From the NCBI GenBank assembly GCA_964019425.1, contig OZ025785.1, positions 1,302,001-1,366,000 of the forward strand: a stretch of DNA of 64,000 nt, given 5' to 3'. The notes under the pieces were generated by a model that saw only the letters and a program-made list of their open reading frames with translations, had not been told where the DNA came from and made no database searches. The DNA is from Flectonema sp. DT1601. Lineage: Eukaryota. A program made the position numbers and the translations under genes. Positions 1 through 64,000 of this stretch are shown here, piece by piece; position 1 is the first letter of the stretch, and each line of letters begins with the position of its first letter.

Positions 1-406
1 AAAGTTTCACTTGTTGGGTTAGAAAAAAAAAAAGGGAAAAAAAAAAAAGAAAACATAATAATGGAACACCTTTCGATGTTTCTGTTTTCACCCGAACAAT
101 GAAAATACAAGTGAGAAATTAACAAGAGGAAAAAAAAAAAAAAAAAAAAAAGTCCCGACAAATCCAGTCTCAAAGCACCCCAGCTCTCCTAGTAGGTTCT
201 TTTGATCCCCCCCAGCTTGCGTAAGAAAAAAAAGTTTTAAAAAAAAAAAAAAACTCCGTAAAAAAAAAAAAAAAGAAAGCCAGTGATAGTATCCCACGGA
301 ACACGCCATTAAATTGGTTCGAAGTCAAGAATCATGATGAGGCTAATTACTTCTCAGCTTTGCACAGTGACACCAGTCAAAAACATGTCAAAACGGAAAT
401 ATTAAA

Positions 407-2242
407 ATGGGTCTCTCGAGCAAAGATTTGCGAGACCTGCTACGGCGGAATGGCATAGCAAAAAAAATATTACACCAACTGCAAAAGAGTGATGTTGATG
501 GAGCGAAATTCTGCAAGTTAAGTGAAGAAGACTTATTGAAGAATGGAGCTGTTGATGACCATACTCGGAAAAAGTTGCTTCGTCTTCAATCCCGAATGAA
601 GAAAAATGAACAAGAAATTAATCAAGATATCCCTCCTCACATGAAAAAAGCAGCAGAAGCCTTGGAGCGTTTTTACAAAGCCAACAAATGCACTGACAAA
701 TATGGAAAAGCGCAGAGCATAATCGATAATTTCGCTGACAATCCAGCGCTTCTGCACACCGAGTTCAAGAAGAAGTACCCAAGTAAACATAAAGATTTGT
801 CGTTTCTGGGAACGCTTGCTGAAGAAGACGCAGCAGTAAAGAAAAAGATTGAACAGCTCGGTAAGAAGTTAGACGCAGTTTATAAGAAAGCTGGTTCACC
901 AGAAGTAGGGAAAGGAGTCCACATTGTTTCCTGTCATAGTGACTCACCTGTAGACCTCTATAACCTTCTTGACGGCAACTACCCACCTAAGGACATAAAA
1001 TTCATCGCCGATTGGGCCGGTGTCAAACAAGACAATAAAACCCGTAAAAAACGCGAAAAGGAAAAAGCTGATGAAGAGGAGAAGAAGAAAAAAGAAAAGG
1101 AAGAAGCGGAAGAACTTGCTCAAGAACAACAAAAAGAAGAGGAACAAAAAAAGAAGGCCGACGACGACAAAAAGCAAAAAAGAAAGGACGCGGTAGCGGC
1201 AAAAGCACGAATTGCTGCTGAAGAGGAAGCGAGGGAAGCAGAATTGCAACGCCAGCAGGAAGAAGCTGAAGAGCACGAACATGAGCGGCTTAGGAAGGAA
1301 GAAGAACAAGAAGCGCAACGCGCTTCGAGTGTGAATGAGACACCTAAAAAGACTTCGGCACCTGTTATTCAAAACTCACTACAAGACGAAGCCGATGCAG
1401 CACGACAGCAACGCAAACGAGAATGGGAAGCTCACCAACAGGAGCAGGAGCGACTGAAGAATGAAGAATTTGATTTGATCCGTCAACGTGAACAGCAAGC
1501 TCTCGAGTCCCATCGAGCAAAGCGTGAAGCCCTTCGAGAAGCTGAACGACGGAGAACGGCAGAGAAAACTCTCCAAAGAGCTGACTGGGAAGTTCCACTG
1601 AACGAAGCGAGAAGCAAACTTCATGAAATGGGACAAACTATACACCAGTACTCGATGCGCGAAGAAGACCAGTTAGAGTTTATACGCGAGCTGGAATTCG
1701 AAAAAAGCCTCTTGCAAGAAAGGTTGTTGAAGCGAAGGCGGGCGAATTGCTCAAAAGCATCTCAGTGTGACATGCAACCAGACCCAGAAACAATTAGAAA
1801 AGGTCCCTCTGTGGGGATGCAACAAATGCTTGGACAACAACACAGACAGATATTGGAATTACAGAAACAAGTTGGGGATGCTGATGGTGAGGTATTTCGT
1901 TTAGAAAAGGAACTTCGAGCACTTCATTTATCAGACAAGAGATACCAGACTCAGGCAAGAGATGCTCAGAATCGATTAATGCATATGCACCAGGCACAGA
2001 TTAACTTAAAGAAATCGTTATCTGATTACCCTCGAAAGAGTCACTCACCACCTCCACTATATAGAGTTCCACCACCGAGAGTTATTACTATTCGGACGTC
2101 TCCTATGAAATCACCTCAATCTAATTGTACTTGTACTGGTAGTGTACAGATGTCTCCAAGTAATTCAAATTTATTCTCAGGTATGGAAAGTCCTCCTCTA
2201 CCACCACCTCGGCTAGTTGTTACTCGATCACCTTCTCTCTGA
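407..2242 (+). CDS. SAM-domain and coiled-coil protein, function unknown
   Basis: 611-aa ORF. The N-terminus (LRDLLRRNGI...DVDGAKFCKLSEEDLLKNG...RKKLLRL) fits a SAM-domain pattern. It is followed by two helical repeats (ALERFYK...KKY; KKLDAVYK...NY), a long E/K/Q coiled coil and a Pro/Ser-rich tail. Confidence 0.7.
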   Translation: MGLSSKDLRDLLRRNGIAKKILHQLQKSDVDGAKFCKLSEEDLLKNGAVDDHTRKKLLRLQSRMKKNEQEINQDIPPHMKKAAEALERFYKANKCTDKYGKAQSIIDNFADNPALLHTEFKKKYPSKHKDLSFLGTLAEEDAAVKKKIEQLGKKLDAVYKKAGSPEVGKGVHIVSCHSDSPVDLYNLLDGNYPPKDIKFIADWAGVKQDNKTRKKREKEKADEEEKKKKEKEEAEELAQEQQKEEEQKKKADDDKKQKRKDAVAAKARIAAEEEAREAELQRQQEEAEEHEHERLRKEEEQEAQRASSVNETPKKTSAPVIQNSLQDEADAARQQRKREWEAHQQEQERLKNEEFDLIRQREQQALESHRAKREALREAERRRTAEKTLQRADWEVPLNEARSKLHEMGQTIHQYSMREEDQLEFIRELEFEKSLLQERLLKRRRANCSKASQCDMQPDPETIRKGPSVGMQQMLGQQHRQILELQKQVGDADGEVFRLEKELRALHLSDKRYQTQARDAQNRLMHMHQAQINLKKSLSDYPRKSHSPPPLYRVPPPRVITIRTSPMKSPQSNCTCTGSVQMSPSNSNLFSGMESPPLPPPRLVVTRSPSL

Positions 2243-2665
2243 TGATGTTTATTAGTATCTTCATGTTGTAAATATTATTAATTACTTCAGAGTGATAATA
2301 CGTATTGTTTGGTATTTGGTCTGTCCCTCACAGTGTTAGTGTTGCTGTCTCGCAACACCCGGATCGCCACTTTTATGTAGTTGTGTCCTATATTTGTTTT
2401 GTTCTGTTTTGTTTGGGACGTTGGAGAGCGTTTATTTTTATTTTTTTCGGATCGCTGTAATCCTCTCCGTAGATGTATTCAATAGTTCTGTTTAGCTGTT
2501 TTTTAATAATCAAAAAACTTTTCTTTCTAAAGCAGCAAATTCAAGGCACAACCACTACTTGTGAAAAAGTTATATTGTCTATAAACACCTTACTCTATTT
2601 TACCCAATTCCCAGGCGCGGTTGGACAGGGGGGTTGAAGGGGGCTAACCCCCTAGACACTTTAAA

Positions 2666-3687
2666 ATGGGTGTGGGGGTAACAGTGTACACAACGCAGGT
2701 ATGTATACTTCAGCCAAACACAAATAAATGTATCACAGCGATAACTAAAAACAAAACAAACTAATAAACAGCTCAAAATGGTTAGAAAATCTGCGACTAA
2801 CTGTAGAAAATTATTCAAATTGTTAAACAGTTTGAAGATTGACTACTCAGAAATACCTGTTGACGTGGTATGCATTTATTCTTGTGCATTGTGCTTTTAG
2901 TAGCTTGTCTTGAAAAAAGATTTTCAAACAGGAAACCCGTAAAGAGATTGATGAAAAAAATAATGGATACAAAGAGCTTCCACAAATCTTCGTTGCTGAA
3001 ACATTCATTGGAGGTTATGAAGAAGTAGAGGACTACAACGAAGAGGGTGAGTTGAGACATGTTTTAAGAGAAGCTGGTTATACGGGTGAGATAAATGATG
3101 GGCAACAAGATCGTGCGGGAGGTAAGAAGAAGGAAGCAGCACCACCTCCTCCTGAAGATGATAGTGATGGTGAACCACCAGAAGATGAGGACTCAGATCC
3201 TCCACCTTCTGATGATGATTCAGAACCTCCTCCTCCAGAGAGTGATGAGGATGATGATGAACCATCAGCTGATCCCCCTGCAGAAGATGATGATGAGGCA
3301 GATCCTCCCGCTGAAGATGATGAACAGCCAGAACCAGCAGCTGAAGATGAACCAGCAGCGGAGGAGGAAGAAGCAGCGCCTCCCGCGGAAGAAGAAGACG
3401 CGCCTCCACCAGAAGAAGAAGAAGCAGCGCCTCCCGCGGAAGAGGAAGACGTGCCTCCACCAGAAGAAGAAGAAGCAGCGCCTCCTGTGGAAGAAGAAGA
3501 TGTACCGCCGCCTGAAGAAGATGCAGCTCCACCATCTGAGGATGACGATCCTCCACCTGATGACGATGATGAGCCGCCGCCACCCAGCGACGATGATGAG
3601 CCTCCTCCTCCTGAGGACGATGACGACGAGCCTCCTCCTCCAGATAGCGATGATGACGAGCCGCCTCCTGAAGACGATGACGATTAG
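2666..3687 (+). CDS. Glutaredoxin-like (GRX-like/SH3BGR-type) protein with a long acidic Pro-rich tail; spliced join(2666..2698,2772..2867,2932..3687), 294 aa
   Basis: Removing two GTATG...ACAG introns gives MGVGVTVYTTQLKMVRKSATNCRKLFKLLNSLKIDYSEIPVDVETRKEI...LPQIFVAETFIGGYEEVEDYNEEGELRHVL, a GRX-like signature. It continues in frame into the 3052..3687 P/E/D-rich ORF. Confidence 0.85.
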
Positions 3688-4436
3688 CCAACAGGCTGAC
3701 AATCGGATTCCAAATACAGCGGCTGCAATCTTCCTGTTCGCCACTCATGTGTTCTTCGACGGCAACCTCGCGAAGATCCTGGGTCTAGAAAATTCACAAC
3801 TTATTTATTATACGCACACCTTTCACTTGTTTTGTAGCAAATGAAAAAAAAAAAGGGATAACGAAAACGAAATGTAATAAGAAAGGTGCTTAGGACTGCA
3901 GTTGGCTCTGCACTCCTCCCCAGTTTCCCGTAAACACCCCAACCCCTTGTAGTTTGTCTCGGGAAAGGTTTGTTGATCGAGAGGGAAAAAAAACAAAAAA
4001 ACAAAGAAAGGCAAAATTTGCTGCGAAAAAACAATGCAGAAAAGGAAAAAAAAAAAAAAAAAAGACCAAACCGAAAATAAAACAATAGCAGCATTTTTGT
4101 CTACAGGTGCCAACAATAACCACAACCGTGTCGTGTGATAGAGTTGTGTGTCGAGTAGGAAGCAAAGATAAAGTGAAGTTCTGCTTCTCATCTTTGATCA
4201 TCCGCTACGAATTTACCTCTCCGATCAGAATGTCCAACATGGACAAGTACTACAAAACCTCCCTGACCCATGCAAATTCGCTATGAGGAACCTAATAACT
4301 AGCCTTTTTTTATTTATTTATTTTTTTCATTTATAGATAACAATGTATTAACTATGAGACGAGAGAACTATTTCAGTGTAGTTTTTTTTGGTTGTGTTTA
4401 ATTTTTATCATAATTTTTTTTTAAAAAAAAAAGTTT

Positions 4437-4467
<31 letters not shown>

Positions 4468-4478
4468 TCTTTTCAAAA

Positions 4479-7400
4479 ATGAGAGAGAGACGCTCACCAC
4501 AAGAATCTGCTCGCTCCAGCTCAATTGAAAGTAAAGTGATGTCTGAACCTGATTGGGACGTATTAAAGGATAAAGAACTGGAGAGGTCAGAGTCATCATG
4601 GGTAATCATATCGTCTGTCTCAGCCATAATATCAATGATTTTAGTCACATTGGTCTACTTTGAAAACAAGAAGCCTCCAGAAACTACTCAACTACATGTG
4701 AATATGGTTGAGGCTGGTGTTCGTATTAATCTCCCAAAGCTGACCTTCCCACCAGAGCCATCGTACTCAAACTCGGTTCATTCTAGCCAAGCTCAGCTTC
4801 CGAGATTTCTTGGAGGGGGTGAGCTGGTAAATACGAGTCTCCGGTTGATATCATTCGACTTACTTACTTTTGGTAGCAATCCGTTTTCTGTTCCTCTTGA
4901 GGGAAGCAACACATTACTTGATCTCAATTCGGAGTTGTTTTCGTCTTCTAAAAATAAAAATCTGATATCAGACTTGCTCACTAATTCTATGTATGAAGAG
5001 TTGAAAGAAACCCTTGCGAAGAGTGGTTCAATTATTACAAATCTTGACAACTACTGGAAATTATCCAAATCAATGACGTTCCAAGAATTTGTTATGTCGC
5101 CACAAAACCTCGCCCACATCCAGAGATTGGACCGCCAAACGAGCCCCTTCATTGGAAAGTTTGGACCGTACATGCGACCAGTTGCAACAACCTGCTTTGA
5201 GCAACTGGAGGTTGGAAACGTGACGAAATGGTTCCAAGAACAGTGGATGAAATTTATCTTTCAGGTGGAAGCGACGAGCCCTGTTTCGGGTCGCCAGGGA
5301 ACGATCTACGGACTGACGAGGGAATCGCAGTGCACTGGAGAGGCGCTGGTTGCTCTCGCTGTGTACGATACGATGATGATGTCGATCTTATCGGGGAGTG
5401 GGAAGGCTGGTCACTACCACGAAGTGAGACAGAAACAATGCGCCTTACTGACTGAGGGATCGCAGAAGTCGTTCCTAAATCTACTGGAGGAGGGGAAGCA
5501 GAACTTCCGACAGGTGGATGTGATCATCCTCCGCAACATCAACGCGGAGCTCGCAGAGAAGATCCGAACATCAGAGTTTGGGAGGACGCAGTTCGAACTT
5601 AAGGTGCCGCGTTCGTTCAACAAGCTGAGTAACGACAACCCGGCAATCTTACTGCGGATCGGTAGGTTTCTGGGGGCGCAGGAAGTGATCATCGACGCTT
5701 TCGAAGATGGCGTTGAGGACTACGGTCGTTCATTTGTTTGTTCAGCGACCCGTCTGGACACTTCGCAGACTCTCGTGTTGTTGGCATCCCTGAGTAGCAG
5801 GAAAGCACTCGAAGTTGTTCATGATGAAGTTATATTAAAAGAAAGCAGTAATCGGATGCTACTCGCAGGCATAGCTTCGGACGCGCTGTCTGAAGAAACC
5901 CATGACCGCGAACTAGCAGAAGTATCAACTTCGATATCGAAAGAAAATATTCAAATTTACGACCTTTTTGGGAAACACAACCCTATCTACTCCATCGTCT
6001 TTCAGAGTTCTGAATACGAACCCGTCAGTAGCGAGTCGTTGGATTCCTTAAATAAATCTTTTAGTCAGGAAATCCTCACTTTACACAGGCCGTTGTCAGT
6101 TGAACTTCAAAAGAAAGAAGTCACTGAGAAACAACGAGCAGCAAACTTGGGTTCTATTATTTTAAAACAACTAAAGAAGAGTAATCAAGGCACTACTAGT
6201 CCACCTGAACCTGAGGAAGAAACAGAAGTACCGCCAACAAGCAAAGAACCATTAGTGACTACTCCACAGCCTGTAGTTCCGGTTCCAGTTCCAACAGCTC
6301 TGGAGAATGTAGTTCTTAAGGAGGATGGATCGGTAGAACTACCTCCCAGCAATGTTGGAAACTTTGTTGGAGTCCCAGAAGGCGCTTTATTCCCACCTAG
6401 TTCTCAAGAGGCTGGTGGGATAACTGTTACTGTTGTCGCTGACAACGGTCTTGGTGATCGTATTGGTAGCATCTATTCAGGTCTTGTTCTCGCACATAAT
6501 CTGAAAGCAAAGTTACACGTCTTGTGGAATTTAAATAATGAATGCCAGGCCAGGTTTTCTGTACTCTTCAAGTTTGATGGAACCTGCAGCTCTGTTGCGA
6601 ATGTCAGCGAAGCAAACAATCTTGAAAAGAGACTACAGGGACAAGGAGCAATGTTTGATGCAATCATCACACTCAAACATCACTTCTCTACTGCTCATTT
6701 AATTAATCATCAAGAAGGTACTATTTTACCTCCCTACAACCCACTTTCTCCATGGCATTGCGGAGAATCAAGAAAAGTTGATCTCGAACAACAAGGCCAA
6801 ATCACAAGATGGGCATTAAAGCGGCAACAGTATGTTTTTTATTTTCCTGTAGAAACTCAAACATTGATTATTTGTTCAAGAGTTTAAAGTTAATAAAAAC
6901 ACTAACAGAAACGGTCTCCGAACACATATTTTATACCACATCGATAGACTAGCTCTTGGGGTAGACCTTAGGAGGGTATGTAGTTATAACTGTGTTACTA
7001 AGGGATAAAGGGATATCGCAAAAAAAAAAAAAAAATAAATAACTAAAACAGGTTCCCGCGGCATCTCAGTTTTATAACTTTCGACTACATGAGGCCATTA
7101 GAAATCGTGTTGATCGTTTTTCAGAACAACACAAGATCTCACCTGTAAACACTGTTGGTATTCATCTTCGATCAACTGACGCTCGTATCCCTCTCCGTAT
7201 CAACGACGCAATTACTGATGTCCGCCTTCGTTTTCCAACAAGAACCTTTTTCGTTGCATCTGACGATCCCAAAGCAGAACAGCAGTTTCTCGAAGCCTTC
7301 TCAGGCCGTGCTGTTTCAAACACGATGAAGACTCACTTTCCAGGAAAGCTGAATAATGATCAACCGTTTCGAATCGCTGGTAAGTTAGGAGCCGGTAGAT

Positions 7401-7606
7401 TTAATGTTAACAGAACTGAAGCATCAGTTGTTGATGCACTAACTGACATGGCGTTACTGAGTAGGACTGAGAGACCGATAATTGATGGAGTCTTAAGAGA
7501 TTCATCATTCGGTAAAATGTCAACAACGTTATGTGTTGTTAGATTGTCTTGTGATGAAGAACTCGGGAAGTTAGCTGAAGCACTTCCTGCGAGGCATTTG
7601 AGTTAA
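4479..7606 (+). CDS. Type II membrane fucosyltransferase-superfamily (GT11/GT23/NodZ-like) protein, paralog 1; join(4479..6829,6909..6975,7052..7606)
   Basis: N-terminal TM helix. The C-terminal domain has GLGDRIGS, VGIHLRSTD, FFVASDD and DMALLSR...SSFG motifs. Two GTATGT...ACAG introns restore the reading frame, and the exon structure (67-nt middle exon) is identical in paralog 2. Confidence 0.8.
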
Positions 7607-7848
7607 AATACTACAGCCGCATGATTCTTAAGGGTAGTGAATGGTTTTGATCAATGCGAGTTTTTGTTTTGTTACTTTTCTTGTCTTCTTACAACTTTCT
7701 TATCCGACGTACTAACTGAATGTAGTACTCGACTGCAGGAAAGTACTCTCCTGTCCTTCTTTTTTTTTTTTTTGTTTGTTGGCATTATATAATATTTTCT
7801 CTAGCTTTCACAATACTTTGCCAAATATCTTTTTTTTTTTTTTTTTTT

Positions 7849-8108
7849 GGTTATGTCCAAAATACAACCTTTGTTACCTGTGGCTCTAGCCTGACTGTGT
7901 CCCTGGGGGGTCCGCATAATAGCTTGAAATCTGAGATCACCTCACTGAGCCACAGTACTGTCCTTTCAGAGTTCCTGTGAAGTAACCCACAGAACACTTG
8001 AGGAGAACCAATCAACCAAACTGCTCCGGCGGAGAACCAACCAATCTCGGTCATTCCGGTGTATTTTATGCCATTTTCAACAAGAGAAATGTATTTTGGG
8101 TCACTTCC
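7849..8108. repeat. Dispersed repeat / possible degenerate MITE; internal sequence shared with the element at 44173-45316
   Basis: The segments cctgactgtgtccctgg, tctgagatcacctcactgagccacagtactgtc and gagaaccaaccaatctc recur in the same order at about 44377, 44735 and 44988. The ends share ccaaaataca/tgtattttgg in inverted orientation, and the repeat follows a poly-T run. Confidence 0.5.
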
Positions 8109-9194
8109 ATATTTGTTTCTCAGTCTAAATTTGTTACACACTTTGGGAATATTGATTCAAAATGAGAATCCATTAAAATTGCCAACGACGGCAAAAGTCA
8201 AACAAATGGATTGAGGGGTTTTTTATTTCTTAGAAAAATTAAAGAAATTCTCCTCGGAGGTGCAGATTTAGATTGTCTCTCTTAGGTACTCCTTGTCTCT
8301 CCAAGATGACGGACACCGTTGATATTTTCGCATTAATTTCCCCTGCCTTATTTTGTTTGTTATAAAGTAATGCTTTTGTTATTATTTTTCTGTTTTTTTT
8401 TTCCCCCCGCACACGTCCCTTCACTATTTCTTTTTTGCGTTTTTATTTATTTATTTATTTTTTTTTTTTTTAAAAAAAAAGGGATTCTTTATCTCCTTCA
8501 CGGCGTCTGATGTGCGCACTGCGGGGAGTGGTACCGCATTAATACAGCAGCTTTAGCATGGCTGTGGCCAAACAGCTTTTTGGTGTAACTCCTTGCTACC
8601 AATGAGCAATTTCCTCTCTGGATCTCTTTTGTTTTCTTTTCATTCTTTTCTCACTTATCCGTCAGCTATAACAACTTCGCAATGAGGTTGTTATTTCATC
8701 CAAGGAAGAGCATAAAATATCGTTAGTAGTGCACAAAGCTAAGTGTTATTTTTTTTTATATACATTATAATACACCACTTTTTATTTGTTATTACACAGA
8801 CTGGTGTACGTCTTGATAATCTCTTCTGCGATCACACAGAAAACAGCTTCAGGCTTTTTAGTTCAATATAATATATACCGTTTTCTTTTTTTTGTGTGTT
8901 TACTCAGCCACGCACTATTAACTAGGTTGTGTGTCCCTTGACATTCGTACTAATTTAATTTTTAGGTAGCGTTGATTTTTTTTTTTAATTCGACATCGAG
9001 GCTTCATTCTGATAGCTTTTTGATGTGTCGATGTACAAATGCCATGATTTTCGTATAGTTTTGGGGACTTTTTAACAAGATAAGGGAGTCTCCTCTTACT
9101 AACAAACATGTTCGACCTTCCTTCTCATACCTAATCCCTTTTTTATTGTTTACTCAAAGAAGTCTTATTCTCGCAGTAACAATATACGGGATGA

Positions 9195-9230
<36 letters not shown>

Positions 9231-9711
9231 CCTTGGCTTTTTTGAAAAAAATAGACAAAGGGGAAAAGGGTGTGTGGGTATGACTTGATGCCAGGGTGAA
9301 AGGCCCTTACCCGAACATTGCATCGGAGTCTTTTTTCTCCCTTTTGTCCATTTTTTTTGCCCAAAATGAAATTTTCTCGAAAGCCATAAATATGGAAATT
9401 GGGTGTGTTCTAGGGTTATTGCAGAAAAAAACCAAAATAAAAAAAAAACCGTAATATGGACCAAATAATTACTTAGAAAAAAAAGTATCGGCAAAACTTC
9501 ACTTTTTTACTTACTCACTCACACTTTTATTTTGTTTGTGCGCAACCTTCTAAAAAAAAAGAAAAGCCTCGTGCGCTTACTTAAGAAGAGCAAATAGAAA
9601 AAAAAAACAACCGAAACGCTGGTGAGAGTCATGAGCTTTTTCTGGGCTTAGGCACTTCCTTGACAAATAAATAAAATAAAGCTCTCAGATTTTTTCTACT
9701 TTTCAGCCGCA

Positions 9712-10009
9712 TTAAGTGCGAGCTGAGAATAAAGCTGGTATTCTCATGAGGACCTAGACTAACGCGACTATTTCTCCCTCTCTGTCTCTCTTCAAATTGT
9801 TTGTGTTATTAGCAAATGCAATTGGTACTTTTGATTGACGGAATCTGCGGCTATTCAAGTATCACTTTTCTTATTTTGAATGAGTGGTATCAACTTAAGT
9901 GCGAGCTGAGAATAAAGCCGGTAGTGGTCTCATTGTAAACTTAACCAGCGTGATTATTCCTCTCCCTCTTTTTAGCAAAAGCGATTGGTACTTTCGATCA
10001 GCGGAATCT
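9712..10009. repeat. Degenerate direct duplication (9712-9846 and 9895-10009)
   Basis: Both copies start ttaagtgcgagctgagaataaagc and end ...attggtacttt...cggaatct. Confidence 0.7.
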
Positions 10010-11888
10010 TCTAAAATGGTATTAACTTATGTGAGGGTAGCGACCTACCCACATCAGATTGATTTTTGTAACCAATTTGCTGTTTTTTTGTTTTGTTTTT
10101 TTTGTGTATTTTAGTATAGTTTGTTTACCACCACTCTCATTGAAAACTACTTTCTCATTCGTTGTTGGAATATTTCTGTGTTTTTTCAAAATTTTATTTC
10201 CCATTTTTTTTTTGAAAAAAAAAATACTTTGATACTCAAAAGAGGGACTTGCTAACTGACTGAACTTACTGATAAATGGGGTAGCCAAAAAAAGGAATCG
10301 AGTAGGTTAAGATTATAGCCTGAAAACTGTCTTATTTTCTCAATACCCCCCCATATACATATAACTACCTGATCTTCTATAATGAGTTACCTTAGTACTC
10401 ACATTAGCATGCATCAACACCAGATGGGACTTAATGTCGACCTAAAGGTAAAAGGTTGGTAGGTGTTGATTTTTGCTTGCGACTGGAAGGAAAATCACAG
10501 GAATGAATGAAGGACACGAGTATCACGTATTGCATTGTTTTTGGTCTCCCTTTTTTCCCTCCTTTTTTTAATTTTTTTTTTTTTTTTTTTTTTTTTACAT
10601 TCTTGTCGGATTTTTTGTTAGCATTTTTGATGCACCTGCCGCCTCTAACGATGGATCCGGACAACCAAATGCGAAAAAAAAAACAAAAAAAAAACGAAAA
10701 CCTGTCGGAAGTGGTGCGATAGAAGGTGCGATGCCACTGAATTGATTTTATGATTCAGAAAATGTGACATTTTAGTTGCGATTATCATTATTATTGTCTA
10801 GAACACTTGCCGCAACCTGTTTGCTGGAGAGAGAACCAAGACGCTATGCCCCGGTATGAATTACATGTGCAAATAGACAGGGTTCTGAAGAGGTCATTAC
10901 GAAACCCCTATTTCCAGAAAACTTCCAACAGGTCTTTTTCATGTTGTTTACTTTTTTCTTTTTGTGCTTCCTCTCACTTCATCACAAGAACATCTTGTGA
11001 ATCCCTTTTTTTTTTCTTTTTCTTTTTTTTTTTTTTTGAGTGGTTTTCAAACCTAAATTTTCAATTTAGACAGAATTCTGATCGCGAAATATTGCTGTTT
11101 ATTTGCTTTTTACTTTAAAAAAATAAATAAATAAATAAATAATAAAAAAAGCAAACATGGGCACCTCTTGTCATATTTTTTCACCGGGCAGTTGTGTTCT
11201 TTTTATTGACAGCAAGGCGAGAGGAATTCAGATTAACCGACGTTGAACTTGATTCATACACTTGCGATATTTGTTTTTCCACGGACACTCATTTTTTTAT
11301 TATTATTTTTTATGGATAGCAGTCGTTTTCATTACCCTTACGTTGGTACTCCATATTTTTTTTTCCCCTTTTCATTCCTTTGATAATTTAAATTATCCTC
11401 AAAAAAAAGGCAAGTCCAAGCAATTAACAATCACCTCCTCTCATTAAAAAAAAGTTTTTGGTTATAAGGCATTAGATAAGTCTGCTTTCTCGCTAGTTAG
11501 TCTGATGCAGCTTTCCCTGACTTCGAAATAAATAAATAAAGAAAAATACACAATAATATTGATTAATACTTTTTTTTTGCTGGAGGTAATTATTTCCGCT
11601 TTCTTAACTTTAATGTAGTGGTGACGGAGAACCAAAAAAAGGATAATAAAAAAAAGAGAAGTAGCTTTCCCGAATGAAAAAAAAAAGAAATCTGATTTCT
11701 AACAAAGAATTACTTTGTCGCTTGTGCGTTGTGTGGATTGTATGTCTTTTGTGAAGTTATTAGCAGATTGTTAATTATGTTTACCAAAGGTTTACACAAA
11801 TACATGAAATAGTTTGATTTCATTGGTGTTAATATGTGTTAATGATGTAATTCTTATTTATTTATATTCGTAGGTCGTTTCTAGAAAC

Positions 11889-14800
11889 ATGAGAGGAAGG
11901 GACAAATCATCATTTGGAGGACACCTTCGCTTCCCATCTCGAGATGACGTTGATGCGATGGTTCCCGTGGATAATTATTTAGAAAAGGAAGAACCATACG
12001 AGGAGTTGGAGACACCAAGTGGTTACTTCACTTGGAATGTGATGGCAGCAGTAGTTGGAATCGGATCTCTCTTACTGGTCCTGTTTACTTATCATGAAGT
12101 GTATGGTGGTAATAGAGTTCAAGCTGGAACAGTCCGCCCCTCCCCCCCATCAACAACCGACACCAAACCTGTTACATCAAAATTCACTTTCCCTCCCCGT
12201 GAACGAATGCCAGTTATGATTCCTGCAGCACAGGCACAGCTCCCTCGACTTCTTGGAGGGGGGGAGCTGGTTGGAACTAATATGCAATTTGTAACTTTTG
12301 ACTTGCAGACCTTCCGCGGAAATCCCTTCGAATTACCTCTCGAAGGTGATAATTCACGTAATGAATTAATTAATGAATTGCAGTCTCATATTTACCCTGA
12401 TTCGGAGGAGAAAAAGATCTCCTCGATGTTCACAGATTCCACATACCAAGAGTTGAAAGAAACCCTAGCAAAGAGTGGCTCACTTGTTGGAAATCTCGAC
12501 AACTACTGGAAATCGATAAGGGAGATGTCTTTCGAGGAATTCGTCATCTCACCGCAAAACCTCGCCCACATTCAAAGATTGGACCGCCAGACGAGCCCCT
12601 TCATTGGAAAGTTTGGACCCCACATGCGACCAACTGCAACAACCTGCTTTGAGCAACTGGAGGTGGAAAACGTACCGAAATGGTTCCAAGAACAGTGGAT
12701 GAAATTTATCTTTCAGGTGGAAGCGACGAGCCCTGTTTCGGGTCGCCAGGGAACGATCTACGGACTGACGAGGGAATCGCAGTGCACTGGAGAGGCGCTG
12801 GTTGCTCTCGCTGTGTACGATACGATGATGATGTCGATCTTATCGGGGAGTGGGAAGGCTGGTCACTACCACGAAGTGAGACAGAAACAATGCGCCTTAC
12901 TGACTGAGGGATCGCAGAAGTCGTTCCTAAATCTACTGGAGGAGGGGAAGCAGAACTTCCGACAGGTGGATGTGATCATCCTCCGCAACATCAACGCGGA
13001 GCTCGCAGAGAAGATCCGAACATCAGAGTTTGGGAGGACGCAGTTCGAACTTAAGGTGCCGCGTTCGTTCAACAAGCTGAGTAACGACAACCCGGCAATC
13101 TTACTGCGGATCGGTAGGTTTCTGGGGGCACAGGAAGTGATCATCGACGCTTTCGAAGATGGCGTTGAGGACTACGGTCGTTCATTTGTTTGTTCAGCGA
13201 CCCGTCTGGACACTTCGCAGACTCTCGTGTTGTTGGCATCCCTGAGTAGCAGGAAAGCACTCGAAGTTGTTCATGATGAAGTTATATTAAAAGAAAGCAG
13301 TAATCGGATGCTACTCGCAGGCATGGCAGCCACCACAGTTCCGACGAACGACGAAGTACTAGACAGGGGGCTAAGAGAAATGTCGCCTCTGCAATCGAAG
13401 AAGAACTCACTTCGGATTTATGACCTTTTTGCGACTACATCGGCTGGTCAGCGAGGCAAGCTCAGTGTCACTGAAAACAAAGAAAAATCTTCAAAGCAGC
13501 ACCACCTATTGGTGTACCAAGATGCCGAGTATAGTGTAAATAGCGACGCTGGCTTAGAAAAATTAGTTAATATTGAGGTGGGTACAGTAAAGTATCCTTT
13601 TATTTATAAACCTGTTGCTGTTTCTTTAGTAAAGAAAGACGTCACCGTGAAACAACGAGCAGCTATGTTGGGTTCAATGCTTCTTTCGATTGTGAAGAGT
13701 AAAGAGACACCGGGACCTACAGCTTTAGTTGAAAAAGTAAAGGAAGAGAAATCAACAGACGTAGTGTCTGTTGTTGAGAATGTTAATAAGACGGTCGGCG
13801 AGCAACAAGCGAGTGTACCACCTCCGGTGATCGCAGAAGTAGTTGTTCCAACTGTTAGTGAGAATGGTTCAATAAAATTACCGCCTACTGATGTCGGTAA
13901 CTTTGTTGGTCTTCCTGAAGGAGACTTATTCCCTTCACACTCGCAGGGTTCTGGCGACATAACTGTGACCGCAGTTTGCGACAATGGCTTAGGTGACAGA
14001 CTGGGAAGTCTTTATTCTGCTATCACACTAGCACATTCATTGAAGGCTCACTTTCACATGATTTGGAATGTTAATAATGAATGCCTTGCAAGATTCTCAG
14101 TTTTATTCTCATTTGACGGGACCAGTAGCGCTATTCATAATAAAAGTCACACTGATAATCTTGAAATGAGAATGAAAGGACAAGAACCTGCCTTTGACGC
14201 CATTATCACACTCAAACACCACTTCTCTACTGGACATCTAGTTGGGAATGCACCAGGTTCTCCAACACCACCATCTGATGGCTCTCAATGGTTGTGTGGC
14301 GAGGCTAGAAAAGTACCACTCAGTCTTGATGGAGACTTAGTTAAGTGGGCTTTGGCTAGAAAAGCGTATGTATTATATTTCGTACTAATCGTTCTTGTGT
14401 CAGTAGCTAATTGAAGGACCACATAATAGGAAAAAAAAAAAACAGACAAAACAAAAGGGTTCATATTCTACACCACATCGATAGAGTAGCCCAGGGAGTC
14501 GATCTGAAACGGGTATGGTTGTTTTGTTTTGTTAATAATTAGAATTATGGATGTTCTGAAGGTGGAGGTTAATGTTACAAAAAAACAGGTTGCGGCTGCA
14601 TTGAAATTTTATAATTTCAGAATCTCGCAGGCTATTGGAGATCGAGTGTCGATGTTCGCAGAGCGTCACAAGATCTCACCTGTAAACACTGTTGGTATTC
14701 ATCTTCGAGGGACTGATGCTCGTATTCCACTCCGTATCAACGATGTTATTACTGATGTTCGCCTTCGTTTTCCAACAAGAACCTTCTTCGTCGCATCTGA

Positions 14801-15146
14801 CGATCCCAAAGCAGAACAGCAGTTTCTCGAAGCCTTCTCAGGCCGTGCTGTTTCAAACACGATGAAGACTCACTTTCCAGGAAAGCTGAATAATGATCAA
14901 CCGTTTCGAATCGCTGGTAAGTTAGGAGCCGGTAGATTTAATGTTAACAGAACTGAAGCATCAGTTGTTGATGCACTAACTGACATGGCGTTACTGAGTA
15001 GGACTGAGAGACCGATAATTGATGGAGTCTTAAGAGATTCATCATTCGGTAAAATGTCAACAACGTTATGTGTTGTTAGATTGTCTTGTGATGAAGTGCT
15101 TGGTCTGCTTGCTGAAGGGATACCAGCTCCTGCCAGGCCGCATTAA
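11889..15146 (+). CDS. Type II membrane fucosyltransferase-superfamily protein, paralog 2; join(11889..14365,14446..14512,14589..15146)
   Basis: Same architecture, motifs (GLGDRLGS, VGIHLRGTD, FFVASDD, SSFG) and intron positions as 4479-7606. Confidence 0.8.
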
Positions 15147-16360
15147 TAGCGCTGCCTGTTCTTCTGGTGAGTTTCTTTCCTTTTTCATTTTTTATTTTTT
15201 GTATCTCAAGGATAGGATTACACAACAGAGAACAGGCCACAGACACTGACATATTCCTATGTCTTAGGCTGTTGACTGTTTTCTCTCTGATGCTTTTTCC
15301 GACTGTGCTACTCTAAAAATCTTTACCAATTCGTCTTCCGTTAGAATATATTTTTTCATCAGGTTGTTTTGTAACATCTGTCGATCGGAGACTTAAATCT
15401 TTTTCTTTCCTTTTCTCGCAATTCTTTTTAATTAACCTTCATCCCCTGATATGGTATTTATTGTTGTGCGATGATGATTCTTTTTTTTTTTTTCTTCTTT
15501 TTTTTTTCCAAATGTCCGAAAGTATAATGGCGTCACTATAATTATGCATACCAGCTGTGAATATCAATAAAAATATAATTGCAACATAAAAAAAAAAAAT
15601 AAAAAAAGACATACTTTTCCATCACATTTTCAAGTAGCTAGGAAAACGTAATAGTCCGGTTCGAGGCCTTCGTCACCTTTGTTTTTCCGGTCTGAAAGAA
15701 TGTGATAAATTTTACTTTTTATAACTGACGTAGTCGGAGAAGAAAAACTATTCAGAATTAAAAGCGATATTTCTTATGGTCATGACTTGCTGTCCTGGTG
15801 CGACAGGATTCTGTCTGAGGTTTAACGAAATATGAAGGCTAATCTGAATTGGGGTTTTTTTTTCTTTCTTTTTTTTGCACCGACGAAGTTCAGAGAAGAA
15901 ACTATTTAGATTAAGAGCCGTTTACTTATTATCCATTTTCCCTGTGCGTTCAGTAGTGCTGTCTGCGATCAACAAAATACCAGGCTTTATCTGAATAGTT
16001 TTTTTTTTTTTTTTGAAATTTTCTTGTTTTGTCTGACGTCTATTCATCAAATGATTAGTACGACACAATGACAGAAGGTTCATTCTGTGACATACAATTT
16101 TTTATAAAAAAAATCATCTTTTTTTAAGCTCAACATTTGTAGGTCCTCCTTCGATTGTGATTAGCGATTTAACTTCCCTTCAATCACTTCCGAGAGGATT
16201 TCTATTCTGAGGATGGCCATGGACGATTTGGTAGTTATTATATCTAACACGCCAGGTACGGCCTTATGTGAGAGAGAAGAGTCATTTCTTTTACTGTGAA
16301 CAAGTGTGTTCCTATTATAATATATATCTTCACACGCTCTAGACAAACACAAGCACAACA

Positions 16361-16765
16361 ATGGGTAAGTTTCTTAAGACCGGAAAGGTATGCCTGATGC
16401 TTCAGGGAAGATTCGCTGGTAGAAAGGTTGTCATCGTTCAGAACACTGACACCAAGACCAAGACCAGAGCCTACGGACACGCTCTTGTTGCCGGAGTTGA
16501 CAAGTACCCACTTAAGATTAACAAGTCGATGAACAAGAAGAGAATGGCTTTCAGATCAAGAGTAAGACCTTTTATCAAGGTCGTTAACCACAACCACTTG
16601 ATGCCAACCAGATACAACCTTGACCTTCCTGCTGAGACCAAGAAGACCATTGATGCTTCAGAGGCTGCCAAGAAGGAGGCATCAAAGAAGGCCGTCAGAG
16701 TACTCTTCCAGGAGAGATACAAGGCAGGTAAGAACAAGTGGTTCTTCCAGAAGCTCAGATTCTAG
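16361..16765 (+). CDS. RPL27: 60S ribosomal protein L27 (eL27)
   Basis: MGKFLKTGKV...GRFAGRKVVIV...HLMPTRY...GKNKWFFQKLRF is typical of eL27; strong codon bias. Confidence 0.97.
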   Translation: MGKFLKTGKVCLMLQGRFAGRKVVIVQNTDTKTKTRAYGHALVAGVDKYPLKINKSMNKKRMAFRSRVRPFIKVVNHNHLMPTRYNLDLPAETKKTIDASEAAKKEASKKAVRVLFQERYKAGKNKWFFQKLRF

Positions 16766-16979
16766 AATTCTGAACACTTTCATCTGTGTGGCAGTGAGTA
16801 GCTGCACACAGTTATAAGACTTTTCAAAAAAAAAAAAAGGAAGAGAAAAAGCCACGCGGCCTTCTTATTGCAAGAAGACATCAGCGTGGTTTATGTTGTG
16901 ACTTGTCAAAGTGTAGTCAGTTTTATCTTTTATACTGCGACTGATGTATTTAATCTTTTCAGGTATCACAATATTAGTA

Positions 16980-17016
16980 GTGATGTGATGTGATGTGATG
17001 TGATGTGATGTGATGA
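16980..17016. repeat. (GTGAT)n pentanucleotide microsatellite, about 7 copies
   Basis: gtgatgtgatgtgatgtgatgtgatgtgatgtgatg read directly. Confidence 0.9.
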
Positions 17017-17086
17017 TCACATGGTAAGTAAGGTCACTGTTAAGTATATTGTCATTCAGGTTGAATAAAAAACAAATAAAACAAAC

Positions 17087-17770
17087 ATGGCATTGGTAAC
17101 CCATACTTCACCACCACGTGTACCATCATGGCAATTGAGTGCATGGCCTGAGCGAGACCCGGATTGCAGAGAGTGTTGTGCTGTAACTGCTTCGAATGAC
17201 CCTCATGAGTCTGCAGTACTTAATAACCTCCATGGAACACCTTGTCCGATGCAGAAAGAACAAGTTCAACTACAGAAAGATAATCAGAGAATGATGAGAC
17301 TACTCTCAGAGAGACAAGGTGCGAAACCTACTTATGAATCCCCACAAGTGATATATGATGAAAGAAGAAAAGCATTTTCTCTATTCCAATGCGTCTACAA
17401 AGGAGAACAAGTTATATACGCCTTCGACTTACAACAGGCTTTGGAAACTGCAATTGTTGGAGAGGAGTTAGACGAATCACAAATACACTTATTACTAAGA
17501 CAGTTTGGGTTAGCACCAGGTTCTTATGTTAACTTTGATTCATTTAATGCGATGTGTGATTTAGTTATGACAAATCAAGTTCCTAATCATCAACTGTCTC
17601 CTCCAAGAGAGAGAGACGTTCCAATGCCAGGATCTCCAGAGTACGCTTCTGATAAAAAGCAACCAATTCCACCAAAAACTAATGTTTTTAAGAATTCTGT
17701 ACCATACTACAAGCAAATGGATCAGAAAATGCAAGTCCCCCAGAAGGTGAGAGTTAGACACGGATTTTAG
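17087..17770 (+). CDS. Hypothetical protein with a degenerate EF-hand pair
   Basis: 227-aa ORF. RRKAFSLFQ...IYAFDLQQALE...LDESQIHLLLRQFG...VNFDSF resembles a calmodulin-like lobe lacking Ca-binding residues. Confidence 0.6.
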   Translation: MALVTHTSPPRVPSWQLSAWPERDPDCRECCAVTASNDPHESAVLNNLHGTPCPMQKEQVQLQKDNQRMMRLLSERQGAKPTYESPQVIYDERRKAFSLFQCVYKGEQVIYAFDLQQALETAIVGEELDESQIHLLLRQFGLAPGSYVNFDSFNAMCDLVMTNQVPNHQLSPPRERDVPMPGSPEYASDKKQPIPPKTNVFKNSVPYYKQMDQKMQVPQKVRVRHGF

Positions 17771-18136
17771 TTTGCTTTCACTTTGTAAATCCATATTTCG
17801 ATTTCTTATTCTTTTTTCTTTTGAATCTCTTAGTTGTTCTCTCCCCACCCCATTTTTTTTTAAAATTTGCAATAAAACTGCAATTCAACCACCACAATGA
17901 ATATAAATATACAGCCGAGGTATTTGGTATCCATTAGTGTCTACTGCTTGTTTTGTTATAAGGCAATAGCTTTCTATAAGTCATCTCGTTTTCTGTTTGT
18001 AACCAACCCCCCTCCAGCATGATTCATTCCCCAGTCCCTGTCTTTTTCTTGATGGGAGGAGTGTACGCATATACGTCGAATACTTTATTATTTTCTTTAT
18101 ATTAAAAAAAAAAAAATCTTCTCTTTTCACAGGTGA

Positions 18137-20799
18137 ATGAAGGTCTCCAAAAAGCCAACGATGTTACAACTACTCTCATTTGCTTCTGTTTTGAGTTATA
18201 ATGTTTCCCTTTCAGGACAGACAGCATGCTTATATTATATGTCGTTGTTGCTGTTTTGTTATTCACACCAAAAACGAAGATAAAATGCACTTCGGGACCT
18301 GCATTTGGAAATGTCACTTCATACCCGTCAGCACATTACGTAGGAGGAAGAGTGTTGTTGGTGTGCGGTACTGAAATATTTTCTTACAATGCTGTGACTA
18401 CTATCGAGGAGTGTTCTCTTCGTCCGATGAATGCGCCGTTGCAATTTAACAAAGTGACAGTTGCCGGGTTAGATACGGAAGTCACAATATTGTGTTGGGG
18501 AAATGGTGCACTCTACTGGCACGATGTTTCAATTGATAATACTTCTCAACAGGGTTGTCAGTTATACACATCAGGACACGCTGTAATACCAACAGGGGTG
18601 GTACCCGTTCCTGGAAGCAAGACTTTCTTCGCCTATGAACCCGGAAACCCACCCACAATAACTAGGAATAAGTTCATTTCCTCCACCAATGCCATAATAA
18701 CTACCTGGACTCATTCATCTGATTTTCTAGCAGGTATTGAAGACGCAGTTGACGGCATAGTCATCGACGGTGAAAATGTCTTCATCTGGACTCGAACTGG
18801 ATCTTCTCAATGTACGATTTTTTACGCTTTAGGTACTACATCAGCGAATCCAAAGATCATGAAAAAGAACTTTGACACAGCGTGCTACGACATAATGGAC
18901 AACAGTCCACTCCTTGAACAAAAGAAGGTCGCAGGGGTTTTATTCAGAATTGCCGTATTGTCGGAACTGTCTGTATTGTTATGTACTATTAAAGATAGCG
19001 GTGATATGTCATGCGTGGGGTTTCTATACACATGGGACATTCAAGCGGCTATTAACAATATGGCTCTTCATAACTTGCCTACTGAAGAGACTGCAAAGAT
19101 CGCTTCTATAGAGTCGGGTAAGATCTACATGCAGGTTTTGAATGAAATCTTTCTGCTGGAATTCCACAGATCATCATTGAAATCGATTAGTGAATATAAT
19201 GTGGGTGGTTATACTTTTGTGGGATATATGAACCCTGCTTCTGGATTTGATGCTCCAGGTGTTATCTATGGTGTTGCGAGTCATCAGAATGTTGTAACGT
19301 TGTGGTCCTCAGATGGAAACTTTACGGATGCTTCGACAGCAGCTCCACTTGCAGTGGTTCCGACAGATATTCCAACGTCGATTCCTGAGACATTTCAACC
19401 AACGACGGGCATTCCAACTACACGAATTCCAACGCTTTCTCCAACAATGCAGCCGCCTGCTGATGAAACACAGCAGCCGTCTGCAGAACCAACACTGCGG
19501 CCAACCGCCTCCAGAAACCAGACGGCAGATATTTTTGTTGTTGTGATAGCGACGTCAGTTGGATTACTATTCTTATTATCCGTCTGTGTTTGTGGATGTT
19601 TTATTTATCGTAGATTGCGATCAAAACAATTCATCTCAATAGAAAACGAAGTACCTCTCCTACCAATTCTCAGCGAACCAGATGATGAGGCAATCCGAAG
19701 AGATATTCCATGGGATGAGTTTTCTAATATTGAAGATGTAGCGAGAGGTAACTTTGGTAATGTTTTTAAAGCCTACTACAAAGCTTCTCACGAAGTAGTC
19801 GCTTTAAAGAAGAATCGCTGCGGTAACTTAGACGAGTTCAGAAAGGAAATGTTATCACTTTGCTCCTTTAGACAAAAAGACATTATTCAATTCTACGGTT
19901 GGACTGAGAACAAGTCTGGATTTGTATTTATGGTGACTGAGTATTGTGATAATGGTAGTCTACGTCACGCGTGTAGGAGGGATGGGGGATCGAAATACTT
20001 CACAAAATTGAGTGGAATAGCCAGTGCGATCTCATACATACACAACAGGGGGATGTGTCATCTTGATATCGCCGCGAGGAATATTGTTATTGACGCTAAT
20101 AATCATTTGAAATTAGCTGACATGGGTCTGATGAGAGAAGTTGGAGAGTCATTACCGAAATGTCTTCCGGTTGCGTGGTGTCCACCAGAGGCTTTGCATC
20201 ATAGAGCTGTTCTTGCAAAGGCTGAACATGATATTTGGTCGTTTGGATGTGTAGCTTACGAGGTGTTGACTGGATTATCGCCATTTTATGATGTTAGTGG
20301 GACTGGTTCTGAGAGACTGCGAGAGATAACTCGACGTGTTGTTTCAGGTCAGATTCCGTTAATGAAGTATTCCAGTAGTGATGATGATTTATTATCAACT
20401 GCTCAAGAACTGTTAATGATCCCATGTTGGAAATATCGATCTGAAGAACGAATGACCATATCTGACATAGCAAATCTATTCAGAAGACTAGCTCCTCACT
20501 TTGACTCATCTGGTGTAAAGATTACGACATCACTTCGAGAAGCATTCAGTCTATCCCCAAACATAACACTAAATTCAAGTTCAATGCGCGGCTCTGAAGA
20601 AGAGCTGCGTCTCGTAGAAACACTTTATCGTTCCTATGATACGCCTCCAGGTAGAGATTTTGATTTAGAACTGAACCAATCAAGTGTGTATACGTCGCTT
20701 TTCAATGACTACGCGCTGTACAACACTGAAGGATCGATCGTAGCCGTGGATCACATGTATTCTATATACAGTGATGGAGTTATATTGCATGCGGAATGA
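18137..20799 (+). CDS. Single-pass receptor protein kinase (TKL/tyrosine-kinase-like); start either 18226 or, via a GC-AG intron at 18224..18279, 18137/18161
   Basis: Cys-containing ectodomain, Thr/Pro stalk, TM helix (IFVVVIATSVGLLFLLSVCVCGCFIY), then a kinase domain with ARGNFG, VALK, HLDIAARN, DMG, LPVAWCPPE and DIWSFG. Confidence 0.85.
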
Positions 20800-21661
20800 C
20801 ATCATTGTCCGTCCTTTTCTTTTTTTGTGAGCAAATATCAAATATAGATATTTGTTCCCCTTATTCCATTTTTCTTCCTTGCCTTTTTCTTTTTCTCGTG
20901 GCAATCTCTTGTTCTTGTGAGCTTTTTTTTTGCTCAGTTTTTGTTTTTTTTTACGTTCAGTCGGCATTGAGGATATCTTTTTAGCTGACAATAACGTACT
21001 TCTTGAAATGTAAGGCTTGAGTTATGAGTTCTCTGTTTCAATGTACATCTAGTCTTGGAACTTAAGAGCTTTCATTCTATATTTCTTCATCTGCTCCTTT
21101 TGTTTCTTTCGTTGTAAACAAATTTAGTTTTTTGGAAAAATAATATCAATTTTTTGTTTCGTTAATCGGGCTGATCGTGATGGAATTTACCATCAGCCTA
21201 ATTGAAATTATTTATTGGATGACACAACAGAGTCACATGTGTATTAGTGAAAACCTAACAGTGCATTGAATTGGTACTGTAATTGTGTGGAGTGTGTCTT
21301 CTCTTTTTAGGTTGTGATAGTCAACAGTTCAGTCGTCACATTTTTATTATTCATTTTATATCACGTAACCCTTGTGTTACCCACGGTCTTACCTATCATG
21401 CAACTAATTTGTTGCAGTCGCGATTCCTTCGGACATGTGAACATTTATCACGTAAGAACCGCGGAGCTTTATTCATTGTTCGTTTTCGTTTTGTTACTTT
21501 TTTTTTTTTGCCATTATTGAATGTTGTAAAAAAGCTGAGATCTTCAAATCTTGGAAGTGGTGTTACTCCACACACCTTTTGTGGCACAGCTGATCTGTTA
21601 AGTGAAATATTTCTTATTATTTATTCTCTCAGGATAACTTAATAATAACACAGCCACTCCC

Positions 21662-23182
21662 ATGGCTTCAAATGCATTCTTGACTGGTAGTCTTAAGAGC
21701 ATGCGACTAATCTTAGAACGCGGAATAGAAGGTGATCGCTTAGATGCAGAAATTGGTGTTGAGAGAAGAAAGGCGACAATCCTCACGTTGGTTGTTCCAA
21801 AGAAGAAGGTCTGCAAGACCCCGACTTTTAATTCCATAAATGCCTTGGAGAATCTTATTCAAACAGCAGACTTGAATAACGAAACTATTCAGAAATGTCA
21901 CGATGAAGGAATGAACTGCTACAGAAGAGTAACAGACAGCAATAGACAATTTATTGAAGAATTCGCAGAGTTCGAATCAAGAGGTCAAGATTTATCATTT
22001 CATAAAGGTTGTGGAAAGAAATTTATTTTAAACAAGACTACGTTAGATTCCAACACAAATCAATTTTCTGGAGTATGCATGGAAACTGGAAATGATATCA
22101 CGTGCACCTCTGTATCAGTAGCAGTTTACGACTTGTTTGAAAAACTTAAAACAAAATCATATCAGCTACTTCACATCACATCAATCAAAGATCAAAAAGG
22201 AGACTACTGGACTATTTCTGATGGACAAGAAGAATTTAGCAAAGGAACCCTCCACAAGGCCATTAAATCAGGAACAGGTCTAAACACCTCATTTGAAGTT
22301 AAAATGTCTGCCAGTTTTGGTTACGGTTCTGAAGAACAATGCCAACGCTATTCTCTAAAAGAAGAATGCAGAATCCTGGAAAGACTTCATTCAGTCGAAC
22401 AGTGCAATCGGATTATTACTATAAAAGAGATAATTAACATCGATGCAACTGAAGGCAGAGACGCCAATACTATATTAATATTTCCGAGTTATAAACTTTC
22501 TGTGAGGAGCTACTGTGACAGCTTAGAAAGAAAGAAACTGCCCTATCGTCAGGCGTTGGTTTATTTTAGAGATATATGCGAAGGGGTTTATCATCTATCA
22601 AAGAACGGAATTCTACACAGAAATATAACAACTGACACAGTGATGTTGAAAGATGACAAACGAGGAGTAGTCCTTTCTGGATGTGGACTTCTGCGGTCAG
22701 CTGACGTATCTGACGATCCTTTAACAGACGATTTCTCATGGCCAGATGATGTGTTTGCCGCAGGTTCGATATTATATTTTATGATAGTAGGTAAACCGTG
22801 TTCAGATGAGTGTGCTTATACTGTTCAGCCATTTGACGATCTCCTGTCAGATACAATAATAGAATCAACTCATAGAAAGTTATTTGTTACTCTCCTCGAG
22901 ATGTCACTCGTACCTCGTAGCAAGAGATCAACAGCATTAGATATCCTTAGAAATGACGAACTTCAAAAAATAACTTTTGACAAACCAGCTGAAAAACAAG
23001 ACTTTAGCAGTAGTCAATCTGAGATTATTAGTGAAACAAGTTCATCAAATGGAGGACTCTCTGGGTATCTAGCGAGTAGTGCGAGATCTTTGGTAAGAAA
23101 ATTTACTTCTTCTAATCCAATCATCATCACCAAAGAAACGGTTGATAACATGCAATATCTCGATGGGGATGGTTTTCAGTAG
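21662..23182 (+). CDS. Protein kinase-like protein, probably a pseudokinase
   Basis: 506-aa ORF with kinase subdomains EVKM, EECRILERL, ICEGVYHL...ILHRNIT and DVFAAGSILYFM. HRD is HRN and DFG is replaced by GCG. Confidence 0.75.
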   Translation: MASNAFLTGSLKSMRLILERGIEGDRLDAEIGVERRKATILTLVVPKKKVCKTPTFNSINALENLIQTADLNNETIQKCHDEGMNCYRRVTDSNRQFIEEFAEFESRGQDLSFHKGCGKKFILNKTTLDSNTNQFSGVCMETGNDITCTSVSVAVYDLFEKLKTKSYQLLHITSIKDQKGDYWTISDGQEEFSKGTLHKAIKSGTGLNTSFEVKMSASFGYGSEEQCQRYSLKEECRILERLHSVEQCNRIITIKEIINIDATEGRDANTILIFPSYKLSVRSYCDSLERKKLPYRQALVYFRDICEGVYHLSKNGILHRNITTDTVMLKDDKRGVVLSGCGLLRSADVSDDPLTDDFSWPDDVFAAGSILYFMIVGKPCSDECAYTVQPFDDLLSDTIIESTHRKLFVTLLEMSLVPRSKRSTALDILRNDELQKITFDKPAEKQDFSSSQSEIISETSSSNGGLSGYLASSARSLVRKFTSSNPIIITKETVDNMQYLDGDGFQ

Positions 23183-23925
23183 AAAGTCGTTTGCGGGAAG
23201 TTCGAGAGGTTTTCAAATTTTTCAACCAATAAGTCCCCTCCAGACCATATTTTAGACCTGAAACATATCGGCCATCAAGCTTCATCACTATTGGCGCTGC
23301 CTCCTTTGCTTCAAGGATTTCCTCCAATGCCTTGACTGGTCAAATGTTTTGTTGGTTGTTAATCAACCTCCGACTTCTCTTTGAAAGACTTAAGATAAAT
23401 ATTTACCCAACAACAAGTACATGCGGCATCATTGAGTTTACTCTGTTGCGTACTTTGGGAGTCTAAAAAACGGACTCTCAAAGCAAAACTACTAACACCT
23501 TGCCTTTTTTATCCTTATTTCTTTTTTGGCCTCGCGTGTTACTTGCGTTGAAGCTCCTCGTTCTTGCTTTTTTTTTTGTTTTGTTTTTGTTGTTTCATCC
23601 AATCCTCAAATTATCGATAAATGTTTTGGTTTTACATCTTTCAGTACGACGTGTTCCGACTACGATAATAAATATAAATATTCTTTACTGCAGTTGCCTG
23701 TTTTATTAATCTTTTGGTTAATGTGGTTTAGAAAAGTGTATTTTAAAGAAGGCATACGCGATCAAGTAAGGGGAAAACCAAAACTCAATTTTTTTTTATT
23801 TTTTTTTATTTTTTTTTTTTGATTATTTTTTTTTTTAACTATTGAGAGTTAAGTGTGGGTTTTTGTGGCTGTTATCTTTTTTTCTCAAAATTCCAAAACA
23901 CAACAGTCGTCAGATGGTCAACTAG

Positions 23926-23953
<28 letters not shown>

Positions 23954-23957
<4 letters not shown>

Positions 23958-26069
23958 GTTCACTCCAGCTATTAGTAATAGTAAGCAGTAAGGCTTTGAT
24001 ATCTTCCCTTGTAAGGGAATCCTTCACAACTTTCATTCCGAATACAACTATCTCTCCAATCTTACAAAAGACTACGTCTGGTGATGAAAGAGACTCAGTC
24101 GACTATTACGACATCGGTTATTGTAATAAAGGAACTTTAACTAATAAAAATAAAATAAAATCATCCACCCTACACGACATGGTATTTGCTGACTATAAAC
24201 AAACCAGTCCATTTGAATTTACTGTGATGGAAGATCTTTGGTGTAAAAAAATAACGACATGCAGCGGGTATAGTTTTGAAAGTTTTCTAAATTATCTTCA
24301 GCTGCTTAAATTTGATAACTTAATACGATCTGACTACAGAATTAACATGGAATTGGCGGGGATTCCGTTGGTTTCAACACACGAATTTCGAACTGAAACC
24401 CGAAACAGTCAATGCAGTAGTCAACTTGAACGAGGTCAAAATAATATTTTATTATTTCCTGAACTAGTCTCAAACTCCGTCAAAGGTGTTCCCGTTGGAG
24501 GATGTGAATCAGGAATGTCCTTTATATACAACCATTATGACTTCTTTGTCTACTACAACACTCATTCACATGAGTCTGGAGAGGTTTTCATAACTGGGTT
24601 TGAAGTTCATCCTAGAAGCATTCTTTCTTGGAAATGCTCAAAAGGAGGTGTTAAAGTGTTTTCAGATGTAAAAAATGGTCCGAGAAAAGTTCAACTAACT
24701 CTGAAAAAGGTGTCGTGGACGTACTCTGTTGCGTGGATTAGAAAACCTGACAGCACTTGGTCCTCTTCTGTTGACTATTTGTTTAGAAGTAGTCGAATGA
24801 ATAAATCAATATCTGAAGAAATAGCATCAGTTCACTGGTTTCGATCAATCACGTCACTTTTGATTATATCGACTTGTTGTTCGATCGTATTTTTGTTGTT
24901 AAAAATTCACATCCGATTAGAACTTCAAAAAATTGATCTTTGCAAAGATGAAACCCTCTCACCCCAAAACATAAAGGGACCAAAAGGATGGTTCACAGTA
25001 AGACACATTCTACTGGAGCCTCCAAAGCATCCTTCTTTATTTATTTATTTTATATCGATTGGTAGTCAATTGTGTTTTATAATCGTATCGCTGGTGATTT
25101 TCATACCGTCGGGATACTTCTTTCCTTCTTGTAGGCCTTCAGTACCATTGACAGTGTCGTTGTTGTTTATTTTATCAAATTCATTGTGTGGATATGTTGC
25201 TGGAAGTTTAACTGTTGTTCTTCAGCTATCGGAGAGGTTTTCTCAGAAGATTGTGGGAGTATCACTCGTGATTCCATTGTTTACAATTATTACTTTACAC
25301 GCGATAGGTCGTTGTACCTGGTTGGTATTATTTGGCGTCTGTGTAGTTTCGTTGGTTGGAATCTCTGTTGCTTTATTCGGTGCTTCTGTTGCTGTTCGCA
25401 ATTGCCGAAAACAACGAAAGCATTCTGCTCCTGTTAGGAATACTGTGAGAAGTCCAATACCACTTTCGAATATTGCCATGGTCTTGGTATGGATTGTTTG
25501 GTTTATTGTTGTTGGTTAGCATACCTCTGGTGTTTTAAACGAGAAAATAACAACAACAACACAGCTTCCTGGAGTGTTTCCCTTTGTCGTTGCGAACTTA
25601 GAATTGAGATTGATAATGAAAGCAATCTGGCAGGTATGTTTGTTTATAAACAGTCATCCTGATTAAAGAGTTATGAAGGTATTATCTAAACAACACACAG
25701 GGACAAGTATCGAGTCTCATTATTTACTCTGAAGTATCGATTATTGTCATTGCGATGGTAGCATGCATGAGCTCAGTGTTGTTCGTTTATTACTCTCTCT
25801 GTTGTGAAGAACATCGTTGGTGGTGGAGGTCATTCTTATCATCGGTTGGTCTCGGTATATACACCTTCTTGTACGCAGTTAAACATCACTTCTCAAAGTT
25901 GGAATTCACTCGTAGTTCTGACATGACGTTTTATTATTTGTGTGTTGTTCTGATTTCGTTTATTATTTCAACGGTGGCTGGGTCTCTGGGATTTCTGTGT
26001 AGCTGGTTGTTAGTGAAAAAACTCCATACTGCAGTTGGAAAGGTTAGAAATACTACCACAGATCCCTAA
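23954..26069 (+). CDS. Transmembrane 9 superfamily (nonaspanin/EMP70) protein; join(23954..25486,25565..25633,25701..26069)
   Basis: Motifs DYYDIGYC, YRINMELAGIP, IYNHYDF, WTYSVAW, VHWF and, after splicing, GVFPFVVANLEL...IWQ and EEHRWWWRSF. Two GTATG...ACAG introns. Confidence 0.9.
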
Positions 26070-26466
26070 CTGAATAATAATATATTGATTTGGTTATTTT
26101 CTCGTGTCAGTTTTGGTTGGGTTTATGATTCGTTTTGAAAAACGTAACTTTTATTCTCTGATGTGTATTAATTGACTAAAAACTTATTTTGGGGGGGTTT
26201 TTGTTTTTGTTTTGGATTCCTCAACTCAGTTGTACTAATCTATTAGAATTTTCTTCTTTAAATTAATATTTATTATTAAGGTCGAATTTGCTCAACCTTT
26301 TTTTTTTAAAGAAATTTTCCCTTTCTTAAAAAAAATTACTTTATTTATTTACAACAAATTTAATACTTACACCGTTTTTTTTTTAGAAAATAGTAAAGAT
26401 TTGTTTGACTTTTTATTCAGATTTAATTTTTTTTTTTTTATTCACCATCAGTGTCAAAGTAGTAAG

Positions 26467-27693
26467 ATGAAGTTAATTGTCTCAGCTGGATTTTTGATTA
26501 ATTTCGTAGTCGGAATCGAGTATACTCCTGAGTTTGAGAAGAATGTGAAGGCAACTTTTATACATTCAAAGTTCAAAGACACTCCGTCAATCCCAAGAGA
26601 ACTCGACCATCAGGTTATTTCTGAGGATGAAGAAAAAGAATGGTTCGGAGATCTCTTCTACTTACAAGAGAATAGTGCTATTCAACAGATTCTAACTTGT
26701 GATGCTTGCTGGGAAATATCAATTGAAGCAGAGAGAATCTTAAGAAATCAATTACGGTACTTAACACCACGTGCGGCAGTACAACATCTACAAAGTGTAA
26801 TCTGTCTGCAAGCACCACCTCTACTTAGATTAGTGTTAGATAAGGATAATAAAGTTCTGCCTAAGTTTGGTCGTGGAAAGAAAGCTGTTGCTGGAGGTTG
26901 GGCGCAACAGGTTACTCACACGGCATGCACCGAGTGGATTCATAGCCACGACTACCATACACTTCTATCAATGGCTATTGATATTTCAAAAGGAAAAAAT
27001 CCACCTCGTCTATCAGCATGTGATGAAGAGGTTGGCTGTCACTGGCTTACACCTGGTCAAAGAACTGAAGCAGCGATAAAAGTAAAGGAAGCCAATTATC
27101 ACCGACCTGAACAATTCTACCCAGAACTTTACGGACTTCCTCAATTTCGTAAGATGGGACTCACAATGTCAAAAGAACGTAAATACTATCTGTTATACAC
27201 TGAAGAAAGAGCTAAGTTCTTGGCTCATATTGATCCTAATCACCCTCATAAATACGAACTTACAACGATGGAGTTAATCTCGTATGTTTTGTTTTTATTT
27301 TAATAAAAGTCATTCAGCTTCAATAAAAAAAAAAACACACAAAAAAAAAAAAAAAAAAAAAACAGAATGTTCATAGAAGAGAAGAACAGAGACAAGAGAG
27401 AGGAAAAGCTTCAGGAGGATATGAAAATAGCTTCAGAGAACGCAAATAAGGTATGCTTTTCATCTTTGTGTTACTTTTTTTTATTGAGTTTGGGACATAA
27501 AAATTTATACTATCAAAAAACCCGACAGCGAATTGCTCTTCAAGCTAAAATAAGAGAAATGCACGCAAAGAAAGCAGAAGCACGTAAGAAGGCTAAGGGA
27601 GAAAACCAAGAAGAAGAACCTACTTACTCTGTGCATGATGATGAAAATGATGAGAGCGAAGATATTAAAATCGATGAAAATGAGGATTTGTAA
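26467..27693 (+). CDS. Secretory-pathway protein with a saposin/Canopy-like Cys pattern; join(26467..27281,27366..27450,27529..27693)
   Basis: Signal-peptide-like N-terminus, CDAC...C...C...C...C pattern, C-terminal NEDL (ER-retention-like). Two GTATG...CAG introns keep the frame. Confidence 0.6.
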
Positions 27694-28964
27694 GTACGCA
27701 GTTTGCCATCATCTGTGGGATGTGTCATCAGTAGAAATATTTGATTTAGTTTTTCAACTTATTTGCCGTCTTTTTGCGATTGTAGAAATAACGAAACGTA
27801 ACGACGATATTGTGTGACTACCTGCTCAGGCTCTTTTATGTTGTTCCTCCCTGTTTGCCTATTGCTATGTTCTGCAGTAAGCATTACGACTTGTTGTGTT
27901 GTTTTCTTTAGTTTTTCAATGAGATTTGTCTGTTGTTGGTAGTAGGATTATTAGCACCTACCACGCCACGGTGATTGAGTTGCCAACTCGGAAATAAATA
28001 CACTTGTAACTTTATATGTGGGACTATATATAGCCCGCAGTGACGTAACCCAAGGCGGGTTTCTGCCTTGAGTAAGGTCCCAACCCAACCCTCCGATCCT
28101 CCTCTTAATTAACCCCGGTGACTGGATGTGGTTAGCTGCTTTCAAAATTCATGAGTTTTTTATTATATTTTTCTTTATCTCACGTAACTCTCGTATAGTA
28201 AGTTTTCTATTTATCTTTCGGGGTTGCATTCTCATGTGTTTTTTTTAATTTCATTTTTGCGGCATCAAAATCCTATCCTATCATTTTTTTTTTTTTTTTT
28301 TTAAATTCACGCCCACACTGAATGTGAATGAAGACAACATAGATTACTTCTTCGGTGCCCTTCACTTTAATTTTTTCACATTTCATTACTTTGTGTGTTC
28401 ACCTCTTTAGATCTGAATTATTAATGATGTTTATTGGTCTGTCAACACTTACAAGTCATGATGAAGGGTTCGCATTTTTAATTTTTTTTGCATTGAGAGG
28501 CTGGAGAGCCTCTTAATAGAGAGTGGGAAAAACCAATACGAAAAAAAAAACAAACTAAAAAACTAAAAAATAAATAAATAAATAAATAAGAAACGAAGAC
28601 CTTTAACTAAATAAATGGTTAAATTACACACGGAAAGCAGTTTTTTTTTTTTTTTTTTTTTTTTTTTGTTCAAATTCGTAGCGTATTTGAAAAAAAAAAA
28701 AAAGATTTTATGAAATGACCTGTTACCCGCAGTAGTACCACATGTGATGGAAGTTTCTCTTCCAATCATCACGAGTTATAAAGGTAAAAAAAAAAAAAAA
28801 AAATTAAGAAAAAGAGCAAGTTTGTAGTTCTCTCTCGTTTGTCAGTTTTGCCATATTATCGGTAGAACTGGCTGGTCGATACGAATGGGGTGTTTTTCCC
28901 TTTTTATGTTTTTTTAGATAAATGTAATGATATTTACTATTCGTATTCTCTCATAGCCACTACC

Positions 28965-29408
28965 ATGTCGGTGAAGCGAACTAGAGAGTTCCTCGAACTC
29001 GGTGGCGACGGAAAAGTCAATTGTGTGAAAGAGCTACTTGGAGATGCGCAACCAGTCCCGACAGAGAATACGGTAAAATGTAGTGTTAAAGATTTCTTGA
29101 ATAGAGCAAAATTAGATGACAAACCTCCAAAATGCATCGAAGGGAGAGTATCACCCTGCACTGATCAACAAGTTGAAATAGATCTCGCATTAGATGATTT
29201 GGTTCCAGTAGATAATCAAAGCACCACTGATAAGATTGATGGGGTTCTACTTCCAACAGATAAAACAAAAGAATGGATGGAAGAATCAAAGCAATCACAA
29301 GGTGTTGCTCTCACTAATATGGTGTTGTCGTTGTTTGAAAAAGATTCAAATTACGAGAGCGATGCTTCCTCATCATCGACTTCATCTGAAGTCCCAAAAG
29401 CTGACTAA
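28965..29408 (+). CDS. Hypothetical protein, weakly DUF4598/NOPCHAP1-like
   Basis: 147-aa ORF from the first ATG. VKDFLNRAK...IE...VEIDLAL recalls the DUF4598 pattern, but the family call is weak. Confidence 0.45.
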   Translation: MSVKRTREFLELGGDGKVNCVKELLGDAQPVPTENTVKCSVKDFLNRAKLDDKPPKCIEGRVSPCTDQQVEIDLALDDLVPVDNQSTTDKIDGVLLPTDKTKEWMEESKQSQGVALTNMVLSLFEKDSNYESDASSSSTSSEVPKAD

Positions 29409-29607
29409 AATCCAACAATTTGATTAGTGTTGGTTTTGTTATTTGCAGTTTACTTGTTGTACTCTTCGTTTGTTTTAGAGAATTCTTTGTGTCGGGAATC
29501 AGCTGGGAATTGCTCGTTGCCTGCCACAAGCACACAAAATAAGTAGCATCCGAAACAAAGAAGAAAAGGAAAGTAATACCTCACCTCCCCCCTAACCTCT
29601 TTGGTGA

Positions 29608-32427
<2,820 letters not shown>

Positions 32428-33124
32428 ACTCTGTGATGATGACTTGTGTTAGAAAACCTTCCTCCACCTGTCGAGCTTTATCTTTATGATAGTTGCTTGA
32501 AGTATTCTATAGCCTTCTTTTAAAAAACAGCTTTGTGCGAATACAAAATAGACAGAAAAAAAAGAAAAAAAAAAATAAAACCATGAAAAATGTAACAAAA
32601 AAAAAAAAAAAATAACTTACTAAGAGACCAAAAGATACAAGATCTCTTGTGATAAAGCCGCCTCTCCTCCTCCCCATAAAAGAAAATTAAAAAAAAAAAA
32701 AAAAAAAAAAGATTATATCCAAAACGTGAATCAGCTAACTCCTTCGCGTGTGATATTGGGTTCCCCTTCTTCCTTTGTCTTAAAAAGAATTTCTTTGTGA
32801 GTTTAAATGACGTGAATTAAACTTTCATACTTTCTCTCCCTCTTTACACATTTTTTTTTTCTTTCTGCCTCTTTGTGTACTTAGAGAGTATTCCTTTTCA
32901 CAGTTTTTTTCTTTTCGTTTTTCCTCTCTCTTTATATAGTTTTACTTTTGCAGATGTCGGTTAATTATTCTTTTGTTTAAAAACAGATTCGACAGCAACA
33001 ACAGCGGTGATGAAATGTGATAACTAAACCTGTTTTATTATTATTATTATTATTTTTTTTAAAACAGATAGTCAAGACACCCTCCGGGTGTCAACACTCT
33101 CACAATTCCGAAGTCCCCAGAACA

Positions 33125-34512
33125 ATGCATCTCGCCAAGGCAATGTACTTCATCAACACAGTTGCCGCCATCCCTTGGGGGCGGTATAAGGTTGTGTATT
33201 TTTATAGATTAGGACTGAGTGCGACACAGATTGGTGTGATGAGAGGAGCAACACACACTGCTAAGTTAATAGCATGGCCATTATGGGGAGCAGTTTGTGA
33301 TTACATAAAAGACATCAGAAGTGCTCTGATTGGATCTTTAATTACTGCGACATTCGCATTAGAGATGCTGAGGTGGTGTGGAATGGGACAAGAAGTTGGT
33401 TTTACAACCGTCATAGCGCTAGCAATCTTTAGAAGCGCCATGAACGCTGAATGGCCTTTAGTGGATGCCGCTACTATTGCGTTGGTTCAACGGCAAGAAC
33501 AGCAGCACTTAGAAAGTGGAAACAGCGGTAATGCTGAAGGCTATGGCAAGCAACGTCTCTGGGCTGCTCTAGCATGGGGAGTCGCTTCATTATATGTCGG
33601 AGTTTGCATTGACCGTTATGGTATTCAAACGGTGTTTTTATTAACTTATGCTGCAGTATTTGTTGAAATTATTATTATTTTAAAATGGTTGCCTTGTGAC
33701 CTGTGTGTCCAACCTACAGCACCTCCAACAACAAAACGCGACACGATCCTGGATTGGCCTCTTGCGTTTTTGCTGAACTGTTTAATATATTCTATGGCGT
33801 ATACCATACCTGATCAGATCGTATTGCTGCATTTGGAAGCAAGTGGGGCATCTCGATCAATTCAAGGGACGGCAATTGCTTGTAGTGTCATATTTGAGAT
33901 TCCCGTGTTTTATTATAGTGATTATCTTACTCAAATATTCTCAGCTAGAGCATTGATAACCATTGCGCAGTTTGTTTTTATCTTTCGTTTGTTATTGTAT
34001 CTGGTGGTGGTTGATTATGATTTAAGATTTATTATTCCAATTCAATTATTGAATGGATTCTCATTTGGATTGTTGTGGGCTTCAGCTGTTCCATACATTC
34101 AAAGCAACGCACCCAGTGGAAATGAAATTTTTGCTCAATCAGTGCTTTGCACTGTCTGGGGTACTCTGGGACCTGCTGTTGGTTCCATTTTGTGGGGTTA
34201 TATCTACGACAGGTACGGCATCAAGACGGTTTATCATGGTGGAATCGCAATGGTGCTTTTTACTTTGTTCACTCTAACACTACCCCGCTACTGGTGGACT
34301 GATAAGCGAGAACCTACTTTGCCAGACAGTCCGACTTTACGAGCACCAACTGTTTCGTGGCGAATTACCAGCAAACACACTCCTCTGTATGTTTTTGTGT
34401 TTTTTCAAAATTTCCATAACAACAAGATTAGTTAACTTAATAAACAAACAACAGGGAACACCTTTGTACCTCTGACGATGAGTCTCACATACATCATCAT
34501 TCTGATCGATAA
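33125..34512 (+). CDS. MFS transporter (MFSD6/MFS_1-like); join(33125..34386,34455..34512), 5' end uncertain
   Basis: About 12 hydrophobic segments; motifs GLSATQIG, PLWGAVCD, YGKQRLWAALAWG, EIPVFYYS and LNGFSFGLLW. Terminal intron gtatgt...aacag. Confidence 0.85.
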
Positions 34513-35429
34513 TTGAATTCTTCTGAAGAGAAGGAATTCATAAATAGGAGTCTGTACCTACCCCTTACATTGCAAAACTGCAAACAATTACAAATCAAGT
34601 CATACTGTAATGTTAGACTAGTGGTCGTTGCCTTAGTGTTGTATCACACAGTTCGACATTAAGTATTCTTGATATTAAATATGGAAAAAAAAAAAAAAAA
34701 ACTGCCTGTTTTTTATTTGAGGGCTCCATTGAAGGCTACTCTGTTATTGTTTTTCCTGTTTTTTTTTCTCTTTTTGTTTTTCGAAATCCTTCACTTCGAT
34801 TTCAACTCCAACTGAGTGGGTTTTGATATTACTTTTAGAGTCATCAGCAATTAGGATTGTAGTGATTACACTTTTTAGGGTGAAGAACACGATGAACCCC
34901 TTTGTGCAATTAACTGCGATTGCAACATCGGTTTTGTTGATTGTCATCATTTTCCGAATCAGAGAGCTAGTGTTTCGCTGCTTTGGAGAATGCATTGACA
35001 GGCTTTTTGAAAAATATATTTTTTTTTTTTAAAAAAATATTTTTAATATCATCGTGGTGGTCCAAGTCCCGTTCGTTCTTCACCAACAACATGACAATTT
35101 CGTGCTGAATATTACGGCACGACAAAAAAAAAAGAAGAAAAAAAAAAAAAAAAAAAAATAAGAATTTAAAAAAAAAAAAAAAAAAAAAAACAACAGTTTT
35201 GTTACGTGCCACGGATTCGGTTTCCTCACAAGCAACGTAGATCGCAACTTTCTTTTTTTTTTGATGCAGGTTCCGCATACCTCACTCATACCGCATTTTT
35301 AAATTTATTTCGTACTGCTTCGATCATTCCCATTTTGGGGTTTTAATATTGTACTTCAGAGATACCTACTTTAGTTTATTATTATCAACTAAATCGTAAA
35401 AGGGTTAGTCTCTTGTCCAACAGTACCAG

Positions 35430-37416
35430 ATGCATACAACATGTCGTCAAATTGTATTGTTTTCAGCGATTCTAACTGCAGTTTTACTGTTTTATGATCA
35501 AGCGCGATTAGCTAATAATCCGATTGTTATAAAACAAGAGATGGTACTGCTTAATCAAAGTAGCGTGTCCTTAATTGATAATGTGATTGATGATGAAGGA
35601 ATGATTCATGAAGGAGTACTGTCTGATGATGGGGAATTAGAAGTTGAACCTCCAACACTGTCAGGTAATGTATCAGGAACTCAATTGGAAAGCTCTTTAC
35701 AATTTACAAAACTTCATGAAGAGGGTTGGCAACAGCTAAGATCAACATTGCTAAAAGAGAATAGCGAAAGATATCAAGACAGAGATTTGGTAGAACAAAT
35801 ATGTAATCAGGTTGGTGATGAAGAAGACAAATGGATGTGTCGACGAAGGGGAAAACGACTCGCATTACGATTTAAGAAATACTACACAGATGATGCTGTA
35901 GTCATGCTAAACAGAAGTGGTAGTGAAAGACAATTCAGTGATAATCCTGAAAATAGTATCGGTCACATCATTGTAAGAATTGTTAATGGATCAATTCACA
36001 GTTTCACTCCTCGATGGATCGGAAATACAAGAAATCCATTCAAATTCTACGATGAACTGATCCTGAATAGGATAGTACAAGTTCGTGAACGAGGTGGATT
36101 GCATCCAAATCAAACATTCGATCTTGTTGTTCTTTATGGAGATGCCTGTCAATCATCTAATTATAATGAAAACCATCTGGCCAGTCGATTTTATCCAACT
36201 GTGTCTTATTCGTTTTCAAAGAAAAAATGTCCTCATCGGTTGGTTGCTCCGTGGATAGATATGATTCAGGTTTGGTTTTACTTTTTTTAAAAAAAAAAAA
36301 AAATGAAAAAAAAAAAAAAAAAAAAAAAACCCCCTTCAGGATATCAGTTCCAGTATATCACCAAGCCATCAACCAGAGTGGTCAACTCTCAAGGATGGTG
36401 CTATTTTCAGAGGGGCTCTTAATAACAAATATAGATTACACACCTCAATGTTATCCGTTCTTTATGGCAAGGGGTTTATTGATGCTGGATTGACCTCTAA
36501 ATATTCATGTCCAGAACTGACAAGGCAATTAAAGAACAGTTCTGATTTGTACAAAAAATTATATCCATGCAATACAAAAGGAATAACAAAAAGAGCTTTA
36601 TCATGGTTAACGATGAGAGGATATCGGTATCTGATTTCTATTGATGGAAACGGTGCTCCACTACGATTTGAGCCATACTTGAAAGCGCCAGGTGTTGTAC
36701 TGCGTGTGGGCAGTCATTATCTACAGGGATTGACGACTACTGACACTATCCCGTACGTTCATTACGTTCCAATAACTGCAAACATTTCTGGGATGAAACA
36801 GTCTTTTGACGATTCGCTCCATTGGTTAAGAAATAATCAACACATCGCTATCAATATATCAAAAGAGAGTACTCGTTGGGCTCTTAAACACACAACCGAA
36901 AGAGCAAAAAACCAAATGTGGGCAATCATATTTGCGCTTCACAGCAGGCACTGGAAGGGAGGAGAACCACCTGCGGGGATGAAAACGAACGGACCGATTA
37001 CTTGTGAAAATATTAAACAGTTTTCTGGAACTATGCATGCGAGAAAATCAATAAATACTGCATGCTCTTGGGATGATAATAAGCTGAATGATGTAATAAG
37101 TAAAGAGTTGCTGCAGGTGAAGTCTCTTAATAAACGTGAGATGGAATCAGCGAGTTTACGTTTTTTAAATTACACGGCCGAACAGCTTGATGAGATCAGA
37201 CTTCATGGCTCTGTGAGGGAAAAGTTTTTTCTTAAAAAGTTTGCTACTCATAGATTGGTATTCAAACGTAAAACACCTCGTCATACTTCAGCTCTTCTTC
37301 GTGTGGTATCAGTCTGTTCGATACCATTTGTTATGTGTGCTGTGATGTTTTTAGTTATGAAATATTTAAAGTGCCTTTCTAATAGCAGCCGATCAAAACT
37401 CAACAAACCAACTTGA
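35430..37416 (+). CDS. Glycosyltransferase family 90 (CAP10/POGLUT-like) protein; join(35430..36269,36340..37416)
   Basis: N-terminal anchor. Splicing exposes WSTLKDGAIFRG, followed by YRYLISIDGNG, RFEPYL...VL, HYVPI and WLRNN motifs; C-terminal hydrophobic helix. Confidence 0.8.
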
Positions 37417-37943
37417 GATTTATTCCTTACCACTGATATGATCAATCATATCGAATTTGTTTAGTCTGTCTTCGTCTGTTGTTTGTTTATATGATTTATT
37501 ATCAATGAACTGAGGAAATCACTCTACTCCTGCAACACATTATTGTCGCATGTCGGGTGGGGTAGTGGTAGTGATCATCGAAGGACAACTCGTAGTTGCG
37601 TAACTCGATTTCTTTTTCTTAGTTGTTTGAATAAACTACTAAGTGACCAATTGTCAATTTTTTTTTTACGAAAAACCGAAACCTCGGGTCTGTCGGTTAC
37701 AGCATTGTTTTCGGACAGTTTCTTCGGGTTTTCAAGGAACCAACACCTCACCAGCGATTCTCCAGGAATTCAAATTCCTGTTACGTAGATTGGCAGCATG
37801 CTAAAAACCATTTTATCTCTTTATTGCTTTATTGGGCTTCGATTTCAATCGCAGATCAGTCAGTTGAAGAGAGTCTTACTAAAAATACTAAAAAAAAAAC
37901 ATCAATTTACTCAGATCTTTAAAAAAAAAAAAAAAAAAAAACG

Positions 37944-39527
37944 ATGACGAGATTAGCATTATACGATACACTCCTATTCACTTTTGTTGTTAAGCAATAT
38001 GGGTGTTGTTTTTTAGGATGGTTGTGGTGGATGTGTACTTCGATGACTGGAATCCTGACAGTTATTGTGTTGGTTATATTAAAAAAGTTCCCCTCCCTGA
38101 GAGCTAAACTACTACCTAAAGTGAAGAACTCAACAAGTCGAGTAGTTCAACCAACTTCCAGGGAATCTACTACCGAAGTGAAGGAACAAATTACCACAAC
38201 TGAGACTATCGCAGAAGATGTGCGAGTGGAGGCCGTCTTAGAAGAAAAGACTCCCGCGGGGGAAGAGATCAACACTGTCGAAGCTATCATTGAAGAAGAT
38301 TCTATTCGCAATGAGACTGTCACAGAAGAGACAACCCACGTAGAAGAGGCTGTAGAAGAAGAATACACACGTGGTGTTGTTGCAGAAGAAACAATCGGTG
38401 AAGAGGAGGATGCGACTCCTGAAGACGTCATTGTAGAGGACAGAGAGGATGCTACTCGAGAGGCTATCGAAGTAGATGCCATCCAGGAAGAGGAAGCTGT
38501 CGTTGAAGAGGAGAAGCCTGTCGTTGAAGAGGAGGCTGTCGTTGAAGAGGAGAAGCCTGTCGTGGAAGAGGAGGCTGTCGTTGAAGAGGAGAGGCCTGTC
38601 GTGGAAGAGGAGGCTGTCGTTGAAGAGAGGCCTGTCGTGGAAGGAGAGGCAGTCGTTGAAGAGGAGAGGCCTGTCGTGGAAGAGGAGGCTGTCGTTGAAG
38701 AGAGGCCTGTCGTTGAAGAGGAGAAGCCTGTCGTGGAAGAGGAGGCTGTCGTTGAAGAGGAGAGGCCTGTCGTGGAAGGGGAGGCTGTCGTTGAAGAGGA
38801 GAAGCCTGTCGTGGAAGAGAGGCCTGTCGTTGAAGAGGAGAGGCCTGTCGTGGAAGAGGAGGCTGTCGTTGAAGAGAGGCCTGTCGTGGAAGGGGAGGCT
38901 GTCGTTGAAGAGGAGAAGCCTGTCGTGGAAGAGGAGGCTGTCGTTGAAGAGGAGAGGCTTGTCGTGGAAGAGGAGGCTGTCGTTGAAGAGGAGAAGCCTG
39001 TCGTGGAGGAGAAGGCTGTCGAAGAAGAGGAGGCCGTCATGGAAGATAATACTCGCGAAAAGGCCGTTGTAGAAGATGCTAACCTGGAGGAGGAGGAAGC
39101 TTATGCAACTCGCGGAGAGACTGTTGTAGAAGATGATACTCGCGAGGAAGCCGTCGCCGATGCTACTCGTGAGGAGGAGACGGTCCCGGAAGATGCCACT
39201 CATGTCGCCGATGCTTCTCGTGAAGAGGCTGTCGTGGAAGAGACATCTAGCCCGACTCACGATGAAGCAGTGGCTTCACACGAAGATGAAGATGATCATA
39301 AAAACGATACCACACAAGAATCTGTTGAAGACACTCCTACTCCTGTGAATGATGATATTCAAAATGATGCAACACCTCAGGAAGATGCCACTGAAGAAGA
39401 TACCAAGGCGGCGACTGAAAGTATCCAACGCGCACCGACGGACGACGACTTGGTATTCGTCGATGGCAACGTGCCTTCTGAGGAGCCCTGTTTACCAAAA
39501 AAGAAAAGCTGGTTTGCAAAGGAATAA
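37944..39527 (+). CDS. Membrane-anchored Glu/Val-rich repetitive protein
   Basis: 527-aa ORF with a hydrophobic N-terminus and a central EEEAVV/EEEKPVV repeat tract. Confidence 0.75.
   Translation: MTRLALYDTLLFTFVVKQYGCCFLGWLWWMCTSMTGILTVIVLVILKKFPSLRAKLLPKVKNSTSRVVQPTSRESTTEVKEQITTTETIAEDVRVEAVLEEKTPAGEEINTVEAIIEEDSIRNETVTEETTHVEEAVEEEYTRGVVAEETIGEEEDATPEDVIVEDREDATREAIEVDAIQEEEAVVEEEKPVVEEEAVVEEEKPVVEEEAVVEEERPVVEEEAVVEERPVVEGEAVVEEERPVVEEEAVVEERPVVEEEKPVVEEEAVVEEERPVVEGEAVVEEEKPVVEERPVVEEERPVVEEEAVVEERPVVEGEAVVEEEKPVVEEEAVVEEERLVVEEEAVVEEEKPVVEEKAVEEEEAVMEDNTREKAVVEDANLEEEEAYATRGETVVEDDTREEAVADATREEETVPEDATHVADASREEAVVEETSSPTHDEAVASHEDEDDHKNDTTQESVEDTPTPVNDDIQNDATPQEDATEEDTKAATESIQRAPTDDDLVFVDGNVPSEEPCLPKKKSWFAKE
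38488..39036 (+). repeat. Coding minisatellite of 18/21-bp units (gaagaggaggctgtcgtt / gaagaggagaagcctgtcgtg)
   Basis: Alternating units visible directly; they encode EEEAVV and EEE[KR]PVV. Confidence 0.9.
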
Positions 39528-40256
39528 TATCTCAATCCTCTTGTTAATCTTTAGTACTTTGATAAATATTTTCTTCGGTTTGTTTCGTCTCAATAACGAG
39601 CAGTTTGGAAGGGCGAGTGCTCGCAACCAAATGTTGTTGTTTTATAGCTCTTGATAATTGTGGAAAAATTCCAATGAGTTAGTATAAGTGCGAGATCCCT
39701 TTTGTAACGTAATAAACGGTGAACATACCCACTGTTAAATTGCGTTACTTTTATGTGGAGTGAGTGTGTTAAAATGTGTATAATCCTAAGCCAGTCGATT
39801 AAAAAAAAAAAAGGAAAGGAAAGGAAGGGAAACCAACTGGCTGAAACCAGTAAAGAAGGATTTAGTTGTGTTGCCTGTTGCTTAAACTAGGTTTTGAACA
39901 CAGAAAGAACAAAGAGAGAAAGAAAAAAAAGTAAAATCTCACCTCCAGTTTGCCTTTACTCTATCTTCTGTTGTCATAATAAGTCCAGCTATCCTAACGC
40001 ATTCGTGACTGTGTTTTGTTTAAGTAATACAGCATTACCTTGCCGTAAATAGAAGGATTGGTTTTGATGTTTTATAATGTTAGTAATGTTTTCTTTTGCA
40101 GGAAAACAATCCGCTTACAACATTCTTATATCTGCGGAGGTAGAAAGATGACACATCGATTCTTAATATTGTGTGATTGATGTGATATTCAGATGGTCAA
40201 TAAAATTGTAATAATTTCATCTCTCAGCTTCTATCACTTTTATCAAACTCATCAAC

Positions 40257-40883
40257 ATGCCAGAAGACCAGTACACCACCTGGGAGGACGACGTCTGCTT
40301 AGGAGAGGTTGCCCCTTCCACTGAGTTGGCCGACTTCGTTCTCTACCCAGACAACGGTATGGACAGAATGGACCTTCACCCTGGTAAGGTCAACGTCGTC
40401 TACTTCATGTGCAAGTTCGAAAAGGGTGCCTACCTTTGTAACGAAGAGATGTCTTGCCTTCACGAGGAGTTAGGTAACGAAGTTCAGGTTGTTGCCCTCA
40501 GCACTGACCCTGACCGTGGTACCGTTGAGAAGTTCTTGGAGAGAAGTAAGAAGGGAGAGCTCACTGACCTGAACACTGGAAAGGCATTCCGTCTTGAAAT
40601 GCCTGTTGCTTGGGATGAGGGTAAGAAGACGTTCGGTATGTACCGTGCGTTGTGCGGTGGAAACTTGACCACTTACCACGCGTTCGTCGTTGACAGAGAA
40701 GGTAAGGTTGTGTGGCACCAGCAGTTCGCCCAGACTTGCCCACCATCAAAGACCAACTTTGTTGAGCAGGTAAAGAAGGTTGTTAAGGGAGAGGCAATTG
40801 AGTCCAACGGGCCAAAGCCAAAGAAGGAAAACGCTGGTGAGGACGACGAAGATGCCGAGGTTGATGACATGGCCCTCTTCTAG
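40257..40883 (+). CDS. Thioredoxin-fold redoxin/AhpC-TSA-like protein without a canonical CxxC
   Basis: LGEVAP...GKVNVVYF...VQVVALSTD...MPVAWD...HAFVVDREGKVVWH pattern; strong codon bias. Confidence 0.7.
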   Translation: MPEDQYTTWEDDVCLGEVAPSTELADFVLYPDNGMDRMDLHPGKVNVVYFMCKFEKGAYLCNEEMSCLHEELGNEVQVVALSTDPDRGTVEKFLERSKKGELTDLNTGKAFRLEMPVAWDEGKKTFGMYRALCGGNLTTYHAFVVDREGKVVWHQQFAQTCPPSKTNFVEQVKKVVKGEAIESNGPKPKKENAGEDDEDAEVDDMALF

Positions 40884-41304
40884 ATTTCAATATCTACCAC
40901 ATCACCACCAACACCATTACCGCACAACCACCATCACTGCTGAGGAAAATTCTGTTCTGGGGACAGAGGGGTACACTTTAAGGACGATATGCAGAGAAAT
41001 CTGTTCCTTTTCCCCTTTTCTTACCCTGTGCACTGTTACTTTTGTTGTTTCCCAAGAGAAAAGAGAAAAAAAAAAAAAAAAAAAAAAAAAAGGAAGAGAT
41101 GACATGTTCTTCAGAATGTTTAATTTTCTTCTCAAATCTTCACCGCATGAATTCTGCGTAGTTTTGTTGTCTTAATTTACTAGTGACTTTCAGGTAATAA
41201 AAAGGGATCAGGGGAAACACTAAATAAATTAAACAAAGCATTCAGACATGATGAATTAAAGTCGGTAGATTTATTTCCCAGATTATTTTAAAAAAAAAAA
41301 AAAA

Positions 41305-41874
41305 ATGTCGTTTTACACATTCATTGTCGGTGTCATCTTTTTTATAATTGGGCTACCCATGTTTATTGTCTTCACTCTGAGATGGAGGGACTCTGTAGAT
41401 TTTGAAGAGAATAGTACTTTGACTGATTGCACTGTGGTTAAGGTAAAGACGATCCAAACCTGCACAGATGACAATGGGGCTTACACCGGTACTAGATGGG
41501 GTTATAATGTAGAAGTACCTCTTTGTAATAATAAGAACCTTTACAGAGGTGATGACACCTGTAACGATGCTGCTATTTCACTCGGATCTACTCGTCTTTG
41601 CAGAGTTCACGATGACTGTGAAACTTTTAAGTGGAAACACCAAACTGAAGTTAATAAGAATGTCTCGTTTGTGGGTGCTGGAATCCTGGGGGTGTCGTTT
41701 GTTTTATTCGCTGTTGCGTTTTATTTGTGTTTGAAGAAAAAAAATAGTCATTCAACAACGAGGGTTACTGCTGCTCCAGAAGTAAGCAGTCCGAATGACA
41801 ACAAAGTGATGGACATCCCAAATAATAAAACCAACCCAACTTGTCCTGATGATTATTCTGACTCAGTGGTATGA
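41305..41874 (+). CDS. Two-TM protein with Cys-rich extracellular loop, copy 1
   Basis: 189 aa. TM-RW...C.V...C...WGYNV...C...YRGDD.C...C.VHDDC..FKW.H-TM pattern shared by six neighbouring ORFs. Confidence 0.85.
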   Translation: MSFYTFIVGVIFFIIGLPMFIVFTLRWRDSVDFEENSTLTDCTVVKVKTIQTCTDDNGAYTGTRWGYNVEVPLCNNKNLYRGDDTCNDAAISLGSTRLCRVHDDCETFKWKHQTEVNKNVSFVGAGILGVSFVLFAVAFYLCLKKKNSHSTTRVTAAPEVSSPNDNKVMDIPNNKTNPTCPDDYSDSVV

Positions 41875-42404
41875 AGACATTATTTATATTTATAGTGCGA
41901 TTATTCATAATGATTTTTTCTGAATGAAATTTAAAAAAAAAAAAAAAAAAAAATGGAAAGCAAGAAAATTTTCCCTATCCTTTTTTCCTTTTTCTGTATT
42001 TAAATAAAGGGCATTAAAATTCCTTTATTTTTTCCCCCTTTTAAAAGGGGGTACAACGGATAATATGATTCTAGTAATTATTATTATTATTATTATTATT
42101 ATTTTTTTATTTTTTATTATTATTTTTATTATTATTATGTTTTTTTCTCCCAAAGTTTTCCTTCATCTGTCATCTTGACAAGGATGTGGAAACTAACTTC
42201 AAAAAAAAAAAAAAAAAAAAAAAAAACATTTCTTTTTTTTTATCTCATTTAGTAGCTCTCAAAGAAGAGATCAGGTGCAGTTATATTCCGCCTTGTTTTT
42301 GTAACTTCCTAGGGTAGCGACTTGTACTTTCTAAGGGGTTGATACTTGTAAAAAAAAGTGTCCATTAAGATATTTCCTTCACAGTTTTAACTTTTAACAT
42401 AAAG

Positions 42405-43001
42405 ATGCGTCATAGTCGAGCTATTCTTGCATTTTTCGGTTGTGTAATGCTCATAATTGGGTTACCCGTATTTATTGTCTTCACTCTGAGATGGAGAAAC
42501 TCTGCAGATTTTGAATCGAACAGTACCTCGACTGAGTGCCGAGTAGTAAAAAGGAAGACTATTATGACTTGTAAAAGAGAAGATGGTGACTACCTTGGAA
42601 CACAGTGGGGATACAATGTCGAGGTAAGGTTTTGTAATAACAAAATACTTTACAGAGGTGATGATGAGTGCAATTACTCTGCTATTCCAGTTGGAGAGGT
42701 ACGTCCATGCAGAGTCCACGACAACTGTGACAGCTTCAAGTGGAATCACGCAACTGAAAAAAATAAAAACAGCTCATTCGTTGGTGCTGGATTCCTGGGG
42801 GTGTCGTTTGTTTTATTCGCAGTTGCATTTTATTGCCATTTGAGAAAGAAAAAAGTAGTGCCACCAACAACCACAAGGCAAACACCACACCAAACAAGTA
42901 ACCCAGATGATGTCGAATTGGAAATAAAAAGTGATCCCGAAATTATAGAGCCCGAGCAACCCACGAAGGGATGTCCCGATGATATGGACTCTGTAGTTTA
43001 G
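42405..43001 (+). CDS. Two-TM Cys-loop family protein, copy 2
   Basis: 198 aa; same family pattern. Confidence 0.85.
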   Translation: MRHSRAILAFFGCVMLIIGLPVFIVFTLRWRNSADFESNSTSTECRVVKRKTIMTCKREDGDYLGTQWGYNVEVRFCNNKILYRGDDECNYSAIPVGEVRPCRVHDNCDSFKWNHATEKNKNSSFVGAGFLGVSFVLFAVAFYCHLRKKKVVPPTTTRQTPHQTSNPDDVELEIKSDPEIIEPEQPTKGCPDDMDSVV

Positions 43002-43544
43002 GATTGTTTTTGTTTTGTAGTAAAGTTATATGAGACTTTGATTCTTTCATGTTTTTCTCTTGCCCTTCTGATCCATTTCTTTTGGGTCGATTTATTTACA
43101 ATAAAGGCGCTCTTCAGCTTTTTTATTCTCCCATATTTATCAAACACGTTTGATGATGTCTTTCTCTTGTTTTCTTTTGTAATATGAAAAGAAACTTTTC
43201 TTTCTTTCTTGTTCGTTGATTAAAATATTTGGGAATAAAAAAAATAAGAAAAGTAGTACTTTCATAAACCCTCGTGGTTGTATGAGTTTTATAATGTTTT
43301 TTTTTCTCCCAAGGTTTTCCTCCTGGTATCAGTATGTAGAAACTAACTAGGAAACTTCAAAAAAAAAAAAAAAAAAAAAAAAAACTTTTTTTATTTTATT
43401 TGGTAGCTCTCAAGATCAAATCAGGTGCAATTATGTTCCACCTTGTTTTTGTATCTTCCTAGAGTTCTTTCTAAGGGGTTGATACTTGTAAAAAAAAGTG
43501 TTAATTAGGACATTTTCTTCACAGTTTTAACTTTTAACATAAAG

Positions 43545-44144
43545 ATGCGTCATAGTCGAGCTATTCTTGTATTTTTTGCATGCGTAATGCTCATAATTGG
43601 GTTACCCGTATTTATTGTCTTCACTCTGAGATGGAGAGACTCTGTAGATTTTGAAGAGAATAGTACCTTGACTGATTGCCGAGTGGTACAAAGAAAGACC
43701 ATAAAGATCTGTGAAAACGAAGATTACACTTATAGAGGAACCACGTGGGGATACAATGTCGAGGTAAGGTTTTGTAATAACAAAATACTTTACAGAGGTG
43801 ATGATGGATGCAATTACTCTGCTATTCCAGTTGGAGAGGTACATCCATGCAGAGTCCACAACAACTGTGACAAGTTTAAGTGGAATCATGAAACTGAAAA
43901 AAATAAAAACGGCTCATTCGTTGGTGCTGGATTCCTGGGGGTATCGTTAGTTTTATTCGCAGTTGCATTTTATTGCCATTTGAGAAAGAAAAAAGTAGTG
44001 CCACCAACAACCATAAGGCAAACACCACACCAAACAAGCAACCCAGATAATGTCGGAGTGAAGGTGGAAGTAAAACGTGATCCCGAAATTATAGAGCCCG
44101 AGCAACCTACGAAGGGATGTCCCGATGATGGCTCCGTAGTTTAG
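43545..44144 (+). CDS. Two-TM Cys-loop family protein, copy 3
   Basis: 199 aa; closely similar to copy 2, including the upstream region. Confidence 0.85.
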   Translation: MRHSRAILVFFACVMLIIGLPVFIVFTLRWRDSVDFEENSTLTDCRVVQRKTIKICENEDYTYRGTTWGYNVEVRFCNNKILYRGDDGCNYSAIPVGEVHPCRVHNNCDKFKWNHETEKNKNGSFVGAGFLGVSLVLFAVAFYCHLRKKKVVPPTTIRQTPHQTSNPDNVGVKVEVKRDPEIIEPEQPTKGCPDDGSVV

Positions 44145-44172
44145 GATTTTTTTTTTTTTTTTTTTTTTTTTT

Positions 44173-45316
44173 GGGAAAAACTATAATTCCACAGAAAAAG
44201 TTTCTGAAACGTCCGATCTCAATACAAAAGTTTCCGAAATGGACAGCTATTTTTTTTATTTTTTATAACTTACTGTTAGTGCATTTCGGGGTCCCCATTG
44301 CCAAGGTCATGGAGCCTCCCGCATAAGGTAAGGGCATCCGACGAGATGAGTGAAATACACCGAACCTGGGTCTCGGCCTGACTGTGCCCCTGGATCCGCA
44401 TAGCTCGGTATAGGGATGGACGAATTTCGTGTAGAGAGACTTCTTCCCCGACTTATCAGCTTATAAACCATGAGTTCAGAGTGTATTAAAATACTAGAGG
44501 TGCATCATAAGCGTCAGATAGGAGACAAGAGAAATCCAACATCATGAATCTTTAGAAGAGTGATACAGTTCGGTATGTGTGCAGGGCCGGGTCACCTACG
44601 CAGAGACAAGTCTCCGCTACACGTCGTACCAACCAAGATGAGGTATCAGAGCGCGAAAACGAAGTATACATGATCAGCGGCCTAGGGCTTGACAAGAATA
44701 GCTGTGGAGTGGCGAAACCATTTAATGTTCTCAAGTCTGAGATCACCTCACTGAGCCACACAGTACTGTCGTTTCGGAGTTTCTGTGAAAGTAGCCCACG
44801 GAACACTTTTCTAAAGATTCAATCAGCCGAACTACTCCGCTACTGACTTTCACTTGATTAGCGAGCTACTAGTATATATTATTATGTCACCTGTTGAAAA
44901 GGGAGTACTAAGAGGTTGATTCAGGCCCTGCACGTATTAGTTGTAATTACGGTACCTGCCTTACCTTACTTTATTTCTTCCCTGGTTGAGAACCAACCCA
45001 TCTCAGCCGTCCCAGTGAACGAAGAAAAACTTTGTTTTCTTACCGAACAGCGAAAAAAAAAAAACACTTTCGGTGAATAGCGAAAGACAAACCTTCTCCG
45101 TTTACTGAGCAGCGAAAATGAAATTATTGGACCCTACCATTGCGAAAAAAAAAAGCTGTTCACTTGCGAAAGGTTTTTTTTGGGTGCAGGCAACTAGGCA
45201 ACTGAGAATATTTTGTAATATGTTTTTTTTTTTTTTCCTTTTGCTGTCCATTCGGAAACTTTTATGTTGAGATCGGATATTTCGGTAACATTTACGTGGA
45301 ATTAGAGGGTTTTCCC
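44173..45316. mobile_element. Non-autonomous TIR DNA transposon (MITE, Mutator-like) of about 1.14 kb
   Basis: Left end gggaaaaactataattccac...tccgatctcaatacaaaagtttccgaaatggacagc. The reverse complement of the right end reads gggaaaaccctctaattccac...tccgatctcaacataaaagtttccgaatggacagc, giving an imperfect TIR of about 75 bp. Poly-T on both sides is compatible with a TSD. No transposase ORF. Confidence 0.8.
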
Positions 45317-46418
45317 TTTTTTTTTTAAAAAAAAATATTTTATCGCTATTGTGAGAGGCTTTTGCTTTCTCCCATTTTTTTCATAATATTTGACGTCCTC
45401 GTCGATAGCACTCATCTTGTGTAGGGTAGGCTTATGTTGTTAGTAAGTTAAAATAAGCAGTTTCGTTTTGTATTTTGTTACGCACAAAACTCGTTGCCTT
45501 GTTTCAGTTATTCTTAAGCAATTATTCTGAGCTTGCTAATCCAAAAAATTAACAATTTTGTGTTGCGTCTGTTTTTAATATGCTGTGTTAAATTATTACT
45601 ATTAAAGTAGTATTTATAATAAAACATGGGAGTAATATTCTCAGTATATAAAAAAAAAAAAAAAAAACTCCAAATATTCAAAAAAAAAAAAAGCGACCGA
45701 AATCCTCCATTGGTGTACTCCATGTTTTCTTTTTTTTTTTTAAACCTCCTAGTCCCACAATAATATCAACACATACACACAGTTACCGTAGGTATGGATA
45801 TGCTTGATTAGACTGAGCATCAGCATCTCTCAGATTTTACCTGCCTTTCTAGTGATCACCTTTGACATGTTGGTAGCAGAGCTCACCATCTCACTAATAC
45901 TAAGCAACTCCTCCCTTTGATACTTCTGAGAAGTTCTTTGTTCATCTGCGGGAAGCTGCAGCATTCTTTTACTTATCTCTATTTTCTTTTTGTTCTCACT
46001 TTTTCTGTACTAAAATTAATGATACCAACTAACTATCGGTATTTCCACAGTCGGGAAAGATTTTTTAACTTTAGTCCGAAAACCAACCATTATTTGTTTG
46101 TTGTCCTACGGACTTTTGCATTTGATTGAAATCTTGTTTATTTTCTTTAATAAACTGATAACAATTAACGACACCTATCAGTCTATTCCACACGTGTATT
46201 ATGGAACAGCAGAACAATTGTGTTTTTTTATAACTTTTTCTTTAGTGCACTTTTTTTAATAATAAACTCGTATTCTATCTATAACGGTTTCTCACCGCAT
46301 TGTCTCCCCTTACTTTCTTCGCTGAAGATGGCTGGGTAGAGTAGCAACTAACTAGTACTTTCTAAGGGGTTGATACTTGTAAAAAAAAAATTGTTAATTT
46401 CGCAGTTTCAACACAAAG

Positions 46419-47006
46419 ATGGGAAAGATATCACTTAAAAGTCTTGATATATTTTTTAATTGCTCATTGTTCATAATTGGGTCATATGTATTTATTGTCT
46501 TCACTCTGAGATGGAGAAACTCTGCAGATTTTGAATCGAACAGTACCTCGACTGAGTGCCGAGTAGTAGAAAGGAACCAAATAATGGCCTGTGGACGACG
46601 AAAATACGGAAGAGGGTACAAATACGGTGCCGTAGTAAAATATTGTAATAACAAAATACTTTACAGAAGTGATAATGAGTGCAGTCGTCGTATTCCAGTT
46701 GGAGAGGTACGTCCATGCAGAGTCCACAACGACTGTGACAAGTTCAAGTGGAATAACGACAATACAATAAACATAACCGCCACGTTTGTTGGTGTTGGAT
46801 TACTGGTATTGTCTGTTTTATTTGCGATCACAATTTATCGCTGTTCGAGAAAGACAAAAGTAGTGCCATCAACAACCACAAGGCAAACACCACACCAAAC
46901 AAGTAACCCAGATGATGTCGAATTGGAAATAAAAAGTGATCCCGAAATTATAGAGCCCGAGCAACCCACGAAGGGATGTCCCGATGATATGGACTCTGTA
47001 GTTTAG
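46419..47006 (+). CDS. Two-TM Cys-loop family protein, copy 4
   Basis: 195 aa; C-terminus and 3' flank nearly identical to copy 2. Confidence 0.85.
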   Translation: MGKISLKSLDIFFNCSLFIIGSYVFIVFTLRWRNSADFESNSTSTECRVVERNQIMACGRRKYGRGYKYGAVVKYCNNKILYRSDNECSRRIPVGEVRPCRVHNDCDKFKWNNDNTINITATFVGVGLLVLSVLFAITIYRCSRKTKVVPSTTTRQTPHQTSNPDDVELEIKSDPEIIEPEQPTKGCPDDMDSVV

Positions 47007-47618
47007 GATTGTTTTTGTTTTGTAGTAAAGTTATATGAGACTTTGCTTCTTTCATGTTTTTCTCTTGCCCTTCTGATCCATTTCTTTTGGGTCGATTTAT
47101 TTACGATAGAGGCGCTCTTCAGCTTTTTTATTCTCCCATATTTATCAAACACGTTTGATGATGTCTTTCTCTTATTATTTTTGTAATATGAAAATAAAAT
47201 TTATTTTCTCTCTTGTTCGTTGATTGAAATATTTAAGTAGTATAAGATAACAACATATTCCGTCGTCTAAGATGTTACTGGTGACTATTAATACTAAATA
47301 TCGGTTCTTACGTTAAGGACCACTTTTGAAACTGATTTACAAGAAATTTAAAACAAAGTCCCCAGAACTTAACTAGTGTAATATTTCACTGTTTTTATTT
47401 TCTCAAATGCATCTTAATTATCTCATATACTAACTATTAATAATCCAAGTCCACCTTGCTCGCTGACGTCTTCAGAGGTTGATTGGCTGCAGGAAAAACT
47501 CATGCCTGAAAACTTCTATTTTAGTCAAAAAGCGTCCGAGTTTTCTATACACCCATCTTTTTTGTGAACATAGTATTTGGTTTCCTTCCAGGAAAAAAAA
47601 AAAAAATAAAAAAAGAAA

Positions 47619-48209
47619 ATGTTGTTTTGCGGCTCGGCATTTATGTGTTCCACCAGCGTGATCTTTTTCATAATTGGGTTACCCGTATTTATTGTCTTCA
47701 CTCTGAGATGGAGAGACTCTGTAGATTTTGAAGAGAATAGTACCTTGACTGGTTGCACTGTGGTGGGTATTAAGACGGTTAGGAAATGTATAGGTAAAGG
47801 GGGAAGCACTACCGGATATGAATGGGCGTATAATGTTCATGTTGCTTTATGTGATAATAAAATTCTCTACAGAGCTGATGATAATTGCAATGGGGAGGCA
47901 CTTCAAAATGGAACGACCCACTCTTGCAAAGTCCACAACGACTGTGACAGCTTCAAGTGGAATCACGACACAGAAGCGAATAAAAACAGCTCATTTATTG
48001 GTGCTGGGTTTTTAGCAGCGTCGTTCCTTGTTGCTGTTGGTGCTCTAATAATTGCTGTAAGAGATAGGGATATTTGTTTTTCAGCACTACCAGTGGCGCG
48101 AACTAACGTCAAAAAGATTAAACGACGACGGATCAAAAAGACCAAAGACACAGCTACGGAAAACAATACCATCACAAAAATGGATCCGGAGCCACTTGAA
48201 TGTGTCTGA
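47619..48209 (+). CDS. Two-TM Cys-loop family protein, copy 5
   Basis: 196 aa; family pattern with a distinct C-terminal tail. Confidence 0.85.
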   Translation: MLFCGSAFMCSTSVIFFIIGLPVFIVFTLRWRDSVDFEENSTLTGCTVVGIKTVRKCIGKGGSTTGYEWAYNVHVALCDNKILYRADDNCNGEALQNGTTHSCKVHNDCDSFKWNHDTEANKNSSFIGAGFLAASFLVAVGALIIAVRDRDICFSALPVARTNVKKIKRRRIKKTKDTATENNTITKMDPEPLECV

Positions 48210-48922
48210 GGTGGTAGACGCGTGTATTCTTTACTCTTTGTTATGTCTGTATTAACTAAGTCACTTTGTACTGCTTCTCTTAAAAGTCTTCGACTTGTTT
48301 TCCCATTGGTTCTGTCATCAATTTTTATTATTGACGTGTTTTATTCATTTTTATTCATTAAATCAAAAAAAAAAAAAAAAAAAAAAACGATTGCTATGCT
48401 ATTTCATTTTTTTGGTATTTGCATGGCTTTTTTTTTTTTTTTTTTTCACGGACGAAATCGGAGAAGCTATTCAGATTTAAAAAACCGTTATTTATTAAGT
48501 ATCCAAACGATCTCTTACACTGCCTGCTTCGTGCATGTGGTCGGTCCAGGTGTCGCGTTCTCCTGTTCAATTCAGGTCTCTTCTAGTCTCACCCATTATG
48601 GTTCCGGATAACTGGGACCCGACTTCGATTATCTATCTCCCCATGCTCCAGTAGTTATTACTGTCTGGGATCAACATATTAAGGCTTTTCTGAATGGTTT
48701 CTTTTTTTTTCGTTGCTAATAAGCAGCATCGACGATAACACCCTAACTTAGTTATCGTACTTTTTTTTTCTTTTAAATTTATGTATTAGTCAAATTAAAT
48801 CATTATGATGTACTATTCTTACAGGAAACACTATCTTAGAGGAGGGGTTTATCGCTTTCATTTTCTGGCCTATTCAGCATGGTACTTCTTTTTATTCTTT
48901 TACAGTTTTATTCTTAATAAAA

Positions 48923-49432
48923 ATGAATACTGTTGCCCCACATTTAACGGCAACAGCTAGTCTATTGATATGCTTGGTTGGTTCTCCTGTAACTGTTGTG
49001 TTCTATGTAAGGTGGGATGCGTCTAAGGAGTACGAGAGAAATAGTTTCATAGCTGACTGTATTGTTCTCAGATCGGAATCAGCTGAAAAGTGTCGCGGTA
49101 AGAGCGGAAACCACGTTGGAAACAGGTGGGGTTATAATGTTGTGATCCCTCTGTGTGGGAATGACACAATTTTATACAAATCAGACGATACTTGTAACCG
49201 CAATCCGATTCCTATAAATACAACTAAACAGTGCTGGGTAGAGAATGATTGTAGTCAGTTCAAATGGTCTCACAGTACAACTTACAATGTACGTGGGTTC
49301 ATTGCTGGACTTGTAGTCCTTTTTGTCTCTTTCGTGATGTTCTTGATTGGTGGATGTCTCTTCGTAAAGTCCTTAAAAGAAGAACGTTCACAGTTGGCTC
49401 GTCCTGTTACCTTTGAAATGGGAATGGTTTAG
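48923..49432 (+). CDS. Two-TM Cys-loop family protein, copy 6 (most divergent)
   Basis: 169 aa; retains RW, six Cys, WGYNV, DD.C and FKW.H. Confidence 0.8.
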   Translation: MNTVAPHLTATASLLICLVGSPVTVVFYVRWDASKEYERNSFIADCIVLRSESAEKCRGKSGNHVGNRWGYNVVIPLCGNDTILYKSDDTCNRNPIPINTTKQCWVENDCSQFKWSHSTTYNVRGFIAGLVVLFVSFVMFLIGGCLFVKSLKEERSQLARPVTFEMGMV

Positions 49433-50389
49433 TCTTTGAGCTCTTTGCAGTTATCTCTGCTACCTTTCGATTTTACATAACTGATGTTTTAGTTCGATTC
49501 TCTCAGTAGTCAATTTCTCTGTTGACATAATAAACCTTAACGGCATTTTCTCATCGAACTCTTATTACTTGCATATTCTTGTTCTTGTTCTTGGTTGCTG
49601 CTATTTTTCAACGGAGATGAAAGTTCGCAGTCTTCTGGTTTGGTGATGTTTTTTTTTTTTTTTAAAAATTTCTTTTTGTTGTTTTATTTTGTCTACAGGT
49701 GATGGTAACTGCACAACCGTTTTGTGTAGTTGCAATCACTTTTATATGATAACAATAAATAGCTACACACGTGAAGGTAATTCATACCTTCTAAATGTAT
49801 TTCTCCTATTGGTTTCTTATTGAGATAGCCACTGCTAACTCCCACTTGGCTTCAACTTACTAGCGAACCTATTGTGTTTATTCTGTTTCTTTTTTTTTTT
49901 TTAAAAAGTATTTTCTCTCATCAGGTTGTGAAGTGGTCAAGTTGGATGTTTTTCTTGATAATGCTCAGGAGGTCACACATTTCCTTTCGTAGTATGAAAC
50001 ACATGTGTGAAGAAGTGTTTTATATGTGGAATTCAAAAGTATCTTTTGGATTCGCTGCTATCAACTCCACCATCCCCCCAACCGGGTTGAATAGCGATTC
50101 ACTGAAGCTGTAACGGTCTTCGGGACATTAGCTCAACCCGAAGAATAGTATTTTTAGTATTGATTCAAAATTGATTCCTTTTTTTTTAAGGGTCTTGTTG
50201 AATTTGTATTTATCATCCTCACAAATTGTGGCCTCACATGAAACTGTAGTTTTTATTCATTCTGATCTTCAATTTTTAATTTTGATTTGGAAAATGATGT
50301 ATCCAATTTTATTAATAATGGACTCCGACTCTTTTGTCATTCAGAGTTAAATTAGAGTTTTATTTATAAACAGGTATACACACAACATT

Positions 50390-51424
50390 ATGAAGTGTTC
50401 CTTTTCAACTCCAGAGCAGCTCTCTCCCAACATCTGGAAGATTGTTCAGGATGACCCTTTTAAGCAATATCCACTTCTGTATGTGATTAGAGGTAAAGAT
50501 AAAATAATTTTAATTGATACTGGTTGTCCTGTCTCAGGATCAGAAACGACATACAGAGAGTTTATTGATGGTGAGCTAAACGCCGAAGGATTGCCTTATG
50601 AAGTGATATGCAGTCATGTTCACTTTGATCATGTTGGTGGGAATTGTCATTTTTGTAATGACCTGAAGGATAATGGAGAGCAGTATGGAAGGATTTTAAT
50701 GGGTGGTGCAAATATGACTTTTACTAATAATTATGAATTGAATTCGTTGGCGAGTGCGCAGGGAACTCGTGTGCCTGATTTCAAGGTCGATCAATGGTTG
50801 CAAGACGGAGATAAAATAACCGTAAACGGAGAAGACGACTATCTCGAAACCATATTCACACCTGGACACACTCCTGATTCAATCTGTTTATATTACGTCA
50901 AACAATCCCGTCTGTTTGTTGGAGACCTTATCTATCCATTTGCTGCTATCCACATCGACGGCTTAGGTAGTTCAGTCGCAGACTATCACGAATCTCTACT
51001 AAAACTAAAAAACAAATTAGGTAATGTCGCTCCCACAAATGACAACCAACAGCAAATCGACGACTTCTTTTCAGTAGTTGGTCTCACAGCTGAATCTGTT
51101 GCCAGGCAATTCAACGCATCACAACTACTTCTTGTGTGTGATAATAATGTTGAACACGCAGTAAATATGTACCTCACAAACCAAGATGAAATCAGTGCCA
51201 TGTGTCCCCCGATAATTGAAACAACAACAGGCTCTGACACAGGAGAGATTACACTGTCATGTGGACACGTTGAGTCTAACCTAAACTTCTCATCGATAAA
51301 TCAGGTTATTGGGTTACTTAATCAGGTTCAAGCTGGTATCATTATTCCGACTACTATTGATGATGGTTACGGAGAATACACTGATGGGACGTTTTCAATT
51401 ATGATGAAAATGCCAACGCTTTAA
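50390..51424 (+). CDS. Metallo-beta-lactamase-fold hydrolase with an inserted UBA-like domain
   Basis: LIDTG, HVHFDHVG, TPGHTPDS, FVGD and SCGH metal-binding motifs. QIDDFFSVVG...ASQLLLVCDNNVEHAVNMYL fits a UBA-like three-helix pattern. Confidence 0.85.
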   Translation: MKCSFSTPEQLSPNIWKIVQDDPFKQYPLLYVIRGKDKIILIDTGCPVSGSETTYREFIDGELNAEGLPYEVICSHVHFDHVGGNCHFCNDLKDNGEQYGRILMGGANMTFTNNYELNSLASAQGTRVPDFKVDQWLQDGDKITVNGEDDYLETIFTPGHTPDSICLYYVKQSRLFVGDLIYPFAAIHIDGLGSSVADYHESLLKLKNKLGNVAPTNDNQQQIDDFFSVVGLTAESVARQFNASQLLLVCDNNVEHAVNMYLTNQDEISAMCPPIIETTTGSDTGEITLSCGHVESNLNFSSINQVIGLLNQVQAGIIIPTTIDDGYGEYTDGTFSIMMKMPTL

Positions 51425-51679
51425 ATACTAACTCAAAAAAAAAAAAAAAACACAACAGAGTGTGACACCCCCCTTGCCACTTTTCGAACGTAGTTATAAA
51501 GCCCTACAGTACATTCTACGCTCTGTTGAATGGCAGTTTGTTAAATTTTTTCTTCTTACAGGTTTAGAAGATTGGTTAGGTTAGCATTGATTTAACATTA
51601 ATAAGAAGCGTCGTGTCACAAATGATATGATATTTTATTTATTATTATATTACAGAATAGATTTCTTTTTTCAGCATAA

Positions 51680-52747
51680 ATGAGGGAGGCAACTCCCAGC
51701 TTTGCTCACACGAATCCTAATTTTAACATCAATTTGGGAAGTGATGACTTGCTGGTTTCAATAGCGCGGAAACCAGCAACATATGTAAGAGGTGATGTAT
51801 ATGATCAAACTAATAGATACAGATTAAATATGTTATCTGCGCCTTATGGATCAATGTTACGATTTCAAGACAAGGGTGTCCCACCAACACTCCGTGAACT
51901 TGTTGAAAATAGCGCACTCTCCAAGGCACAAGATACAAAACATCGGGTAAGAGGTCAATCATACGAACCGAGTACTTCCGCATCACCTTCTAGACTTCGA
52001 ATAGCAGCCCCTAAAGGAGAATCAATGTACAGAGAAAAGTACCAATACAATAAAGATTTTATTAACGCTTCTAATGTCGCAAATGCTAGGCAACGGGCTT
52101 TCTCAAAGAAAAGACACGCTGCCACGAAGCCTCCATTCGAAGCTGGTCTGTTTACACACATACACGGACCTATGAGTTCTTTATATGCTCAAAGCTTCAG
52201 CCCTGATAAGCTTGATAAGGTAATGGAGTTGGCCTCGCAAGTATCATCATCTGAGAAGAGATTAAACGCTGCTTACAGTTCATTGCAACCGTTTAAAAGA
52301 CGTCCTTTGGTTTGGAGAAAGCGACTCGCAGTTGAAAAGGCGCGTCAAGAAGCTGCTCAATCAGAACTTTGTAATGATCCTGAAATTCAGATTAGTGATC
52401 TTCCAATCCCTGAAAGACCCGGTACTCCTCCAGGTGAGCCTCCAGAAAACTCTCCTTTAGATGAGTCAATTAGGAGGATGGTAACACCTCCATTTGTAAA
52501 ATCCTCTTCACCACAACATGATATCGATCTCTCTGGTCGGATAGCTGATCCTGGTGTTGCTAATGTTGACAGGAAGGTAATGGAAGCAGGTAGAATTAGA
52601 AGGAATGCACCTCCGCAACTCCACATCAAACGAGACAATTCTGCTGAGGAAATCGCTATCGCGCGAAAGTGTTGGTGGGCTCCAACACCTCCACACTCTG
52701 CGGGACGAAACAAAAGAAAACCTATTGTCAAGAAGTACAGAACATAG
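51680..52747 (+). CDS. Hypothetical protein
   Basis: 355-aa ORF following a ttttttcag acceptor-like site; no recognisable domain. Confidence 0.65.
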   Translation: MREATPSFAHTNPNFNINLGSDDLLVSIARKPATYVRGDVYDQTNRYRLNMLSAPYGSMLRFQDKGVPPTLRELVENSALSKAQDTKHRVRGQSYEPSTSASPSRLRIAAPKGESMYREKYQYNKDFINASNVANARQRAFSKKRHAATKPPFEAGLFTHIHGPMSSLYAQSFSPDKLDKVMELASQVSSSEKRLNAAYSSLQPFKRRPLVWRKRLAVEKARQEAAQSELCNDPEIQISDLPIPERPGTPPGEPPENSPLDESIRRMVTPPFVKSSSPQHDIDLSGRIADPGVANVDRKVMEAGRIRRNAPPQLHIKRDNSAEEIAIARKCWWAPTPPHSAGRNKRKPIVKKYRT

Positions 52748-53335
52748 TTTCTGTTCCTTGCGATTATCCAGACTGGTGAGATAGCCGCTGTTTTTTACAA
52801 GTAGCAGGTAAGGTTTTCTATCAGTTCCTAAACTGTTCAAAAGCTATGAATGTGTTTAGTGAAAATTATGACGTTGATATCGTCACACTGCTGCAGCATT
52901 GCAAGCAACCACCCAGAAATAGAAATCCAACCAACCAACGAACCAACTAACCAAAAAAACCGAATTCGCATCGGAGCAGCAGGGTCGTTATATCCCAACG
53001 ACCAGGCGCGCTCAAATAAATATCACTTTTGTATCTGCCGCCTACTTAATAAAAAAAAAAATAGCACCGCAGCGGACGGTTGTACTGTTTCCCTATCTGC
53101 CCATCCTTTTTCGTTATCGCTGCGAAGCGTTTTACTGCAATAGCCAATTCCAAGTTAGTTGTTGAGATTAATGTTATCGTTCTTTTGTTTACCAGTCTCA
53201 TGTAGTCTAAGTTCCCAGCAGATAGGTGAAGAGTGAAGCAGACTCACACAGGTGATCGTTAGCACAGCACCAATAACATTATAATATTATGTCGATTTGT
53301 TAATACTTCATTACTTATTCAGCAACACATAACAA

Positions 53336-53929
53336 ATGAAGCTCACTGGATTATTCTTCGCCTTGGCTTTATGCCTAATTCCAACTGTGGAAGCCGGAAA
53401 GAAGAAGGGTGGAAAAGTTACGAGTAAGGTTTTTTTTGACATCGAAATCGACGGAAAGGAGGCTGGTCAAATCGTGATTGGATTGTTCGGAAAGGAAACA
53501 CCAAAAACTGTTGAAAACTTTGAAAAACTTGCAAGTGGAGAAAAGGGTTTCGGATACGAAGGATCAAGCTTCCACAGGGTAATTAAGGGATTTATGTTGC
53601 AGGGTGGTGATTTCACAAACGGTGATGGAACTGGAGGAAAATCAATTTACGGAGAGAAGTTCGCTGATGAAAACTTCGTTCACACTCACTTTGTTGGATG
53701 CCTGTCAATGGCTAATGCTGGAAAGGACACGAACGGATCTCAATTCTTTATTACCACCGCTGAGACTCCTCACCTTGACGGAAAACACGTTGTTTTCGGT
53801 AAGATTGTCGCTGGAATGAAAATTGTTCGCACCATTGAGAACAACAAAACTGGACAGAGTGACCGCCCAGTGAAGGAGGTTAAGATTGTGAAGTCTGGGA
53901 TCTTGGACTGGAAACCAAAATCTGCATAG
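53336..53929 (+). CDS. Cyclophilin-type peptidyl-prolyl isomerase with signal peptide (CypB-like)
   Basis: [45 protein letters not shown] and LDGKHVVFG motifs. Confidence 0.96.
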
Positions 53930-54243
53930 ACAGCTGGTTTTAAACAAGGTTAAAAAAAAAATTTAAAAAAAAAAAAAAAAGAAAATTTAGAAAAAAGTGA
54001 GTGACTCTCTCATCGCAAAGTGAAATGGTCTTCCGTTTTCGCTTTGCATTTCAGCTGTTAGTAACTGAAGAGAAAAAAGAATTATTTCCAAAGTAAAACA
54101 ATGAGCGTCAACCATGTGCGTTAGTAATGAAAATACTTGTTACTTCATCGTTTACAATAAGGTCTGAGGATTTGGAAGGTTCGTTCAAAAGAAAAAAATC
54201 AAATCAAAGTCATTCACTGTCCCTCTCCAGATTAACAAATAAA

Positions 54244-57200
54244 ATGGCAGGAGCCGGTGGGTTGGCTAACCTGTACGGCACTGAGAAGGATAGAGTAAAC
54301 TGTCCTTTTTACTTTAAAACTGGTGCCTGCAGACACGGTGACAAATGTACAAGATTACACAACAAACCAGTAACAAGTCAGACTCTTATGCTTCCACATA
54401 TGTACCTCAACCCGATCGCTGCTCCAGTAGTTAACGCTCAGGGAATGTATGTATTCGATCTCTTTTTTTTTTTGTTTCCCGTACTCGTATTTGGACTTTT
54501 GTTACTTAGGCAGGTTTATCAATTCCGTGATGATAAAAACTAATAATTTGGCAATTTGCGTGTGAACTTCTTGTTTTGATCAGAATAATTAGAAGACGAG
54601 ACTGACATACTTCACTCTTTTTCTCTCACTCGTTGTTGTTGTTGTTGTTATTGCATTCCCCTTCTTCATCTTAATATCTCGTGATGACAATGACACATTA
54701 GTGTAGTGCGCATCTGACCGTTGGAATTCTATTCCTCGGGATGGGAATACAACTGACTCGCTCTTGCTGACAATACTGCTGCTTCTGTTCCTGTTCGATT
54801 CCATGATGACAAAAACTAATAATTTGGCAATTTGCGTGTGAACTTCTTGTTTTGATCAGAATAATTAGAAGACGAGACTGACACACTTCTCTCTTTTCCT
54901 CTCACTCTTTGTTGTAGCTGTTGTTGCATTCCCCTTCTGCATCTTAATATCTCGTGATGACAATGACACATTAGTGTAGTGCGCATCTGACCGTTGGAAT
55001 TCTATTCCTCGGGATGGGAATACAACTGACTCGCTCTTGCTGACAATACTGCTGCTTCTGTTCCTGTTCGATTCCGTGATGACAGAAACTAATAATTTGG
55101 CAATTTGCGTGTGAACTTCTTGTTTTGATCAGAATAATTAGAAGACGAGACTGACATACTTCACTCTTTTTCTCTCACTCGTTGTTGTTGTTGTTGTTGC
55201 TGTTGTTGCATTCCCCTTCTTCATCTTAATATCTCGTGATGACAATGACACATTAGTGTAGTGCGCATCTGACCGTTGGAATTCTATTCCTCGGGATGGG
55301 AATACAACTGACTCGCTCTTGCTGACAATACTGCTGCTTCTGTTCCTGTTCGATTCCATGATGACAAAAACTAATAATTTGGCAATTTGCGTGTGAACTT
55401 CTTGTTTTGATCAGAATAATTAGAAGACGAGACTGACATACTTCACTCTTTTTCTCTCACTCGTTGTTGTTGTTGTTGTTATTGCATTCCCCTTCTTCAT
55501 CTTAATATCTCGTGATGACAATGACACATTAGTGTAGTGCGCATCTGACCGTTGGAATTCTATTCCTCGGGATGGGAATACAACTGACTCGCTCTTGCTG
55601 ACAATACCGCTGCATCTGTTCCTGTTCGATTCCGTGATGACAAAAACTAATAATTTGGCAATTTGCGTGTGAACTTCTTGTTTTGATCAGAATAATTAGA
55701 AGACGAGACTGACACACTTCCATCTTTTCCTCTCACTCTTTGTTGTTGCTGTTGCATTCCCCTTCTTCATCTTAATATCTCGTGATGACAATGACACATT
55801 AGTGTAGTGCGCATCTGACCGTTGGAATTCTATTCCTCGGGATGGGAATACAACTGACTCGCTCTTGCTGACAATACTGCTGCTTCTGTTCCTGTTCGAT
55901 TCCATGATGACAAAAACTAATAATTTGGCAATTTGCGTGTGAACTTCTTGTTTTGATCAGAATAATTAGAAGACGAGACTGACATACTTCCCTCTTTTCC
56001 TCTCACTCTTTGTTGTAGCTGTTGTTGCATTCCCCTTCTTCATCTTAATATCTCGTGATGACAATGACACATTAGTGTAGTGCGCATCTGACCGTTGGAA
56101 TTCTATTCCTCGGGATGGGAATACAACTGACTCGCTCTTGCTGACCATACTGCTGCTTCTGTTCCTGTTCGATTCCATGATGACAAAAACTAATAATTTG
56201 GCAATTTGCGTGTGAACTTCTTGTTTTGATCAGAATAATTAGAAGACGAGACTGACATACTTCCCTCTTTTCCTCTCACTCTTTGTTGTAGCTGTTGTTG
56301 CATTCCCCTTCTTCATCTTAATATCTCGTGATGACAATGACACATTAGTGTAGTGCGCATCTGACCGTTGGAATTCTATTCCTCGGGATGGGAATACAAC
56401 TGACTCGCTCTTGCTGACCATACTGCTGCTTCTGTTCCTGTTCGATTCCATGATGACAAAAACTAATAATTTGGCAATTTGCGTGTGAACTTCTTGTTTT
56501 GATCAGAATAATTAGAAGACGAGACTGACACACTTCCATCTTTTCCTCTCACTCTTTGTTGTTGCTGTTGCATTCCCCTTCTTCATCTTAATATCTCGTG
56601 ATGACAATGACACATTAGTGTAGTGCGCATCTGACCGTTGGAATTCTATTCCTCGGGATGGGAATACAACTGACTCGCTCTTGCTGACAATACTGCTGCT
56701 TCTGTTCCTGTTCGATTCCATGATGACAAAAACTAATAATTTGGCAATTTGCGTGTGAACTTCTTGTTTTGATCAGAATAATTAGAAGACGAGACTGACA
56801 TACTTCCCTCTTTTCCTCTCACTCTTTGTTGTAGCTGTTGTTGCATTCCCCTTCTTCATCTTAATATCTCGTGATGACAATGACACATTAGTGTAGTGCG
56901 CATCTGACCGTTGGAATTCTATTCCTCGGGATGGGAATACAACTGACTCGCTCTTGCTGACCATACTGCTGCTTCTGTTCCTGTTCGATTCCATGATGAC
57001 AAAAACTAATAATTTGGCAATTTGCGTGTGAACTTCTTGTTTTGATCAGAATAATTAGAAGACGAGACTGACATACTTCACTCTTTTTCTCTCACTCGTT
57101 GTTGTTGTTGTTGTTGCTGTTGTTGCATTCCCCTTCTTCATCTTAATATCTCGTGATGACAATGACACATTAGTGTAGTGCGCATCTGACCGTTGGAATT

Positions 57201-60196
57201 CTATTCCTCGGGATGGGAATACAACTGACTCGCTCTTGCTGACAATACTGCTGCTTCTGTTCCTGTTCGATTCCATGATGACAAAAACTAATAATTTGGC
57301 AATTTGCGTGTGAACTTCTTGTTTTGATCAGAATAATTAGAAGACGAGACTGACATACTTCACTCTTTTTCTCTCACTCGTTGTTGTTGTTGTTGTTATT
57401 GCATTCCGCTTCTTCATCTTAATATCTCGTGATGACAATGACACATTAGTGTAGTGCGCATCTGACCGTTGGAATTCTATTCCTCGGGATGGGAATACAA
57501 CTGACTCGCTCTTGCTGACAATACCGCTGCATCTGTTCCTGTTCGATTCCGTGATGACAAAAACTAATAATTTGGCAATTTGCGTGTGAACTTCTTGTTT
57601 TGATCAGAATAATTAGAAGACGAGACTGACACACTTCCATCTTTTCCTCTCACTCTTTGTTGTTGCTGTTGCATTCCCCTTCTTCATCTTAATATCTCGT
57701 GATGACAATGACACATTAGTGTAGTGCGCATCTGACCGTTGGAATTCTATTCCTCGGGATGGGAATACAACTGACTCGCTCTTGCTGACAATACTGCTGC
57801 TTCTGTTCCTGTTCGATTCCATGATGACAAAAACTAATAATTTGGCAATTTGCGTGTGAACTTCTTGTTTTGATCAGAATAATTAGAAGACGAGACTGAC
57901 ATACTTCCCTCTTTTCCTCTCACTCTTTGTTGTAGCTGTTGTTGCATTCCCCTTCTTCATCTTAATATCTCGTGATGACAATGACACATTAGTGTAGTGC
58001 GCATCTGACCGTTGGAATTCTATTCCTCGGGATGGGAATACAACTGACTCGCTCTTGCTGACCATACTGCTGCTTCTGTTCCTGTTCGATTCCATGATGA
58101 CAAAAACTAATAATTTGGCAATTTGCGTGTGAACTTCTTGTTTTGATCAGAATAATTAGAAGACGAGACTGACATACTTCACTCTTTTTCTCTCACTCGT
58201 TGTTGTTGTTGTTGTTATTGCATTCCGCTTCTTCATCTTAATATCTCGTGATGACAATGACACATTAGTGTAGTGCGCATCTGACCGTTGGAATTCTATT
58301 CCTCGGGATGGGAATACAACTGACTCGCTCTTGCTGACAATACTGCTGCTTCTGTTCCTGTTCGATTCCATGATGACAAAAACTAATAATTTGGCAATTT
58401 GCGTGTGAACTTCTTGTTTTGATCAGAATAATTAGAAGACGAGACTGACATACTTCCCTCTTTTCCTCTCACTCTTTGTTGTAGCTGTTGTTGCATTCCC
58501 CTTCTTCATCTTAATATCTCGTGATGACAATGACACATTAGTGTAGTGCGCATCTGACCGTTGGAATTCTATTCCTCGGGATGGGAATACAACTGACTCG
58601 CTCTTGCTGACAATACTGCTGCTTCTGTTCCTGTTCGATTCCGTGATGACAAAAACTAATAATTTGGCAATTTGCGTGTGAACTTCTTGTTTTGATCAGA
58701 ATAATTAGAAGACGAGACTGACACACTTCCATCTTTTCCTCTCACTCTTTGTTGTTGCTGTTGCATTCCCCTTCTTCATCTTAATATCTCGTGATGACAA
58801 TGACACATTAGTGTAGTGCGCATCTGACCGTTGGAATTCTATTCCTCGGGATGGGAATACAACTGACTCGCTCTTGCTGACAATACTGCTGCTTCTGTTC
58901 CTGTTCGATTCCATGATGACAAAAACTAATAATTTGGCAATTTGCGTGTGAACTTCTTGTTTTGATCAGAATAATTAGAAGACGAGACTGACATACTTCA
59001 CTCTTTTTCTCTCACTCGTTGTTGTTGTTGTTGTTATTGCATTCCGCTTCTTCATCTTAATATCTCGTGATGACAATGACACATTAGTGTAGTGCGCATC
59101 TGACCGTTGGAATTCTATTCCTCGGGATGGGAATACAACTGACTCGCTCTTGCTGACAATACTGCTGCTTCTGTTCCTGTTCGATTCCATGATGACAAAA
59201 ACTAATAATTTGGCAATTTGCGTGTGAACTTCTTGTTTTGATCAGAATAATTAGAAGACGAGACTGACACACTTCTCTCTTTTCCTCTCACTCTTTGTTG
59301 TAGCTGTTGTTGCATTCCCCTTCTTCATCTTAATATCTCGTGATGACAATGACACATACTCAGAGGGATGATAATCTTATTAATATCTTGCAATGGTCTT
59401 TAGAAAGTTCTTTGATATGAGTAATATTTTGAAACTAATATCTCCTTTGCAAGGTGATCTATTTATAATAAACAACCAACAGCCCTGAAGAGTACGACAA
59501 GCGTTACCTAAGAGATCACTTTGAAGATTTTTACGAAGACACTTTTGAAGAATTGATGAAGGTGTGTATTTAACAAAAAAGTTTTATTTTGTTGTAAAGT
59601 ATTCTGCTAAGATTTACTTAAAGAAAGAGGAAAAAAAATATAAAAAAAACAAACAGCTTGGAGAAATATTAGAGCTGAATATTGTTGACAATGTCTGTGA
59701 GCACTTGTTGGGTAATGTTTACGTAAAATTTGCGACGGAAGAGGATGCTGAAAACGCTCATAAGAATCTTGCTGGAAGATTCTATGCAGGTAGAATGCTT
59801 ATGCCAGAATACGTTCCTGTAACTGACTTCCACGAGTCAAGTTGTAGACAATACGAGGAGAATGAATGTGAAAGAGGAGGATTGTGCAACTTTATGCACT
59901 TGAAGGGTGTTTCTAAGAAATTGCTCAGAGACTTGTTTTCAGAACAAAAAAAACTGTACAAAGACAGACGTAAGGAGAGAAAGAGAAAGGAGAGAGCTGA
60001 AGGTAGAGCACCCTCTGAAGAAGATACCAAAGATAGAGTTGTTCGTCAAGATAACCCAGATGATGATGATGAACCTGTTTTTGGAATGGGACGGCCAGTC
60101 GCAGCAGCTAAACGTGAGCGAGAGACATCTGAAGAGCGTCGTGTCCGTCTTCGTGATGCTTATGAAAAAAAGCACGGTAAGCGTCAATGGGTCTAA
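54244..60196 (+). CDS. U2AF1: Splicing factor U2AF 35-kDa subunit; join(54244..54446,59483..59561,59657..60196)
   Basis: Exon 1 has [32 protein letters not shown] (ZnF1). Exon 2 has (I)[26 protein letters not shown]. Exon 3 has [25 protein letters not shown]...[23 protein letters not shown] junctions join in frame (AT|C = Ile). Confidence 0.95.
54527..54605 (+). ncRNA. Box C/D snoRNA A (first of 18 copies; last at 59189-59267); double guide for the SSU Am (U16/snR87) and LSU Gm (snR75) sites
   Basis: Box C RTGATGA. Guide GGCAATTTGCGT before D' GTGA is complementary to SSU GCGCAAAUUGCC. Guide TAATTAGAAGACGAG-A before box D CTGA is complementary to LSU CUCGUCUUCUAAUUA. Confidence 0.88.
54681..54770 (+). 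ncRNA. Box C/D snoRNA B (first of 17 complete copies; last at 59067-59156; truncated 18th at 59340-59357)
   Basis: Box C GTGATGA. Guide CATTAGTGTAGTGCGC-AT before D' CTGA is complementary to SSU GCGCRCUACACURAUG. Internal hairpin GTTG..TATTCC/GGAATA.CAAC. A second putative guide TGACTCGCTCTTG precedes the terminal CTGA. Confidence 0.8.
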
Positions 60197-60620
60197 TCCA
60201 AAGAGATTGATTAGTGTTCCCCCATCAAACCCCTTTAGTTTAATTAGTGTTTTTGGCCAACCACACACTGGCTTTAAATGGTGTGGCAAGTCACCTTAAC
60301 AATCAGAATAGGTGCTCCATTCGCCAAGTAGCACACCAGAAAAAAGACTCAATGGAAATTACTTCGCGTCGTTTATTATTTTCGGTTATTTTGGTATTGC
60401 TAGCACCACATCTTTGTAGACAGGTTGTTTTAAATATGAAACTAATTCGGTTTATTTTTTTGTAGCGAAGGTTTCTGGTGTCATTCTCAACAAAAAATAA
60501 TCAGTCAGGCGAGTAGGAATCTTTGCAATTTTATTGAATGATTGGAAACTATTCGATGGAAAGTTACATAAAATCAAGTTCCTCTCAAAGCTATACACAA
60601 ACCCCTACAAGGAAATAAAA

Positions 60621-62984
60621 ATGAGATCCTCACTTTGGTGTCTGCTGTTGACGCTTCCGACGTTGGTGTCCAGTCAGCAGATTTGGAATTCGATCAACTG
60701 CCCGGTGACAGGAAACAGCTGTTCGTACACTAACGACAAGGCAGTGGATGAGGCGGTGACACTTTTCTTCCAAGCGGAGCAGCAATCTGGAGTGGCATCG
60801 ATCTCGTGCACAGTCGGTAATGCCGTTCCCTGCTACAGATCGTACCCGAACTCAGACACGGGGAGTGCAGGAGGATGCTTCTTCGTTATACCGGCTGGAG
60901 CTGAGATGAGCTGCGATGTGCAGGGAACCGTCAAAGTGATCGGAAGCCACGTGTCACCACTGAAGGGAGCGTTGTTGGACACCAACACGAAGACCATTTC
61001 GTGTGATAATGGAGACTGCAGCTACAAGAACTCGGGAGGTGCGGATCTCTGGGTGACCCAACGCTTGGCTGCCCGCGGCTATGGAATCAACGAATTCAGC
61101 TGCAAGTACGGAAGCATGGAAGTCTGCGCCTACGCCGTCAACGGTACTCAGGGAGGGTTCTCCTGCAATTTCATCCTTCCGGCGGGAGCGGACCTGAAGT
61201 GTGAGATCAAGAGCGGTTCATTTGACGGTACTTCTGCTGCGTTTCCATTCAAAAAGAATGTCTTGCAATTGGACTCGCAGACTGTTCCGATGAACTGCCC
61301 GAACGTCAGCTACCCGAAACCGAACATGTGCGACTGCGCGTACACGAACGACCGGGAAAATGATTTGGTGGTGTCGGTAGTGTCGTCGAGCACCAACGAG
61401 GACTACAACGCGTTCCACTGCTACTACGGAGGAGCGAATGTCTGCTCGTGGGGATCAAACCGCAACGACAAGGGAAACCGTGGAGGGTGCTACTTCGTGT
61501 TGGCTGCTGGGCAGGACTTCAGCTGCGCAATGCAGTGGGGAGCAGCTTCGTTCTCGGTGACGGTGGCGAAGCAGTTGGAAGGGTCTCTCTGGGGAGCTTC
61601 GTTGGAGACAGCAAGGAAGGCGAACCCAACGAGGCTGCCTCCCCGTGCTGCTCCTCTGGAGGAACCAGTTGACCAGTCGAAGAGTCTCAACCAGCACCAG
61701 GAACTCTTTGCGAAGTGGAAGGCGCACCACTCGAAGACCTACTCATCGAAGGCTGAGGAAGAGAAGCGGTTCAACAACTTTCGCAAGCACTTGAGTCTTT
61801 TTAATTCGAAGGAGGGACTTCCAAACAACCTCGCGGATTGGTCGAAGGCCGAGTTCGAGACGCACCTGAGAGACTGCGCGTTCCCAACTGGAGACCTGTC
61901 GCCACCACCTGCTGAGCGAATGATCACTGAGGAGGACATTCGCAGCATGCCGGAGTCAGTCGACTGGAGAACAAAGGGAGTAGTGACCCCAGTGAAGGAT
62001 CAGGGACAGTGCGGTTCTTGCTGGTCGTTCTCCACCACGGGAGTGACTGAGTGCGCGTGGGCAATCGCCGGAAACAAACTGCAGAGCCTGTCAGAGCAAA
62101 AGCTAGTGAGCTGCGACACAAAGTGCGATGGCTGCAATGGAGGATGGCCGTACCAGGCGATCCAGTGGACTGCTGAAAACGGAGCGGACACCGAGGCGTC
62201 GTACCCATACGTATCTGGCAACGGTAACGTGCCTGGGTGCCACGCAGGGAGTCCAGCGGATGTGAAGGTGACTGGATACTACAGCGTGAACAGAACAGAG
62301 GAGGCGATGGCCGCAACTGTCGCAAAGTACGGACCCATCTCAATTGCTCTCGACGCGATGACTCAGATCTGGTGGCCATACACGGGAGGTATCGTCAGCA
62401 ACTGTTGCAACAAGCAAGCTGACCACGCTGTTCTTATTGTCGGGTACGGTATCGACAAGGGTCAGAAGTACTGGTTGATTAAGAACTCGTGGAACGCAAA
62501 CTGGGGAGAGAATGGATACATCAGACTGGAGAGAGGAAGTGACCAGTGTGGTATTACCTCTGCTCCAGTCCAAGCGCTTGTCCAGGGAGGTGTCACTCCA
62601 CCACCAAGACCGCCACCTTCGACCGCATGCCCTCCGGAGACCACCACGACCGTTGTCGGAAACACTCACACATGCACCTGGACCAACAACACTAAGGGAG
62701 TGAAACTTCCACCTGGTACATCACAGCTCCATGAGTACTGTGACTACTTCTCAAAGGGAGGATACTTTGGGTACTCGTGGAGTGTTGCAAGTGCCAGTCA
62801 CTTCGACTATCCTTGTCCTCCACACTCCCGCTTCGGGACCGCCACCGGTAACGTCGGATTCTGCACCTTTCAAAACGGATCTGACCCAACTACTGGCGTC
62901 TATGTGCCGACTGGTGGAACTGTCGACTGCAGCAAGTTGGCCCAGGGAACTTTTTCCTACAGCTTCACTGCCGATAAGTTTTAG
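60621..62984 (+). CDS. Secreted papain-family (C1A, cathepsin L-like) cysteine protease with three N-terminal Cys-rich repeats and a C-terminal extension
   Basis: Signal peptide; I29-type prodomain (FAKWKAHHSKTYSS..EEEKRFNNF...NNLADWS..EF); mature domain with PESVDWR, QGQCGSCWSF, DHAVLIVGYG and YWLIKNSW; PPPRPPP linker and Cys-rich tail. Confidence 0.93.
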   Translation: MRSSLWCLLLTLPTLVSSQQIWNSINCPVTGNSCSYTNDKAVDEAVTLFFQAEQQSGVASISCTVGNAVPCYRSYPNSDTGSAGGCFFVIPAGAEMSCDVQGTVKVIGSHVSPLKGALLDTNTKTISCDNGDCSYKNSGGADLWVTQRLAARGYGINEFSCKYGSMEVCAYAVNGTQGGFSCNFILPAGADLKCEIKSGSFDGTSAAFPFKKNVLQLDSQTVPMNCPNVSYPKPNMCDCAYTNDRENDLVVSVVSSSTNEDYNAFHCYYGGANVCSWGSNRNDKGNRGGCYFVLAAGQDFSCAMQWGAASFSVTVAKQLEGSLWGASLETARKANPTRLPPRAAPLEEPVDQSKSLNQHQELFAKWKAHHSKTYSSKAEEEKRFNNFRKHLSLFNSKEGLPNNLADWSKAEFETHLRDCAFPTGDLSPPPAERMITEEDIRSMPESVDWRTKGVVTPVKDQGQCGSCWSFSTTGVTECAWAIAGNKLQSLSEQKLVSCDTKCDGCNGGWPYQAIQWTAENGADTEASYPYVSGNGNVPGCHAGSPADVKVTGYYSVNRTEEAMAATVAKYGPISIALDAMTQIWWPYTGGIVSNCCNKQADHAVLIVGYGIDKGQKYWLIKNSWNANWGENGYIRLERGSDQCGITSAPVQALVQGGVTPPPRPPPSTACPPETTTTVVGNTHTCTWTNNTKGVKLPPGTSQLHEYCDYFSKGGYFGYSWSVASASHFDYPCPPHSRFGTATGNVGFCTFQNGSDPTTGVYVPTGGTVDCSKLAQGTFSYSFTADKF

Positions 62985-64000
62985 TGCCTTTTATTTCAGG
63001 TGATTAATTCGCAGCGTCGAGTTTGACTCTTTACTCAGCAAAGTGGGTTAAGTAGTAAATATGTTTTCATGTAAGTAATTTATAGTTTTCAGTGAGGAGG
63101 TGGGGAGCCCGCCTTCTCACTGTTTGCTCTAATTTGTTTCTGTTTTGACGTTTTCCCTTTATTTATGTTTTTTTCTCTCTCTCTATTCTTTCTATTAGCA
63201 AGACAACTTTCCTGCGAAGAAAAGGGACCCGTTAGCAATGAGAAATCTTTCATACTTCAACAAAAGTAATGATTTCATTGTTGTGATCGTTATTCCGGCT
63301 TCGTTGCCAGATGTTCACGTGTGTATTTATTGTTCGTTGTTAGAACTTATGTGTTGCAGTTGGCAGCGTGCTGAGCATGTCAGCTAGTTTTGTGATGCGG
63401 GTGTTGTTTGTGTCTTCCTCTGCGGCGACAAACTCAGTCACTCCATCTCGAAAGAGATAAGTGATTTATACATACGCCACAGGGTGGGACAATCGATGTG
63501 TTTGTTTGTTTGTTTGCTTCCTCATTATGAGCTGAACCACATATATGGCAAAGTATGATTGCCTTATTCCCTTTTACACTCACAGTGTCTAAGTGATTCC
63601 TTGAGCTGGGATATATTCTTTATCCGATATACTCATCTGATTGGGGGCATCGTCTCCCAGCTGATGTGTATTTGCTCTGTTTGTTTCTGACTCTTTGAAG
63701 TCAACTCCCTCTCTTATCTCTCGTCTTTCTAAGCGGTAATGGAAGCTTTAATGGATTGATTTTGATAGCATTTGGTATATTATGGTGTTTGGAAATTCCC
63801 ATTTGCTGTAATTATAACACTGGCTATAACGTAATCCGCATGAGTTTTTTTTTTTTTAAAAAGAATGTAACATTTCATGATACTCTTGTCCTTGCCTTAC
63901 CCCGCTACTACACTTGTTTCTCTGATTCAGTTTTGACTGTGTCATTTTATTTATATAACTTATTACGTTATTTACTGTTAATTTGTTTTTTTAGGTACGA

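Follow-up and report, generated by a model that had tools for sequence, protein, structure and literature searches.

We found that the first intron of the U2AF35 gene in the diplonemid Flectonema sp. DT1601 holds 18 copies of one box C/D element (A) and 17 of another (B) which, judged from sequence, are probably snoRNAs that would guide three ribose methylations of rRNA and be released from the spliced intron. We observed the array itself, its boxes, an open reading frame across the intron, pairing of the guides with proxy rRNA and matches to trypanosomatid guides. The window below is the whole 64-kb stretch of DNA that was analysed. The host gene is laid out as follows.

54228..54230, + strand: CAG 13 nt before the ATG of U2AF35, following a pyrimidine-rich tract (15/20 upstream bases are pyrimidines)
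54244..54446, + strand: U2AF35 coding exon 1, with a CCCH zinc finger (Pfam PF00642, E 3.8e-9; P0024 alignment)
54447..59482, + strand: U2AF35 intron 1, 5036 nt, GT-AG (sequence; P0024 alignment)
59435..59438, + strand: candidate branch-point-like CTAA, 44 nt before the acceptor of intron 1; the spacing in intron 2 is similar
59483..59561, + strand: U2AF35 exon 2 (P0024 alignment)
59562..59656, + strand: U2AF35 intron 2, 95 nt, with an A-rich 3' end (sequence)
59657..60196, + strand: U2AF35 coding exon 3 (Pfam; P0024 alignment)

Intron 1 starts with GTATGT and finishes with CAG, and removal of introns 1 and 2 gave a single open U2AF35 frame of 273 amino acids. The spliced product was identical at 255 of 273 residues (93%) to P0024, a protein from the Flectonema neradi transcriptome that runs gap-free over the exon 1/exon 2 junction in this alignment. 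The open frame and the gap-free junction confirmed the 5036-nt intron claimed by the first-pass annotation. Its range of 64-95 nt for the other introns agrees with intron 2 (95 nt) and with candidates of 64-80 nt, although the latter are motif-based calls. The CAG ahead of the start codon is likely the spliced-leader acceptor of the U2AF35 mRNA.

The array occupies most of intron 1.

54527..59357, + strand: tandem array, 4831 nt, in units of 270-282 nt consisting of A, spacer 1 (69-81 nt), B and spacer 2 (46 nt)
54527..54605, + strand: putative snoRNA A, copy 1 of 18, 79 nt from C box to CTGA, with C box, D' GTGA, C'-like TTGATCA and D CTGA
Other starts of A, + strand: 54803, 55076, 55358, 55634, 55904, 56177, 56450, 56720, 56993, 57275, 57551, 57821, 58094, 58370, 58643, 58913, 59189
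54681..54756, + strand: putative snoRNA B, copy 1 of 17, 76 nt, with C box, D' CTGA, 3' hairpin and D CTGA
Other starts of B, + strand: 54954, 55236, 55512, 55782, 56055, 56328, 56598, 56871, 57153, 57429, 57699, 57972, 58248, 58521, 58791, 59067
59340..59357, + strand: 18-nt B stub that terminates the array

Analysis with TRF returned a repeat at 54522-59357 with a period of 273, 17.6 copies and 96% matches. The 36 sense-strand RTGATGA boxes comprised 18 in A, 17 in complete B copies and one in the B stub, giving 35 complete genes, all on the sense strand between GT and AG, in agreement with the earlier estimate of about 35. The 18 A-B units proposed at the same time stood for A, but unit 18 has no complete B. 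No ORF of at least 100 amino acids was found inside the array.

Every complete copy (18/18 A and 17/17 B) was bounded by RTGATGA and CTGA, as had been claimed, with a C box (RUGAUGA) to D box (CUGA) span within 60-100 nt. The RNA lengths of ~85 and ~95 nt expected earlier were not recovered, since the box-to-box distances are near-equal at 79 nt (A) and 76 nt (B). The internal D' boxes, GTGA in A and CTGA in B, are accompanied by C'-like boxes read from the sequence (TTGATCA and GGGATGG, 5/7 matches each). No Rfam family reached its gathering score in the 64-kb window; the best match was plasmodium_snoR24 (RF01599; 30.1 bits vs a gathering score of 55), and snoZ101 (RF00358; 18.9 vs 44 bits) and snR75 (RF01185; 13.6 vs 40 bits) also stayed below gathering. 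RF01599 and RF00358 share guide and register with the D' guide of A, and RF01185 with its D guide. We see these three as counterparts in function only; by the threshold of Rfam, A does not belong to any of the families. Neither A nor B has a terminal stem, and folding of A, B, the intron tail and the spacers was nothing special (z-scores -1.8 to +1.6). Pairing between spacers reached -15.7 kcal/mol at 6/17 junctions, with 0-2 of 300 shuffles equally good, but was weak at the others, falling off to -5.6.

Pairing of the guides was tested against proxy eukaryotic rDNA (loci L002, L003 and L005), which are contaminant contigs and not Flectonema's own rRNA. The guides are given here for copy 2.

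54826..54837, + strand: D' guide of A (D' box 54838-54841), predicted to target the SSU adenosine equivalent to Leishmania Am479
54862..54876, + strand: D guide of A (D box 54878-54881), predicted to target the LSU guanosine equivalent to LSU3_534 in Leishmania and 552 in T. brucei
54971..54984, + strand: D' guide of B (D' box 54987-54990), predicted to target the SSU guanosine equivalent to 1865 in Leishmania and 1931 in T. brucei

The D' guide of A formed 12 bp (1 GU) with L002 SSU, a result equalled by 14/500 shuffles; its target in L003 SSU is A478, and it has its core and register in common with Leishmania LM32Cs1C1. For the D guide of A we found 15/15 WC pairs in 6/6 rDNA loci, a match that is circular because these loci had been selected for that LSU site. 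Its guide and register are also those of LM36Cs1C2/TB10Cs1C4 and of Rfam snR75 (E 0.45). The D' guide of B, which shares its register with LM18Cs1C3/TB10Cs4C4, formed 14 bp (1 GU) with L002 SSU (4/500 shuffles equally good) and was mismatched at position 2 against both L002 and L003. L002 had not been selected for the two SSU matches, and L005 backs the LSU site only. The segment adjacent to the D box of B had no target in proxy rDNA (235/500 shuffles equally good) and no guide match. It was the exception among the four box-adjacent segments tested at 10-21 nt, of which three paired over 12-15 bp with L002. When pseudo-guides were slid along the unit (n=273 per unit), the 20 best-pairing ones all fell at the three box-adjacent guides. 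We take the yeast/human numbering of the sites to be Am436/snR87, Gm2288/snR75 and Cm1007. Supplementary file 11 of PMC13487219 lists methylations at the equivalents of the three target sites in Leishmania and T. brucei.

We also looked in the 5' part of A for the 12-nt complement of LSU H68 that marks an LM32Cs1C1-type chaperone, and found none at a distance of up to 60 nt from the LSU site; the best pairing there was 7 WC, or 6 WC plus 4 GU, and no match of at least 10 WC was present among the LSU matches listed. The sequence upstream of the A D' guide is unlike that of LM32Cs1C1. A side observation, absent from the first-pass annotation, is that B carries only one usable guide. The box C/D identity and rRNA-complementary guides proposed in that annotation were upheld, the former by boxes in all 35 complete copies together with guide pairing to proxy rDNA, the latter by three guides that pair with proxy rDNA and match trypanosomatid snoRNAs in sequence and register. 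That the array might be a functionless satellite with box motifs arising by chance is suggested by the lack of an Rfam match at gathering score and by the frequency of adjacent tandem arrays at diplonemid genes (PMC10161547). However, three box-adjacent guides match rRNA sites having known guides, in equal register, and variation spares the bodies, so that we give this idea almost no credence.

Variation among the copies was concentrated outside the RNA bodies. All 17 complete B copies are identical, and the 18 A copies vary at three positions, each within or immediately after the C box. Across the 17 complete units aligned, substitutions affected 3/155 body columns vs 12/115 ungapped spacer columns (Fisher p=0.005, a generous value because the columns are linked in few haplotypes), in line with the spacer bias reported before. 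All 12 gapped columns fell in spacer 1, as did 7/7 listed substitutions and the listed gap in public run X1; spacer 2 alone varied at 3/46 columns. From the body and spacer counts and the X1 changes, selection would appear to preserve boxes and guides. The 17 complete units represent 11 distinct sequences in non-periodic order. Stretches that span several units recur without any difference; they measure 772, 665 and 629 nt and lie at offsets of 1917, 1101 and 816. Such repeats suggest that the array expanded from an A-B pair via unequal crossing-over.

The contigs of two public runs (kind unspecified) bear on whether the copy number or intronic placement of a real snoRNA pair could be an assembly artefact. 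No contig joins the array to the exons, spans it or covers its ends or the exons, and both features rest on this assembly because nothing bridges array and exons; the missing coverage in itself speaks neither for nor against the array. Nevertheless, the head-to-tail junction was present in 2/2 runs, where one contig each cycles on the unit, the 11 sequences are ordered non-periodically, and both ends of the array have unique sequence and lie next to a proper donor and acceptor. We consider an artefact improbable.

A different view of the copy number is that amplification was selected, either for guide dosage or for tuning of intron 1 splicing by snoRNP assembly or U2AF35 level. Boxes and guides are intact in 35/35 copies, but recent homogenisation by itself keeps copies intact. 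Every A copy has CTAAT 41 nt ahead of a CAG. Control of host splicing in cis by snoRNAs is described for SNORD86/NOP56 and SNORD2/EIF4A2 (PMC11028025), and the Leishmania Am479 guide is dosage-sensitive (PMC13487219); one gene, however, is enough there, and overexpression slowed growth. The unit paired with the exons, leader, tail and splice sites of its host no better than shuffles did (33-56/60; 16 and 102/200). The coupling or feedback with U2AF35 suggested earlier found support in none of our tests, the sole hint being a pyrimidine-rich AG before copy 1. Selected amplification seems distinctly unlikely to us. The many copies are probably a side effect that is tolerated in a duplication-prone genome and not a regulatory device. 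Tandem arrays in Diplonema papillatum adjoin genes or sit in first introns (PMC10161547). The same 64-kb window also contains a 12-unit polyubiquitin and paralog runs.

The AG just mentioned, which the first-pass annotation does not record, lies in the intron leader.

54447..54526, + strand: unique 80-nt leader with donor GTATGT, a U-rich tract, TAG at 54507-54509 and CAG at 54511-54513

By its composition, the leader AG ahead of the first A is a possible spliced-leader acceptor. In a trypanosome-type release, the spliced leader would join this AG (54509 or 54513) and yield a capped polycistronic pre-snoRNA in competition with cis-splicing of U2AF35. The leader TAG and CAG have 13 and 12 pyrimidines in the 20 upstream bases and resemble the acceptor at the U2AF35 start (15), not the six candidate cis acceptors (2-9, A-rich); used as cis acceptors, they would bring stops 11 and 17 codons past exon 1. 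On the other hand, the leader AG is not special because AGs inside A (13/20) and spacer 1 (17/20) are equally pyrimidine-rich, and introns are often U-rich at their 5' ends. An F. neradi isoform, P0002, begins at the exon 2 end, but it is a protein sequence only, and simple retention of an intron or an incomplete assembly would account for it too. The snoRNA precursors of T. brucei undergo trans-splicing and polyadenylation (PMC3273796), and essentially all D. papillatum mRNAs carry the spliced leader (PMC10161547). Taken together, we regard this route as unlikely. A switch in which U2AF35 picks either the distal A-rich cis acceptor, giving its own mRNA, or trans-splicing at the leader AG, giving a 35-gene pre-snoRNA at the loss of the mRNA, would tie autoregulation to the supply of an Am479-type guide, but we see little chance of it.

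In the favoured reading, release from the spliced intron, the array would be transcribed together with the U2AF35 pre-mRNA, and intron 1 would be cis-spliced and then cut in the spacers, which are rich in pyrimidines and can pair with one another around either RNA. The pieces would be trimmed to ~85-nt RNAs shielded by C/D core proteins. RNA A would then direct methylation of one SSU and one LSU site, and RNA B of one SSU site.

The tail of the intron may hold a third snoRNA, overlooked in the first-pass annotation, for which the signals are weak.

59365..59432, + strand: third, single-copy C/D snoRNA candidate with degenerate boxes GGGATGA, TAGA and TTGA

Its D' guide pairs with C1190 of L003 SSU (16/300 shuffles equally good) in the register of Rfam snoZ161_228 (E 0.19), and its D guide forms 10 WC with L003 LSU (65/300 shuffles equally good). 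Support was absent from L002 and L005, and the Leishmania table holds no counterpart. Reread with the C box of the B stub and a D box at 59412 (Rfam snoR160, E 0.025), the tail had no anchored target (115-220/300 shuffles).

Clustered modification-guide snoRNA genes were reportedly described in Euglena gracilis by Moore and Russell in 2012, and snoRNA gene clusters in Chlamydomonas are said to have been described by Chen et al. in 2008. A close likeness is to T. brucei and Leishmania, where polycistronic C/D genes form tandem-repeated clusters (PMC3273796; PMC13487219); the tandem cassette is shared, and the three guides match LM32Cs1C1, LM36Cs1C2/TB10Cs1C4 and LM18Cs1C3/TB10Cs4C4. The euglenozoan context invoked earlier is supported. 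Trypanosomatid precursors are trans-spliced and polyadenylated, whereas the Flectonema cluster lies within a protein gene, in a cis intron. The guides for SSU 479 and LSU 534 sit on two RNAs in trypanosomatids but on one, A, in Flectonema, and Leishmania has one copy of the Am479 guide vs 18 copies here. Euglena gracilis, also a euglenozoan, has guide genes that are linked and present in multiple copies (PMC2784804), yet it belongs to a separate lineage and the guides are different.

Intronic polycistronic snoRNA clusters are described in plants and Ostreococcus (PMC7671301). As presented in that paper, the clusters of plants, Ostreococcus tauri and Chlamydomonas resemble the present one in having several snoRNAs per host intron that need polycistronic release, often in RNA-processing hosts, but they consist of a few distinct snoRNAs, in contrast to 17-18 near-identical repeats of one pair. 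Mammalian SNORD113/114 and SNORD115/116 are likewise large local C/D tandem amplifications via non-allelic recombination, although the mammalian RNAs are orphans carried in the repeated introns of non-coding host genes, and Flectonema has many rRNA guides in one protein-gene intron (PMC11028025). The hybrid arrangement put forward earlier stands as a repeated cluster within a cis intron, but its novelty was overstated, polycistronic intronic clusters being known (PMC7671301). The array brings together, on an unusual scale, two gene layouts that are each known already, and does not constitute a new type of system. A metagenome scan with the C box and D' guide of A returned 47 matches, all of which look like chance, none with the D guide or a U2AF35 tblastn match, and viral contigs gave 0 rRNA matches.

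In our literature search we came across no publication about guide snoRNAs of diplonemids. As far as that search reached, ours would be the first account of snoRNAs that guide rRNA methylation in this group, which is sister to the kinetoplastids. The array also places a trypanosome-style repeated cluster in a cis intron. If intron-hosted arrays are common in intron-rich euglenozoans, this would bear on the origin of kinetoplastid clusters upon intron loss. The array offers a clean test of how polycistronic snoRNA precursors are released where cis- and trans-splicing coexist. It also tests dosage, as the counterpart of the A SSU guide is single-copy and growth-limiting both ways in Leishmania (PMC13487219) and is present here in 18 copies.

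Within intron 1 of U2AF35, which has 36 C boxes on its sense strand, TRF on the window reported a tandem array at 54522-59357 with a period of 273 nt, 17.6 copies and 96% matches. Two box C/D elements, A and B, alternate in it, separated by two spacers:

Element A, 79 nt, 18 copies, + strand of intron 1
Element B, 76 nt, 17 copies plus an 18-nt B stub (59340-59357), + strand of intron 1
Spacer 1, 69-81 nt, containing a GTT run of variable length
Spacer 2, 46 nt

The tandem cassette of predicted box C/D snoRNA genes that the first-pass annotation had described in this intron was borne out, with 18 A and 17 B. The A and B bodies make up 2714 of the 5036 nt. All B copies are identical, and the A copies vary at three positions, none of them in the guides (the rRNA-complementary segments adjoining the D' or D box). 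The 17 complete units comprise 11 distinct sequences; among these units, variation affects 3 of 155 columns in the bodies and 12 of the 115 spacer columns free of gaps (p=0.005, a significance that linkage exaggerates), consistent with the earlier statement that the differences fall mostly in the spacers. Exact repeats of 772, 665 and 629 nt occur at multi-unit offsets, from which we infer that the array grew by unequal crossing-over.

Other repeated genes were observed in the window. The polyubiquitin gene at 29685-32420 has 12 units with 99% DNA matches between them, and 41269-49432 holds six tandem paralogs of a cysteine-rich protein of about 200 aa with two membrane segments. Two paralogous large genes (4449-7606 and 11874-15146) share long identical internal stretches and differ at their ends, which suggests gene conversion between them.

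The exons flanking the array encode a U2AF small subunit, with a CCCH finger (exon 1) and part of an RRM (exon 3). A protein search with exon 3 found 23 proteins at E<=1e-20; the best six after the window's own protein were diplonemid, with Flectonema neradi at the top (91%). In silico removal of 54447-59482 and 59562-59656 gave an 822-nt frame with a single terminal stop. Of the residues in the predicted 273-aa product, 255 agree with P0024, an F. neradi transcriptome protein of equal length; the exon 1/2 junction is ungapped in this alignment, as it is for six further diplonemid proteins. The open frame and the ungapped junction indicate that these 5036 nt form an intron, the organism being a diplonemid resembling Flectonema. 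A second F. neradi protein, P0002, comes from a transcript isoform encoding a 181-aa U2AF35 that starts with the methionine closing exon 2 and has no in-frame exon 1.

In each of two public runs, both with low shares of matching words, one short contig (300 and 251 nt) cycles through the unit, stepping back 273-276 nt. For one run, X1, the listed differences from the unit, seven substitutions and one gap, all lie in spacer 1; the other, X2, differs by four letters. The head-to-tail junction is present in data beyond this assembly; the contigs bear on that junction only, not on copy number, and one run may be connected with the assembly's source. No contig of the two runs linked the array to an exon. 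Overall, the array is real and well supported.

No Rfam family reached its gathering score on the elements. Weak matches placed plasmodium_snoR24 and snoZ101 on the D' guide of A, and snR75 on the D guide of the same element. As rRNA proxies we used six eukaryotic rDNA contigs (L001-L006; Rfam SSU/LSU eukarya) that contaminate four prokaryotic assemblies and are not the organism's own rRNA; they were chosen by the predicted LSU-site pattern, and three of the six include the SSU gene. Against L002, the D' guides of A and B paired with the SSU over 12 bp (14 of 500 shuffles equally good) and 14 bp (4 of 500), respectively, and the D guide of A paired with the LSU over 15 bp (0 of 500, but this site had been selected for). 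The D-adjacent segment of B had no target in L002, with 235 of 500 shuffles equally good. The best 20 of 273 pseudo-guides slid along the unit against L002 all fell at the three guides. L003 supported the three sites, the SSU ones more weakly (scores 11 and 10), and L005 supported the LSU site only.

Support independent of the proxy pairing came from trypanosomatid guides (PMC13487219, supplementary file 11). The core of A's D' guide occurs in LM32Cs1C1, assigned to SSU 479, and A's D guide occurs in LM36Cs1C2 and TB10Cs1C4 (LSU3 534/552). LM18Cs1C3 and TB10Cs4C4 (SSU 1865/1931) have the D' guide of B, with its register unchanged. Together, proxy pairing and trypanosomatid matches point to A as a predicted double guide, combining two targets that trypanosomatids serve with different RNAs. 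For B the prediction is a single guide with a 3' hairpin. In each A copy, seven bases of the 5' part (54822-54828 in the second copy) pair with the LSU of L002, L003 and L005 immediately 5' of the site targeted by the D guide, which may be a further pairing element or a chance match. The D' guide of A also pairs over 11 bp with L002 5.8S (3468-3478) in a valid register, with no equally strong match in L003. The Leishmania Am479 guide is single-copy and has a second pairing, with H68, and both its depletion and its overexpression impair growth (PMC13487219); in contrast, A has 18 copies, and no 12-nt H68-type pairing was found between A and the proxy LSU.

Directly before a branch-point-like motif, the intron tail (59365-59432) carries degenerate C/D boxes in single copy. 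Against L003 rRNA, 16 and 65 of 300 shuffles were as good as its two guides, and one guide lies in the register of Rfam snoZ161_228 (weak support). Because L002, L005 and the Leishmania table gave no support, a third, single-copy C/D snoRNA here is only a candidate.

What is shown comprises the layout of the array, the open frame and the matches of the guides; beyond this, we propose that the array would be co-transcribed with U2AF35, the intron removed by cis-splicing, and the spacers cut before the RNAs are trimmed to ends protected by core proteins. Spacer 2 is predicted to be able to pair with spacer 1: six of the 17 junctions reach -15.7 kcal/mol (equalled by 0-2 of 300 mononucleotide shuffles), and the others lie between -5.6 and -13.2 kcal/mol. 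For release, the chief alternative is the pathway known from T. brucei, in which precursors are trans-spliced and polyadenylated (PMC3273796); it would be plausible here, since D. papillatum mRNAs bear spliced leaders (PMC10161547). Splice acceptors were compared at the following places:

2699-2771, candidate cis intron
6976-7051, candidate cis intron
14366-14445, candidate cis intron
59562-59656, candidate cis intron
59463-59482, acceptor end

The candidate cis acceptors are A-rich, with 2-9 pyrimidines in 20 bases. Two AGs just ahead of the first A have 12-13 and the likely acceptor before the U2AF35 start has 15; AGs within A and spacer 1 have 13 and 17, so the site before the first A is not unique. 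The candidate cis introns end not in pyrimidine tracts but in stretches where 9-17 of 20 bases are A, and CTAA lies 19-50 nt upstream; AGs ahead of start codons, by contrast, are mostly pyrimidine-rich. This difference may be how this diplonemid distinguishes cis from trans acceptors.

A regulatory purpose for the array has mammalian precedents (PMC11028025) but is the less likely reading. Pairing between the unit and the host splice sites was no better than chance. The window also contains paralog runs and the 12-unit polyubiquitin gene, and D. papillatum has tandem arrays next to dozens of genes, some in first introns (PMC10161547).

Introns with several snoRNAs are described in plants and Ostreococcus (PMC7671301), repeated snoRNA clusters in trypanosomes (PMC3273796) and Euglena (PMC2784804), and large tandem C/D repeats in mammals (PMC11028025). 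The first-pass annotation, which knew of no description of the arrangement, overstated its novelty. The literature covered gave no account of snoRNAs in a U2AF35 intron or of diplonemid guide snoRNAs, on which primary Chlamydomonas and Euglena cluster papers may bear. The word 'snoRNA' is absent from the main text and seven supplementary files of the D. papillatum genome paper, a set possibly excluding Additional file 1 (introns, structural RNAs). In the cis-spliced route that we propose, A and B would guide three rRNA methylations, and the array would have expanded by unequal crossing-over, with selection acting on boxes and guides.

Follow-up and report, generated by a model that had tools for sequence, protein, structure and literature searches.

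Tandem genes for a likely double-guide box C/D snoRNA within a U2AF35 intron of a diplonemid

The window analysed here, the whole stretch of DNA at its length of 64,000 nucleotides, carries a gene for the small subunit of U2AF (U2AF35), and the first intron of this gene is occupied by a tandem array of two kinds of candidate snoRNA gene, termed A and B. The features are given below in window coordinates, with box C and box D of A read directly from the sequence.

54244..54446, + strand: U2AF35 exon 1, coding part, with the CCCH zinc finger
54447..59482, + strand: U2AF35 intron 1, GT-AG, 5036 nt, holding the whole array
54509..54515, + strand: two AG dinucleotides after a U-rich tract (tract and AGs together 54460-54515), 62-66 nt after the intron 1 donor and just upstream of the first box C
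54522..59357, + strand: tandem array (Tandem Repeats Finder: period 273, 17.6 units, 96% matches)
54527..54605, + strand: snoRNA A (first of 18 copies), 79 nt with box C and box D included
54527..54533, + strand: box C of A
54550..54561, + strand: D' guide of A; predicted target, the SSU A corresponding to Am436 in yeast, Am484 in human and Am479 in Leishmania
54562..54565, + strand: box D' of A, a GTGA variant, which aligns with D' in snoR24 and snoZ101 of Rfam
54576..54582, + strand: C'-like heptamer of A, two letters off consensus; the final six letters are also present after D' in Leishmania LM32Cs1C1
54587..54600 (pairing 54586-54600), + strand: D guide core of A; predicted target, the LSU G equivalent to yeast Gm2288 and T. 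brucei LSU-beta Gm552
54602..54605, + strand: box D of A (CTGA)
54681..54770 (3' end approximate), + strand: snoRNA B, copy 1 of 17 complete; box C at 54681, CTGA at 54714, 54753 and 54767
59483-59561, + strand: U2AF35 exon 2
59562-59656, + strand: U2AF35 intron 2, removed in the spliced model
59657-60196, + strand: U2AF35 exon 3

Elsewhere the window holds a polyubiquitin gene of 12 near-identical 228-bp units (29685-32420), a tandem family of at least six similar two-transmembrane, cysteine-containing ORFs of about 200 aa (41269-49432), a duplicated multi-exon gene pair with a long identical central block in common (4449-7606 and 11874-15146), and an ORF that by eye resembles a papain-family cysteine protease with a long, cysteine-rich, repeated N-terminal extension (60501-62984). 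Outside the array, no snoRNA-like guide was found anywhere in the 64 kb.

On the sense strand, the array separates the CCCH zinc-finger exon from the RRM exon of the U2AF small subunit. Removal of 54447-59482 and 59562-59656 yields a protein of 273 residues that aligns without gaps to the transcript-derived Flectonema neradi protein P0141 (255/273 identical), and it was concluded from this alignment that the array fills a real GT-AG intron of 5036 nt. The genes have the placement of intron-encoded snoRNAs, on the sense strand and within a spliced intron. The two AGs at 54509-54515 are, to judge from their position, a possible alternative acceptor, in cis or in trans; splicing to them in cis would introduce a premature stop. 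Among the presumed splice sites of the window, of which the U2AF35 introns are the only ones validated, the cis introns (6820-7080, 14340-14600, 25460-25720, 27280-27560 and 59562-59656) have a U-rich 5' half and an A-rich 3' end before the AG, and the trans-splice acceptors before start codons are pyrimidine-rich. U-rich AGs near donors occur elsewhere in the window too. F. neradi has two U2AF35 isoform ORFs, P0141 of 273 aa and P0122 of 181 aa, the latter starting only at the end of exon 2, and the short isoform fits an alternative handling of U2AF35 intron 1.

Ribosomal protein L27 of the window is 95% identical to an F. neradi transcript protein and 72% identical to that of Diplonema papillatum, with proteins labelled Hpha and Rhum, presumably Hemistasia and Rhynchopus, next in order. 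F. neradi we take to be a diplonemid, which fits the neighbouring named matches, and by these protein comparisons the host is a diplonemid close to F. neradi and not a kinetoplastid. The initial annotation had argued for a euglenozoan host from the guides of A, on the ground that the rRNA variants they imply are kinetoplastid-like. The phylum was right, as the diplonemid protein matches indicate; the narrower label does not fit, the host being diplonemid by its proteins and the Leishmania guides implying an LSU site that differs by one letter. Nor does the SSU variant alone serve as a diagnostic of the host: the 109 rDNA loci that carry it comprise 13 that match a kinetoplastid probe, 6 that match a diplonemid probe, 63 that match a general eukaryote probe and 27 that match none. 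One locus, L079, combines the SSU variant with a yeast-type LSU site. Many of the 63 general-probe loci may be euglenozoan, and the probes do not separate out euglenids.

In each of the 18 copies of A, a box C (RUGAUGA) stands close to the 5' end and a box D (CUGA) close to the 3' end. Between them are D' and C' boxes, the C'-like box with two deviations, and divergence of these internal boxes is tolerated in box C/D snoRNAs according to PMC3116282. The fifth base upstream is T54557 before D' and C54597 before D, so that the +5 rule picks an A for the D' guide and a G for the D guide. A terminal stem, which is usual though not universal, was absent from the folds of copies 1 and 2, and folding against shuffled sequences gave no signal (z -0.07 to -0.46; for A, z -0.07). 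An Rfam scan of the 64-kb window found no family at its gathering score. The best sub-threshold matches to A were plasmodium_snoR24 (26.6 against 55 bits) and snoZ101 (18.9 against 44), both aligned on the D' guide, and snR75 was aligned on the D guide (12.5 against 40 bits), with E values for A of 0.23-3.1. These alignments put the guides of A on the consensus guides of snoR24/snoZ101 and snR75, and the changes fit euglenozoan rRNA letters. A resembles the U16-type families in the predicted action of its D' guide, yet, at scores below gathering, is not filed as a member of snoZ101 or plasmodium_snoR24. It also falls outside snR75, both by score and because its guide stands before box D rather than D'.

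Target pairing was assessed on the rRNA of relatives, drawn from two sources. The first, 109 loci (L001-L109), was chosen by the SSU motif itself, which makes SSU matches within it circular, and it was used for the other sites. The second comprised 12 loci fetched with a published diplonemid probe (described in PMC7970053) and not by target; an Rfam scan covered 7 of these. SSU motifs are present in four of them (L119, L121, L127 and L128), and the A site is covered only by L127 and L128, in each of which both diplonemid probes are present. These four diplonemid-type contigs are found inside bacterial genome or MAG records, apparently as contamination. A tree built from 52 of the 109 loci (57 were dropped for a short flank or for want of the SSU motif) contains no reference sequences with names and gives no taxonomic assignments.

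Both guides of A, and the targets that the initial annotation had given them, were recovered on this rRNA. Directly upstream of D', where a complement of 10-21 nt is expected with the target at +5, the guide forms 12 bp (11 Watson-Crick) on the SSU of the diplonemid L128, its fifth base on the predicted A, a result equalled by 12 of 1000 shuffled guides. The site is the same in L127, likewise diplonemid, and 12 bp are also formed on L060 and L028. The D guide pairs at 15/15 positions, all Watson-Crick, with the LSU of L031 (0/400 shuffles) and forms 12 bp with that of L049 (1/400), its fifth base on the predicted G; both loci are non-diplonemid by probe. The LSU site was reached in just 5 of the 109 loci, none of them diplonemid by probe (perfect pairing in L031 and L051, 12 bp in L049, mismatches in L041 and L079), and in L128, which is diplonemid, the LSU extends only to model position 1954 of 3401, short of the D-guide site. 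In a window-wide control over 192 candidate guide positions, at least 13 Watson-Crick pairs were attained only by three guides of the array. The D' guide of A, with 11, was level with two unrelated background sites, and its case therefore rests on the known methylated A and on the register it shares with the guide of Leishmania LM32Cs1C1. No extra base-pairing element for A was found near either target site, and viral contigs, searched for the joint presence of the two guide cores of A, yielded eight matches, none with a box C upstream.

The guides known for these two sites are, as tabulated, divided among separate RNAs. In Table 1 of PMC8817022, which bears out the yeast and human numbering first proposed, Am436 (snR87) equals human Am484 (U16) and is served by AtU16 in Arabidopsis and by CD8, also a guide for Am466, in Dictyostelium; Gm2288 (snR75) is served by AtU15, together with Am2271, and by Dictyostelium CD14, with no human entry. 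For trypanosomatids, where 11 of the 18 files of PMC13487219 were searched for the relevant rows, supplementary file 11 lists LM32Cs1C1 for Leishmania SSU Am479 and LM36Cs1C2 for LSU3 Gm534, each for one site only and with the sites scored as methylated, and TB10Cs1C4 for T. brucei Gm552, the T. brucei cell for the SSU site being blank. The guides of A are in the same register as those of LM32Cs1C1 and of LM36Cs1C2/TB10Cs1C4, which in that file sit before D'. The further claim that yeast and human use separate snoRNAs for the two sites holds for yeast and, on these tables, extends to Leishmania, Arabidopsis and Dictyostelium; for the human half, the table names no guide for the Gm2288 equivalent. 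A comparison with trypanosomatid entries, of the kind also suggested at that stage, found each site with its own RNA in Leishmania. The combination is thus absent from Leishmania, yeast, Arabidopsis and Dictyostelium as covered by the guide tables of PMC13487219 and PMC8817022, and it may exist in Euglena or in older T. brucei catalogues.

With U16, snR87, AtU16, CD8 and LM32Cs1C1, A has in common the guide core at D' and the target A, and with LM32Cs1C1 also the C'-like hexamer. With snR75, AtU15, CD14, TB10Cs1C4 and LM36Cs1C2 it shares guide core, register and target G, but the Gm2288-type guide, which precedes D' in both Rfam snR75 and the trypanosomatid RNAs, lies before the terminal D box in A, and the 3' extra-pairing element described for snR75 (PMC3116282) has no place in A. 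AtU15 is listed as joining its Gm2288-equivalent guide with Am2271 instead. A survey of fungi (PMC5824354) describes targets as moving between snoRNAs, with only sporadic D'/D shifts, and reports that in Pezizomycotina snR87 has acquired a predicted LSU target at D (25S-1042) and retained the one at D'. The second guide that accompanies a U16-type RNA is accordingly LSU 25S-1042 (predicted) in Pezizomycotina, SSU Am466 in Dictyostelium, none listed in Leishmania and the Gm2288 equivalent in A. Because snR87/U16-type RNAs carry different second guides by lineage, the pairing in A is less surprising than first scored: the gain of a lineage-specific second guide by RNAs of this type is already described, and A is a further variant.

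From its boxes and guides, the number of copies, their place in the intron, the host group and the pairing to relatives' rRNA, we regard it as likely that A, the first of 18 copies within U2AF35 intron 1 of a diplonemid, encodes a box C/D snoRNA. Its predicted role is to direct 2'-O-methylation at two positions, the SSU A equivalent to Am436, from D', and the LSU G equivalent to Gm2288, from D. As far as its sequence goes, the gene is real and probably functional, and the combination of its two guides is specific to the lineage. Alternatively, A may be real with only one of its guides directing methylation, the other pairing being vestigial or acting as a chaperone in pre-rRNA folding or processing. 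Just 8 of 68 fungal box C/D families keep two conserved guides by the count of PMC5824354, D' and C' of A deviate from consensus, and silencing of TB10Cs1C4 is reported to lower Gm552 and to disturb pre-rRNA processing as well (PMC6411936). This reading is nevertheless improbable, given that both guides of A obey the +5 rule on known methylated bases and are invariant in 18/18 copies. Diplonemid 28S rRNA is described in PMC10161547 as not fragmented.

Every unit also contains B, in 17 complete copies, the last extending to 59160, and an 18th that is cut short; none of its 90 columns varies among the 17 units. The initial annotation, sound as to the guides of A, had mentioned neither B nor the 18-copy intronic array. 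The guide before 54714 forms 16 bp on diplonemid SSU (0/1000 shuffles), where it is predicted to target the G that corresponds to Gm1865 of Leishmania and Gm1931 of T. brucei. B has the same guide core and register on this G as LD18Cs1C3 and TB10Cs4C4, and its remaining sequence is different. The guide before 54753 has a match only in L041, outside the mature SSU (2/400 shuffles), and none in diplonemid rDNA. For a second guide of B there is a weak 9-bp match on diplonemid SSU, 51 nt upstream of the main site (19-25/400 and 123/1000 shuffles). A candidate pairing of the second guide with the LSU of L049 (13 pairs) was rejected, as it falls in a variable segment without counterpart in three other LSUs. 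Positions 54650-54660 in the upstream flank are by eye complementary at 10 of 11 letters to 54741-54751 inside B, and may form a processing stem or an alternative fold.

The D' guide and box of A occur exactly 18 times in the window, against 0.14 expected, and A and B together amount to 35 complete snoRNA genes in one intron. Thirteen of the 18 A copies are identical; the variants affect the first base of box C (54527; either G or A, each of them permitted) and two positions shortly after the box (54534 and 54536), so that none of the three varying snoRNA columns is inside a guide. When the 17 complete units are compared, variation is seen in 3 of 169 columns within the snoRNAs and in 25 of 113 in spacer and flank (Fisher p 2e-8), or in 13 of 101 spacer columns when the GTT microsatellite is left out (Fisher p 3e-4), p values that are too small in that the copies share history and were treated as independent. 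This confinement of variation almost entirely to the spacers, the retention of all boxes in every complete copy and the position of the array on the sense strand of a transcribed intron make it highly unlikely that the repeat is a satellite of snoRNA-derived sequence, with most or all copies silent and the working genes elsewhere, even though recent amplification alone would be expected to give near-identical copies and gene-adjacent tandem repeats outside mature mRNA are reported to be common in D. papillatum (PMC10161547).

A search of sequencing runs listed two, X1 and X2, each with a small share of the window, and no RNA run. In both, which come from different studies, the 273-bp unit appears as a contig that closes on itself by 273-276 bases; either run may relate to the source sample. 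Their coverage of the window is limited to the repeat unit and a short cyclophilin stretch, and the circularised contigs fit a tandem repeat that exists beyond this assembly. That the snoRNAs are real and the 18-fold array an artefact of assembly is, in view of these self-joining contigs and of the 11 distinct units in mosaic order among the 17 complete ones, hardly credible.

Intronic snoRNAs of animals and plants are housed singly or as a short cluster in each intron. The present genes are like these in lying on the sense strand of an intron in a housekeeping gene of RNA metabolism, and unlike them in that 35 complete genes of two kinds fill a single intron. In the polycistronic clusters of trypanosomatids and Euglena, as described in PMC3273796 and PMC2784804, several snoRNAs form a unit and the unit is repeated, as here, but trypanosomatid precursors are trans-spliced and polyadenylated (PMC3273796), whereas this array is in a cis intron of a protein-coding gene. 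Cis introns are given as confined to two or three genes in trypanosomatids (PMC11613528, PMC3273796). A literature search, made by title or abstract start and with subscription papers mostly outside it, found no description of diplonemid snoRNAs and nothing relevant on repeated intronic snoRNA clusters or on U2AF35 as a host gene; the word 'snoRNA' is absent from the main text and seven supplementary files of the D. papillatum genome paper (PMC10161547).

On the preferred reading, that of a double-guide snoRNA, the array would be transcribed as part of the U2AF35 pre-mRNA, and the A and B units would be cut out within the pyrimidine-rich spacers and trimmed to protein-protected C/D ends. Fibrillarin, which D. 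papillatum encodes, would then methylate whichever rRNA base pairs with the nucleotide five positions ahead of D' or D, as in established box C/D biology. In origin, A may be a U16/snR87/LM32Cs1C1-type RNA that gained at D an snR75-type guide, which other species have at D'. A higher dose of the A and B RNAs would follow from their tandem amplification. Their release may proceed from the excised intron or, as the two AGs at 54509-54514 behind the U-rich tract faintly hint, by way of an alternative acceptor.

U2AF35 is itself the factor that reads the AGs of 3' splice sites. It is conceivable, if unlikely, that diplonemids have a hybrid system of snoRNA expression, in which a trypanosome-style cluster sits in the U2AF35 cis intron and the choice between a proximal acceptor and one 5 kb away yields either U2AF35 mRNA or a polycistronic snoRNA precursor, coupling methylation dose to the level of a splicing factor. 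TB10Cs1C4 and TB10Cs4C4 are placed by PMC6411936 among the abundant T. brucei snoRNAs linked to rRNA processing, and under such a system the match of the amplified guides to these RNAs would explain the 18-fold amplification.

The pairing in A is one more case of the reshuffling of snoRNA guides, including the rarer move from D' to D. In an abundant marine group that includes a genetic model, the locus offers three concrete predicted sites of methylation and two RNAs that could be probed for. More interesting than the guide pairing is the amplified cassette in the intron. Its arrangement is intermediate between the intronic snoRNAs of animals and plants and the repeated clusters, with trans-spliced precursors, of trypanosomatids, and it could reveal how snoRNA genes were accommodated before the near-total loss of cis introns in kinetoplastids.
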